This document shows, one piece after another, positions 1 through 64,000 of a stretch of 64,000 nucleotides of DNA. The notes below the pieces were generated by a model. It ran no database searches, was not told the DNA's origin, and saw only the letters and a list, made by a program, of their open reading frames with translations. The position numbers were made by a program, and so were the translations under genes. Source of the stretch: Patellaria atrata CBS 101060 (taxonomy: Eukaryota); contig MU006101.1 of the NCBI GenBank assembly GCA_010093705.1, forward strand, positions 409,614 to 473,613, given 5' to 3'. Positions within the stretch are counted from its first letter, which is position 1, and every line of letters begins with the position of its first letter.

Positions 1-833
1 ATAGTGCTGATTGAGAGATCTTCAAGCGTCAGAAGATAGACCGCGACCGTGGGATTCTTTGCTCCAACCTTTGGATATCTGATATCCAACTCAAAAGGAT
101 ATGAAGGCGCATGTTTCTGGCCATGCATATAGTATGGAACGGTATATGTGGGAACACCTGTCTCGTTGAAGCTCAGATAGGCCAGATACTCGCCGTCAGG
201 AGAGTACCAGAGAGTGTATCGATCACCAAATATTTCCTCTTCGTACACCCAGTCTGGAACACCATTGAATAAATCTGGACCTCCATCTTCTGTGACGCGA
301 GTGACTTCACCACTATTCCAGATGTAGATGTCGTTTCCACGCACAAAAGCAATTTGGTCCTCTACAGGATTCCAAGTCGCATACTGGATGTCCCCCACTT
401 GGTCTGCAACAAGCGGTTCGGTCGTTCCCGTCTCGCGATCATAAATTAGGTAGTCGGCAAAGTAGGAATGACGGTATTGTTTGGTGTAATTTACGGAGAA
501 CAGAACTTTGCTCAGATCTGGCTTGATCCAGTATTCCCAGTAATCTGCTGGTAGCTGATCGGCTGGGACGAATGTTTCGTTTTCGCCTGTAACTATACTC
601 TCGAGCACCAATGCGCCTGCGGTTGAGACGTAGACGAACTGACCATCCTCTTCGGTAGCTGCCCAGTCAAAGGCAGCAGAAGATGCCCTGAAGACTCCCG
701 GGCTAGCTGTCGTCTGATTGTAGTCTAGGATCTTTGTGCCGTTACCCAGCGGTTGGTGAGGGACGCGTGGTGGTTCAATTGCACAAACCCCGCTTAGGAG
801 AAGTAGCGAAGACAGAACAACAGAAGACAACAT
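1..833 (-). CDS. dpp4: Secreted dipeptidyl peptidase IV (S9B family), 5' part; continues beyond the left edge
   Basis: Not in the ORF track. Manual translation from ATG 833 gives MLSSVVLSSLLLLSGVCAIEPPRVPHQPLGNG (signal peptide), then NYTKQYRHSYFADY, NGVPDWVYEEEIF, LWYSPDG and IRYPKVG, which are DPPIV N-terminal propeller motifs. The frame is open to base 1. Confidence 0.93.
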   Translation of the reverse strand, partial: MLSSVVLSSLLLLSGVCAIEPPRVPHQPLGNGTKILDYNQTTASPGVFRASSAAFDWAATEEDGQFVYVSTAGALVLESIVTGENETFVPADQLPADYWEYWIKPDLSKVLFSVNYTKQYRHSYFADYLIYDRETGTTEPLVADQVGDIQYATWNPVEDQIAFVRGNDIYIWNSGEVTRVTEDGGPDLFNGVPDWVYEEEIFGDRYTLWYSPDGEYLAYLSFNETGVPTYTVPYYMHGQKHAPSYPFELDIRYPKVGAKNPTVAVYLLTLEDLSIST

Positions 834-969
834 GTCGACGAGAGAGAAAGGGAATCTACGAACGAACGGCTTCAAAGGAAATTAAGAGCTCTCAAGCTCT
901 CTTAAATGCGCAACAGACCTTGGGGGTAAATTGCCGGAAGCTCGTCATATCTCAGCGAGTTCGCACGAT

Positions 970-1020
970 AGGTACAGGTTAGGTGCAGGTAGGTGCAGGT
1001 AGGTGCAGGTAGGTGCAGGT
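970..1020. repeat. 10-bp tandem repeat (AGGTGCAGGT)x4 plus one degenerate copy
   Basis: 981-1020 is four perfect copies, preceded by aggtacaggtt. Confidence 0.95.
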
Positions 1021-1521
1021 ACCATAGACCTAGGTGCACAATAATCTGGACTAATAGAGGTGTTGTGAGTGGTGCTGGAAGTCCGAAGTGCTTGCCGCTT
1101 CCCAGAATCCGGGATGGTAATGGCAATCAAGTTCATCATGGCATAGGTGATCTATGGCGGTCTATCTGCATAGAGCAGGTCGTAACTCATATGGATATAC
1201 TAGTGATGCCGGGGTATGAACTCCGCATATCTCGATTAATAGAGTGGCAAGAGGAGTCCAAGATTGCTATAACGTCTTGATATGGCAGTTGACAAGAAAA
1301 CTCCAAGATATCAGGGACAGAAGACCAAGATATCAAGATATCAAGATATCGCTCAATGAGTAAAAGGTAAGGTTGCCGATGATATCCCTCATGCAGCTCC
1401 CGTGAATCCGTGGTGCGCCTTAAACTACGGCTTCGGGAGCGCCTTCTCCTTGAAATTGGCCTCACAGCGATAACCGTTGCCAAGCTGCCGTTATCGGGCT
1501 CATAGCTTATCCGCAGCCATC

Positions 1522-1599
1522 CACGTGACCTAGCGCGTCAATTCAATGCTCGGGAAATCTCCGGAATCACTCCGGCATACGGAGCTACGCGGTACGCGT
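1522..1599. promoter_or_regulatory. MCB-like (ACGCGT/CGCG) cell-cycle elements upstream of MSH6
   Basis: ACGCGT at 1594-1599, ACGCGG at 1587-1592, GCGCGT at 1533-1538 and CACGTG at 1522-1527, all within ~220 bp of the start. MBF sites are typical of fungal replication and repair genes. Confidence 0.55.
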
Positions 1600-1740
1600 T
1601 CACGTCTTCTCAGACCAGGCGTGGCTTATCATCGTACAGGAGAATTTCTTGAGCTTCCCTCAGACGAGACATCACTTCCCCAACCCATTGCAAGCCCATC
1701 ACCATAGTCCACCATGGTTAGAGGTCTCGAGGGAAACGAA

Positions 1741-4700
1741 ATGTCTACTCCTAAACCACCTGCACTTAAGAAATCTTCTTCCTCCACCTCCAAATCGAGC
1801 AAAAACCAGCAATCGATTCTAGGATTCTTCCAAAAGAGAGACACTTCGGATACTCCTGGGCCCAATTCGTCTCCAGAAGAGAGTGTTCTCACAAGAAAGT
1901 CTCTCACACCAGCACTGAAAGCTTCAAAGCTTCCTCAAAAATCTGGTGTCAATTTGACACCAGTTCCTAGCAGTGATGCTATTGAGCCTTCCAGTCCGGT
2001 CTACAGCCGGGATGACACCCCTCAGGGGCGAAATAAAGAGAATGGTCTGCCATCATCAATTACGCCTGCAAGAGATGGTGCTGACGAGCTGCCCTTGAAA
2101 GAAGGCGTAGGTCCCGTTGCGCATAGCAATCCATCTCGAATGGTAGGTCCTTCCCCTGGCCGCTTTCCAAGCCAACGACTGACGCACGCCTAGATTAAGA
2201 AAACTGTCAACTATGCCGAAAGCGAAAGCGAAGACGAGGAGGTCCTCAGGTCCTTATCGATGAACAGGGCTAACGCTCGTCCCTCTAAACGTCGTAGGGT
2301 TAGCCTGGAAGATTCGGATGATGAGTTTGGCGTCGATGCTGATATGGAAGAGGCTATGGCTGATGAAGGTATGTAAAAGCAGGTATACCGGGGATACTAT
2401 CTACTAATCAATGCCTCTTCTAGATCTCGACGACTTTGTCGTTCCCGACGATTCAGATGAAGAGCCGGTTGCCCCAAAGAAGAGAAAGAGATTACAACAG
2501 AGAAGGTCTTCACCTCCGAAAGCTTCGTCACCGCCCCCTGCTCCCGTGTCTGATGACGACTTCGGGCTCTCGACTGCCTTGGGCTCTACAGCGCAGCAGT
2601 GGAACTATGATCCGGAAAACCTTCAGCGACTGAAGCCTCGGCCCGCTGAGACTTTCTCTAAGAAGTCCGATAGAAATTTCAAGGAGAAGGCGCACAAGTC
2701 AGAACCTTCGGATAGATACCCTTGGTTAGCGAACATCTTGGATGCGGATAGGCATCCGCCAGATCATCCAGACTATGATCCGCGGACGCTGTACGTCCCT
2801 CCAATGGCGTGGGCACAGTTCTCCCCTTTTGAGAAACAATACTGGGAGATTAAGCAGAAATTCTGGGACACTATCGTGTTTTTCAAAAAGGGAAAGTTCT
2901 ATGAACTCTATGAAAATGATGCCACTATTGGTCACCAGCTCTTCGACTTGAAACTTACTGACCGAGTTAACATGCGGATGGTGGGAGTTCCAGAAGCATC
3001 TCTTGACATGTGGGCAACCCAATTCGTAGCAAAGGGGTTCAAGATTGCTCGCGTAGACCAAATGGAATCAGCGTTGGCTAAAGAGATGAGGGAGCGAGAC
3101 GGCGATAAACCAACCGGGAAGAAAAAGGAAGAGAAGGTGATTCGCCGGGAACTTGCTGCTGTACTCACATCTGGTACTTTGGTCGACGGCGGAATGCTAC
3201 AAGATGACATGTCCACTTACTGTGTTGCAATCAAGGTCAGTAACCTCCTAATTTGCGTTTTCCGTAAGCTCATCCTCTACAGGAAATTGACCGAGACAAT
3301 CTTCCGGCACTTGGAATTGCTTTCGTTGATACCGCTACGGCTCAGTTCCATCTCACTGAGTTCACCGATGATTTGGACATGACGAAGTTCGAGACGTTCG
3401 TGGCGCAAACAAGGCCTGGCGAGTTGCTCCTTGAGAAGTCATGCATTTCTGCAAAAGCACTCCGCATCTTGAAGAACAATACCGGACCGACAACCATCTG
3501 GAACTACCTCAAGCCAGAAAAAGAGTTCTGGTCTGCTGACATAACTTGTCGTGAGATTGAAGTGAGTGATTACTTTGTATCGCCCGATCAAGATAACATC
3601 GAAGCTTGGCCAAAGGTTTTACGAGAAGCTCGCGAGAAAGAACTCACCATGTCAGCTTTCGGTGCATTGCTTCAGTATCTCAGGACCCTCAAGATTGAAA
3701 AGGACCTTGTGACACTTGGTAACTTTTCATGGTACGATCCTATTAGGAAAGCCACCAGTTTGGTCTTGGACGGTCAAAGCTTGATCAATCTTGAGATCTT
3801 CGCAAACAGTTTTGATGGTAGCACTGATGGTACGCTTTTTGCGATGTTGAACCGTTGTATTACCCCTTTCGGCAAACGCATGTTGCGTCAATGGGTATGC
3901 CATCCGTTGGCAGATGCAGTCAAGATCAACGCAAGATTAGACGCCGTTGATGCACTCAATGCCAGTACGAGTACGACGGACACTTTCACATCCTCCCTCA
4001 GTAAGTTGCCTGATCTTGAGAGGCTGATATCCCGTGTCCATGCTGGTAGATGCAAGGCGCAAGATTTTCTTAAGGTCCTTGAGGGGTTCGAACAGATCGA
4101 GTATACTATGAGCCTGCTCAATACTTTTGGTAACGGCAAAGGTGATGGAATAATTGGGCAACTCCTTTCTTCCATGCCAGACCTTTCCGGCTCGTTGAAG
4201 CATTGGAGAGACGCCTTTGACCGTACCAGAGCGAAAGAGGATGGCATATTAGTTCCTCAACGAGGTGTAGAGGAGGACTATGATGAGAGTCAAGATACCA
4301 TCGATGCTGTCCTTGCTAAACTAGAATCCCTTTTGAAACAAGTCCGGAGAGATCTTGGGTCAACCGCTATCTGCTTCCGGGACAATGGGAAAGAGATTTA
4401 TCAGCTCGAAATCCCGATTAAAGTCAAGGGGGTCCCTAAATCTTGGGACCAAATGTCTGCTACGGCTAAGGTCAAAAGGTACTACAGTCCTGAGCTTCGT
4501 AAGCTCGTCCGAGCTCTGCAGGAAGCTCAAGAAACCCATGGACAAATCGTCAAGGAGGTAGCTGGCCGATTCTACGCTCGGTTCGACGAGGACTATCCGG
4601 TTTGGCTTGCTGCTGTCAAGATAATCGCTCAACTGGACTGTCTCATAAGCTTAGCAAAAGCGTCCTCCTCTTTAGGGGAACCGAGTTGCAGGCCCACATT

Positions 4701-5597
4701 CGTCGACGACGACCGGACTGTCCTAGAGTTCGAAGAGTTACGTCATCCTTGTATGCTCACCAGTGTACAAGACTTCATCCCCAACGATATCAAACTCGGT
4801 GGAGACTCGCCTAACATCGACTTGCTCACCGGCGCCAACGCCGCGGGCAAGTCGACCATCCTACGAATGGTACAGTAACCCCCGTCAAGCCCAAAACCAT
4901 AACTAACACGTATCAACAGACCTGCATCGCCGTCATCCTCGCCCAAATCGGCTGCCACCTCCCCTGCACCTCCGCCCGCATCACCCCCATCGACCGCATC
5001 ATGTCCCGTCTCGGCGCCAACGACAACATCTTCGCTGCTCAATCCACCTTCTTCGTCGAGCTCGCCGAAACCAAAAAGATCCTCTCCGAAGCCACACCCC
5101 GCTCTCTCGTCATCCTCGACGAGCTCGGCCGTGGCACCTCAAGCTACGACGGTGTGGCTGTCGCGCAAGCGGTGCTGCATCACGTCGCTACGCATGTAGG
5201 CTGCATCGGCTTCTTCGCGACGCACTATCACAGCCTCGCCGCGGAGTTTGCCGGGCATCCCGAGATCAAGAACGCGACCATGGCGATCGATGTCGACGAG
5301 GCGGAGAAGCGCGTTACGTTTTTGTATAAGTTGATCGATGGGGTCGCCGAGGGCAGCTTCGGTATGCATTGTGCGGCTATGTGCGGTATCCCGTCTAGGG
5401 TTATTAGGGTCGCGGAGGTTGCGGCTAAGGAGTTCGAGCATACGTCACGGTTGAAGGAGAGTCTGGAGATGGCACGCGGGAGGAGCTATGTTCCCCTCGG
5501 TGTGCAGAGCGATGTTGCGTGGTTGTTGAGAGGGGTGGGCGAGGAGGTGGGGGAGAGGGGGTTGGAGGTGTTGAGGAGAGCTGTTGAGGCGTTGTGA
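1741..5597 (+). CDS. MSH6: DNA mismatch repair protein Msh6 (MutS family), 5 exons
   Basis: PIP box QQSILGFF, FFKKGKFYELYE mismatch-binding motif, Walker A LTGANAAGKST, LVILDELGRGTS and FATHYH. GT-AG introns at 2143-2193, 2369-2423, 3236-3282 and 4870-4919 join the ORF fragments in frame. An alternative ATG lies at 1714. Confidence 0.97.
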
Positions 5598-6308
5598 GTT
5601 GGTATCGTCGCTGTTGTATTTGTATAACTATAGTGTGGCTTTTTGTGTCTGGTTTTGGGGATGGTAAGGGAACATGGGTATCTTCGTATCTTTGTATCCT
5701 TTTGTAAAAGCGAAGGAAGTTAGGAGTTGTTGTCGTATAGATATCTACTATCGATACCCCTTTTGCTTCTGTTTCTATCGTTCGGATATGGGTGTATGAT
5801 GAAACTTGGACCCTTAGAGTTAACGCACTACCGTGCGCTACACCCTTGTACATTTTCTCCCTCTGGACTGCAAGGGTTGAGCATATCAGATCCTTCGAGA
5901 ACCAGGACGGCAGAGTAGGGTTTGCGTGATAGTGGAAAGGTAGCATATCACGACCATACTACGACCTTCATCTAACCCATCAAACCCATCCAATCCATCA
6001 AACAATCACGAAACATAGTCACAGATGCAGAAAAGGGGGATGGTCAAGCACGATCACCCACAACTCAACTACACACACACGCACGCACAGGACTCATTTC
6101 AGAAACTCGTATTGAATCTACCGGTACCACACTCCATCCTGTGGACCCACGCGTCTACTCATCGTATCCCAACTCCAGAAAAAGCGCCAGAGCGAAAATA
6201 TTCCCAGAATTCCACCAGGTATGGAATCATTAATCACACGTAAACGGCAGCGAAACCACGCACCAAAAGCTCCAACTCGTGCCGTGAAGATCGGTTCTGA
6301 TAGAGGAA

Positions 6309-6968
6309 TCAAATACCCTCTTCCTCCTCATTAACAAAGCCAAAGGCATTGATGAAGTCCTCATCAACATCGGGTTCAGTCTTAAACTTCGCCACGTCTT
6401 CCGGGTCGCCGAAAGGGGAGCTTGGGACCGAGGTCGTCACTTCGTTCTTAGCCTTCTTCGGCGCGGGTGTTTTGACGCTTACGGCTTTACGCTTCTTGCC
6501 GGCCTTGGGGGTCGCGTCCAGCTCGTCGTCATCATCTCCAGATGCGGTGTCAGCCCAGGCGTTGGCGGATTTGGTTCTCTTGGTGCGTTTAAAGGTAGAT
6601 TTAGGGGTGTAGTTTGTGCCGGTGGAGCCGTTTCCGTTGGTGGTGTTGCCGGTGGCTGTGGCGAGTTTGCGCTTGAGGCCGTTGAAGATGACGCGGGAGG
6701 TCTCTGCGTTTTTATAGCCGGAGAGTTGGGCGAGCTTTTCGTGGTCGATCTGGATGGGGTTAGTGTGTGAGGTAGGGAATGTGTAGAAGGGTGCTGGGGT
6801 TTAAGAGACGATGTGTAGTACGGGATGGTAGTGGGAAAGGGTGGACATGGGATGACTGGGGATGTGGAGGCTACTAACCTTTACAGGAGCATCGAAGCAC
6901 TGCCAGGCGTATGCGAGTAGTTGCATCTCGCGGTCGCTGAACGCGAGCTTTGCTTTGTTATCCGTCAT
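6309..6968 (-). CDS. Small basic fungal protein with an N-terminal Myb-like helical domain and a K/P-rich disordered tail
   Basis: Not in the ORF track. Exon 1 (6879-6968) is MTDNKAKLAFSDREMQLLAYAWQCFDAPVK. Intron 6750-6878 is gttagt...ctaac...cag. Exon 2 (6309-6749) is IDHEKLAQLSGYKNAETSRVIFNGLKRKL...TPKAGKKRKA...EEEEGI*. Confidence 0.8.
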
Positions 6969-7530
6969 GGTGGATGAAGGAGATATTTATGTTTTGCGTG
7001 ATATGTGACTCGGCGAAATCTTGACAATGTTAATAGAACACAAAATGAAATGGGCCCTGCAAGTGGAAATGGCGCAGCAGAGTGGAGCAATGTTAGATCA
7101 AGAGTAGCAAGTGTTTGTTCATAGGTTGACACAAACAAGGAATTGATTATGATTTGAACAGTGAAAAGTGGGATTCGTAACTTACAGGGAGCTATGGGAA
7201 TGTTGAATGAGTTTGTGGAACGAAGCAGAGAGTTTCGAGAAGAGTGTGGTAGAAGTAGAAAGAAGCATGGAAAGAATAACAGAATTCAGAAAATATAGGT
7301 GCTGGCGCGAACGCCAAGCAAACAGTGTTTGAAAGTGAAAGGTGATAAGGTGAAATATGACTTGTCACATTTTAGGTTGCGTTATGTACATGCATGTGAA
7401 ATACGATGTCGGATTCAATCTGAACTTGTTTGTAGCGTCTAGGTGATAGGGCATAAGAAACGCGAGATATTGTACCTCCTGAGACTTTACAAGAAGTTCG
7501 ACATAATAAGGGACACTACTTACTGATAGC

Positions 7531-8133
7531 TCAAGCCAGACTTCCAACTTCAATATACCGTGCTTGCTCATCGACGTATCTCTTCATAGTATCAAACTCA
7601 GTCTTTCCAGTCTATAGAGATATCAGAACCTTCTCTGCTCAAGCTCAAGTTCTCACGGGATAGTGATTCGAGTCTTACCGAAACCAGATATCGTATATGG
7701 GACTAAGAAACGATGAGTTTGTTTGATAGTAAGTATGGTCAAAGGAAACATACGAGTTCGTTCACACCTTTATTTCTCTCGAACTCGCCTCTTGCATACT
7801 CGTACATTTCATTACGAGTAGACGAATCAGGGATCCCTATTGACGCATTAGATTCCTATACCAAAAAAGGCGCGGGTTCCTCATACGATGAATTGTGCGA
7901 AGGATCTCTCTCCAAAGAGAAATAACTCTTTGCCTCTGCACAAACTACGCAATGGAGATTACTAAATGCTTGATGAAGGATATCCCTCCTTGTCCTTTAG
8001 AGATTTTGCATACATGGTCAAGACTAAGAAACTTCCGCCTTTCTCTTGATGGGTTTCCGGAACTAGCGGTGGCATAAGTACGACTGAAGAGACGCTGCAG
8101 TGGCACCAACAGTCCTCTTGAACGCAATTGCAT
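7531..8133 (-). CDS. Mitochondrial LYR-motif protein (LYRM2-like), 5 exons including a 24-nt microexon (7679-7702)
   Basis: Spliced translation: MQLRSRGLLVPLQRLFSRTYATA (mitochondrial presequence-like)...LSLDH|FVQRQRVISLWREILRTIH|RIPDSSTRNEMYEYARGEFERNK...|SHIRYLVS|TGKTEFDTMKRYVDE. The four introns are canonical GT-AG. Confidence 0.85.
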
Positions 8134-8323
8134 GATGTATAAATTATGATTCTGAAAGTCTTGTGATAGAGTGTCAGGACGAAGGAGGATGTCTATGCAC
8201 ATGATGTCAATTTACGGTTGTCACCATCCTGATGGTCTGAGCTTTTCTCGTCGCGTCTCCCATTGTCCCTCTTCTTGATATATTTGGTAGCCAATATTAA
8301 TATATCTTGCAATTAACTTCAAC

Positions 8324-9106
8324 ATGGTAACACATTTGCACAAGGGCCAAAAACGTAAGGTACTTTTAGAGTTCACTCACAATTCTCCCACAAGTATCCC
8401 GAAGAAACGCGTGAAAGAGTCTGAAGAAACGATGACTGAATCCAGCTCTATACCCGCGTCGCTATCCTCTCATCTAGAGCACCTGAATAAACTCTCTCCG
8501 TCAACATTCGCGGAAAAATATCTACCACTGGACGATCCTCTCCTCACTTTTTCACCACTCACCGAACCGTCCACTACATATACCATAACTCTAGTCCGCT
8601 CCGCCCATCTCACGACAACCGATTTTACAACATGCTTCTCCCTCATTGAAGTAACTTCATCCGCTGCGTACAGAAATTCATCTCGGGGATGGCATCCTGG
8701 TCTCAAACAGGCTGAAATGAAAGAGACAGATATGCGTTATCTACTTGTGCGCCGGGCCTCTACTTCTCCGTCTTCCCCATCTCCTATTCTCGGGTTTCTG
8801 TCATTCCAATTGACCCCTGAGCCCCCAGATATTGTGCTCTACGTCTACGAGATACATCTTTCAGCATCGCTACGAGGTTGCGGGCTAGGGACGCATTTGA
8901 TGGGGGTAGCGGAAGAGCTAGCGCGGAGAACGGGCATGAGGAAGACGTTGTTGACGGTTTTCACAAGTAACATTCGCGGAGAGAAGTTCTACCGAAATTT
9001 GGGATATCAAGAAGACGATATTAGCCCGGCGTCGAGGGAGTTGAGAGGAGGGAAGGTGAAGAGGCCGGACTATATCATTCTATCAAAGGAGGTAGAGGGA
9101 CCCTGA
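8324..9106 (+). CDS. NAT4: N-alpha-acetyltransferase 40 (Nat4/NatD, histone H4/H2A N-terminal GNAT)
   Basis: SSRGW..GLKQAEM, MRYLLV, YVYEIHL, RGCGLGTHLM, LLTVFTSN and DYIILSK motifs. The true start may be ATG 8432. Confidence 0.85.
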   Translation: MVTHLHKGQKRKVLLEFTHNSPTSIPKKRVKESEETMTESSSIPASLSSHLEHLNKLSPSTFAEKYLPLDDPLLTFSPLTEPSTTYTITLVRSAHLTTTDFTTCFSLIEVTSSAAYRNSSRGWHPGLKQAEMKETDMRYLLVRRASTSPSSPSPILGFLSFQLTPEPPDIVLYVYEIHLSASLRGCGLGTHLMGVAEELARRTGMRKTLLTVFTSNIRGEKFYRNLGYQEDDISPASRELRGGKVKRPDYIILSKEVEGP

Positions 9107-9362
9107 AGATTAATGTGACGAATACAATTCAAGAAGCGTATTCATAGTCCGTTGAGATTGTTTTGCAACATAGTTTTTTTTGGATTGCTACATAAAGTAT
9201 CCCACCCAAAAGAGAGGGATGACCCCTAAACAGGGCTGTATAAAAATACTAATTCAGGACTCGAAGCTGTTCTCTCATCTCTATCAATACCTCCTCTACG
9301 GCCGTTCTCGGACGTTATTCAGCATCTTCTAATCTGAAGATTTCGAGCCGAGATCACCAGTG

Positions 9363-11034
9363 TTAAGGTAAGAGATCGAACTCTTTATACTTTTCCTTCT
9401 CAACTTCATCTAGTTTTCCTTTGTATGCAGGGACTCCCCCAAAGTAGTAGACTAGCTGTCTAGGCTTTCCTGGTATATTGTCCCCAAAAAAGTAGCTGTT
9501 TGTCTCTTCGAGAAGAGTTCCTTTAAGGGTGCTTGTAGCGTGTGCGGACCATTCCTCTGTAGCATCATGTTGGGCTTCCACGTATTTCTTTCCCCTAGTT
9601 TTCATGTGCTCGAAGAGATTAACTAACCAGTCCCCTTGTAGCTGCGCGCATACAGGCCCATTACAGGTACCAGAAGGCGATTGTGGTCCATAGAGTGCGA
9701 ACAAGTTTGGAAAGCCTTCCATCGCCATACCTAAAAATGTTTTGGCTCCCGTTCGCCACTCCTCTCTCAAAGACTTTCCCTCTTTACCTCTGATGTCAAT
9801 CTGCGTCAGACTTCCTGTTGCTGCATCGAAGCCCGTTGCAAAAATCAGAACATCGAGATCACAGGAAGCCCCGGATTTCGTCTGTATTCCTGACGCAGTG
9901 ATGCTCTGTATTGGATCTTTTTGAATATCAATAATATCCACATGATCGTAGTTATAAGCCTCGAAGTAGGTTTGTTCCAATGGGACACGCTTCGTTCCAA
10001 AAGGATATGGTGAGGTTTTAGGGGCAAGAATACCAGCTTTCGCCTCATCCTTGATTCTTTTTCGAACACTATCTCTCCAGTATTCGTAGATGAGATCATT
10101 TGACTCTCGATCGAACATTCCATCAAAGTAGTTAGAACCCCAATAGCTGAAACCACCTTCTCCGTACAGACGATCAAACTCTTTCTTACGTTCTTCAGGA
10201 GAATCTTCTTTTGCCGGACGCATAATTGGGGCGCCATGATTACCGTCCCATTGAGTGAATCTATTTCGAAAGAATTCCTTCTTTTCCTCGACCGTCCTAC
10301 CATCGAATTCTGGATCGAACTCCCGTTGTTGCATAGGGGTAGCAAGCGCCGGGCTCCTCTGAAAGACAACCTAACACACCATTTAGTCTCATACGTAATC
10401 CCCAACCATCATCCACACTCACAAGACTCTTACACTCCCTCGCCACAGCCTGAACAACCTGCACCCCACTCGCCCCCGTCCCCACAACCCCGACCCTCTT
10501 CCCCCTCGTCATAATCCCCCCCTCCGGCCAAGCCGCCGTATGCGCCCACACCCCCTTAAACCCCTCCAACCCCTCTATCTCCGGCACATAAGCCTTCGCC
10601 GCATAACCCACCGCACACACCACAAACCTAGCCCTCCAGCACCTCCCATCCCTCGCCCGCACTACCCAGATCCCTTCCTTCTCGTCCCACCGTACCCCCT
10701 CCACCCACGTCCCGAACTCGCAATGCCGCCCCAGCCCGCCCAGTCGCCGCTCTGCAAACGCGAAGTACGCCTGGATCTCCTCGCGCGCGGGGAACCGCTG
10801 CGTCCATTTGAATCCCGCGTCCCCGTCCCAGAGCGATGGGATGTCGAGCTGGTAAGAGGGCACTTGGATGTCGACGCGCGCGCCGGGGTACGTGTTATGG
10901 TTCCAGATGCCGCCGAGGGAGGGTCCGGCGTCGAGGGCGCGGACGCGGTAGTTGAGGCCCAGGAGCCGGTGGAGGAGGTAGGTGCCGGCGAAGCCGGTAC
11001 CGATGATTAGGACGTCGAGGTCCGGGGGGGACAT
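9363..11034 (-). CDS. Baeyer-Villiger monooxygenase (cyclohexanone/cyclopentanone monooxygenase-like), 2 exons
   Basis: GTGFAG, GGIWNHNTYPGARVD, BVMO fingerprint FKGVWAHTAAWP, GTGASG and ATGFDA. Intron 10371-10422 (gtgagt...ctaaa...ttag) joins KSL|VVFQRSP. Confidence 0.95.
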
Positions 11035-12537
11035 GGCGGTTTGCTATCGGTAGTGGAGTTGGGGTTTAGATGCGGGGAGACGTGGGTGGTGGGGTTGGAT
11101 TGTGGGGATGAGGAATTATATATTTGTTTAGGCCTCTCGTTGTATGGGGTGTGTTTTAACTCCCTTTGTTCTCATCATATGTTTTGAGGGATGATGACTT
11201 TGCGTCGGAGTTTTGGGTGCATGCTGCATGGTCATTCTTGTTTGACTGGGTTAGTCTTCGTTGTGATACTAGAGGATGAGCGGTGAAAGGTGGGTTGTAG
11301 AGGCGATTGGAGTTGAGCATTTCAGATCATGTCTTCCTCTGTTAATTAGCCCCTTTTATGTCGTCTTTCAGCTTACAGATCTTTAGAAGGTGGATAATCG
11401 CGTTATCTCTCGCCCTTCAATGATACTTGGTGTGATCCTTGTATAGACTATTTATGCTCATCCCTGCTATACTATCCGTTATCCCAAACCTTTCCTTTTA
11501 TATATGACTGGACGTCACTTTAGCGCTTCCCCATATCTGGCTGTTCAAAGCCTGCAGTAATGTGAAACTTGGTTCAGACAGAAAAGTTTTCTTTTTGGCA
11601 GTATCATCATCTGACTTCTATAGATTACCAAATCCCAAACGGGAATAGCACTGAAACTTCTCCGGAGTGCTCTAGTACCTAACGTAGTCTCCCTAATGCT
11701 CTTCATCCTGGGAAAGGAGATATCCCAACTCCTGGAAGTGTGACAATTGGGGAAGAGTCTTATATTGGTAGTGGGATTCCAACTTTGTTGAATCCATCAA
11801 ATTCCTCTGTATGTATTGATTTTGGAACTGAACCGTGTTCAAGTATTTTCTCCCCGACATACCGTACCCCTTTTTGGGTTTTTCGGGGAGTTTGACTCAG
11901 TCGGCATGAAAACATTTAAGGAGCCATTTAATTCTTATCTAGCAAAATGATTTCTTTCTTCAGCTTTCAAGTTCTCAAATATTTACTTTCGGTCCGGATG
12001 GTTTTTAATCAGGAATCATCCTCAGGTTGAAACTTCCTAGTCACCTTGGATGTGCTGTAGTCCGCCAGTTAACTCCTGATAAGTATGCGATTGATGTATG
12101 CGATTTATGTATGCATCTGCTTTCATAATGTGGGAACTTGGTCGTAAATTTGAGTCTTCCGCATATAGTGATATCGTACACCTTTCCAAGCAACCGGACA
12201 GCAATCATGAAATATCACGTTGAGGAATAGCATATAGCTTAAACCATTCCTGTAGAGACAACGCACAAGGGGATATCCCATTCGACTTCATTACATCAAT
12301 ACACCAGACAACCAAGTGCCTCGGCTTCATCGGAGGCGCCTCATACATAAGCCATCGGAGCGGAGATATCATCTTGAATCTGCACTGTCTGGGCATAAAT
12401 ATCGAGCTCAACCCTCTTTGTCTCTGTCTCCTTTCTTTCCTCCACAACATTCTCTCATTACTCACTTCCTCAATCTTGACTATTGAACATTGCAGATCTC
12501 CCCTCTTCCGTCACGACTAACAAACCCACACTCCGCT

Positions 12538-13203
12538 ATGCTCAAGGGCAAGATCGTGGGTTTCGGCCTCAGATTCCTATTCACTTTAGGGTCATCTGCC
12601 AACACTGATACCACAACCGGATCCACGGTTACCCATGAAGCCGTTCTAGCCTTCTTCAACATCCGCGTCTGGGAGTACATCTCTCACAGCTCAACCGTCC
12701 CATTCCACATCCACTAACACACTCCCAGCGACAACAAGCTCTACCCCGACCCCAACACCAACAACCCAACCCTCGGTTTCCTCGCCAAAACGGCACCTCC
12801 GCCGACATCGAGCTCTGGCGACATTTCTACCAGAACACCCTGCACGTCGAATTCAACGCCCACGAGAACGCAGACGGGACATACCACATCACCAACGGGA
12901 TGCGCCATCTCTGCTTGGCCGGCGGCAACACCGCACCCTACGGCCTCGACAAGTACCGCAACATCACGTTCCTGGCGGACCCCGAAGACGTGGGGTCGAC
13001 GGATATCGCTAAGGACTGGAGCATTCGTACTGATTACCTCGGCCGTCTTATCCTTGGGATTCCGGGGGAGCGATGATGGGTGCGGGAAATAAATGGGTTG
13101 CTCACTATGAGATTTATGTGTCGGATGATGGAATGGTTCATGATGGGATGACTTTTGCGCCCTGTGGTTGGTGTGATACGGAGGCGCTTTGTATGCAGTT
13201 TAA
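12538..13203 (+). pseudogene. Frameshifted small secreted-type orphan gene
   Basis: ATG 12538 with a hydrophobic N-terminus, an intron-like stretch ending ctaacacactcccag at ~12729, and a codon-biased segment QNGTSADIELWRHFYQNTLHVEFNAHENADGTYHITNGMRHLCLAGG...KDWSIRTDYLGRLILG. This segment needs frameshifts on both sides. Confidence 0.5.
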
Positions 13204-14202
13204 GTCTTTTTTTTTTTGAACTGTGAGGATCGGTGGTTCGTGATGACTGGGTGTTATCTAGATCTGTACTCTGGAACGGAAAGAGTTTTTGAGATTGTCC
13301 CGGCCCTGGGTTGAGGATTCTAGGAAAACTTTTAAGTCATCCATTTTATGTTCAGCTGCGGAATGAGCGATCTGAAGACGACTTTTGGGAATGTAAGATA
13401 TACATCCATAGGCTGGATAGGATGAAAAGAATCCTTGTAAACATATGTCTTTCCATATGAGATACGAGATTTCGGGAGAGATGACAGTTCCCTGTTGTAT
13501 TCCTCTCCTCCTGTACGCTCGCTTCTATCGTGATTGCGACTCGATGTACAGGAAAGTGAAAAACGCACGAATGATGCCCAACCGCATAAAGAGTTGACTA
13601 TACAGACAACCGAGGTGGTTCGAACTGCGGAATCAGTGATCTCCAAGCATTTGTTCGGATAAGTGTAAGGGGCTTGAGAAATGCTAACTGTGATAGGTAT
13701 CACGAAGACACCAAGGGCAATGGAGCAGAATATACATATTACGGAAGGGAACGAGGCTATACTAGTGAGTACAGTACAAGGTTTTAGTTATGGAATTTGC
13801 CTACCACATAGACGATATATATTTCTGGTACACCTCTTGACACGTGCTATCACCTGGTCATACTCGGCCACATGTTCCACTGTGTGCTTGGACTACCAAC
13901 ACTTTCTTCCGATAGAATATCCCTCTCTTTCTATACACTTGCTGGCCCAGTACTGTGGAGTTTTATCAATTGAAGCTCATCTAGAAAGAGCATAAGCCAA
14001 AGGCTTGGGTTCCGAAGAGAAGCGTATAGTAAGCCAGAAGTACCAGGGCAGGAAATTCCGCTTCAAAAAGCATCCACGCGCTTGCGAGGCTGTAGTAGTC
14101 ACTCCTCATCAACAGTGTGCACCGTTTGACTCAGAATCAACTGCGCTTGACTGTGGTGCACTGCTCACAATTTCCCCACGGCTAGGGAACGTGGTAGAAG
14201 AT

Positions 14203-16147
14203 TCACCTACTCAACTTCTGTTCTCGAACGAACCACGCACTAACAGCTGCTCCACATACAAGCGCCATCTGCAACGCAAAGGCTGAGCGTAAACCTCTAG
14301 CATAACAATCCGCTACGACCGCCTTAAGGCTTGGTTCTAAAGCTTTGAAATAATCCAAACTCTGTCTGACATTTTCTGCGATCTTACCGGCGTCAGCGTT
14401 ACCCCTTAATTGGCTCTTGAGTTGGGACCTGAGCACTTGGTTGGTAACAGTGGCGGATAGAGATACTCCTACGACACTTCCTAGCGACCGAAACAAATAC
14501 GAACATGCCGTGGCGATGGCTTGGTCTTCTCGAGAGGAATTGGCGACTAAGATATCGTTAGTACATCCGATAAATTCGCCATGAATTCCGAATACCTACT
14601 TAGACCAATGAGGGACGAAGTAACGCCAATGCCGTTCGAAAACCCACAAACTATCATTCCTACAATCATCGCTAGCGAAAAGCGGATTATAATGCCAGAA
14701 AAGAGAAAAATGAGAATAACGCCTAACGTCAAACCAGAGTATGCGGCGACGGTGAGCCAATAATACTTCCCAGTCTTTGCCATATAGAATCCTCCAAATA
14801 GAGATCCGGACACACCAGCAATGATACTGGGTATGAGCTGGATCCCTGCCTGCGTTGAGCCGATATCATCTGTTACTTGCCAGAACAGGGGAATGTAGAA
14901 GATAGCAGCGAGCCAACCTGCGAAGGAGAAGAAGTTACATAGATAGAGAGCAACTAGGGATCGCTCAAATATGATGTGGCCAGGGGTAAACGGCTCTGAA
15001 GCAACTTTCATTTCCACGAAAATGAAAAGGAGGAATAGCGGGAGCGAGATAGCTAGGGGTATATATGCTGCTTGCGCTTTCCATCCCAAGTTACTTCCCC
15101 GATCCAGGCCGAGTAGAAGAGAAAAGACAGCGCAAATAAGGATTAAAGCTCCTGGGAAATCAATTCGACGAAGCTTACTCTTCCAATGACTATCACTTTT
15201 CCTCGGCAGATGGAGCGTTAACCCTACGGCAACAAATGCCACAAGACACAAAGGTGCTTGAAACAAAAAGGCCCATCGCCATCCTATGGAATCGGACATA
15301 ATACCTCCCATAGGAGCTCCCACCCCGGATCCGGTGGCATAAATAATGTTGATGTAGCCTTGCCATTTACCACGATCTCGTAGGGATACCACATCTGAGA
15401 GAAGAATAGAGACAACGGTGGTCATCCCACCCCCACCAATGCCTGCAAATGCACGAGCAGCGATCAATTGCTTCATATCTTTAGCCACCCCGCAACCAAT
15501 ACAACCCAATCCAAAAATTGTATATGCAAACAGTAGGCAGGCTTTTCTTCCGAATATATCTGAAAGTTTACCGTAAAGTGGTTGGAAGCTCGTCAGTGTG
15601 AGGAGATATCTATAAATTCTCAGTCAGTACTCGAGACATTTCCTAGTTTGCTAAAATATCTTACGCTGTTGCAATCCATGATGTAGTACTTAAAGCGTTG
15701 AGCTCTGTACCAATTTTTCCATAGCTTGAAACGATGATAGTCTGATCCGCGGATGCGAGAAAAACCTAGTTGAACTGAGCACAGGTCATACCGTACAAGA
15801 TCCTTGTACGCAATACTGACACCAACACCCAGCGCTGGGAATATATACTTCATCTGCTTCTTGACTTCCGGCATCCCTTCATACTGCGCGATTCGCTCCG
15901 GGATACTCCGCTGGTCTTCCGCATCCTCGTGGGTAGCTCCGTCAATTGCAGCATCGTGGTAGTCTCCATGAGGGTACGGAGCTTCCGGAGCTATACCTGC
16001 TCCAGGTTCGACCGATTGCGCCTCGATAAACTCTGCCGCAGAGGTGGTGGGGAGGAGTGTTGCAGTGTGGTTATTGCTCTCAGCAAGGAGAGGCGATGTT
16101 TCTGAGGGAGGGCTAGTAGAGCTCGCGTGTGCAGATACAACGGGCAT
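14203..16147 (-). CDS. MFS transporter, DHA2/Vba-Fnx type (14-TM drug or basic amino acid transporter), 4 exons
   Basis: FLASADQTIIVSSYGKIG, YLLTLTSFQPLYGKLSDIFGRK, RAFAGIGGGG, RDRGKWQG and IGWRWAF. Introns at 15766-15820, 15610-15664 and 14547-14599. Confidence 0.93.
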
Positions 16148-16650
16148 AGCGACTCGAATTAAGACTTCAGCGAATATCTAAGGGGAAAATTGGGTGAAGA
16201 ATTGACGTTCTTCACCGCAAGGATTCAGATATAAAACTCATGAAAGGTGTTGGTGTATGCAGACGAATGACAAGGGCAGCGTTAGAACCCAATGCGACAA
16301 TAACGGAAGCTCGGGCCAAGTCGGAGTGGAACCGGAATGAGTGGGCAAGGAACTCCGTATATTCCTCCAAAATCAATAAAAATATACGTCATTTTGCTAC
16401 GGAATCTAGGATCTCATTATAACAAATATGTAGAATACTTCTTGGAGAATGAAGTTGCTATGTGTATGTCTGTATTTACAGTAAACACGAGCTCTACAGT
16501 CTAACAAGCCACCAGAATGGACGGAATACGGTAATAACGATGCTTTCCACACTACGAGAGTATAGTGGAGCACAGGAGAAAGAGAAGGACGAGAAAGTGA
16601 AGACGAACAATAATGATAACGATAATACCGACACCATGCAGCTATCCCGC

Positions 16651-17547
16651 TCACACTAATTCTGTCACACTAGACAGTCCATAATCAGCATGATACAGCA
16701 GCCCACGATGGCCTGAACGCTGAATAAGCACACGAGAGCATTGCGATCCCAAATCCGGGAGGACTATACCACCTGACGTCAGTTGTTGCCGAAAGCATGG
16801 GACCAGGGTATCTAGGGGGGATGAGATAAATACCTGTGGCCACACTAAATGGTCCAGATGCTTCATCGCTTCCGTGATACCCTCATAAAATCTGCGCTGC
16901 TGATCCGCTTGCTGCGCTCCTTCGTTCGGCCGGTCCTTGTTGTACTTGAATGTGAAAGATTCTTTTGGTGGAAAGACTCCAGTCGTCTTATACCTATACA
17001 GCTCTCTCAATGTGCCATACACGTCCGGCCGCAGCATAGGATCATAGATGAAGTAGAACGCTACGAAGAAGCAGAGGCAGATCAGGACGTAGAACGCCAA
17101 GAGCATCTTCCAGAATCTGCTTGCATCTCCAACTGAAGAGTCCGGAGGGGTTCTATCATCTGGCGCTTTTATAGCGTCACCGGTCGTTGCGAAGTTGTCT
17201 TCGAACCGCGGGAAGAATTGAGGAGAGCCGTTCCTGTCAACGGGGAGACGCGAGGTGAAGAATCTGAAGAACAGAGGGGTGAAGCTGCGGGCGGGGTCTC
17301 CGGTGGAAGGAAAATAGGATGGTGGAGGAGTGGGTAGACGGGTGGTGGTTGAGGAGTTCGGAGGGTTGGAGTAACTGGGAGGGCTTAAAGTGGCAGGAGT
17401 AATAGTGGCATCGTCGAGGTCGACGGAAGAGAATGTTGCGGTGGAGCGAGTGACCATGTTGTTTATTGTGATGATGTTTGAAATTTGCTGTGGTGGTAAG
17501 ATGGGATTGAAAATGGGAGGGAGTGAACTATTGGTGAGAAAGGGCAT
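16651..17547 (-). CDS. Hypothetical single-pass membrane protein (P/S/T-rich N-terminus, PPSY motif)
   Basis: 298-aa ORF with one hydrophobic segment (MLLAFYVLICLCFFVAFYFIY). The 3' end may be spliced; there is a possible donor after WPQ. Confidence 0.5.
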   Translation of the reverse strand: MPFLTNSSLPPIFNPILPPQQISNIITINNMVTRSTATFSSVDLDDATITPATLSPPSYSNPPNSSTTTRLPTPPPSYFPSTGDPARSFTPLFFRFFTSRLPVDRNGSPQFFPRFEDNFATTGDAIKAPDDRTPPDSSVGDASRFWKMLLAFYVLICLCFFVAFYFIYDPMLRPDVYGTLRELYRYKTTGVFPPKESFTFKYNKDRPNEGAQQADQQRRFYEGITEAMKHLDHLVWPQVFISSPLDTLVPCFRQQLTSGGIVLPDLGSQCSRVLIQRSGHRGLLYHADYGLSSVTELV

Positions 17548-18213
17548 GATATATGCGAGCTTTAAGTGGGTTGTACCTTCTTTTGGTGGTATGAAAGTGT
17601 ACCTTGTTTACCTTTCGGAAGAAAGAGCTAAAGGGATGAGATGTTTTATCAGGAAAGCCTGATGGATTTCTCCTTCGCACTTGCCTATGAAACGAGAGCA
17701 ATGTCGCCTGTTGGTTAAGGAGAAATGAACTGGGATTTCAATTCTCACCGGCCATGGAGCAGTGCGTGCATCATTACTCCGTTGTATCAAAACCGGTTCA
17801 CAATCGGAAGTGCAGATGCTACCGCCGACTCAAGGAAGGAACAAAACAATATTCAAAAAGTCAAACACCACTTACCATGCTCCATACCTGACCCTCGTCC
17901 ATGGCGTGAACAAGTTCACTCATCGTCTACTGATTGGAGATGGGGAACTGGGTGTTAGTTTTACAGTGTTTCCAGTTGCAGTGATTAATACACGGGGGCT
18001 CATGTGTACGCGGGAAGCGGGTATTCGAATACTTAAGGGTATGAGGGCGCTTCCTTGGGGATGTCGAGACACAAAGTCTTCTGCAGGAGAAAAGTTCTAT
18101 CAAATCTGATTGTCAGTGTAGGCAGAGAATACTCGGATATTTCAGGACAAAGTAGGTCTACTGTCGTCTAAATAGGCGTAAAAAACTGATTTTCACTGGT
18201 GCAGAAAAACATT

Positions 18214-18807
18214 ATGAGTAGAGAAACTATAAAACAGAAGGAGTATCCGCTGGAAATATTTAAGAGCGGGCAAGAATTCGTTGAATGGCTTGATTCGATC
18301 AATGATCCTGGCCATCAGGAATGGCTGACTTTGGACTGTTACATAATCCTTATCTACCATGAAAACGATTCCGGTTAGGTCCATCTCAGAAAGAGTCGTC
18401 GATTTTCCAAACATAGGAATACGATAGGGTTGTTTACAGATGTGGAAACAAGAGACAAAGACTATGCAATAACGACGCTGGCACCACACTCTAACAAATC
18501 GTGGCTAAATGGTTCGTTCGAGGAAATAATCACACGCAGAAGGGGAATCTTAAAGCCTCCACTAAAGGAATAGAGGATATACGAATGTGGATCAGGCCCG
18601 GGTGCGAAAAGGACGAGTTTAAGGATTGGTTGCGGAATACGTAGAAAACACTCCTCGAAAAAAGATATGGCCCAGGACAAGACTCTACGATTACTTTTAC
18701 TGTTGAGCCTGAGGTAAACCGCATCTGTAGGATTAAGGACGACATCGAAATAACTGCAATAGGAGGATGCTACGACAGTGCAATGATGGTCATCACTTCG
18801 GCCTAGA
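18214..18807 (+). pseudogene. Decayed orphan ORF
   Basis: MSRETIKQKEYPLEIFKSGQEFVEWLDSINDPGHQEWLTLDCYIILIYHENDSG*VHLRK..., then a frameshift to ...IRMWIRPGCEKDEFKDWLRNT*KTLLEKRYG.... Long protein-like stretches broken by a few stops. Confidence 0.4.
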
Positions 18808-20424
18808 CTCTATACCACGGTGTGGTACAGAGGTTTCTTAGATTTTGTTGTAGGGGAAGGAAAGGAATGTGTTCGGATTGAAAAATACTTACTGGATGGT
18901 TTTGTCGGACGAATGCCCGGGTCCAATGTCTTAGTTAACACATAGAACTAATATATCCAAATATCGGAAGCTTGCACCGTCATTTGGATGGTGCGGAGTA
19001 TTGTTCTGAATGGTTGTACTGACTATCAATGGAGCATATGAGTTTCGAGTATATACTTCAATACAGGACCATCGTTGAGTGAAGATGTAGTGTAAGTCCT
19101 TAGATGAACAAGCATGGTCGTAGTATGTTTAAGGGCTTAGTGTGGATTGTTATCTGTTGAGGTATCTCTGATATCGTGTTACGATTTCCCCAGCTCCTGA
19201 ATCTGGAAGTTGAGATCTGTTCTAGAACTATTTTGGGCAAGGCTGGACCAGGTGATGAAGCGAAGGGGGCTGAAAAGCTTGCTCAAACGACAACTTAATA
19301 CCATCACCGCAATAGCAGTGCCTGAGGGTAAGGTAATGACTCGAACACAGTAGAATGAAACTTAAACACTAGGTATTGTCAAGTCCTGCGATGTGACTCC
19401 GGTCCCGCTTTGTTCTTCTGCTGATTTCAATGCCACGACTCTAAACCGATGACTCGTGGACTAGATTTTTCACTAGCATCAGTAGGCTTGCTACCTGCTT
19501 TCTTTACCTCATCTTCTGGCCTTCGCCCTCCCTTTAAGTTTAAATAATCCTCTCTCTTGAGATACCCTTGAAGCAGTATCATACTGAGAGACATGACGCA
19601 TGCAAGCATGGTCTTCAACGACAAAGTCCTCACCAGCTTGCCGAATTCTTTTCACTTACTATACGGTCAACGAAGGTCCGATCATCCAGAACAGGTATTG
19701 ACTGAAGAGTTTCGGCTCCAACTGATAAGTCCAAAGAACGCTGCTCTTTACCTTCATCATGATCCGAAGTGTTATATCTGTCCCTTCATTTTCTGGCATC
19801 AACGAGGTCTTGTCCGATCTCTTGAGCTCCGGGTTTGCACGTCGTTTTTTCTTTTGACTGGTCTTCTGACGCTTATGAGTATTCCATAGGACTCGTCTTT
19901 TGCCGCTGGGAAGCTGCTTCAACCGTGACTGCCGCCTAAAGAGTCAACGGAATGTTAGTTTCGAACCACTACCGAGCAATATGCTGGCATACGAAACCTG
20001 CTTGTCATTCTAGAGATTGCGAACCTACGATTATCAATTGCGACACCGTTACGATTTTGTTGTTCAGTAGCTTTTGAGATGTGCTGTTTGGTCGCGGCGC
20101 CCGTTTGTTGACACGTGCCTCATATTAGCATATTCGCCCGCTTTATCAATGGGGAAGCTTACAGCTATTTCAAACATTCATAAGGTTTAATAGGTTATCA
20201 TGCTAATACATGTTACAAGATCTGGAATATGGGGTAAGAATGTTAGAATATGTGAGTTGAGGCTTATTGCGCTTTGTCTCATGCTCCGGAATACATTCAC
20301 CCACAGCTGTGCGGAAAACTCTATCAAGGAAAGTGCGATGCACTTTTTATACGATGAATTAATGATTGCCAAGCCCCTGAAACCTCCCATGTATTCATGG
20401 TTAGATGGCGGGATTTGTCCTTAA

Positions 20425-21060
20425 GAGAACATGTTAGCTTAGCTTAAGCCTCCGCCTATGACCGCTGTCCCGCAAGTTCGAATCCCATCATCGAAACGTT
20501 AGTATGTGGTGACTCCTCATAAACTGGCTACCTCCTGCGAGAACTTTCGGCTCCAGCCCAAGGATCCACCTAGGAGGAGATGGGTATACAGCGAGGTTTC
20601 ATTTTTTTTTTTGGGGGGTTTTTTCCTATTTTTACTTACTTGTAAGTTCACGTTAAGGGTGTATGTGTCTCATGAAGGCCAAGTTCTTAATTTATGCCTT
20701 CATCACCCACCCCAATAGTCATAAGCATATTTCTCGATTTACAAGATTGCGATGCGACGTAAAATAAGATTCGTACCTCGCTAGGTTCGAGCACGACGAC
20801 ATAAAACTTCACCACCATGTCAAAATTGGAAAGGATACTGGAGGGAAATGTTTTGGAGACTGCAGGTTTATCCAAACCCCAAGACATCTGATTCTGTCAG
20901 ACGTAAGGGTGCTGAAAATGATCAAGATAATCGCTCGATTGTTTAATGACTGTTCTAAAGAGCGTTTAAATACATTAGAACATGCAGGTTACAGCGTTTA
21001 TACCTACTAGGCAACTGAGAACATGCAGGCAACAGCGTTGATACCTACTAGGCAGCTGTG
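20425..21060 (+). mobile_element. Putative SINE-like composite: tRNA-like Pol III head plus LINE-3'-end-derived tail
   Basis: A-box-like TAGCTTAGCTTA at 20435-20446 and B-box AGTTCGAATCC at 20475-20485. 20825-20896 encodes IGKDTGGKCFGDCRFIQTPRHLIL, matching IGKDEEGKCFGDCQSLQTPTHLIL at 23388-23459 of the adjacent LINE. Confidence 0.5.
20978..21059. repeat. Two-copy ~41-bp tandem repeat
   Basis: gaacatgcaggttacagcgtttatacctactaggcaactga / gaacatgcaggcaacagcgttgatacctactaggcagctgt. Confidence 0.9.
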
Positions 21061-21149
21061 TTAAAGGAATGATGCTAATAACTAGCGTAAGGCAGTAGGA
21101 GATATACTTGATTATCCTTTCCACCAAGATCTTCAGTCTAACAAGGGGA

Positions 21150-23923
21150 CCCATACTTCAACACCAATAACCTCAGACATTTTCAATAGGCTATATAAGC
21201 TTCTATTTCAAGTTGGCTATCATCCCAGGATATGGAGGGAGGCGGTAGGAGTTGTGTTACCAAAGCCTAATACAGAAGACTACTCCATACTAAAGTTATA
21301 GGATTATTTCCTTACTCAACTGTTTAGGCAAGACTTTGGAAAAGATCATGGTAACAAGACTAGGATATCTAGCAAACACCACACACCTACTTTAGCACTC
21401 ACAGATGGGAGGAAGGCAGCAGCGCTCTACTATTGATGCAACGCTCTTACTACTAGAGTATATCCAAAGACAGAAGGCTGGCAAGTCAGGAAATAAGAAG
21501 GAGGTTACCTCAACATTACTATTAGATGTGAAAGGAGCTTTTGATTATATATCAAAGAATCAACTACTGTCCACCTGCAAGCAACTAGGACTCCCATATA
21601 GTCTCTACCAATGGATCTCATGCTTCTTAACTAATAGAAAGATGTAGCTAATATTTAATGGAGAAAGGCAAGAAATGCGCAGCATAAATGTTGGCATACC
21701 CTAAGGCTCACCAATCTCACCAATTCTCTTCTTAATCTACATTAGGAAGATCTGTAAGGATAGGAAATGGATCAATTTACTAACCTATATTGATGACTTT
21801 TCACTTATAGCAGTCTCAACATCTGCAAAGAAAAACTGCAAGCTGCTTGAACAGGCTGCCCAAGACCTAATCTTAATAGCCAAAGAACATGGTATACAAT
21901 TTGACATTGCAAAAACGGAACTCATCCACTTTCATAACAAGAGGACACCAATCCAGGACTCAATCTACCTCTTCAACCAAGTGGTCCAGCCAAAGCTAAT
22001 GGTTAGATGGCTTGGGATGTTCCTAGACTCAAAACTCACCTTCAAACAGCATGTAGAAGGAAAGATTAAGAGTGTAGAAAATGCAATATACAGGATCCAA
22101 AGGCTAGGAAACACACAGAGAGGTCTATCAATGCAAGCGGTGCGTAAGCTGTATATTGCATGCGTCAACTCAATAGCAGACTATGGAGTACCAGTGTGGT
22201 GGAACCCTAATCACAAGAACAGTCAGCAAGTTAGCAGATATCAAACCCTATAGAACAAGGCACTGAGAATGATTTTGGGTGCCTTTAAGACTTCTCCAAG
22301 CATGGCCATGGAGATTGAAGCAGGCTTACCTCCTCCAATCGTTAGATTCGAGAAGTTGTGCAACTCGTATGCTTTTAGAACTCTAAAGTTCCATAAGGAC
22401 CATCTAGTTAAGAGAGTTCTCGTGGAAGAGCTTAGAAGAGATGACTTAGATGCAACCCAAGACACCAACTTAGAAGCAGGCAATACCTCAATCAGTTGCA
22501 TTGCTAGACCAAACACGCAGCTCCTCTCCCTGTTGCAGAGAACCCAGGGCTTTGTGACCAACTGGAAGATGGAAAAGATTTCGGTATACAATACTCAACC
22601 TTGGAGGGCAAAACCAAATACGTTATTCATCATCTCCAGTGAGGATAAAGAAAAGGCATCAAAGGAACATGAAAAGCTAGTCAGAGACTTGGAAGGAGTT
22701 ATAAGGGATGGTCTAGTTAGTGTCTATTATACCGATGGATCTAAGGAAGGGAATAGAAATGCTGCAGGGGTATACCAGATAGGAAACAATCAGCGCATCC
22801 TGTTTGCCAGCAACTGGAACCTAGGAGACAGTGTTGAGATCATGGATGCAGAACTGTTTGCCATCCTTAAAGCACTTGAAAGAGAAAAGACCCAATGTGA
22901 GAAAGGACAATCCATTGCCAGAAAGCTGTGGGTATTTATGGACAGCCAAGCAGCACTTAAGAGGCTATAAAAGAATAGCCTTGATGGAGGACAAGAATTA
23001 AGTGTGCTAATAACTGACTTATGCAATACTCTTACCAATGAACAGGGCATGAAGATCACGTTTTGCTGGGTTCCTGGACACAAGAACATCTTTGGGAATG
23101 ATGTAGCAGATAAACTGGCTAAGAAAGGACTGGAACGCAAGCCTATAGGCACTTCATTCACTTCACTCAATCATATCAAACGAAAATGCAAAGAGAAGAT
23201 TCTATCTGATTGGAAAAAGAATTGGGAGTCTAATAGAAAGAAACAAGGGAAACATTATATGCGCATCTGTAGAGACCGGGTGCATTTCTCACTTAATATA
23301 CCTAAGTCCAATTTACAGAAAAAGATCCAAGCGGCCTACATCCAACTTAAGACTGGTATTGGATTCTTTAAGTCTTACTCTAAAGTGATTGGAAAAGATG
23401 AGGAAGGGAAGTGCTTTGGAGACTGCCAATCACTTCAAACACCAACACACCTTATCTTACATTGCTCTAACTACTCTAGAGATCGTAAAGAAATGAGAAA
23501 ACTACTCAGATCAGATCTAACAATGACAAAGCTTTTTTGCACAAAGTTAGGTAAACAAGTGTTACTAAAATATATAGAAAGAACTCAAATCTCTACTGCT
23601 AGATGGCTAATGCATGCAGGAGACGTAAATAGAGTAGAAGAGTAGATTCTACAAAAGATAACTAGATGTATGGCATAGAACTAGAAACCAAGAACCGATG
23701 GCAATGAGAAAGAATAGATGCTTCTACAATTTCCTTCAGATGAATTTTAGAGGTCTTAGCTTTCCTTTGTAAATAATATCAGTGGACTAAGCCACTAGAG
23801 ACTTCACTAAGCATATGAGGGCCCTGAAAAGGGATTTATGTATATAGGAAGTTGCGCCATAGCTTAAAGGCTGCATGCGCAGTATTGTCGGTAATGCAAT
23901 ACAATGGAATTAAAAAAAAAAAA
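21150..23923 (+). mobile_element. 5'-truncated non-LTR retrotransposon (Tad1-like LINE: RT, RNase H, C-terminal Cys/His knuckle, poly-A), RIP-damaged
   Basis: GYHPRIWREAVGVVLPKP, QMGGRQQRSTID, LLDVKGAFD, GIP*GSPISPILF, YIDD (21786-21797) and WLGMFLDSKLTFKQH. RNase H motifs YYTDGS, AELFAI, MDSQAAL and WVPGH..IFGNDVAD, then CFGDC...HLILHC. Five in-frame stops, one frameshift near 21290, and an A12 tail at 23912-23923. Confidence 0.95.
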
Positions 23924-25289
23924 GTACAAATCGACGGCAGCATACGAAGTGAAAGAGGAGCACCAAGATTCTCATTCGACCCATGCTGTACCAATTGATC
24001 ATCAATCGAGCTATACCTCGCTTGATTCGTCTACTGGCACCGAGAAAATAGATAAGAACCACCCAAACCTCAATTCCTACGAAGACCGTTTTGAAGCCAA
24101 ACCTAAAACTATCATTGCAAACTCATCCCCAGCAGAACCGGTTCCCAACTTAAGTACAACCAAGGTATCATCTGCCAGTGCACTAAATCCAACGGTTCAC
24201 GCACCACCCTCTCCCCGTACAACGCCTGAAGTCGGCTATGGGGAATTTACTCCAGCTAAGATCAACCCAGCGTAAAATCCGTTCATTCTGGAATGAAACG
24301 GAAGGCGGATGCAGATGATAGTCCTACGCAAGATGCATCACCGCAGCCGCAGAAGAGGGGGTGCTCATGAACTTGGCAAGTTCATGGTAGTTATCCGACC
24401 AAACACATTTTTCACACAATTCCTAAACTATCATGCGGAACCATGATCATGATGTGCTTTCGAGAACTCGCCTTTACGTTTAGTATCAGTTTACCTGGAG
24501 GGGAATATGTTTATCTCTCCGTATCGCCGATCCATTCGTAGGTCAAAGCTCGAAGAAACGTTTTCAGGGTTCGTAATCTCATTATCTTTCCCTGGTTTAT
24601 TTTTTTTCTCTCCCATTCAGTATGGTGATATCTAGATTGAACTACTCAGGTGTCGGGAAAGTGGAGTATTCCGTTATTTAAGGTCTTGAAGGTAAAATGG
24701 TGAGGCGTTCAGGACAATTTTTCCTAGAGAGGAGCAAGCTAGGCTTCTATAAGAGATGGCATGGTATCAGAGATGACGCATTTTGCCGCGCTTCATATTC
24801 ACCATGACTTTTCGTTCTCTAGTGGTCAAGCGTTGGCCGTACTTGGTCGTATTCTCGACCTTGACCTAGCTTCGAATATTAATGAATGACCCATATTAAG
24901 ACACCCAATCTCTCAACTGTTCCTGTCGTCCTTCAGATTCTTAAACCATTACCGCTGTCTACATTCTTTCTCGGATTTGTGATTCCAGTACTTGCCCATG
25001 GACGTTCAAGGCTCCGAACTTAAGCACCCGCACCCCATGGCTCACTTGTGCGATAGTCCTTATCAACGTTTTATCGTGGCTCTTTCTCTAGGGAGAAGAT
25101 CATCTTCGATAAGGGCACAGTGGAAGGGGGGAGTTGAGAAACATCAATCAACCGGGTCATGAATCGGTAATTACTTGCTCCTTCAAAACTATATCACTGT
25201 GATTTCAACGATCCAGTTCCAGAGAATATCATACCATGAATAGAACTTCGCAAATCCTCATAATATCATATCATTGCTTTTTGTTGGTA

Positions 25290-27202
25290 TCATATTCCGG
25301 GCCGATCAATCATTTTAGAATCGAACACCCAGCCCGTCTCTTCCATGATGAAATCAAGCGCTTGTATCACCTTCTCATCTTCGTATCGCCGGCCGACCAG
25401 CTGAAGCGATATAGGGGCATCTCGGTACTTCTCAGGATCATCTGCGTTCCAACAAATCAGCTGAAATACAGAAAAACGGACGGTAAACGCTTACAAAGAT
25501 CATAGTTGTACCTGTCTTGCTCGTTCCGAGGAACATAGTCAAGATCCTTCGCATCTCGATCCGGATTCGATTTTGTAATCTGTAAGAATTAGTACGGCAT
25601 TCAAGACATTTACTCAAGAGAGGACGTATGCACAGGAAAGACAAGCGCCGGATAGTCGAGCAGATTCCACTGTGATGTGTAACCCCAATATCTCGAGCAA
25701 TCTAACGGCGGCGCAGCACCCGGTCCAACAGGGCAAAGTATGACATCGACCACATCACCATCTTTGCCGGTATCGTTCCAGATCTTGGCGTATGCTGCCT
25801 TGTATTGCTCACGGCGGACTGTTAATTTCCACACCTCGTCGATCGAACGGCGACGGGTGTGAGGATTTTCCTTGAGGATGAATTCGGAGAGAGGACGCAA
25901 GGGTTCTCCGGAAGATTCTAGGGCCGCCATTTCCTCGTCTCCGCCATCGCAGAAGTATAGAGAAGCCTATATCTATATAAGTGGATGCGTTGAATATCAG
26001 CATTTAACGAAGGGTCTTACTATGATTTCCCACGCGAGATCATGCTTATACGGCTTCCAGTTCACTACCGATATGTCCTCTGATTTTTTCATGCCATGTA
26101 CCATGGCCTGCAGAGCAGCGATGATGGGAGGGTGAGGTTTGACAATTCCGTCATCCCATAACACTGCAACTTTCAACCTTCTCTTCCCGTCCTCACGCCG
26201 CAACCAGTCCTTGGAATCTCGCCACTCGAACGGCAACAGGCTCGGTTCTGTCAGCCAGGGTCTTTGATCAATTAGAACTTTCATAAATAACTTGATACCC
26301 TCTAGCGAGGTACTCATGGGGCCAATGCAGGGGATAATCTGCTCTTCACCGAGCATTGCTGCTGACCATCCATACACGGGTAGCCTGTAGCTTGTGGGTT
26401 TTAGACCGAAAACCCCGTTGTTCGCCGCAGGGCTTCTGATACTCCCTCCGATATCTGTACCGATACCAAGACAACTACCCCGCAGTCCCAGCAATGCTCC
26501 TTCGCCTCCAGAGCTCCCTCCGCTCGTAAGCTCCCGGTTGAACGGGTTCACAGTCACACCATACAGGTTGCTCGAGGTCTCCAGGTGCATGAGTGTCTGG
26601 GGTTGGGTTGTCCGAACGTAGAACACAGCACCCGCGTTCCAAAGAAGACGTAGGATATGTGAATCTTCTTCCCCTACTCTCCCAACCCAGCCTACGAATC
26701 CAGCATTGATATCGAGACCTTTCATGGTCAGATGCTCCTTGACGCTTATGGGAAGGCCGTGTAAGGGGCCAATTGGTGTCTTATGCTCCGCGAAGTATCG
26801 ATCGAGATATTTCGCTCTTTCGAGAGCTCGCTGTGGTAGTAGTTCCGTGATACAGTTACACTGGACAATGTCAACGTCAATTTACTGAATTTCATATGAA
26901 CACAACGCTACGGAACTCACCAGTTTCTGTGCGAGACCAGCTCGCCGTAGAAACGCATTTGTGACGTTAAACGCTGACCATCTGCCTGTCCTAAGCTCTT
27001 CTAGAATCTCTTCCGGCGAGCTCTCAGTTATCTCGACCTCTTTGGTGGTCAGAAGTTCCCGTGGGATGTGAGTGACGTTGCGAGGCAACTCCGACGGAAC
27101 GTCTGGTATGGGAGGATCAATTGCTGCTATAGTCTCATCGCGGCGCTTCTGTGACGAGGCAGCGATCTCTTGCCATGCTTTCTTCGGTTCTTTCGCTGCC
27201 AT
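25290..27202 (-). CDS. Amidase signature family enzyme (acetamidase/general amidase), multi-exon
   Basis: GPLHGLPISVKEH, GGSSGGEGAL, GIGTDIGGSIRSPAA, YWGYTSQWNLLDYPALVFP and APISLQLVGRRYEDEKV. Canonical introns separate the ORF fragments. Confidence 0.93.
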
Positions 27203-27787
27203 GGAGCTCTGTAGGTATTAATCTCGTGGTGTTCGTGATGGAGTCGGGTCCTGGAAGCTCGAAGAGCCAGAGAAGGGAACCATCATTCTTATAACGGTTT
27301 GGACGCAGGTAGGACATCATACAGGTGGGGTTTCGGCGTATACAGCTGCAGCTTGAACAGGCAGTCAGTTGCGTTCGGAGTGCAGTAAATTGACGATAAG
27401 ACTGCCAACTCCACTGCATCATCCCATCCAAAATGCAATCTAGGTGTAACGCACCGGCCGCTTAACGGTCCCCGCACACCGAGGAGGTTAAGGTAAAGTG
27501 ACAGGGGCCTTGGCATTAACAAGACGAGGAGTCAAGAACAAATGAGTTGTAATATTGACATTCCACAGCATAGCAGTATGGTCATCGCAGGCCTCTTAAT
27601 ACAGTCAAGAACGGAGACTAATATAAAACCATGTCAAGCCCTACCAATCCTTATCCTTTTTCCGTCCCTTCCTTTAACCGGAGGCCCAATCATCCAAAAC
27701 CAAAAGGGTATGAAGCTATAAAAAGAAGAAAATACACACCCGGAACATAAAAGATCAGAAAAATAAGAGGAACATCATGACAAGATT

Positions 27788-30750
27788 TCAAATATACGAT
27801 GAGACGATGTCATCGCCATCAAAATACGCCCCCCCTCGACCGCTCTTCTCCATTCTCTTCGGGCTCCTCATTGGCAATGCAGGTTGATGGAACGATTGCA
27901 TGCTTTCATATCTTGGAGGTTGTTGGTATCGCGTATTTTGTGATTGCTGCTGCTGCTGCTGCTGTTGTTGAGCTAGAGCTTGCAAGTACTGATTTCGGAC
28001 ACTCTCCATGCGCATTGTAGGGGACATGGCGCGCTCTCTATGATCCATTGGAATATTAGAATTCATGCTACGCTCGTGCTCGAGTCGAATGGTTTGAGCT
28101 AGACTCATCCCGTTCGCAGGGTAGTCAGGGGGAAGAGGGGGATGGTTACGCATTACTGGCGTGGAACCACGTTCTTGCTCTAATCGAACTGTCGTTCCCA
28201 GGCTGATATCGGTCGGTGCGTACTGGAACGGAGGACTGCCGTCTAGCTCGCTGAGCGCATCTCCGGAATCAACGTTAGAGGAACCCGACGCATCGAGCTC
28301 CTTTGGGCTTTCCGCACTCGCTGCGTGCTTCCACCGATCTTTGGCCTCCCAGCAGTAGCTACGCTTTTGCGGTGCACGGAGAGAGATAGCAGGTGCTCCA
28401 GTCCAAGGTCGGAAGCCATCGGGTATATCTAGACATAGTAAATAATTTACTCGGTCACGGTAGCGTACTCCAATGGTGTCGACGGATAATTTGGAAATGG
28501 TTTGAATGATGCCATATAGCAGGATCCAGCGCCCCATTCGTGCCTCTGCCCAAGACATGTCCGTTGGTAGGTCCACGGTCTTCTCATACCTAATAAATGC
28601 GTCGACGAAGGCATTTGCTACTGTAAGTTAGCATAAGTTTAGAGGTACACATCAGAGAAAAATGCTTACATTCGAAGGTGAGACCGGGTTTATTATTGTT
28701 GGTCGCACCGCTGAAAGCGATAGCAATCTCGAATTGCTCTTTCTGATCACGAACCGCTGCAGACTTTGCCTTGCCTCTTAAACCTCCAAAGAAAGACTTC
28801 TTCTCCTTCTGTTTTGGCGCTGGTATATGCGTCGATCGTGGTAAGAGAGGGTATGGTCCTGGAAGTCGCTCATGCATATTCCGGTTATCAAAACTCCCAA
28901 GCATATCAGTGATTGGTAGTCCTGGCATATCAGCATTGAAAGATTCGCCACTATGATTTTTATATGGCATTATTTCCCATTTTCGCGTGTGACGAGTCTC
29001 GTTAGCCTGCCAGTAGATGTTTCGATCGACCAGATATTCCCACATCGCGCCGAAATCTTCCTGTAAACGGGTAACAACTGATCTGTTCAACCATCTTCCG
29101 CTGTTCGTGCTACGTTCAGGGGGCCAGGCACCACAATCGTTACTATAATAGTCAACCAGAAACTTTCTGAACAGATCATAACTCTTATAGGCTGCATGAG
29201 ATTCGGAAATTCCCATTGTTGTCCATATATCTGAGAAATTCCAATTTTCAAGTAGGCGCTCCGCATCCAAAACTTTGAGTTGCAATTGATTGTATGCGTT
29301 TTCCAGGTTGTGTCGGGTCGTCAATGATAGACGTTTGAATTCCGGATAATCCTGCATGTTGCTGTTCATTATCCCAACGCTGTGGATAAATGCTTCCTTA
29401 TAGCCTTCGAGCCAACGAACATGTGGTAACTCGCACCAAGCCAGCAGACCAAGCGCTGCTCTACTATTTCCCCTGACATCATCAAGTCCTCGCTGTCTGA
29501 TATACTCGATGATTCTCTGAACGTTTCCCCTTCGCCGTGGATCGCCCTCGTTCAATTCATAGAAGGAATCCATCACACCGAGTAGACCAGAAAACATTTC
29601 GAATACGTCTCGTCCAACCACTGGTAAGGTGTAGAGAAGCGCTAAGAAATTACGGACTGCTAAATGATATAGATGCTTTTCAAAACTCGATGTTATATTG
29701 GCCGGCGCGCGAAACCATATCTCATGAGTGATCTCCGCCTCTTGACCGTACATTCCAGCAGAAGAAGCCTTATCACTGGCAGCGGCGCTCATGGGTGGCG
29801 TAGCTTCGTTCATTCCCCTCATCGCTTGGTGGTTGCTGGTCCGGCTTCCAGACGGCCGTAAAGAATTGTTAGCATAATTTCTAGGATATTGGGAAATTGA
29901 GCTCCCATTGTCACTCGAGAAGCTGGCTGGGGTCTCGGTCTCTTCTGCTAGATAGCCCAGATTCGACCTCGTGAGTGGCGCTCCAGGAGTTGGCGGGGGT
30001 GTAAGCTCATCGACCCTGTAAACCTCGCCATATTGCAACAGGTTGTTCAGAAATAGGGAACCAGCTCTCTCAAGTAGCTTTACGTGGACCCGCAAGGCAG
30101 GTTTTGGGTCTTCGTCATCTACCTCTTCACTGAAATAAACATTACAATCACCAGATGACATGCGCATGTCATGATCCTGGAAAATTGTTAACGATCTGTC
30201 ATAAGTATAATAGTTGAAAACTCACGTTGTCAAAGCCACGATAGGGAACAGGGGATTTATCACCCCCATACCAGAACATCATGCCGCTGGTCCTACGTGA
30301 CTGAGATACGTCGGACGTTGATTGAGTAGTCCGATCACTCATTTGTGACGGTTGGCCTACACGATTCGCTGGCGTACTCTTCGAAGGAACGCCACCACCC
30401 CTACCCCTTGGAGCAACAGTCTCCTTACCTGCTCGATTTTGATATCTTTCGTCTGGCTTGATTTTGGCAGCAGCGGTTTTTGGCCGGTGCTGCTCATTTC
30501 TACTTTGAGATGCATTTCGGGAATTGCTAGAAGAACCTTGCGAGCGAATAGTTGTTGAAAATGATGGTGTTCGTGTGAGAGTCTGAGACGACGATGGTCG
30601 TTGTAATGTACTGCTGGACCCCAAACTCCATCCGCTGGACGAAGTTGTGGATCTGATATCGTGAGAGTATTGCTTTGCAGCCTGCTTTTTCTCCGTCTTT
30701 TCAATGTTTTTCACAATAGCCTTGCGGCCTCGGGCTCCTCTTCCCGACAT
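27788..30750 (-). CDS. Large conserved fungal hypothetical protein (~950 aa, 3 exons, poly-Q near the C-terminus)
   Basis: Three ORFs joined by introns at ~30178-30226 and ~28621-28669. Structured core with GDCNVYF, RNFLALLY, WLEGYKEAFIHSVG, GAWPP and GRWILLYGIIQTISKLSVD. No function recognised. Confidence 0.8.
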
Positions 30751-33143
30751 TTCAAATTGCGATTTCCCGTTCTGACTGTTTTACTAGTCGAGCTTTTATT
30801 TCCCAAGGGCACCTTTCAGAAAGGAATGAACTCAGTAGTAGTGGAATATTTTAGGTGATGATTAGTTAATATCTCATGTCCAGCATGGGATATTGACTTC
30901 GGGTCGAATCCGAATAGAAAAGGTTACACTAGGGCTAAATAAATAGAGTACAGTGCGCGATATGCTTTCCGGGATATACTGTAGCAGGAGTACCAGCTGG
31001 GTATGGTTCGCGCGTGTAGCTCTCGGATATAGTAAAAGTTTGATTGATAAAATCTCATACACATGCAAAAAGGAGAGAAGCCAAACGGCGAAGGTTGCGC
31101 ACCGCGTAGGAGGGGAATCAGACGCCTTTAATATCGAGGCAGGTAGACGGTCGAGGCTGAAGCCGGATTAGGCTCTGGCAAGGCTCAGCATAATGATATC
31201 GGTTGCTGTACGCTGTTCCACGAAGCCAAGCCTGCAGACAATCAATAAACGACGGCCTCTAGAAATAATCGGACAGGCTGTAAAGGTCAAGGGTCAAAGT
31301 ATCGTAGGGATCCACCAGGGGGTACCGAGCAAGGCTAAGAGCAATCTTTGGGTAAAAGACAGTGAATTTGCTTCCAGCATATCCTGCAAAGAGGACGACC
31401 GGGAAAGGAGGGTGTTGTCGGGTAGTCCCCTCGCTATAAAGGAAGAATAATTGAAGGCCATGTTTCTGGCGTTTCCCCCTTGCTGTTAGGACTTAAGAGG
31501 ATTGACGGCGCAGTTCCGCACTATCCTCTCCAACGGTTTGGGCTTGGGCCGGGCGAAGATAAGAGAGCAACGGCAGCCATTCCTCATACAGAGCACTTGT
31601 GCAATTTTGTACATCGATAGCCTGTCTCTGGCTTTAATTTTGCACTGATTTGCTCCGACTTATGCCAGTTTTCGTTTTTCCGGTCAGCCCTTGGCCTTAC
31701 AGGCCAATTTCCAAATGCAGAACATCCGAGCGAGATTTACCGCGTACTTGTACAGTAAAAGTTCAAAATAAAAACTTTGAACGACATATTCGGAATCGTG
31801 AATCTTCTAATAAGTGATTTTCAGATAAAGGTAAACAATTTCCGTATGAACGAAGTATTGACTTCAGGTAATAGTACAACTTGTGAGACTCATTCCGAAG
31901 GATTGGTGAATAAGGCGACTTGCCGCACGCCAAAAGCGACTGCATTGCATGCAAGAGTCAAGCGTTTTCTGCATCAAGCGACTCATGTGGATTGTGGAGA
32001 CAGAGTGGAGTCCTTGAAGTTCAACGTCCGGATGAATTTATCAGTAAGCACTTGCTAGCTTTAAAGACAGGCTATGATAACCGCTTCGTCCACGAATTCT
32101 GAAGAAAAGATTAACATCCATGCGGGACCATTATTAGGAATGAATTCGCAGAGTATGAATAATATGTCAACCACCAGAACTTTTGCTGTCTAAGGGGTAC
32201 GCATTGATGGCGCTGTGAAGGCACTCAAAGACAACTCAAATGATTCTTCTGCTAATCAACTTTGTGAAAAGTAGAGGATACTATCAACTTCAACACTTGG
32301 TCGTTTACTGATAGGATTCGTTTCATGATGTCTCAAAGGTCCGTTCATCCTTTTGCAAGGGTTTAAACTGCAAACTGTAGCGTATTGAAACGAAGAGGAA
32401 GCCACCGTCACATCACGTCCACTTTAGGACTGTACTGTAAGAGTAACTGTCAATGGTCAGTCTGTAAGGCGGGTTTGGTTGTCAATACCTGCGAGTCCAC
32501 CATGTCCAACGGACAATAACAAGTCACGTAGTACTCCGTACGCGAAAAAAGACGTAAGGTATCTCTTCGAGCTGAAAAAGGCTCATATCATATCGACTGG
32601 CGTGTGCCTATGGCGGGATTGAAGATGTGCGAGATTCAGCTGTGGATGCTAATCTTTTTGCTTTTTCGACCCATATCGTTGGTTTGATTTGGGTCAGGCC
32701 GAGAAGTTGAGGCCTTTTAGTGCCCTTAGTGGTCTCTACTAAGGCGCAAAGCACGCTATCGTGGCTACCCAGCCACCCGACGTCTCCTTAGTAACCCAAC
32801 CTCTCCCTAGCCACACACTTTACTCATGATATTATACCCATATATTCCGCCAGAGTACGTCATCTCGTTATACAAGAATATTTTACATTTCCCCTTTCTA
32901 TATATCTTTTCCCTTACATCCCTCTGGTGTTCTTGTCTGAAGCGCAAGTCTCATGGAATCGTGGTTGTAGCTTCCCCCGCCATTGCTACCCCACCACGTG
33001 CTGCAGGATCGTCGTCAGTTCAGCTCGATCTGACAGTCAAGTCCAACGTCGGCCAAACCCCGTGCTACAAGTACAAGACACTTTATTCCAACCGGAACCT
33101 CTTTAGGAACACTTGTTACTCGACTATATAATCCACCTGCGAC

Positions 33144-33823
33144 ATGGGAATTTCGGGCTTTCTCTTCATCTCATGGCGTCTCGCCGAGATAGTTACACTC
33201 ATCCCGACCCTCGGGATGATGGCCTACTTCGTCCACGGCTACATCGAGGCTAATCAACTACAACCAACCTCGATTCTTTTACTGTTCATAGCGTCTGTTC
33301 TCGCGGCAGCATGGGCTATCGCGACATTATTTGCATACGCAAAAGCACGGCATTCGGCCATGTTCGTTGCGACGGTTGATCTCTGCTTCGTCGGTCTCTT
33401 CATTGCTGCCGTCTACTACCTTCGGGGAATTGCACGCGCGGATTGCTCCAACTTTCGCAATGATCGGTTCTTTGCTTCCCTGGGTATCTTAGGATACTCG
33501 GGTACCATTTCCGGCTACAAACCATCATTCCATATCAACAAGCATTGCGCCATGTTGAAAGCCTGCTTTGCATTTGGAATCATGAATTGCATTTTCTTCT
33601 TCATCACATTCGCGAGTCACCCCTTTTCCTTCCATTTATATTCCATTAACTGACTTTTCAATAGCTGCTGGCTCTTCTGGTTCATCGTAACCACAGGAAG
33701 GACGATGTCGTCGTCAAGCGAGAGCGCCACGTAACCCGACATGGCCATCGCGGCAGCCGTGAATACCATTCTAGCAGTCCACGGCGCTCGCACCACAGCA
33801 GCCGCCGTCAATACTATGTTTGA
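33144..33823 (+). CDS. MARVEL-like 4-TM membrane protein with a basic His/Arg-rich tail; one GC-AG intron
   Basis: Four hydrophobic segments and KHCAMLKACFAFGIMN. Intron 33612-33664 (gcgagt...ctgac...atag) gives in-frame LLALLVHRNHRK...SRRQYYV*. Confidence 0.85.
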
Positions 33824-36800
33824 ACTAGTAATTCCGACAAGCGACGTTGCTATATAGGCGAGAAGACAAGATCGGGAAAGGTGTTCTGGTTTGTTATATG
33901 GATCAATCCTGTTGGACTATGGTTGATAAAGAACGGGCGTGTGTAAATGAACTTCTCCGTCGAGGGTTGATATATGCTTATCTCGAGATATCACTTTGAC
34001 CTTTTAAACCATATTGGAAGTCTCATCTATTTCTCATTATATGATATGATATGACGGAACGAATCTCACCTAGAATGGTTAGGACTGTACGAGCACAGTC
34101 TGATTTATTAGGAATGTATGTTATCTAACTTTTTCTTCTTTGATACCTAATTCAATTATCTCCTTGTTTAACTCGAAATGTACGGAGAATCATAGTTAAA
34201 CTTTTCGTATCTAATACTATCGTGGTATTCCTCGCATACTTACGTTCCCTCTTCAAAGTATCTTTGGCCCTACTGTACGGGAATAGTCACACGTGTTAGG
34301 TAGTCGAGCCGTACAACGAACTCCACCATTACAGTACAGGCTGCCGAGATGTCGTGGTTCTTCAGATTTACTAACCATTCGGTGCAGTAAATGTTAACCT
34401 AAGCAAGCATGGAAAGGCGGAGCATGCCAAATCTTGACAACGAGGAGATATGAGAAAGAAACTATTCTCCCGTACCAACAGCATCCCCTCAATACTTCCA
34501 GTAATTGGTGGTAAGGCAGCTGTCAAGGTACTTTGTAGATTTGAGGGGAAATATCGGCTATAAAAGTGGATCGTCATTAGCTCATCTGGTAAAGGATAGT
34601 CTGAACACCTTTGCACGACCTGACTCAGGTTAGCCCGCGGAAACTAGGATCATCGTGGTTCTAATATCTTAAGTACCACCTTAGTGTATAACGACCGCAC
34701 CTCTCAGTCCCCTAACAATTCTTACTTTCATCACTATTCATCTTAAGGTTGCCGACTCGATAAACTCATTGAGCGTAGGCGAGGAGCTCCTTCAATCAGT
34801 TCACCAACACTCAAGTGAATGAGCGATCCTGGAGGTTATACATGGAATGAGATGGCTAAGACCAGATGAATCTTCCAATAGAGCAATAGCTCCGGTTGCC
34901 ACAGTTCCCATCAGGGATTCCGTGGTTCTTATTCCAGTGGTTCGGTATCATTGAAGTGGATCGATCAATTGATATTGATATCCCTTACAACGGCCCTCTT
35001 TCTAGACGAACATCTTTCCTTTCCCCAAGCTCGAGAGAGCCGGAAGTCGCACTGTATGATTCGGTTTCGGAAAGCTGCCGTCGTACGGGAGTACATGTAC
35101 GAGGATTGGTCGACTGTTTGACCTTCACCGGAATGTCCAAACTCTGAAGGGAGTCCAATCGAGTTAGGGGGCTTGTTGATCCCTCACAACATATACCGTA
35201 AAATCTCATGCATTGTCTTCTGGAGTGTTCTGGTGAGCTTGTCCTCAGTTGGCTATTAGGCTACTCGTAGCTTAAATTTGAAAGAACAGCAGAGCGTTAG
35301 GACAACTACGAACAGACCAGGACCAGCTCAGGGCTAGGCCGTGACACTCTCGAGAGACGGTACATTAGATTTTACAGTATTGATCTGCAACATGCACCTC
35401 ATCCCCTATATCCGCCAAAGAAAAACATTCTGGCTGCTCCTTGCTCTTGCATGTAGTTGATTGGCTATGTGGTACAGCTCTTCGGAAGCCATCTTCGTTA
35501 CCTGATAGGTTGGTTAGCAGTCAGGTTACGAGACTTGAAGCCCAAGGTCCCGAAATGCGTTATAGCCCGAGGAACATAAGCATAGCAACCCGAAAAAAGC
35601 TAAGTCTACCGTCTACGCTCTATCAGTGGAATCCTACTCGAATTCTTTTTGTAGTAACCTTTAACGAATTGCATGACAACACATCAACCACATTATTCGG
35701 TTGGTTTGGAATCAACTGAAAATGTATTTAAAGCTTCAGATATATCACATTTGGTCCAAACTCTTTATGCTTGAAAAGATATCTCAGTTTATCCTGATAC
35801 AGATCCTTAGCGTATACCGTAAGCATCTAGGGGGATTCTTACATTGGAGATGACAGTTATCAAACAAGATTACTATTCTTAATATTGTCTTCCTCAATGT
35901 TCATTTCATAACATATAGGTACGTGAGGTTGACCTAACTCTTCCAAGGATTGTTTCTTCTGTTCCCCTTAATAACTGACAATTTCCTGAAAAGTGAACAC
36001 CGATGCCGTCTTGAACCTGTTCCAGAGCGACGTTTTATAGCTCAATGGATTTTACCTTGCGCCTAGAGATCTAAGAAGTGTAGAGACCGATCACTCTCAA
36101 TCCGTTATGCAATTCGAGAGCTTGTAAGAGTCATTTTACATCTCCGCATTTCGGGAGAGTAGCCATGATGAAACCACCAATTCCCCCAGCGGCCCATCGG
36201 ATAATAAATCAATATCTCTACTGTCTATTACCCGTACTAACAAATTGCTCCTTTTCTTCCATTACGGTGGCTGGCTCATCAAGAGTGTGGATACCTTGAA
36301 TCTCGGTTTTCTTCTTGTGGATACTGATATTCTGCCCGAGATATCTTGTTCCAGTCAAATGATACGGTAGAAGTAGACCTAATACGATTTTAAATAGGCT
36401 GACTAGGCAAAAACAACAACAACAACAACGAGCATTTCGGCATAAGTGCGAGGGATCACCACTGTAATGGATAAGGATATCCACATCTCGGATCAAGAAC
36501 GGAGGTAATCATCCATAAACATGATTCCATAATATAGACTAACTACATCGACAGATTCCTCGTTTGAAACTTGGGAGCGTATAGAGATATCGATCTACGT
36601 AGTTAACATCAGAATCTGGTTAACCAGAATCCACAATGGTTATGGTAGTAAACTCACCTTGTCTTATCAAAAGTCGAACGCAGACTAATATAAGATAGTA
36701 CTGGTTGCAGTATCATAACTGGGATTCTAAACGAGGTGCTGCACCTTCTTGGGGAGGCGGCATGTTTCCTTTTGGCATACGCGAGCTTGAGCCACCCCAA

Positions 36801-37499
36801 TACCAACCACCTGCCCACAGGGAGATCAGTCCAGCATTTTCCCCATACAAGCTCTCCACTATCCGACAGGAGACAAGTACGGTATTCAAATCTATGCAAA
36901 GGGGTACGGCATGTATACCATTCTTCCTATAACCTAGCTTTCTGCAACTGACGATTCCTTTTCAAGAAGTGCTATGATAATTTGTCATCAAAGCTTTACC
37001 CTACATCTCTAATCTGGGAATCTAATTTTATACAGGGTGTTAAGCATACGGTTATTTGTCCAAGTCTGAAAATATATGCGGAGATCCCGGCAACCACAGA
37101 TGTTTCCTTTCCGGTTCACTCCTGCACTAACTCCGGTCTACGGATCGACTTTCTCGCCACGTATTTCCTTCCAATTCTCGCTTCACATTGTCTCTACCAA
37201 CAACAATTTTCAATATTATCTAAAGTTTCGTCAAATCTGGTTGAAAGCGACCTCACCCGTTTTCACCCGTCTTCGCTGGCAAAAGATGATTCGCCGCTTT
37301 CTGAACCCTAAATATCGCAAAAGAGGGTTGACCGGGCCGTTACCTACTGGAGTGAGCTAAGATTCCGCCCTACAGCCGCGTCTCCGGACATTGAATCCAC
37401 TCGGACCTTATTTAAGCGGCGCAAACCTGCTTCTGCAGTTCCCATCTCATGGAAGTGAAGACGTGGTCAGTTATAAGGGGTGAATATCTAGTCCTTGAT

Positions 37500-38376
37500 C
37501 ATAGTACGTCCTCGTGCTAGACCAATTTTATTTTCCCTCACTTCAGCATTCAAGGCTTCGCCTCATCCGGCTGACTTGTTGGACAGCTTTCACTCCGCCG
37601 ACAAAGGTGCACTAGAAGCCGAGAGCAACTTTTCCGAACATATATTGTATTGATTAGCCAGTAGATAGGTCGTCATTCGTACACGTCAGAGTGGATTCTG
37701 CCGTGAAAACACTGGCAACTCGGTTGCCTACAATACAACCCGTTGGGACGAGACAGCTCGGACTGAAATTCTCCTCTTTCCACCCTTTTGTCCAACCGTC
37801 CAAGACATTACACGGGACTACTGAGGCAGTACATGTTACTTCAAGTACCAAACAAGGTGCTCAATTTCCCGCCTCGCAAAATTTCGCTAACCGGCAGTCA
37901 AAAAGTACACTACATCTACAGATATCTCCCGTTGTTCGCCTCACTTCGGTTTATCCGCCTCAGCACCACCCGATCTAGAAGGGGAGAATGGCGTCCATGG
38001 CCCTTCGTCTTCTTGGAAAACGGCTAATTGGGAATGACGTGGCTGGTGGCCTAAAATCCCCCTGAGCTGCTGGAGAGACGTTGTGCGTTGTTCAAAAGGT
38101 GTTTCTGGCTCTGCTGAGCCCGTAGAGCCAGAGTCAGGGCCTTCTTCTTGGGCTACCCCTGAACGATCTTTATACTGGACAGTCTGCCCTGATCTCTGCT
38201 CGGTCTACGTTAGTAACTCTGAAGGAACACGAAGATCGATGCCCTACAGTGGCAGTGCTCACCTTGCCCTCCTTGCTGTTTGTTCCGCCATTCACTTCGG
38301 CTCCTACGCTACGATTACCGCCATCCACACAATTTTGTCTTCGGTTGTTACACTCTCGGTTCCTCTGCTCAGCCAT
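37500..38376 (-). pseudogene. Cassette gene 3, copy A (intron-containing orphan with in-frame stops)
   Basis: ATG 38376, 38-codon exon, intron 38196-38262 (gtgagc...ctaac...cag), then RSGQ...QLAVFQEDEGPWTPFSPSR...DKPK*GEQ.... The 3' limit is approximate. Confidence 0.6.
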
Positions 38377-39449
38377 AGTTCTGAGTGGTAATGGTATACA
38401 ATAGAAGACCGTGTAGGGAGATGTGCAGCAGGGTGTGCTCTTAGGGTCAACTCAAGATGAGAATTGTAAAGGGTCGGGAAGATGTCGTGAACTAAGATCG
38501 TTTGACAATAGTAAGGGTACGGCGCACACGGAAAATTGTTCCAAAGAAAGTGTACGAAAGCTGCTGAGTTTCCCCATCACAAAGAACCTGGGTACTAGGG
38601 AGATTTTATAATCACTTTCGGATAATCTCGCGTAACGGAGAAGCCGACTAGCTGGGCTCTCAACCCTTTGCCCTGACACGTATGGACTGTATCACTACGA
38701 CGAACAAAACGCCCCACAAAGCTTACTCCTAATGCCGTTTCTTTACCAATCGGCCAGGCCTTATTGTACGCTACCTCCAGTACTCCGCAATTGGCTTTGG
38801 CTTTTTGGTATAAGTGACTGTGTGATGAAGAGACGCTTGGTTCTATGAAACAAGTTGAACACACAACGACGGATAACGTACGCAGGGTATCCTTGCTCTG
38901 AGTATCTCCGAGTGTACTCTAGGGCTAATCAAAAGCGCCGATATCTATTCTATTGTGAACAACTAACGGTTGCATGAGCTAACTCAAAACGTTCTTCTAC
39001 GAGTATAACCAAATCATCGAAGAGGGGCTATTGCATTCCATTTTCAGTACCCGTGAGTAATGTATGTTCTTAGATTTTATTGGGTGTGTGTCTGCAATTC
39101 CTCATAACACTCTACTTTACTGTCAATCACTGCCGAAGCCGGGATGATGAAACACATCCGGTGTATCATAGTATCAAACGAGTATTCAACAACATAGACG
39201 TATTCTGGTCCGGTGAGTTTCCAACATCTATTACCATCGCTCGAACATAATTCGTTGAAAGCATCGTGATCAACTCGAACTCGGTGTATTTGGAATTTGG
39301 AGAATTGGTCAAATAGCTATAGATAGAATAAACGTCCATACCACCGGGTTGTCACACATCACCTCACGATAAAAGCTATCGATTTACGGGCCTTATCTAA
39401 CACCCCTAGAACTTCAGAATACTGTACGCTTGGTGAACTTTCTTCAGCT

Positions 39450-40285
39450 TCAGTTAACCAACATGTGCTTTTCGAGAGCTTGGATTACCAACGGTGATGT
39501 TGGTCTCCGGTTGTCTCCGGTTACACAAGAACTCGTTTGGCTATATACCACTGGCGTATTAGCTTTTCCGCGACCACGTTGAGCCCTTAAGCAAAGGTGG
39601 AAGCCCCCCGATGTCGATCGCTGCGTTTATTCCAGCATTTGATTCGAGGGAATCGATGCAGCGCTTCTTCCATCACCGCTAGTCGGCAGCATATTGATAG
39701 CTTACGTATACGACTTATCAGCTTTGATAATTACCACCATCTATAGCTTGTAACTGATGTTCTATCCACTTTGCCTAGCATATGCGAGGGTGTAGATTTC
39801 CTTCTGATCCACGGTACTTTTTGAGTTCTGTGCGCTACTCTTCTTGATTTCTCACTTGAATTGAAAAGTTTTTGAAGGATGTTGCTTTTCTTTTGGCTTT
39901 TGCTCTTTTAGGAGATTATGAAAATCCCGTTAAGGGGTACATATAGGACAGTTCTGATGTAAAGAACGATCTGAAGCGTCGAATATCGTTAAAACTCTAC
40001 CTCTTCGACGTCAGCTAAAGCCGCCAAGCTCGGGGAAACGCGGTTACTGATCCGCACCTGGAGAAGTTCCTCATTAAGAGGAAGATCGGGCGGGACCAGT
40101 TCGCTCGTATATTCAAAGATCTACTTGAGGGGATAGACGATCAGCGGCGCCCCTTTGATACCGATGGGGTGATACTGCGGTACGAAGCACACTGGGATAG
40201 GGGCATTCGCGTGCTCGGTGTCGCACAAGTACGGAACCCTGACATTCTGGAACTGTTGCGTGGGTTTGAATTGTCGTGTGTGTGA
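39450..40285 (+). pseudogene. Cassette gene 4, copy A (orphan, nearly continuous 3' frame)
   Basis: About 140 codons in one frame with only two stops (39944, 40016): EKFLKDVAFLLAFALLGDYENP...KIGRDQFARIFKDLLEG...RVLGVAQVRNPDILELLRGFELSCV*. Upstream fragments read DSRESMQRFF and SRQHIDSLRIRL. Confidence 0.55.
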
Positions 40286-43200
40286 CAGAGCACGAAGTGA
40301 TTGTTTAGTAGCGACATTGATATATGTAGTTATATATCGGTCTGTGCACTGGATCTTCCGCCTAGCGAGGATAGAGACCGGACTAGTAGAACAATCAATC
40401 CATAATCTACGGTCTTTAGCGTACTAGTTTTGATCACGTCTTCGTTTCAAAATTCAGCCAATCCAATATCGAGAAAGAGAACGTTCTGAATGAATAATTG
40501 GTTGTATCTTTGAGTTGAACCGTGCCTGTACTTTAGGATGCGCTAACCACCGTAAATTATTGCATGGTAGTGGAGGTATAATTAAAAGACGAGCTTAGAA
40601 CTAGAGAAGATAGGGAAACGTTTGACGGCAAGGCGTGAGTAAGATTTCTATATGTAGATGCGGTCTATTGGAAACGATAACATTGATAACCCGAGGCCCT
40701 CCTGAAATCCTCTGATAATCTTTAAATGATGGAGCAAGCTAAAACATAAAAGGTGGATCGTGGCGAGCCCTATTTGGTAAGAAATGGTCTTGTATGACTC
40801 GGTGGAGGTTAGCCTGCGGGAACTAGGATCATCGTGGTCGACCGATATTTTCACTCGAGTTTATAACAACCACAACTCTTCTACCTCCTCCCGTCCTTTG
40901 CAACCTTCTTCCAGTGCAGGAAACTCCTCGAGCACGGTGATGATCCCCCATCAAAGACCACGACACCAGCGATTCCGCTGTAGCCCTTACCTTTCGACAA
41001 GACTTCTGGAACGAGTTCACCCTTTGGATAGGACAATAGCTTCAGCTGTAGAGTTCCTATCAAGACATCATGGTTCCTACTCCTGGTCTTAAAAGAACGG
41101 AACGACGTCGGCCAGCTTCACAACCTCTCCAAAGGATTCTTCTTACTCGGCATCCTCTTCCGATCCTGCATATTATGGAACCAGAAAGTTGTACGGCATG
41201 ATGCAGCTCAAGGAAACCCTGGTCGTACAGACGTGGATGTACTTATTCCAGTACGGAAATAAGGTTGAGGAGCGTTTCACCCGACGAAGCCTGATAAATG
41301 TTAATAGTTTGGACCAGTGACTGGAGGCGGATTATTACTTTCAATAACGTTGCTTCCTGCAACATTCAAACCATTAATTATATCCGTCAAGGAGATCTCT
41401 TTACACCCTCAAGACCTTGTATGCATATGATTGGATATCTACCTATTCGTTAATATTTCCCCTACCTGATAGGTTTGTCTGCAACCTGGTTCGATGACAG
41501 GACGTACGCGAACGTCTTGAGGGCTACGGTTGTAGATAATTTTGGTAAGTACTCAGGTCGCTATACTTGATTGGTATCTCAACTGAACCTCTTATTGGCT
41601 ATTAAACTTCTGATGGCGCATGACAACGCATTAGGTGCATACTCAGCATGAGTGCAGACGATATTTAAGTTCCCTCCGTACGTATGGGAATATAGACATG
41701 TTTTATATCATGTTCCTCCCGTACACATTTCAGCTTTAAGTCTTACCCTCGATCCTTGAATCATCTGGCCAGTATCTCAACGATCTGTTCCTCGGTAACT
41801 CAGGCCCTGATATCTTCTTTAGTACTATGCTCGAGTAAGGAGCTTTCTTTGGAGAGTCTCCATCCCAGTGTAGGCAAATGGAACCATCTTAGCTCTTGCA
41901 GTGGGAACTGTTTTCTTTACAGCTTGGGAACGGACCGAGCTTCTTATTACAATTCCTATTGGGCTTACGACATGGTCCAAGAATGGGGTGTCCGTAATCC
42001 CGCGAGATGTATATGATGTGCCAGTATTTCCATATTGCGATAACTCGGGACTTTGGAGCTATTATTTTGGCAGCGGAACTTGTAACGTTCGTTATAACTT
42101 CGCATTGATGAAGTACCTCCTTTAAGGGACTGTTGAATAGGTCGGTACTGGCACCGGAAAACAGATTGAGATCTCAGACCGAGTTTTCAATTGTCCCCAT
42201 ATACAGTTCGAGGTTCTAGTTCGTTGGGCGTTCGAGGTACGCTATGTGCGAAGCTTAGGAGTCTCTGTACTGACTTGCACTTGAGTCCCGTCATCGTACT
42301 TCCAATCTCCGGTGGTTATCTCAATTATGCCTATGGACTCGTCCTTTAAGTTAGTTCGGCTGCTTTCAACAGATATAAACGTATCTATAAGACTCTAGAA
42401 ATATTTACCGGTTAAGCTAACTTAAACTTAAAACTTGATATTAAGGTCTATGGTCCTTAATATACTTCCATGGCCTGGAATAAACCCTTTCGTTTGATGC
42501 ACCGAAGACGTCACCCATTTGAGCTTCGTGGAAATGTGAGAAACCTCTGATCAAGTCCGTGTGGGAACCTGTTTACCGAACTATATCTGAGAGTCTCACA
42601 AACTTGAGTCTTCTGCTCGATCTCAAGAAACTGATGAAAAGAGAGTCACTGCGATGTGTTAGTGCGGAGTTCCGAAAGATGCGTTGAATCCTTAGTGAGG
42701 CTCCCTTTTCTTTTGGGGTTATGCGAGCTTGAGTAGCACAAGCTTTAAGAACATCACTTTCCTACCCATGCAATGATTGATCAACAAGTTCACCTTACAA
42801 ATTTCGGCACAGTTGCATAAATTTTACTTCAGATTACTATCAAACTCTGATGCGTTTCTACCGACAAGTAGGAACATGTCTGTCTCTGCACAGTCTCGTT
42901 TCTCTGCTTGTTGTATCCTCCGGATATAGGAAATGCGTACAATTTGGCTATAGAACCCTATACAGTTTTTCGGTCCAGGAACCGGGCCAGATCGAACCTA
43001 TTTTCTTGCCCTCCTTAGCCCTTCAAAAAGTTCCACAGCCATCGTCGAGTCTGTAGCCATTGTATGACTACATCCCTGCTGCTCCCTACGCGACTTCAAG
43101 CAAGACTGCGTCGCAATAAGGATTTTTCAGTTTTGACAATACTAAATATCTCGCAACAAAAGTCAGGCAATTGGGTACGAAGACTCGCAACTTTGATAGA

Positions 43201-43399
43201 GTCATAATGCATCCTTGCTGGCGCCATAGGATTTATGGCCTTCATACGGCCACGCCCAATATCCAGTTAGCTGGGGTTGTCCTTGGGGTTCTTCATCTCT
43301 CACCGACATTCCATTCAGTGTCTGAATGTGCGCAGGCGTATCAAAAGCAGGGAAAGTTTAGCTTGCAGTTCTCTATTGCGACGATGGAAAACGTGGTCC

Positions 43400-44337
43400 A
43401 ATATATGGGAAGATAGTTCCGCGCTTTAAGGTATGATTGTTCCCTTACCATATAATCTATTGCTCTGGAGTGAAGAATACATGGCGTCGTAAGGCTAACT
43501 GTCAAGGCTTGGTCTCACTTTCGCAAGAGGTCTTATGATCTAATACCAGCCTTGAGATTAAAGAATTGTACGGTATCCTAGCCAACGAGATCCTATTCGC
43601 ACACGTTTCTATGCATGTGCTGCGGACCAAACTACAGTGGTTGCCTACAAGATAAAGAGTATTTGGTGCAAGAACTCACGAACCGTCGGATATCAACGCG
43701 GTCTCTATCCACTAATGCCAAAAGGTTACGCACCGCGACGGTTTTCAAGCACATGCAACGTAGATTCTTGTGTCCCCACTCCTCACGGGTCTCAAAAGGT
43801 TCAGCTGGAGCATGCAATATACGCAATGCATCTGCAGGCGCCGCTTATTGTTCGCGTTACTCTTTCTTATCCACCACAGCTCTAGACTGGGAGTATACCG
43901 ACCAAGGCCCATTTTCCTCCTTCATGAATTGATCCAGTTGGAAAGACGTTGTATGAGTTTTTGAAGGTATGATCCTCTTCTGGACACCTGTTGTTGGTTG
44001 CGTGGATGACGTGGAAATTTTCTGGGAAAATGTTGCGTGTTGCTGGGAAATCATCGTGGGTTGCCCTGATTCCGCATGAGCGGCATCAGAGGTTTCTCCA
44101 TCTTCCTCCTGCGAATCAATCTCAACAACAAGACTTTGTTCAGATCTCTATAGATCTATATGAGCAGACATCCTAAAAAAGTAGAAGAAAACACTTTTCC
44201 CCTGAATTACGCAGTCGGCTTACCTCGTTCCATTGTTCTCTCGTATCCTCTGTCCGTTCCACTCCTGGACTATCTCTGCCGTCATGTGAAGTAACCGGAT
44301 TCTGACTTGTACTATTTGGAAGTTCGCGCTCGCTCAT
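43400..44337 (-). pseudogene. Cassette gene 3, copy B
   Basis: ATG 44337, 38-codon exon, intron 44148-44223 (gtaagc...tag), then RSEQ...QLDQFMKEENGPWSVYSQSR...DKKE*REQ*.... The 3' limit is approximate. Confidence 0.6.
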
Positions 44338-47300
44338 TGTGTATGACACCTAGAATAGTGGAATGTTACTGGAGCAAAGAAGAAACGGTGTCCCATTAGT
44401 TTAGGAGAAGTTCCGCTGAATGGTTCAGGAAGATGCCGATACGAGTTACTGCTCCAGTGGACAATCACCCCAACTCAATTTATGATGGGAATAGAAACGA
44501 AGAAGATGTATGAAGTTGAATATTTCCTCTACCATCCTGAGGAGTTGGAGGATTATATACAATTCTGGCTCCATTCTAGACCCGATTGAGCCTTAGGAAC
44601 TGGGAACGATTCAGCACTCTTCGGGCGCCTCTGCATTATATCAACTGTTACCATTGGCAACCTTGATATCTCCCTCGAAGCATACTATTTTCGTCTAGTG
44701 GATTCTATTTCCTAAACATGGTATTCCTTCTGGCTGTTTTCGACGATACGACAATTTTAGTACAGATCACAATGTGCCCTTGAGACATGTTACTTGTTAA
44801 AACATCATTACCTATTATACCACATCTATAGCAAGGGCAATTGAAATCCATCATTAGGTTGCGCTACTCCTGTTAGACGTGCATATAACTCAAAATAGGG
44901 CTCTCTGGTGTATCAAACGGTAATGGTTAATCCCTAACCATATGTCGCCCAAAGCTAACTGTACAAATTTTCCACAGCTATGTCTAATTTCCGCAAAAAG
45001 TTACTGCATTATTTTACTGGTACCCAGTCAAAAGCGTACCACGTGCATGGCTTTAGTAAAGACAGATTCAGTTAGGTTCCGCTCCTCAGATACAGTGCTT
45101 TACTTGAAAAGCTGAAGGTGTGATGTCTCGGTCGCGGTTGGTTCGAATCATCGTTCAACGAAGGAGATAGTTTAAGGTAGTGTAACTCCTATATGACCCC
45201 AGTCTGTTTAACTTTGTCAGAGGCTCCGGGTGGTCGATCTCTGTAACCTCTAGGTCTCGGCCCGAAGCTCGGAGAGCTGATTCGTCGGATGGATGAAATA
45301 TTCTTGATATCCGTGCCTTTTTAAACTCGGCAGAATATTTTAAAAATCTGACATGCGTACCTTGACTGTTTTCGACTGTTTGATAGAAATCATTGGCTCA
45401 CTCACAACAACACTCTTCCATGTCAATTGGTAAGTGTCTAAATCTAGGACACGTCGTAGTTCCCTGGTCAGCGAGCTTCTCTTTTTTACCTGCTTGATCA
45501 TTTGTGGTCGTGTCAATGTTCACCGGTCGAATGACACTGCACCTTTCGACCTCTTTACCGTAGCTGATCTGCGCAGTTCTAGTTGGAGTAGTCTCTAATA
45601 AATTGTAATAGACTAGAAAGCGGTTCGGCACGAACCACCTGGGGTCGATCAATGATCGCTGTAAATGTCCCGCCTCAATTCAGGCGTAGCAGACCGTACA
45701 TATTATTTCAGGAGTAAAAACAAGCGGCGCTTAATATCTCGTATTCATGATGAATCCGAAGATAGCCGTGCTTTGCCTCAGTCGACAGTGATGCACTCGA
45801 AGCTCAAGTAGCTCTCTTTTCGCTTTATTTTATTCCGGGGGTATGGAACTTGAGAGATACTATCATCTGCTGTTAGTGGCTAGAACTTTACAACGTTTGA
45901 CCTATTACACTTTAGAAGCACTGTCATCTGTTCTGAGTGGCTGACGCTCTTCCTCACCGCTCCACTCAGTAGGGATCAGATCAATCCTCTGCTCCATCTC
46001 TCAGTTTCCTTAGACCCATTGCCCCTTTCTTAAGAAAACTGAGAGAAGCCAACTGCACGCGGGGACCAGTTCAGACAAACCAACGGAAGTTCTTAACAAG
46101 ATACCGGTGTAGTTATACACAAACGTCGATAGAACTACTCACAAAGCGATATGATTAAGCTGGAGCGCCTTTCGTGGTGGCTTCGCTTACACAGTACGGA
46201 TATGGTGACGAAAAACGGTCCGCGTGCAGTCAGTGACGTGCAGCAATTGCGGTTCGCGATGGTGCTTGGTTGCTTGATGGATTATTCGCGCCCTCCCGCA
46301 AGGTAGGTTTAAACGTATTCTTCACGATGTTATCTTAAAGTCAGCCTGATGTTGATACAGGACCAGAGCTCGTGCAAAGTAGCTTGTTAGATGTTGAATG
46401 AGCGCGGATAAGGTTTGATTGACTGTCTGATACATACTTGCGGAGTAACACTACCTTAAGCTATGGAAATAGAGAATTATTTAGGCGAGCTTTGCCCGTC
46501 TAGAACTGAATTAGGTAGTTCTAGGACTATCTGATGGAGTACTGTTTGGTTCCACCCGACATTGCCAGCGACGAGATGTCGTTGAAAATTTTGATGAGGC
46601 TATACACGTACATGGCCTCCCCTTGATTCTCAAAGGGCAAAGCGTAAACCTAACGATCATTGACGAGGCTTTGATAAGTTTACATACTGCGAAGTCGGAC
46701 ATGTTGTCCCAGCCGGGCGCGCTTACCAACTGTACCACCTTCCATTCCAATTCTGGGTGGGGGGACGAGGGGACGTCCAGTGACGGCACCGCCGAGACTA
46801 AGCTAAAACCCCCTTAGTTCTATCGAGTCAGGTGCAGGGAACTTCAAGCTCTTTTTTCTTCATGACCTATTGCTCCCATTTTCTGCTTCGTGCTATTATT
46901 CATATCTGGATATAGTTAGCTAACAATAACAGAGAAATTACATATCTGATGACCATTAGCGCTTTCGAAATTTCCTTCTTTTAGGGGCGCTATATCGCGG
47001 CTGACAAGTTCGATGAGTATCCTTCCACCTTTATTTGTATCTGCATGCCATGGAAGGGGCCTGTGGTAACCCGGAGGTATAGCTGTACCTAGAGCTCTGG
47101 ATACAGCTCGAGCGCACACACATGGCAAAAGAAGCAAGCAACCAACCTCCCGGCATTGACGACATGCACAACACGAGTCGTCCCGCTCGTTCCCTGCCCC
47201 GGACGGCAATATCGACGGACTCCCAGTCCTGCATCATATACATCTTCATCGTCGTCGCAGCTGTGCAAAAATTTCCCGCGCCAAAGCTATCCAAACTCTC

Positions 47301-47393
47301 TAGCAAGTGTCCAGCCTAAGCTCATCGGTCATTTTTCGTCTGCTGTGTCGTCAGAGGCGGATAGCTCCCTAGAGCTGGTGATGGTATCTTCGG

Positions 47394-47421
47394 ATCAGAT
47401 AAAATAAGATCGATCAGATTA
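47394..47421. promoter_or_regulatory. SreA-type iron-repression GATA sites
   Basis: ATCAGATAA at 47394-47402 is an exact ATCWGATAA match; ATCAGATTA lies at 47413-47421. Both are ~350 bp upstream of the siderophore transporter ATG. Confidence 0.7.
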
Positions 47422-47765
47422 CGAATTTTAATCGTCGCATCCCACTCACTTCATCATCGTCCTCGACTCAGAGCTGTTTTTGGGACTGCTAATTCCGCAT
47501 CCTTGTCCTGGTCCAGTTTATTAGTGCTCTCCGTTTATCGCTTCACCCTTAGCTGCTGGGGATGAAGGGCAAATTTGCAACCCAAATTCGAATTTTTTTC
47601 GCGCTGGCGTCACTTGGCGTGACGGTCGTCCCCAGCACGTCCGCTGATCGTGTAATCTAATCAATCTCATAAAGCTACCCTTTCCCCTTCCCCCTGCTAC
47701 AGTACAATCCTCCTCCCAGATCTTTGATTGTGAGCTTGCAGCATTTCCCTTACGAGTAGGGAACC

Positions 47766-50070
47766 ATGTCTACTCTCGTTGACGAAAAGCCTCGAGAAGT
47801 TCCTGAGGAATCGGTGAACCATGTTGACGACGACGGCAAGCCTTTGCTCGGAACAAAATCGCCCGGTGTTCTACGCATTGAAGCACTTAATGCTCACACA
47901 ACCTTTGCCAATCGAATCTTCATATTTGTTGGCGTCTTTCTTATTGCTTACGCTTACAGCTTAGATGGTACTCTTCGGTATACATACCAGGTAAACCTAG
48001 TGATGACTTATTAATATCATTCTTACTGACCCACTTTAGCCTTATGCAACAGCTAGCTACGCACTTCATTCGCTTCTTGCTACCATTGGTGTGCTTCGTA
48101 GTGTTATAGCTGCTGCAGCTCAGGTACACTTCCGCTTGTTTTCATCTTTATCCCTAGGTACTAACGAGCTATCAGCCTACAGCTGCAAAGATAGCCGATG
48201 TATTTGGTAGAGTCGAGCTTGTCCTCGTTTCAATCTTCTTCTATGTCTTAGGTAGGACCTTTCTTAAGGATATATTTAGGCCAGTTACTAACCTAGCAAG
48301 GGACTATTATCGAAGCTTCGTCTCACGATGTCAAGTCGTTCTGTGCAGGAGCTGTGATATACCAGGTAGGTAGTAATCTTCCAACGTCAGAGACAATTCA
48401 GCTAACAAGTCCAGATTGGTTACACAAGTATTATTTTGTTGGTGGAGGTCATTATCGCTGATACGACTTCTCTTCGTTCTCGTCTACTCTTCTCCTATAT
48501 TCCCGCCTTACCCTTTATCGTACGTCTTCCTCATTATTGTCATAGTTTGAAACTAATAAGTCTCAGATCAACACATGGGTCAGCGGTGATGTCGGTTCAG
48601 CTGTCCTCGGTTCAACAAGCTGGCAATGGGGTATGTTCATAGCTATCTCAAGTCGTCACAAAAGAGATCACTAATTTTCATGTAGGCGTCGGGATGTGGT
48701 GTATCATCTATCCTGTTTGCGCTCTTCCTCTTATCGGTGGGCTCATGTGGGCCTCTCGTAGAGCGACGAAAGCTGGTGCTTTAGCGAACTACAAGACACC
48801 ATATCAGATATACGGTGGAAAGCGACTTCTCGTAGCTCTTTTCTGGCAACTTGACGTTATCGGTATCATTCTACTCATTGCTGTTTTTGCAATGATTCTG
48901 GTTCCATTCACCCTTGCAGGTGAGAATGGTCAGGATTGGAATCAAGCACATATCATCGCTCCTTTGGTCGTCGGGTTTCTATGTATTCCTGCATTCATAA
49001 TTTGGGAGACGAAAGCTGTGCATCCAATGGTTCCATTCCATGTAAGGATGCGCCCTTCGTGTGTAATTGATTTCAGCTAACCTTTCACAGCTACTTAAAG
49101 ATCGTGCAGTGTGGGGTGCTCTAGGTATCGCCGTAACGCTGAACTTTGGTATGTGACTATGAAATGTTAGAATTATATTTTCATTCTAACTTCTACAGCC
49201 TGGACTTGCCAAGCAGATTACCTCTTCACTGTTTTGATTGTTGCATTCGATGAGACAATCAAGTCTGCTACGCGAATTACCTCCCTATACAGGTATGTAG
49301 TTGTTGACCAGGAATATGAATCTGGATACTGACCAAGGGATAGCTTTGCTTCCGTCCTCACTGGTACTGCATTGGGCTTTATCGTGTTCAAGGTTCGTCG
49401 ACTAAAACCATTCATCATCTTTGGAACCTGTCTCTTCATGGTCGCATTTGGACTCCTTATTCACTACCGTGGTGGTACGGGTGGAAGTTCGCACTCCGGT
49501 ATTGTTGGTGCTCAGATCTTACTCGGTATCGCTGGTGGTATGTTCCCATATCCAGCACAGGCCAGCATTCAAGCTGCTACTAGGCATGAACGTAAGTAAA
49601 CAACATCCATCTGCTTTCGTTAAGAATCAGTATACTCATTATGACGTATTTTAGATGTTGCCGTTATTACTGGTCTCTACCTTGCTTCGTACAACATCGG
49701 TTCAGCGCTCGGAAACGCAGTCTCTGGTGCCATCTGGAGAGGTGTAGTGCCAGGGGAGTTGACACAAACCCTCGGAAACGCTACGTTTGCTGCAACCGTC
49801 TTCGGTGACCCTCTCACATTTGCCGCAACATATCCGGTTGGTACTCCAGAACGTACCGCGGTGATCGACTCGTTCAGACACGTCCAGAGATTACTAACCA
49901 TCACTGGTATCTGTCTCTGCACTCTTCTCATCAGCTTTGCATTTTGCCTCCGCAATCCTAAGTTGGGCAAGGAACAGAGTTTGCCGGATGCTGAGCTTCC
50001 AGGTGGTCCTGGTGGTCCGCCAGCTGATAAACGCACCTTCGCAGAGATGATTCGGTTCTGGAAGAAATAG
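47766..50070 (+). CDS. Siderophore-iron MFS transporter (SIT/ARN family, Sit1-like), 11 exons
   Basis: [72 protein letters not shown] and [12 protein letters not shown]. Ten GT-AG introns lie between 47991 and 49654. Confidence 0.95.
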
Positions 50071-50479
50071 GTCGATCGTTCTGGATCGAGACAATTCTCG
50101 CCCGAGCAGAACAAATTGTAAGACGTATCATTGAGATGGCGACGACGACTGATGAGGTCTTGTCTTTAAACGGGGCTTTTGTCATCCTTTAAACGTTTAT
50201 TTCGAGTTCCTGAAGCCGGAAAGGATTAATTAATTACTCACAATTCACTAGATACCACGCACTTCTTTGAATATAAGTCATTGTTATTAGCCTGAGTAGA
50301 GGGTTAAACATTCGATAGCAAAGTGATGCAGTCCGCTAGAGACTTACTTTCACCACTAGAAAACAGAAAACAGAAAGCTGATACCTAGGAGTCCGGGCAA
50401 TACCGAGTACCTGGTATGATGCTTGGGAAAATCAATAACTTAGCTTAGGATTCTCGAATAGAATATTTGAATATGATTC

Positions 50480-51270
50480 TTAACGACACGCAGGAAGGGG
50501 TTTAGCGTGCATAAGCAATCCTTCCATTTCATCATCTATTCCGGAACGCCAAGGGTTTCCGCCCCTTGAACCATTCAACGCCAAGCGTTTCCACAAGAAC
50601 TTGTATCTCACCGATTCTCTAACACGTTCTGGGCCTCGAAGGGATCGGGACAGAAACGTATGCAGTTCATAAATATTTCACGGATAGATCTGGAGACAAG
50701 AATGCTGAGGTCTTTTTTGACTTTGTTTAGTGTCTTAGCGGAGCGGGTGATGTCGTTGATCTCCAGTTGCTGCGCCTCTTCTATGGTAATCCTTTTTCAC
50801 TTAATCCGTGGCCAAGTATACCTTTTCTTCTTTCAGCTTCTTGTATGTCTGAATTGGGATGAGCAGCGCCTTTTTATTCCACATCGGATCTGTCAGATTT
50901 CCATCGTGCATCTACGGGTCGATGTACTTCCGTACCAAGCGGACTGGGCGATACTCGAAGACTTTCTTAACTGTGGATCATTCTTGGTTTCAACATCCCT
51001 TCTCCGTATCATCACACTTGGCCTTCAATCAAACGGGTTGTCTGGCATAGAATGAGATGAAGAGTTCAATGTTTAAGGCCCAAGTAGAGATATTGGCACA
51101 CTCCGGAAGTGAGCACGTTTACATCTCGTTCCAAGAACCAATGTAAAGATATCCAAGGCGTGGATGTGGATAATCTCCTTCGACGACGTAACTGGAGCTG
51201 TTAGAGATTCTTGTAGAACGGGTTTCGAAAGGTATAAGAAATAAGAAGTTTCCATATCCTAATTCTTTTC
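50480..51270 (-). pseudogene. Decayed orphan ORF
   Basis: A minus-strand frame reads STVKKVFEYRPVRLVRKYIDP*MHDGNLTDPMWNKKALLIPIQTYKKLKEEKVYLATD*...RYKFLWKRLALNG...GLLMHAKPLPACR*, with many stops. Confidence 0.3.
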
Positions 51271-51379
51271 CATCTTTCAAAACTATCCTCCAATCTCTCA
51301 TTTCCACTATCAATCCATCAATCCATCTCCCACTTTCATCCCCTTATCCAAACATCCAAATCAAACCACAAAATCCAAA

Positions 51380-52003
51380 ATGCACCTCTCCTCCACCATC
51401 CTCGCCCTCCTCACCACCATCTCCCTCATAGCAGCAACGCCCCAATACTACGGCCACAGACTCCCCTTCGTCTACGAATTCGACAAAGTAATCGAAGTCA
51501 AAGCCGTCCCGCTGGAAGTCCGAAACGGCACGACGCCCGTCCCCGGCGAGCCCGGCGCATACGGCCTCTTCAACTTCGGCCTCAACATCGCCGAGGACAC
51601 GATTTGCTTTGTTCGTCCCCCCATTATCCCCTTTTATCCCCCTAAACCCACTAACCCGCGGCCCCCCTCCACAAAGAACATAACCCTCTTCGGTGTCTCC
51701 GGAGCCTACAAATCCCCCGCCCTAACCGCAACCCACATCCACGAAGCCGCGCGCGGGGCCTCGGGTCCACCTCGTCTTGCCTTCCCCAACCCTGTTGGCG
51801 ACGACCATCGGCGGGTTTCCGCGGGGTGTCTTAAGGGACCCTTCCTCACCGGCGTCAAGAATATGACGACGGGGATTGATACCGGGGAGGGTTTTACGAT
51901 TAAGAAGCTCGCGATGGGGATTGAGGGTTTTTTCGCGGATACGCATACGGAGGCTTTTCCGGTGGGAGCGGTGAGGGGTCAATTGGATGGGGGGAGTTGT
52001 TAG
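51380..52003 (+). CDS. Secreted CHRD-domain protein
   Basis: Signal peptide, YKSPALTATHIHEAARGASGPPRLAFPNP and FFADTHTEAFPVGAVRGQL. A stop-free 66-nt intron at 51611-51676 (gttcgt...ctaac...aag) is read through in the ORF track. Confidence 0.88.
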   Translation: MHLSSTILALLTTISLIAATPQYYGHRLPFVYEFDKVIEVKAVPLEVRNGTTPVPGEPGAYGLFNFGLNIAEDTICFVRPPIIPFYPPKPTNPRPPSTKNITLFGVSGAYKSPALTATHIHEAARGASGPPRLAFPNPVGDDHRRVSAGCLKGPFLTGVKNMTTGIDTGEGFTIKKLAMGIEGFFADTHTEAFPVGAVRGQLDGGSC

Positions 52004-53045
52004 GGTGGTCGTGGGATAGTGAGACAGTAGGGAAACGCCGAGGGGATGCATGAGTGATGAGAGTAATGAAGAAGGACCGGGTCGATTGGGGATTGTACAT
52101 ATCATGAACTGCGACTTGAAATAGAGATGGTGGACTTAATCTAATGATTCAATTTTCTCTCTTCGCATCTTTTCCTCCTCTTTTCCCCAATCCCGCTTCC
52201 GGATTATCGATCGAGTGTCCCGGGCTTATTCTTTTCCTCCAGCTAGCCTCACTTGTCGCCCGTTTGGGCCTGGGTATATCGAATCCCTACGCAATCAAAC
52301 GTTTACAGTTATATAACTCTGCAATTGACAGCTATAACAGTTGCTTACACATACTGGACACCGAAAAAGCTGTGTTCTACTTTGTACGTTCTCTTCCCTC
52401 TATTATATCTACCGCCCCGCAACCGTTCCTGACCCCCATGCTTCCTCAGCCAAATAACCGGCACAGCTATCGAGATCTCTTTACCTTATCTCTCAATTCT
52501 GCAACCTGAATGCCATATCCATCTGCGATCTTGAACCCAGCACACCCGCAACGCTTGGCATGGCATGCATTACGACAACCCCGCTCCATTTCCTGTCCCA
52601 GCATCTGAATCCCGCATGCACCCCTCGCTCTCCAGTAACCATCTTTATACTCTAAACGCAGCTAGTTAACCAAGTTACAACTCACGAAAGCTACCTCTAC
52701 CTTATCTGACCTTAGTCACACATACTACGCTCAAGACGGCAGCTCACAACTTACCTTTCCTTACCTTGTCCGTATCGTACCTACTGTACCGTCCTCCCCC
52801 GCAGTTAGGTTCCACGGACATGGAGCGAGGATGCTACAGCACGCACCGTTATAGCCGTTACGGCTCCGCAAAAACAACTCATGGGAAATAACCCAAGTGG
52901 GCATAAATAGCTGCAATGCCCACCCGAGTGAGTGTGGGGGAAGCTGGGCTAAGGACTCGTCGTTCTTGTTCTAAGCTTACAAAAAGCTTACCTTACGCTA
53001 TTCGTGAGGTGGTGAACCCCCCCTCCCCCCCTCCTGGAGCAGAAA

Positions 53046-55177
53046 ATGGTATCCCTCACAACAATCGGGTGGGGAATAATTGCGTTTTCTCGCCTCGTGA
53101 ACGCTCAATTCCCCCCTACACCGAAGGACGTGACGGTGCTGAACTCGCGCTTCGACGATGGTGTCTACATCTCGTACAAAGAGGTGTGTTCTCACCTCAC
53201 TTTGAATCCCCCGCACAACCAATCCCATCAACCCGATCAACCGACCCCAAGTCCACTGTAACCACCCCTAACACCCCGCAGCCCAACCTCTGCGAAACAA
53301 CCCCCGGCGTAAAGTCCTATGCCGGCTACGTGCACCTCCCCGCCGGAACCCTCGGCGACCTAAACGAAGCGCAAGAATACCCGATAAACACCTTCTTCTG
53401 GTTCTTCTCCGCGCGTCACGACCCCGCCAACGCGCCCCTCTCGATCTGGATGAACGGCGGCCCGGGCTCCTCCTCGATGCTCGGCCTCTTCGTCGAGAAC
53501 GGGCCGTGTTGGGTGAACCCAGACTCGAACTCCACGACTTCGAACCCGCTCTCCTGGAACGAGCACGTCAACATGCTGTACCTCGACCAGCCGGTGCAGG
53601 TAGGCCTGAGCTACGACACGCTGCAGAACGTGACCGTGGACGTCGTGAACGGGGTCGAGGTGGCTGATTTCAGCGCCACCGGGGTCCCCGAGCAGAACGC
53701 TACTTTCCTCGTCGGGACGTACTCCTCCTACAACGGCAACAACACTGCGGAGGGAAGTCGCAACGCGGCCCGGGCCCTGTGGCACTTCGCGCAGGTCTGG
53801 TTCCAGGAGTTCCCGGCGTACAAGCCGAACGACGATCGTGTGTCCATCGCTACCGAGTCGTACGGGGGACGGTACGGGCCGGCGTTTACTGCGTTTTTCC
53901 AACAGCAGAACGAACGGATCGAGAACGGGACGTGGACGGAGGTCGGGGAGATGTATTATATTCACCTGGATACGTTGTTGATCGTCAACGGGTGTATCGA
54001 TCGACAGGTGCAGTGGCCGTCGTACCCGCATATGGCGTTCAACAACACGTACGGCATCCAAACGGTCAACGAGACCGTCTATGAGGCCATGTTGGACGCG
54101 CTGAACCGACCAGGAGGATGTAGAGATAAGATAAACGACTGTCGTGCTGCCGCTGCCATCGGAGATCCATCTCAACGCGGCCTCAATGACACCGTCAACG
54201 AGATCTGCCAGGACGCCGAGACGTTCTGCTCGTCCGGAGTCCGGGACGGCTACCTCGACAACTCGGGCCGGAACTACTACGATATCACGATAATCGACCC
54301 GGACCCCTGGCCCGAGCCGTTCTACCGCGGCTATCTGAACCAGCCGCACGTGCAGCAAGCGTTAGGGGTGCCGCTGAACTGGTCGCAAAGCAACGGCGTC
54401 GTGGCACAGCAGTTCCGGGGAATCGGCGACTACCCGCGCGCCGGCTGGCTCGAGGACCTGGCATACCTCCTCGACGAGGGCATCAAGGTATCGCTGATGT
54501 ACGGCGACCGGGATTACGCCTGCAACTGGATCGGCGGGGAAGCAGTCTCCCTCGCTATAAACTGGTCCTCGACCGCGGACTTCCACGCCGCGGGCTACGC
54601 TGGCATCCAGACCAACGAGACGTACGTCGGCGGCCAGGTGCGGCAGTACGGCAACCTCAGCTTCACCCGCGTATTCCAGGCCGGCCACGAAGTCCCGTAT
54701 TATGCGCCGCAGACGGCATATGAGATTTTCAACCGCGTTCTCTTCAATAGGGACATCGCGACTGGGACTATCGACACGGCGGCGAACAGTACGTATCATA
54801 CGGAGGGGCCAGCGGATACGTGGGGGTTCACGGACGAGCCGCCGGAGCAGCCGCCGGGGCTGTGCTACGTCCTGGATCTCGAAGCGACGTGTAGGGAGGA
54901 CCAGTATCAGAGTATAGTTGACGGGTCTGCGTTGCTGCATCATTGGGTCCTCATGGACGCGAATACGACGAGATTGTTCCCGGATTTTGAGTTCGAGGGG
55001 AGCGCGAACGAGACGAGTGGGGCACCGAGCGGGACGGCGACGACCGCTGTTGGGACTGGGATGCCGAGTGAGACGGAGAGTGCGGAGCCTGTGTCAACGG
55101 GTGGTGCGGAGGGTTTGGAGCCGCGGTTGTCCGTTGTGGGGGTCGTGGTTGGTTTGGCTGGCTGGTTGGTATTGTAG
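53046..55177 (+). CDS. Serine carboxypeptidase (S10), secreted, probably GPI-anchored, 2 exons
   Basis: The real start is ATG 53046 (signal peptide [20 protein letters not shown]), with intron 53184-53281. Motifs: [34 protein letters not shown] and FQAGHEVP. The C-terminus has an S/T-rich stalk and a hydrophobic tail. Confidence 0.95.
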
Positions 55178-55996
55178 GGTAGATAGGGGTTGGAATATGA
55201 CTATACACTTTGTGATGTTTCGGGGGTGCGATACATCTTTTATAACGCGCCATTCTCGGTGTATGGCTGCTGTTTCGATAGGGTCCTCAGTCCTTTGTAC
55301 GAAAGTATCCGAGTATTCGGCTTTCAGTTACAGTTGGGACGTACAGCACCTGAGCGTACACACCAATAACACTGCACAGATGGCTTGCTCGTAGAGAATG
55401 GTTGGGAGACACGATATCAGGAGTGTGTACAAAATAAGGCGACTGTATAGAATGAGTAGGTTGTGCAAGTTGACCAGACTGTACGAACTGGGTGGAGTAC
55501 AAACTTGAGAAGGGTATACAATTTTAAGCAGACCGTAGGGTACAACCTAGGTACTCCCTAGAAATTTGAGTATTATGTACGGGATGAGGATGCTAGAAAT
55601 TGAATATACTTTATAGAATAAGTAGACTGTCGGAAATGAGTAGACTGATGGCACGAATGAAGACCTTAGAAAGTATAACACGCTAGTATATATCAAAATG
55701 ATTGAGACGTACCGAATGATGAGAAAATAGACGTTGAAGAGTTTCTGCGGAATTAAAGGAGTACAACTTAAGGCGTACCGAATGGGTAACAGGTGCAAGA
55801 GTACGTAGACTGTTAAGGAGATAAATGCAGATATCAAATGTCAGAACAAGCATATAGCGATCGAGACCTGATACCGGCGAGGTAGGAAGAGATGAAGGAC
55901 TTCAACTGGTGATGATACCTTAAAAAAAAGTTATAACTTACCGAATATGGTACTGTAGATTTTTGCCTAAGGGTCAACCCCGCCTTCATTGTTTGT

Positions 55997-56848
55997 TTAA
56001 GATGGCATGCTCCTCATAACGGTCACTCTATTCTTCAACTCAGGATACTTCTTGTCCCAGCATTCATCTGACTCCTTACCCGTCCCAAGCATTTCTTCGT
56101 CCATTTCGTCCACAATAGCTTTTAGCTTCCTTACCTCTTCGCCATCCGCATCCTCTCCCTCAATAATCGCACTCGAATGCCACCCAAACCTCTCACCCAA
56201 GACTCCAAACTTCTCCCTCAACTCGCGTAAATTCCCACTCCTAATCCCACCGCCCACTATCACTCTAACCCCTTTATTCCAACCGACCATACGATCCTCC
56301 TTTCCATCCGCCCTCTCCCTCAACACCTCCACCATACCACTGATCTTACCAACGCGTTCCTCCACACTCCCCATCCCCCCAGAAGTCAAAACACCCCTAA
56401 ACCCCACCTCCCCAATCACCCTCACCGCGCCCGCAAAATCCCGCGCAAAATCCACCGCGCGATGAAACGTACACGGCCGCTCGCCCGCCAGACCTACCAA
56501 TGTTTCATTCGCCACCCCATCAACACCCCCATCCGCCTTCAAGACCCCAAACACGAAACCCCTCACCACATCCAACGTCCTCAAGCGCCTAATATCCTCC
56601 TTCATACGGTCGAATTCCGCGGGGGTAGGCACGAACGCAGCCGCGGACATGGGCTCGACATCGGAAGGAGGAGGCGGCCGTATCATCACGTACACGGGTA
56701 TGTGGATGAGGCCTTGGAGTGCTTGGACCGCGGCGGGGGAGGGCGTCACGCCGCCGAGGGGGTAGGAGGTGCAGAACTCGATGCGGGAGGCGCCGGCTTC
56801 TTGGGCGGTGAGGGCGGAGGTGAGGGAGAAACAGGCGATTTCGAGCAT
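55997..56848 (-). CDS. cutC: Copper homeostasis protein CutC
   Basis: LEIACFS, GASRIEFC...GGVTPS, VYVMIRP, GFVFGVL, CTFHRAVD, VLTSGG, GGGIRSGN and HSSA. Confidence 0.93.
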   Translation of the reverse strand: MLEIACFSLTSALTAQEAGASRIEFCTSYPLGGVTPSPAAVQALQGLIHIPVYVMIRPPPPSDVEPMSAAAFVPTPAEFDRMKEDIRRLRTLDVVRGFVFGVLKADGGVDGVANETLVGLAGERPCTFHRAVDFARDFAGAVRVIGEVGFRGVLTSGGMGSVEERVGKISGMVEVLRERADGKEDRMVGWNKGVRVIVGGGIRSGNLRELREKFGVLGERFGWHSSAIIEGEDADGEEVRKLKAIVDEMDEEMLGTGKESDECWDKKYPELKNRVTVMRSMPS

Positions 56849-57431
56849 TGTGAGGGATGGAGGGATGGGTCGGTCCTCCGGTAGGAGGCCCTTTTAGCGG
56901 GGTCGGGGTGATGTTGGGAGTTTGTTTGGATAAAATATGGCGGTTGGGTTGGGGTTGATGTTCCGGTGCTTGCGTCGGCCCCGGTGAGCGGCGCGGCAAG
57001 GATTCGGGACGTTTCACCTCACATACGGGCTTGGCAGATCCCGTTCTTACCAAGCTGGACCGCGGTTTCTCTGCACAATGTGATTCTGCGTAGGCTCGAG
57101 CCTCACTCCCGCGAGTAAAGATTCCCTCGGGGGTTTTTCATGGGGTATGTGGCGCCTTATGTTTTTGATTTTTCTTTCAACTATTTATTCTTTTCTCTTC
57201 TTTTTTTTTTATCCCTTTTTGATGTCATGGATGAGCTGCCCCGTAGTCCCCCTTTTTCTGGCTTTGATGTTAAGGATGGTACCCCGCAATGACGGCTTGA
57301 CAGGTTTATGAAAGATAATTGTATCTTAAACGTCAATTGTACATCAAAATGCTGTCAGATAATTTTCAAGTCGATCGATTCATGCTCTGTAGTTGTCGAT
57401 TGCCTCTAGATTGAAAGATACACAAACTATA

Positions 57432-58679
57432 ATGCCTTCAGAAACGTACCGCCTTGCCATCCCCTCGACCACCCATCCCTATATCTCCTATGGCCTTCCC
57501 TTCCCTGAGGCTTGCGCCAAACATGTCTCTAGCACTCTCAATGCCTCGCGCGTGTACATCATTGCATCCAAATCTCTCTCCATGAACACTGACGCCTTGG
57601 AACGGTTACGATCAGCGTTATCGGACAAGGTCGTTGGAGAACGCGTCGGTATGATACCGCATACGCTATGGTCCGAAGTCCTTCAGGTAGCGGAGGAGGT
57701 ACGCGATTGTAAAGCGGATCTCATAGTCACTCTTGGTGCGGGTAGTTTGACGGATGCTGCAAAGATCGTTGCTTTAGCCATCGCGAACAACGCATTTGAC
57801 TTCCCCTCTCTCCAAAGGCTCGCAAACTACAACTCCTCCAACCCATTAGATCCTTCTTCAATCAGAACCCCAACAGTCACAGCTATCAATATCCCCACCT
57901 CTCTCTCCGGAGGTGAGTATCAAGACCTCGCAGGCGGAACACATGACGAGACTTTCAATAAGCACGGCTTCAAACACCCAGACATGGGCGCCAAAGTTGT
58001 GATCCTAGACCCTAAGCTAGCAGCCACAACCCCAGCTCGGATATGGCTGAGCACCGGTATCCGTGCTGTCGATCACTGTGTGGAGACGATATGCTCGCCA
58101 GAGACGAATGATGAGGCTGATGAGGCAGCAGTGAAGGGACTAAAGCGACTGGTACCTGGGTTGCTGGTGTGTAAATACAGCGAGGGTAAGGAGGATGAGA
58201 AGGCAAGATTGGAGTGCATGTTAGGGGTCATTGATGCGATGGCGGCGGTGAAAAAGGGGGTTCCGTTAGGTGCGAGTCATGGAATCGGACATCAACTTGG
58301 TCCGTTGGGAGTCGGGCATGGGGAGACAAGCTGTATCCTTCTGCCGGCGGTGTGCAAGTTTAATATGAGGCATGCGGCAAAGGACAATTTAGTGCGCAAG
58401 CAGAGGACAGTTTCTGATGCACTGTGGGGATTAAAAGACGTTGTACAGGTGCTGGAGAGGAGGGGTTTGGAAAGAGAGCAGGCAGATTTGGGAGACCTCT
58501 TAGATGTCGTGATAAGCGAACTAGGTATGCCCAGGAGTTTAAAAGATGTGGGAGTCGGGAGGGAGAAGCTGGATGCGTTGGCAAGGAATAGTCTGGACGA
58601 CAAATGGTGTAAGACGAATGCGGTGCCCCTGACGGAGAAGAATCAAGTAATGGAAATTTTAGAAACTGTGCTTGAGTGA
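57432..58679 (+). CDS. Iron-containing alcohol dehydrogenase family (maleylacetate-reductase-like) protein
   Basis: ISYGLPF, TLGAGSLTDAAK, IPTSLSGGE, STGIRAVDHCVE and GASHGIGHQLGPLGVGHGETSC metal ligands. The first ATG is at 57432. Confidence 0.92.
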   Translation: MPSETYRLAIPSTTHPYISYGLPFPEACAKHVSSTLNASRVYIIASKSLSMNTDALERLRSALSDKVVGERVGMIPHTLWSEVLQVAEEVRDCKADLIVTLGAGSLTDAAKIVALAIANNAFDFPSLQRLANYNSSNPLDPSSIRTPTVTAINIPTSLSGGEYQDLAGGTHDETFNKHGFKHPDMGAKVVILDPKLAATTPARIWLSTGIRAVDHCVETICSPETNDEADEAAVKGLKRLVPGLLVCKYSEGKEDEKARLECMLGVIDAMAAVKKGVPLGASHGIGHQLGPLGVGHGETSCILLPAVCKFNMRHAAKDNLVRKQRTVSDALWGLKDVVQVLERRGLEREQADLGDLLDVVISELGMPRSLKDVGVGREKLDALARNSLDDKWCKTNAVPLTEKNQVMEILETVLE

Positions 58680-58959
58680 AAAGGGAAACGCACGCGCATG
58701 AACAATGTATACCGCTTGATTTTATATTCAATCTGCGTGTCTCGTATATCTCGTAATCTACTTTTAGTGATATCGAAGAGGAAGATGTACTCGGCGCGTA
58801 ATCTCGAACTCAGCTGCACGCGGCATATCCATGGATCTCCTAAATCTTGTAGAATGGCGTCCTACTAATTTCACGTCTGATTGGAATTCTCCAAAGTTGA
58901 AATACCTTTCATGGGCGATACGGTGGTTTAAACCTAGAGGTACGATATATAGGGCAAGA

Positions 58960-60592
58960 TTAAGGGCACAGCACAGACTGCATATGCTCGACTTCGGCCC
59001 ATATGAATGGGCATGGATCCGTCTGCACACTCGCAACGAATAGCATCTTTCCTAGTACAATTCTAACCTGGTCCCAGTGGGTCAATTGCAAGGTCAGTGT
59101 CATTCTCACGATCCTTGCCGTGAACCATGCTCGGGACGGAGCGCCTTGGGATGCCATAGTGCCCATAAAAAATATCCATAAAAGTAACGGAGCCGCTCCA
59201 AGAAGTTCTTCATACTGTAGTAACACTTCCTTAAGTTCCTGGGCAAGCCGCTGAGGTCCGTGACGGGAAAGAGAAAGTCTCGAAGCACTTCTCGAATGTA
59301 GATAAGCCCACTGATTTTGTACCCAATTTTGAGAGCTCTTTGATCATGATCGGTAGCTGCACTTTCGTAGTACAAGAGATTCTGTTGAATAGAGTTCGTG
59401 CGTTCAACGAAGGATACAGGATCGAAACGACCTTTATTAGCCAGGGTATCGTGAAGTTCTTGGCAGTCTCATCAACTGCAGGAGGGCGGTTGTTGATCAC
59501 TTTGGCATTGAGCACGTCATTAGGAGATCCGAGAAGTATCTATGGTCTCGCATACTGAAAAATAACGGTGGAATGGCACCTTTTGAAGATAGAGACATCA
59601 AATCTGGTATTTTCGGCTTTGAGAGGAAATTAACGGCGCCCATGACATCGCAACTAACACGGCATTAGTATCTGTCAAAAGATTTCAAGTGGTAGACTTA
59701 CCATGAGATCTTCATCTGCAGGCCTATACTCAACTTCTCACAGCCGCCGCGCAATTCAATCATCCGTTGAACGCCGACCATGTGAATATCCCACTGATCA
59801 TTGTTGCCGGTGACAGCCTGTGACACTATCAACATCAATTATGCGGATAGGAATATTACTCACCCCAGCCATCGCCAGGCATGCTATTGAACTAATCGTG
59901 GAATCAGATATATCCGTTGTTAGCTTCTCTAATCTTTCGTTTAACAAGCGAATCGCACGAGACATAAATTTCGCAGGTTCCCTGGAGTCTGCGTTTTCCT
60001 GGCCCAGAGAGAGATATGTTGTAATCATGTACAAGCCGGCATGATAGAGCAAGTAGTCAGACATTTGAGCAAGGTATTCGACCGTTCTCAAGGGGGTATA
60101 AGACCAATAGACGTCGATGGGATGTATGGTACTACCTAATCCTACTATTTGTTCCACCAGTGATGCGTACAGTGCTGACTGCGGCTCTGACGAAAGAAAA
60201 CTTAGGTTTCCTACCTGGAGGACTTTGTTCTCAGTTTTGTTTAGCCTTGGATGAGTGACAAGCTCCTTGAAAACCTCTGACTTCCTCTTCTTTCTATTTC
60301 GAGCTGAATTCATTTGTACATGCGACCTCATGAGCCTAAGAACTTCCCGGTCTTTAGTTTCCGGGTTGCTGTCGTCGATAAAGGCATATCTTGAATCTGC
60401 TACTGGAAATACGAGACAGGGGGGTTGAGCCTTGCTACTGGGTCCTTCGGGGGACACAGTCGTCTCATCGAATGATGTCTCCTGGATCGGCTGGTTCACG
60501 CGGGTGGTATTCTTAGTTCTTCTATCAACTTTTTTTGCTCTAGAGCTTCTCGATACCAGTACGATAGGATCCACAGGAATTGACGGCATCAT
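58960..60592 (-). pseudogene. Frameshifted fungal transcription-factor-like gene (Fungal_trans_2-type, no Zn cluster seen)
   Basis: AFID...RLMRSHVQ, AIRLLNERL...ISDSTISSIACL, HMVGVQRMIELRGG, LLLWIFFMG, RAWF and WDQVRIVL. Two introns. Exon 3 is split over different frames (a stop after TCSMPK, shifts near 59.5 and 59.26 kb). Confidence 0.7.
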
Positions 60593-61149
60593 TAGTTGGG
60601 TTGCCTTCGATCAAGTGAAGTAGTTGAACCGAGCTAAGGAGAACAGTGATGAGCAGAGGAAGAAAAGGGAAAGGATAACCTAAATAGGATGCAGGCAATT
60701 TGCTGTTAGAGATTTTTCCCTCCATACTCACATGGTGGAAGGACTTGCATAGTAATTTATACGGATCTCCCAAGGTCGTGTGGTGGTGACGAAGACGAGG
60801 TTCCTCATGTAATCATGCAGCCGAAGTCTGCTCATTGCTATTTCAAGTTAGACTTTCCTTTTCGGGAAATAGGTCAGTAGCAACTCCTTAGAATTTATAT
60901 GCCGGCTTCTCCTTTAACGGGTTTAGATATGGTCCAAAATCACGCAGGAATCACAGTGATCACTTCTGGTCATTGTTTGTAGAGGTACTATCTGAGCAAT
61001 CTGTAACGTTGATGCCTACAGGTTAGAGGGACAAAAAACAGAAATATTTAACAATGGAGACGAACGGTTACCAGAGAGGGTATTCGGCACCACGAGTGAG
61101 AATTGCAAGACTTTAACAATATTAATCCCAAAGGCGTGCATGATACAAG

Positions 61150-62037
61150 ATGAAAACAGAAATTATCTTCACGCATCAAATTGCGCCCACCGAGTTTGTG
61201 TTGCCAGATAATGGTATCAAGTACGCATATCAGCTTCTCAGCCTCCCAGACGGCATACCACTTTTTCTCCATACCCATTTCCGCAGCAACATGGACTTCT
61301 CGGACCCGGCCTTAATCGATACCCTCGGTGCTCGTCGTCCCGTCGTCTTATTTGACAGCGGCGGTGTTGGAAAGAGCACCGGTGAAGTCCCAGAGACTTT
61401 TCAAGGTTGGGCGGACCATCTCATCGCCTTCGTTCAGGCGTTAGGACTAGAGCAGATAGATCTCCTCGGATACTCCATGGGCGGTTGCGCAGCGCAGGTG
61501 GCACTCACCGCGCCGCATCTCATTCGAAAATTAATACTTGCCGGGACTATGCCGAGTCAAGGACCAGTCGACATTCCCGCTCGACCTGAGCCCATCGCCC
61601 TTCTAGCGTCTGCTAAGGTAGATGAAGAGTTTGAGATCGCTTTGGCGAAGAGTTTCTATAACTGGACTGATGAGGGAAGAGCAGCTGCGAAGGTATCCTG
61701 GGATCGTATACAGTTGCGTAGACATGACAGGGCGCCTTTTCTTGATCTGAAGAGCTCAGCCCAACAAAGAGCCGCGACATCGGATTGGAAGCAGAGAAAT
61801 CCGAATTATTCCTATGATCGGTTGGAAGAGTTGAAGATGCCCGTTCTAACTGCGAACGGAGATAATGATCTCTTGATTCCAACTGTGCATAGCTGGAACA
61901 TGATGGACAAGATTCGAAATGCGCAGTTAATCATCTATCCGGAAGCAGGGTATGGGTTCCTATTTCAATATGCAGAATTGTTTGCCAACCACGTGCATAC
62001 TTTCTTAGATGGTCATGGTATGAAAGCCTCGCTGTAA
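61150..62037 (+). CDS. Alpha/beta hydrolase (non-heme haloperoxidase-like), probably catalytically dead
   Basis: HFRSNMD..DPALID, FDSGGVGKS, GYSMGG nucleophile elbow and NGDNDLLIPT. The terminal motif reads YPEAGYGFLFQY where this family has YPxAGHGFLFQ. Confidence 0.85.
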   Translation: MKTEIIFTHQIAPTEFVLPDNGIKYAYQLLSLPDGIPLFLHTHFRSNMDFSDPALIDTLGARRPVVLFDSGGVGKSTGEVPETFQGWADHLIAFVQALGLEQIDLLGYSMGGCAAQVALTAPHLIRKLILAGTMPSQGPVDIPARPEPIALLASAKVDEEFEIALAKSFYNWTDEGRAAAKVSWDRIQLRRHDRAPFLDLKSSAQQRAATSDWKQRNPNYSYDRLEELKMPVLTANGDNDLLIPTVHSWNMMDKIRNAQLIIYPEAGYGFLFQYAELFANHVHTFLDGHGMKASL

Positions 62038-62272
62038 TCGGTCGTAGTAGTTGGACTACCAAAGCTGAGGGGAAAACTGAATACAAAAAATAACATAGAT
62101 GAATGATAATCATCACATGATATCTGTCTTCTGTCATAAATCTCAAAATTCTCGTACACGTGGGGTATCTCAGCGACTTTAAGAATCAAAATACCGCCAT
62201 GTTCAGCTCGATACTTACGCCAACAGAAAATCAGTAGGAAATAGTCAGAATCGCATGCTCAGGAAGATAGTT

Positions 62273-63573
62273 TCACACGTCTTCCCGAATCTTCACCTCT
62301 GCAATCTTGGCCTCCTCGAGCTCCTTTTCATGTAGGCAAATATTTGCATACCGTTGAGGTAAAATACACCCAGGATGCATGTAGTCGAAACAAAACATGA
62401 ACAAAACGCCTGACAGCTGTAAGTCAGAAAGATTCAAAAACGTCTCCACAACCACTTACCAAGAATGGGGAGTACATCCAAAAACCAGAATGTCCACTCA
62501 TGCGATACTAAATAGTGTCCACGATGAGCAATCGCAAAGTCTCTCTGGGACTTTGTCCATCCGTCCGAGTAATATATCATGCGGTATACTGTTTGAACCT
62601 GCGGTGTAATGTTAAATAGATAACAGTTACAATTGGCTGAAGGAGATAGACATACCATAAGGAGGCACATAGAGACATTGCTCAACCAGAATACCCTACG
62701 CCATCGTGCATCGTAAGTACATGTTGGTGATGAGCTATTAGTCCATCCTCTGCTGATCCAAGCAAACCTGATCGTAAGTGCAGCAATGATGAAAAACGTT
62801 ATGAGTGGTAAGATGAGTCCAACGCTAATACAATGTGCCCCATGCCATAACGCATCCCACATTTGCCACGGTTCATCTATTGGCTTATCATAAGCTTCTT
62901 TATAGCGCATAACACCTACGAACTGGCCAATGGATGATCCAATATATATCAATGCAACGGGGATCGTTGAGCGTTGGACAGGGAACCAGATGCAGCGGAC
63001 GTGGCGTAACTCGTTGGGCGTGATCCACCATACAAGACGACGGAATGTCTGGAAGCATGCTACGGAGAGGAACAACGGCGAAACCCTTGATTATTCTTTC
63101 AGATTTGGCACCAGCTTTTCGGGATATGGAGCTTACAGCAATGAAAATTCCGCGAACGAGATCAGTGATGTGCTTGCCCTTTTTTGACTTCTCACATAAA
63201 ACGCTCTCGCCAGCAGGCCCGCGAACTGGACTAACAAAATCTCAGTAACATACATTATCATATTGGATTGTCAGAACTTACATATAGCTGCACCGAGCAC
63301 TGTGTACAGAAACCATGCTCTGCGTTTAAGATATTTATATGTGCAGAGTAACAGGGCGACTCCGGTTACAACACTTCCAAATATTGCAATCGGTAGCGAT
63401 GGCTCATAGAGGAAGACTCCAATCATCGTCATCGCTGTATAGATACTTAGTTTTTCTTATTCCCAGTGATTAAGACTGAACGTACGATTAACTTTGACCG
63501 GAACACCACCATCAGACTTCGAAGCGTCTGAATCAGAAAGACTTAGACCGCCAGAACTCGAACTTCCCGACAT
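62273..63573 (-). CDS. RTA1-like 7-TM membrane protein, 6 exons
   Basis: Spliced from ATG 63573: FLYEPSLPIAI, VSPLFLSVACFQTFRRLVWW, VQTVYRMIYY, YLVSHEWTFWFLDVLP and HPG. Five canonical introns restore one frame. Confidence 0.85.
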
Positions 63574-64000
63574 TGCGGCACTTGACAAACAGGATATCTA
63601 CTAAAGGAAATGAGGAAATCTTGATAGATAATATATTTCTCAGACTCGGAAAGTAAATAGGAACAGAACAGTAGATAAGATACTACGCGAGCATAGCAAA
63701 GAATTTAGAGACAACGGAAAGACTACTAAGATGTACCAAAATCTGGGGTCACCACGATGGTTATACCTTGAAGTCTAAATTCTCTTTAAAACCAAACTCA
63801 CTCTGGTATCAGATATCTCAAAGCCGAAGCAGAGAATTATTACCTATTCTGCAGGAAGGCTCTCCATGAAAGATAGACCTGCAACTGACTTGAGGTTTCA
63901 AGGAATGCAGGAGGTATGATCTTTAGCTGTGAAAGTTCTACATAACCCCTTCTCTGGAATCAAAAGAGTATCGCGAAGTAAGTCTCCGGTTCCTGCGCGA

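Follow-up and report, generated by a model that had tools for sequence, protein, structure and literature searches.

What occupies the roughly 12 kb between a small membrane-protein gene (33.1–33.8 kb) and an MFS transporter gene (47.8 kb) in Patellaria atrata, and does any of it still encode a product? Positions refer to the window, the 64,000-nucleotide stretch of contig MU006101.1 that was analysed. The block lies mid-contig, at ~444–456 kb of 735 kb.

Extent of the duplication

The first-pass annotation had proposed a collinear diagonal at an offset of ~6 kb, reaching beyond a single 33-bp match, and this was borne out. Local DNA alignment of 34.3–40.4 kb with 40.6–46.7 kb scored 7631, versus 1684 ± 121 (maximum 1999, n=20) for shuffled sequences and 1486–2171 (n=14) for the same alignment against other parts of the window. 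The two units, A and B, are collinear on the same strand and ~50% identical, with an offset that passes from 6.19 to ~5.95 kb.

34,560–39,300, + strand: unit A, demonstrable homology by DNA alignment, with a possible weak extension to ~40,400
40,745–45,300, + strand: unit B, demonstrable homology by DNA alignment, with a possible weak extension to ~46,400

The similarity is firm across ~4.5 kb and weakens past ~39,300. Global alignment of segments between anchors that were picked by the analyst gave, from left to right, scores of ~18, 9, 15, 5, and 1 SD over shuffles (10 each). Fifteen of the 27 exact 11-mers common to A and B fall in the offset bands 5880–6020 and 6120–6200, against a background of 0.31 per other 140-bp bin. 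Eight of the fifteen 300-bp windows in 34,601–39,100 have z≥3.8, and the five in 39,101–40,600 (z = 1.3, −1.0, 3.3, −0.1, and 2.5) are within the range of off-diagonal controls, whose maximum of 3.7 was taken with values of 13.5 and 8.0 set aside as the true diagonal viewed from B. Mis-assembly is excluded, as the copies are only ~50% alike and one contig from a public DNA run spans 30,962–50,000 with 0 differences; the two public runs are from one sample and are possibly the source of the assembly itself. Between the copies, intergenic sequence can still be aligned throughout the block, and neither the remainder of the window nor 200 kb of contig on its flanks contains a third copy.

On this alignment evidence, a 5–6 kb block was duplicated head-to-tail very long ago and has mostly decayed since, through birth-and-death evolution of a known kind. 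The earlier view of it as lineage-specific DNA, duplicated as a block and strongly diverged, is supported. The seven sequence anchors quoted for it fared unevenly: three (the 33-mer, gcgagcttgag, and the ATG at 38,376/44,337) lie on the alignment, and the other four are off it, with ttggctatta inside an insertion that B lacks, tggtccaa and tcggcag.atatt ~275 and ~390 bp from the path, and gggaccagttc ~44 bp from it in a region of weak homology.

The minus-strand orphan gene

The matching ATG–exon–intron structure that had been noticed at 38,376/44,337 is on the alignment in both units and belongs to a paired minus-strand gene.

37,941–38,376, − strand: orphan gene copy A (exon 1, 38,376–38,263; intron, 38,262–38,196; exon 2, 38,195–37,941; 122 aa)
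43,857–44,337, − strand: orphan gene copy B (exon 1, 44,337–44,224; intron, 44,223–44,148; exon 2, 44,147–43,857; 134 aa)

Both copies are intact and have an aligned ATG, a 114-nt exon 1, a phase-0 GT-AG intron (motifs GTGAGC...CTAAC...CAG in A and GTAAGC...TAG in B), and an aligned stop, and their net length difference is a multiple of three. TATA-like boxes are located at ~38,610 (234 nt upstream of copy A) and ~44,559 (222 nt upstream of copy B). The model of copy B is letter for letter the public hypothetical protein KAF2837044.1 (labelled Patellaria atrata), which is itself a predicted model and may depend on the same sequence signals as ours. No public protein was found for the 122-aa copy A.

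The gene is open in both copies and under purifying selection. Local permutation of the alignment, run 1,719 times, never reached the pair score of 67 (maximum 53) and never yielded a pair of at least 100 aa scoring at least 40. In neutral simulations the gene survived in both copies at a frequency of ≤2e-4 under all five parameter sets, and pN was 0.42 versus a pS of 0.64, giving a dN/dS of ~0.4 over 116 codons, a value that comes from one saturated pair and an alignment scoring that favours amino-acid matches. These results, with dN below dS and TATA-like boxes at matching distances in A and B, speak against the view that A and B are dead throughout, this frame included, and that the gene structures match through chance survival. 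That view would account for the lack of periodicity in mismatches by codon position (22/21/22 in the longest ungapped exon 2 block), the low coding-model scores, and the absence of homologs, and we consider it highly improbable. The decay envisaged by the first-pass annotation does not extend to the minus-strand gene, which is intact and constrained.

Copy B retrieved only itself among 5.8 billion clusters (1 match from 11 candidates) and nothing beyond itself among 1.84 billion representatives. The Atlas gave no usable match for the orphan protein, and its one Pfam match (E 0.018) was under the family cut-off and was taken as chance. The gene thus looks lineage-specific, with no homolog detectable outside the lineage in these searches. 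The paralogs are 32% identical as proteins. They are hydrophilic and intrinsically disordered, with 75–77% polar, charged, G or P residues, a GRAVY of ~−1.2 to −1.3, and an Atlas structure model with a pTM of 0.10. Conservation is highest in a C-terminal stretch, E-[DN]-G-P-W-x-x-[FY]-S-x-S-R. With more doubt than conviction, we guess that these may be small regulators, not secreted, that use this short C-terminal linear motif to bind a folded partner; such regulators would probably act in a stage- or condition-specific manner.

Conserved heads and plus-strand regions

Each unit begins with a conserved head, behind which lie further plus-strand regions.

34,558–34,704, + strand: conserved head of A, with a TATA-like box, the 33-bp element (34,627–34,659), and the start of a pyrimidine-rich tract
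40,744–40,879, + strand: conserved head of B, with a TATA-like box and the 33-bp element (40,806–40,838)
37,504–37,586, + strand: canonical-looking intron in A, with a counterpart (43,431–43,506) at the aligned place in B; surroundings without a common open frame
41,198–42,500, + strand: region of B following the conserved head that may be a relic or a short multi-exon gene, with several canonical splice sites; scores within the null range
40,019–40,285, + strand: 88-codon open stretch at the end of A, without its own ATG, protein-like by eye, closed in B, no homolog; unproven

The 33-bp element is identical in A and B at 31 of 33 positions, an identity reached in 0/150 neutral simulations at 53% identity and 3/150 at 61%. 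The head of A seems to be non-coding and promoter-like, and the most likely role of the 33-bp element is to control, from the promoter or 5' leader, a plus-strand transcript that is still active or was until recently. Rfam returned nothing for the head or the element (one chance match, E 2.5, lies elsewhere in the region), and the element has no stable fold beyond shuffles (z −0.5 to 0 in 6/6 folds). Allowing ≤3 mismatches, the genome contains the 33-mer at two sites only; its 18-nt core has two extra 2-mismatch matches without flanking homology (a control gave one), and metagenome and viral contigs contained neither motif nor core. The TAG that lies in frame within the 33-mer has no coding context, and the idea that it is read through was rejected.

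At least four genes per unit, oriented +,+,−,+, had been proposed. The minus-strand gene stands, and the three plus-strand ones show no excess over reversed and shuffled controls. Paired introns numbered 2 (+) and 1 (−) versus 3 and 2 in reversed and complemented controls, and frameshift-tolerant codon similarity was 514 (+) and 413 (−) versus 570 and 487; no plus-strand gene pair scored above zero. Ab initio and stop-tolerant gene finders, custom-written with splice weights from a fungal consensus, recovered the flanking genes at 47–132 and gave ≤19 in A and B versus up to 23 in reversed controls, with no excess above shuffles. No Pfam family was found in six stop-read-through frames of 33.9–47.7 kb or in 57 of the 72 plus-strand 200-aa pieces (the minus strand was covered as whole frames), and a tRNA scan found none.

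The A counterpart of 41,198–42,500 is broken by an insertion and out of frame with B. The 267-aa plus frame of B had no homolog among 370 candidates (proteins of 146–468 aa) and the 110-aa tail of A none among 186 (longer proteins only), both weak evidence. The Atlas gave no usable match for the tail region of A, and own-genome protein searches with two A frames retrieved only themselves. An RT-like "VDD" at ~43,990 (+) was rejected as antisense of the intact orphan gene, and an F-box-like "LPDR" at 35,500/41,465, which falls on a predicted 3' splice site and is not backed by Pfam, was also rejected. Judged by sequence comparison, the plus-strand parts carry no coding signal above controls and may be old relics; the intron at 37,504–37,586 possibly belongs to a relic gene or a non-coding transcript.

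These measurements bear on whether the unit is instead a module of several co-adapted genes or transcripts, such as one for allorecognition or a poison-antidote pair, with the plus-strand parts as live, fast-evolving, short or non-coding spliced transcripts. The TATA-like box and 33-bp element conserved at both heads, the one strong intron at an aligned place in A and B, the several canonical splice sites at 41.2–42.5 kb of B, and the near-constant unit length would fit such a module, as would the reported clustering of Neurospora lineage-specific genes with HET-domain genes (PMC10684091). However, neither paired introns nor codon similarity exceeds controls, no plus-strand pair scores above zero, an insertion breaks the first plus-strand region of A, and Pfam detected no HET, NLR, or other domain in the six whole frames and 57 plus-strand pieces. 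We regard a module of this kind as unlikely. Its boldest form is more doubtful still: an active, lineage-private unit in which a disordered minus-strand protein would act together with spliced transcripts of the plus strand, coding for tiny peptides or non-coding, that are expressed from the TATA and 33-bp head. Its two highly diverged versions would then be kept as separate specificities in a recognition or poison-antidote system not yet described. No HET, NACHT/NB-ARC, or known killer domain was found in A or B by Pfam, and the self/non-self or drive function floated earlier drew no domain match.

Insertions, age, and comparison with known systems

Two short insertions punctuate the block.

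35,193–35,380, strand not assigned: MITE-like hairpin insertion in A only, with 26-nt terminal inverted repeats (81% complementary) and TA at both ends
40,406–40,554, strand not assigned: MITE at the A/B junction, from a dispersed family with at least 10 matches (of 11 candidates), 71–83% identical

The first accounts for the drop in offset from ~6.15 to ~5.97 kb, and an own-genome DNA search with it found only itself. The second, being up to 83% identical to its family, is much younger than the duplication, and was rejected as its cause for that reason. Both resemble TA-targeting MITEs of the Tc1/mariner type: like these, they are short, non-coding, and flanked by TA, with terminal inverted repeats, but here they are passengers only.

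Could A and B themselves be two old, side-by-side insertions of a mobile family (retroelement, DNA transposon, or cargo element), with the small gene as cargo or accessory? The ~6 kb unit resembles LINE or LTR elements in size, and a LINE-like relic lies in the window at ~19.5–24 kb. No dispersed copies were returned by genome-wide searches, which would overlook copies at 50% identity: they are insensitive at this divergence, since the copy-B search missed even copy A, and the sensitive search spanned ~0.3 of 28.7 Mb. Against such an origin, Pfam found no RT, integrase, transposase, or recombinase in the six whole frames and 57 plus-strand pieces; the units are not bounded by long terminal repeats, direct or inverted, or by a target-site duplication, a weak test at their ill-defined right ends; and the 33-mer is confined, at ≤3 mismatches, to its two genomic sites. 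Moreover, CpG o/e is 0.92 in A and 0.90 in B versus 0.52 in the LINE-like region, so that A and B lack the mutation mark that this genome puts on transposons. A mobile origin is very unlikely on our assessment, and the non-canonical mobile unit suggested earlier found no backing in termini or another copy.

A and B differ by ~0.7–0.9 substitutions per site overall, and dS is ~1.4 in the minus-strand gene. Outside the gene, the divergence is near-saturated and non-periodic, with transitions about equal to transversions. The offset stays at ~5.91–5.98 kb through 4 kb, many small indels notwithstanding; this conservation of length is above expectation for long-dead DNA, and a larger constrained share of the unit is therefore possible than was demonstrated. 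There is no RIP signature in A and B (CA o/e 0.99 and 1.02, TA o/e 0.89 and 0.86) and no RIP-type transition bias, CpA being the least changed C context; a very old RIP signal could have been erased. The RID-like methyltransferase gene of Patellaria atrata looks broken.

The reading that we prefer, and as a whole consider likely, is an old tandem duplication followed by birth-and-death evolution with a retained orphan gene. An ordinary chromosomal segment of 5–6 kb, lying between the membrane-protein and MFS transporter genes, would have been tandemly duplicated once, long ago, probably by unequal crossing-over. Afterwards one small minus-strand gene would have stayed functional in both copies, the remaining content would have decayed past recognition or never have been coding, and the MITE and MITE-like element would have inserted later.

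The significance is modest, in that no new element class emerges and no standing question is answered. Our analysis shows that an internal paralog at ~50% DNA identity can serve to validate an orphan gene that lacks homologs elsewhere; it also contributes gene copy A, to which no public protein could be matched, and a candidate binding motif. The locus also offers a natural example of an old duplication with still alignable intergenic DNA in a fungus with a broken-looking RID-like gene. Among the listed papers that mention Patellaria atrata, none concerns the locus, judged by title or start of abstract, and a literature search on such a duplicated block gave no match.

Tandem segmental duplications with birth-and-death decay are head-to-tail, retain part of their genes, and receive later transposon insertions. 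The present block is likewise a single head-to-tail duplication with partial gene retention and later insertions, but it is very old (~50% DNA identity), its length is nearly unchanged, and the retained gene belongs to no family. The pattern fits the familiar gain and loss of species-specific genes in fungi. Neurospora lineage-specific gene clusters, as described in two reports, consist of domain-less orphans whose paralogs have little sequence similarity, and duplicated clusters adjoin, with long, apparently non-coding stretches (PMC11628664, PMC10684091). Domain-less orphan genes, adjacent duplicates, long stretches that appear non-coding, and weakly similar paralogs occur here too. However, the Neurospora clusters are reported to lie close to telomeres together with HET-domain genes, and RIP is active in that genome, whereas the Patellaria block is mid-contig, has no HET match and no RIP mark, and retains alignable intergenic DNA.

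An old head-to-tail duplication

The units A (from ~34,560) and B (its tandem counterpart, from ~40,745) lie on the same strand at an offset of ~6 kb and represent a single, old, and real head-to-tail duplication. Standard blastn of the region returns only a 33-bp match, while softer scoring yields four further blocks (E ≤ 0.007) at offsets of 5,970, 5,916, 6,150, and 5,945. A transition-tolerant local alignment of A and B scores 7631 (shuffles 1684 ± 121, n=20), and sliding windows (n=47) give on-diagonal matches of 2376–5469 as compared with a reversed-control peak of 1939. The collinear ~6 kb duplication proposed in the first-pass annotation is borne out, with a score far above shuffles and a diagonal running well beyond the 33-bp match. 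Of the seven sequence anchors quoted for it, three lie on the alignment path and three are chance matches; the remaining one is ambiguous. The sequence of the region was reproduced within one contig in a DNA run.

An anchored global alignment of the whole interval lies 18, 9, 15, and 5 SD over shuffles to 40.1 kb and 1 SD past this point. Identity per 250 bp is 0.45–0.64, with peaks at the head (34.5–34.75 kb), at 35.4 kb, and at 37.75–38.0 kb. Because the lowest values are probably near the chance level of a forced alignment, the right end of homology is uncertain, being firm to ~38.8–39.3 kb and doubtful further right. The duplication would have originated by unequal crossing-over, and the units presumably once held other genes that have since decayed. 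The constancy of unit length is of residual interest.

Transitions and transversions are about equally frequent between A and B, gaps show no bias to multiples of three (36/134), and codon periodicity is almost absent from ungapped blocks. In simulations, 49–55% identity corresponds to 0.35–0.45 substitutions per site per branch. The units bear no mark of RIP, the repeat-directed mutation of fungi, and the interpretation of A/B as a RIP-killed repeat fails, within the tests that could be run, on a CA observed/expected ratio (o/e) of ~1.0; at this age, such a mark could have been erased. CpG is barely depleted (o/e 0.92 in A and 0.90 in B), as compared with 0.52 in a LINE-like relic of the window, which has matches to RT and RNase H at 21.7–23.6 kb. 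CpA is not depleted in the relic, which suggests methylation-driven mutation rather than RIP. The relic also has a 68-bp direct repeat (20,825/23,388, 74%). Of three DNA-methylase loci, L019 and L021 are open, and one of the stops in L020 is in frame inside the domain. From its motifs we take L020 to be, probably, a homolog of RID, the methyltransferase gene tied to RIP.

~19,500–24,300, plus strand: LINE-like relic, with stops interrupting its RT and RNase H matches
G000:C6:1004984-1005580, minus strand: DNA-methylase-family gene L020, three stops in match

Two later insertions lie in and between the units.

35,193–35,380, A only: hairpin of 188 bp, TA at its ends, terminal inverted repeats of 26 nt
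40,406–40,554, between the units: MITE with at least 10 relatives at 71–83% identity

The hairpin, of which a search of the genome gave no further copy, sits in A only and accounts for the drop in the A/B offset. Full forms of the MITE relatives are TA-flanked, ~190 bp in length, with inverted ends, and dispersed (loci L001–L010); the outer ends of the window copy are worn. This MITE postdates the duplication by a wide margin and is ruled out as its cause, the MITE-type insertions having come afterward.

DNA and protein searches of the genome found the locus itself only, and are blind at such divergence (the B protein missed A). No third copy turned up (best E 0.14) when the remainder of the window, 200 kb of flanking contig, and 13 further loci were searched with a sensitive profile; in the control, queries from A alone recovered B in 3 of 6 segments.

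The minus-strand orphan gene pair

Paired gene models were sought with at most two introns, at least 45 amino acids, and start, splice sites, and stop aligned in both copies. One convincing result emerged, on the minus strand.

38,376–38,263 and 38,195–37,941, minus strand: orphan gene copy A, two exons, 122 amino acids
44,337–44,224 and 44,147–43,857, minus strand: orphan gene copy B, two exons, 134 amino acids

In both copies exon 1 is 114 nt, the intron is in phase 0 with a GTRAGC donor, and exon 2 opens with RS(G/E)Q; the stops are likewise aligned, and each copy has a TATA-like box upstream, at 234 nt in A and 222 nt in B. The pair scores 67, a value that locally permuted alignments never attained (0 of 1,719, maximum 53; 1,218 yielded some pair). 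In neutral simulations the ATG, splice sites, and an open, in-frame coding sequence survived together in both copies with a probability of ≤ 2e-4, and dN is 0.61 and dS 1.44 over 116 aligned codons. Judged from sequence, one gene structure has been retained in both copies under purifying selection.

The copy B model is identical to the public protein KAF2837044.1 (labeled Patellaria atrata at its source), a singleton cluster. A two-sequence profile searched against 1.84 billion representatives found protein B alone, as did a word-based search, and the gene pair is an orphan. Both proteins are hydrophilic right from their first residue, contain almost no cysteine, and are predicted to be unfolded. 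Conservation between them is strongest in the C-terminal stretch E-[DN]-G-P-W-x-x-[FY]-S-x-S-R, and the proteins might act as small disordered regulators, with the GPW motif contacting a binding partner. This candidate motif, along with copy A of the gene, to which no public protein could be matched, is of residual interest.

The plus strand and the 33-bp element

Both unit heads carry on the plus strand a TATA-like box, the 33-bp element (34,627–34,659 in A and 40,806–40,838 in B), and a pyrimidine tract. Other plus-strand pieces are an aligned ATG (~35,057/41,198), a strong intron at an aligned place (37,504/43,431), several good splice sites in B (41.2–42.5 kb), and, where A ends, 88 codons free of stops. 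These are suggestive singly and jointly no better than controls; neither homolog nor domain was found for them. The four genes per unit of the first-pass annotation are not demonstrable, with paired introns (2 on the plus and 1 on the minus strand, versus 3 and 2 in controls), codon-level similarity (514 and 413, versus 570 and 487), and gene-finder scores (inside the reversed or shuffled range) all within controls. Old plus-strand genes may formerly have been present.

The 33-bp element is conserved beyond drift (its match was reached in none of 150 simulations at 53% identity and in 3 of 150 at 61%). It has no reading frame common to A and B, no Rfam match, and no notable fold, and has just two occurrences in the genome. 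Most likely it is a promoter or leader element, with a putative regulatory role; alternatively, the similarity could stem from late, short gene conversion. The element is a further point of residual interest.

Setting and comparison with known systems

The window consists of fungal DNA, and its flanks contain ordinary genes, including MutS, GNAT, monooxygenase, MFS, amidase, and carboxypeptidase. The duplicated region is bounded by a small membrane-protein gene (33.1–33.8 kb), previously labeled MARVEL and matching no Pfam family at E 0.001, and by an intron-rich MFS transporter gene (from 47.8 kb). A 28-nt imperfect palindrome (47,081–47,108) lies upstream of the transporter gene, and a 23-nt inverted repeat pair (45,167–45,189/46,442–46,464, 91%), its arms separated by 1.25 kb, is found close to where B ends. 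Elsewhere, a three-exon gene of ~955 amino acids is predicted at 27,788–30,750 (minus strand); its three long ORFs match no Pfam family at E 0.001. A further ~2 kb (~30,800–33,000) is without long ORFs, and the loose end of a DNA-run contig at 30,991 hints at a small repeat within it. The DNA used as intergenic control contains a two-exon, 177-codon model (~5,700–8,200, minus strand, gene-finder score 41).

As far as tests could be run, A/B fails both as a HET/NLR locus and as a mobile element, the latter having been suggested at first pass. Two Neurospora reports (PMC11628664; PMC10684091) describe lineage-specific genes that are clustered, duplicated, and domain-less, with long noncoding stretches between neighboring duplicated clusters, which RIP is thought to limit. 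The A/B block resembles these clusters and is real but of a known kind: an old duplicated lineage-specific segment.
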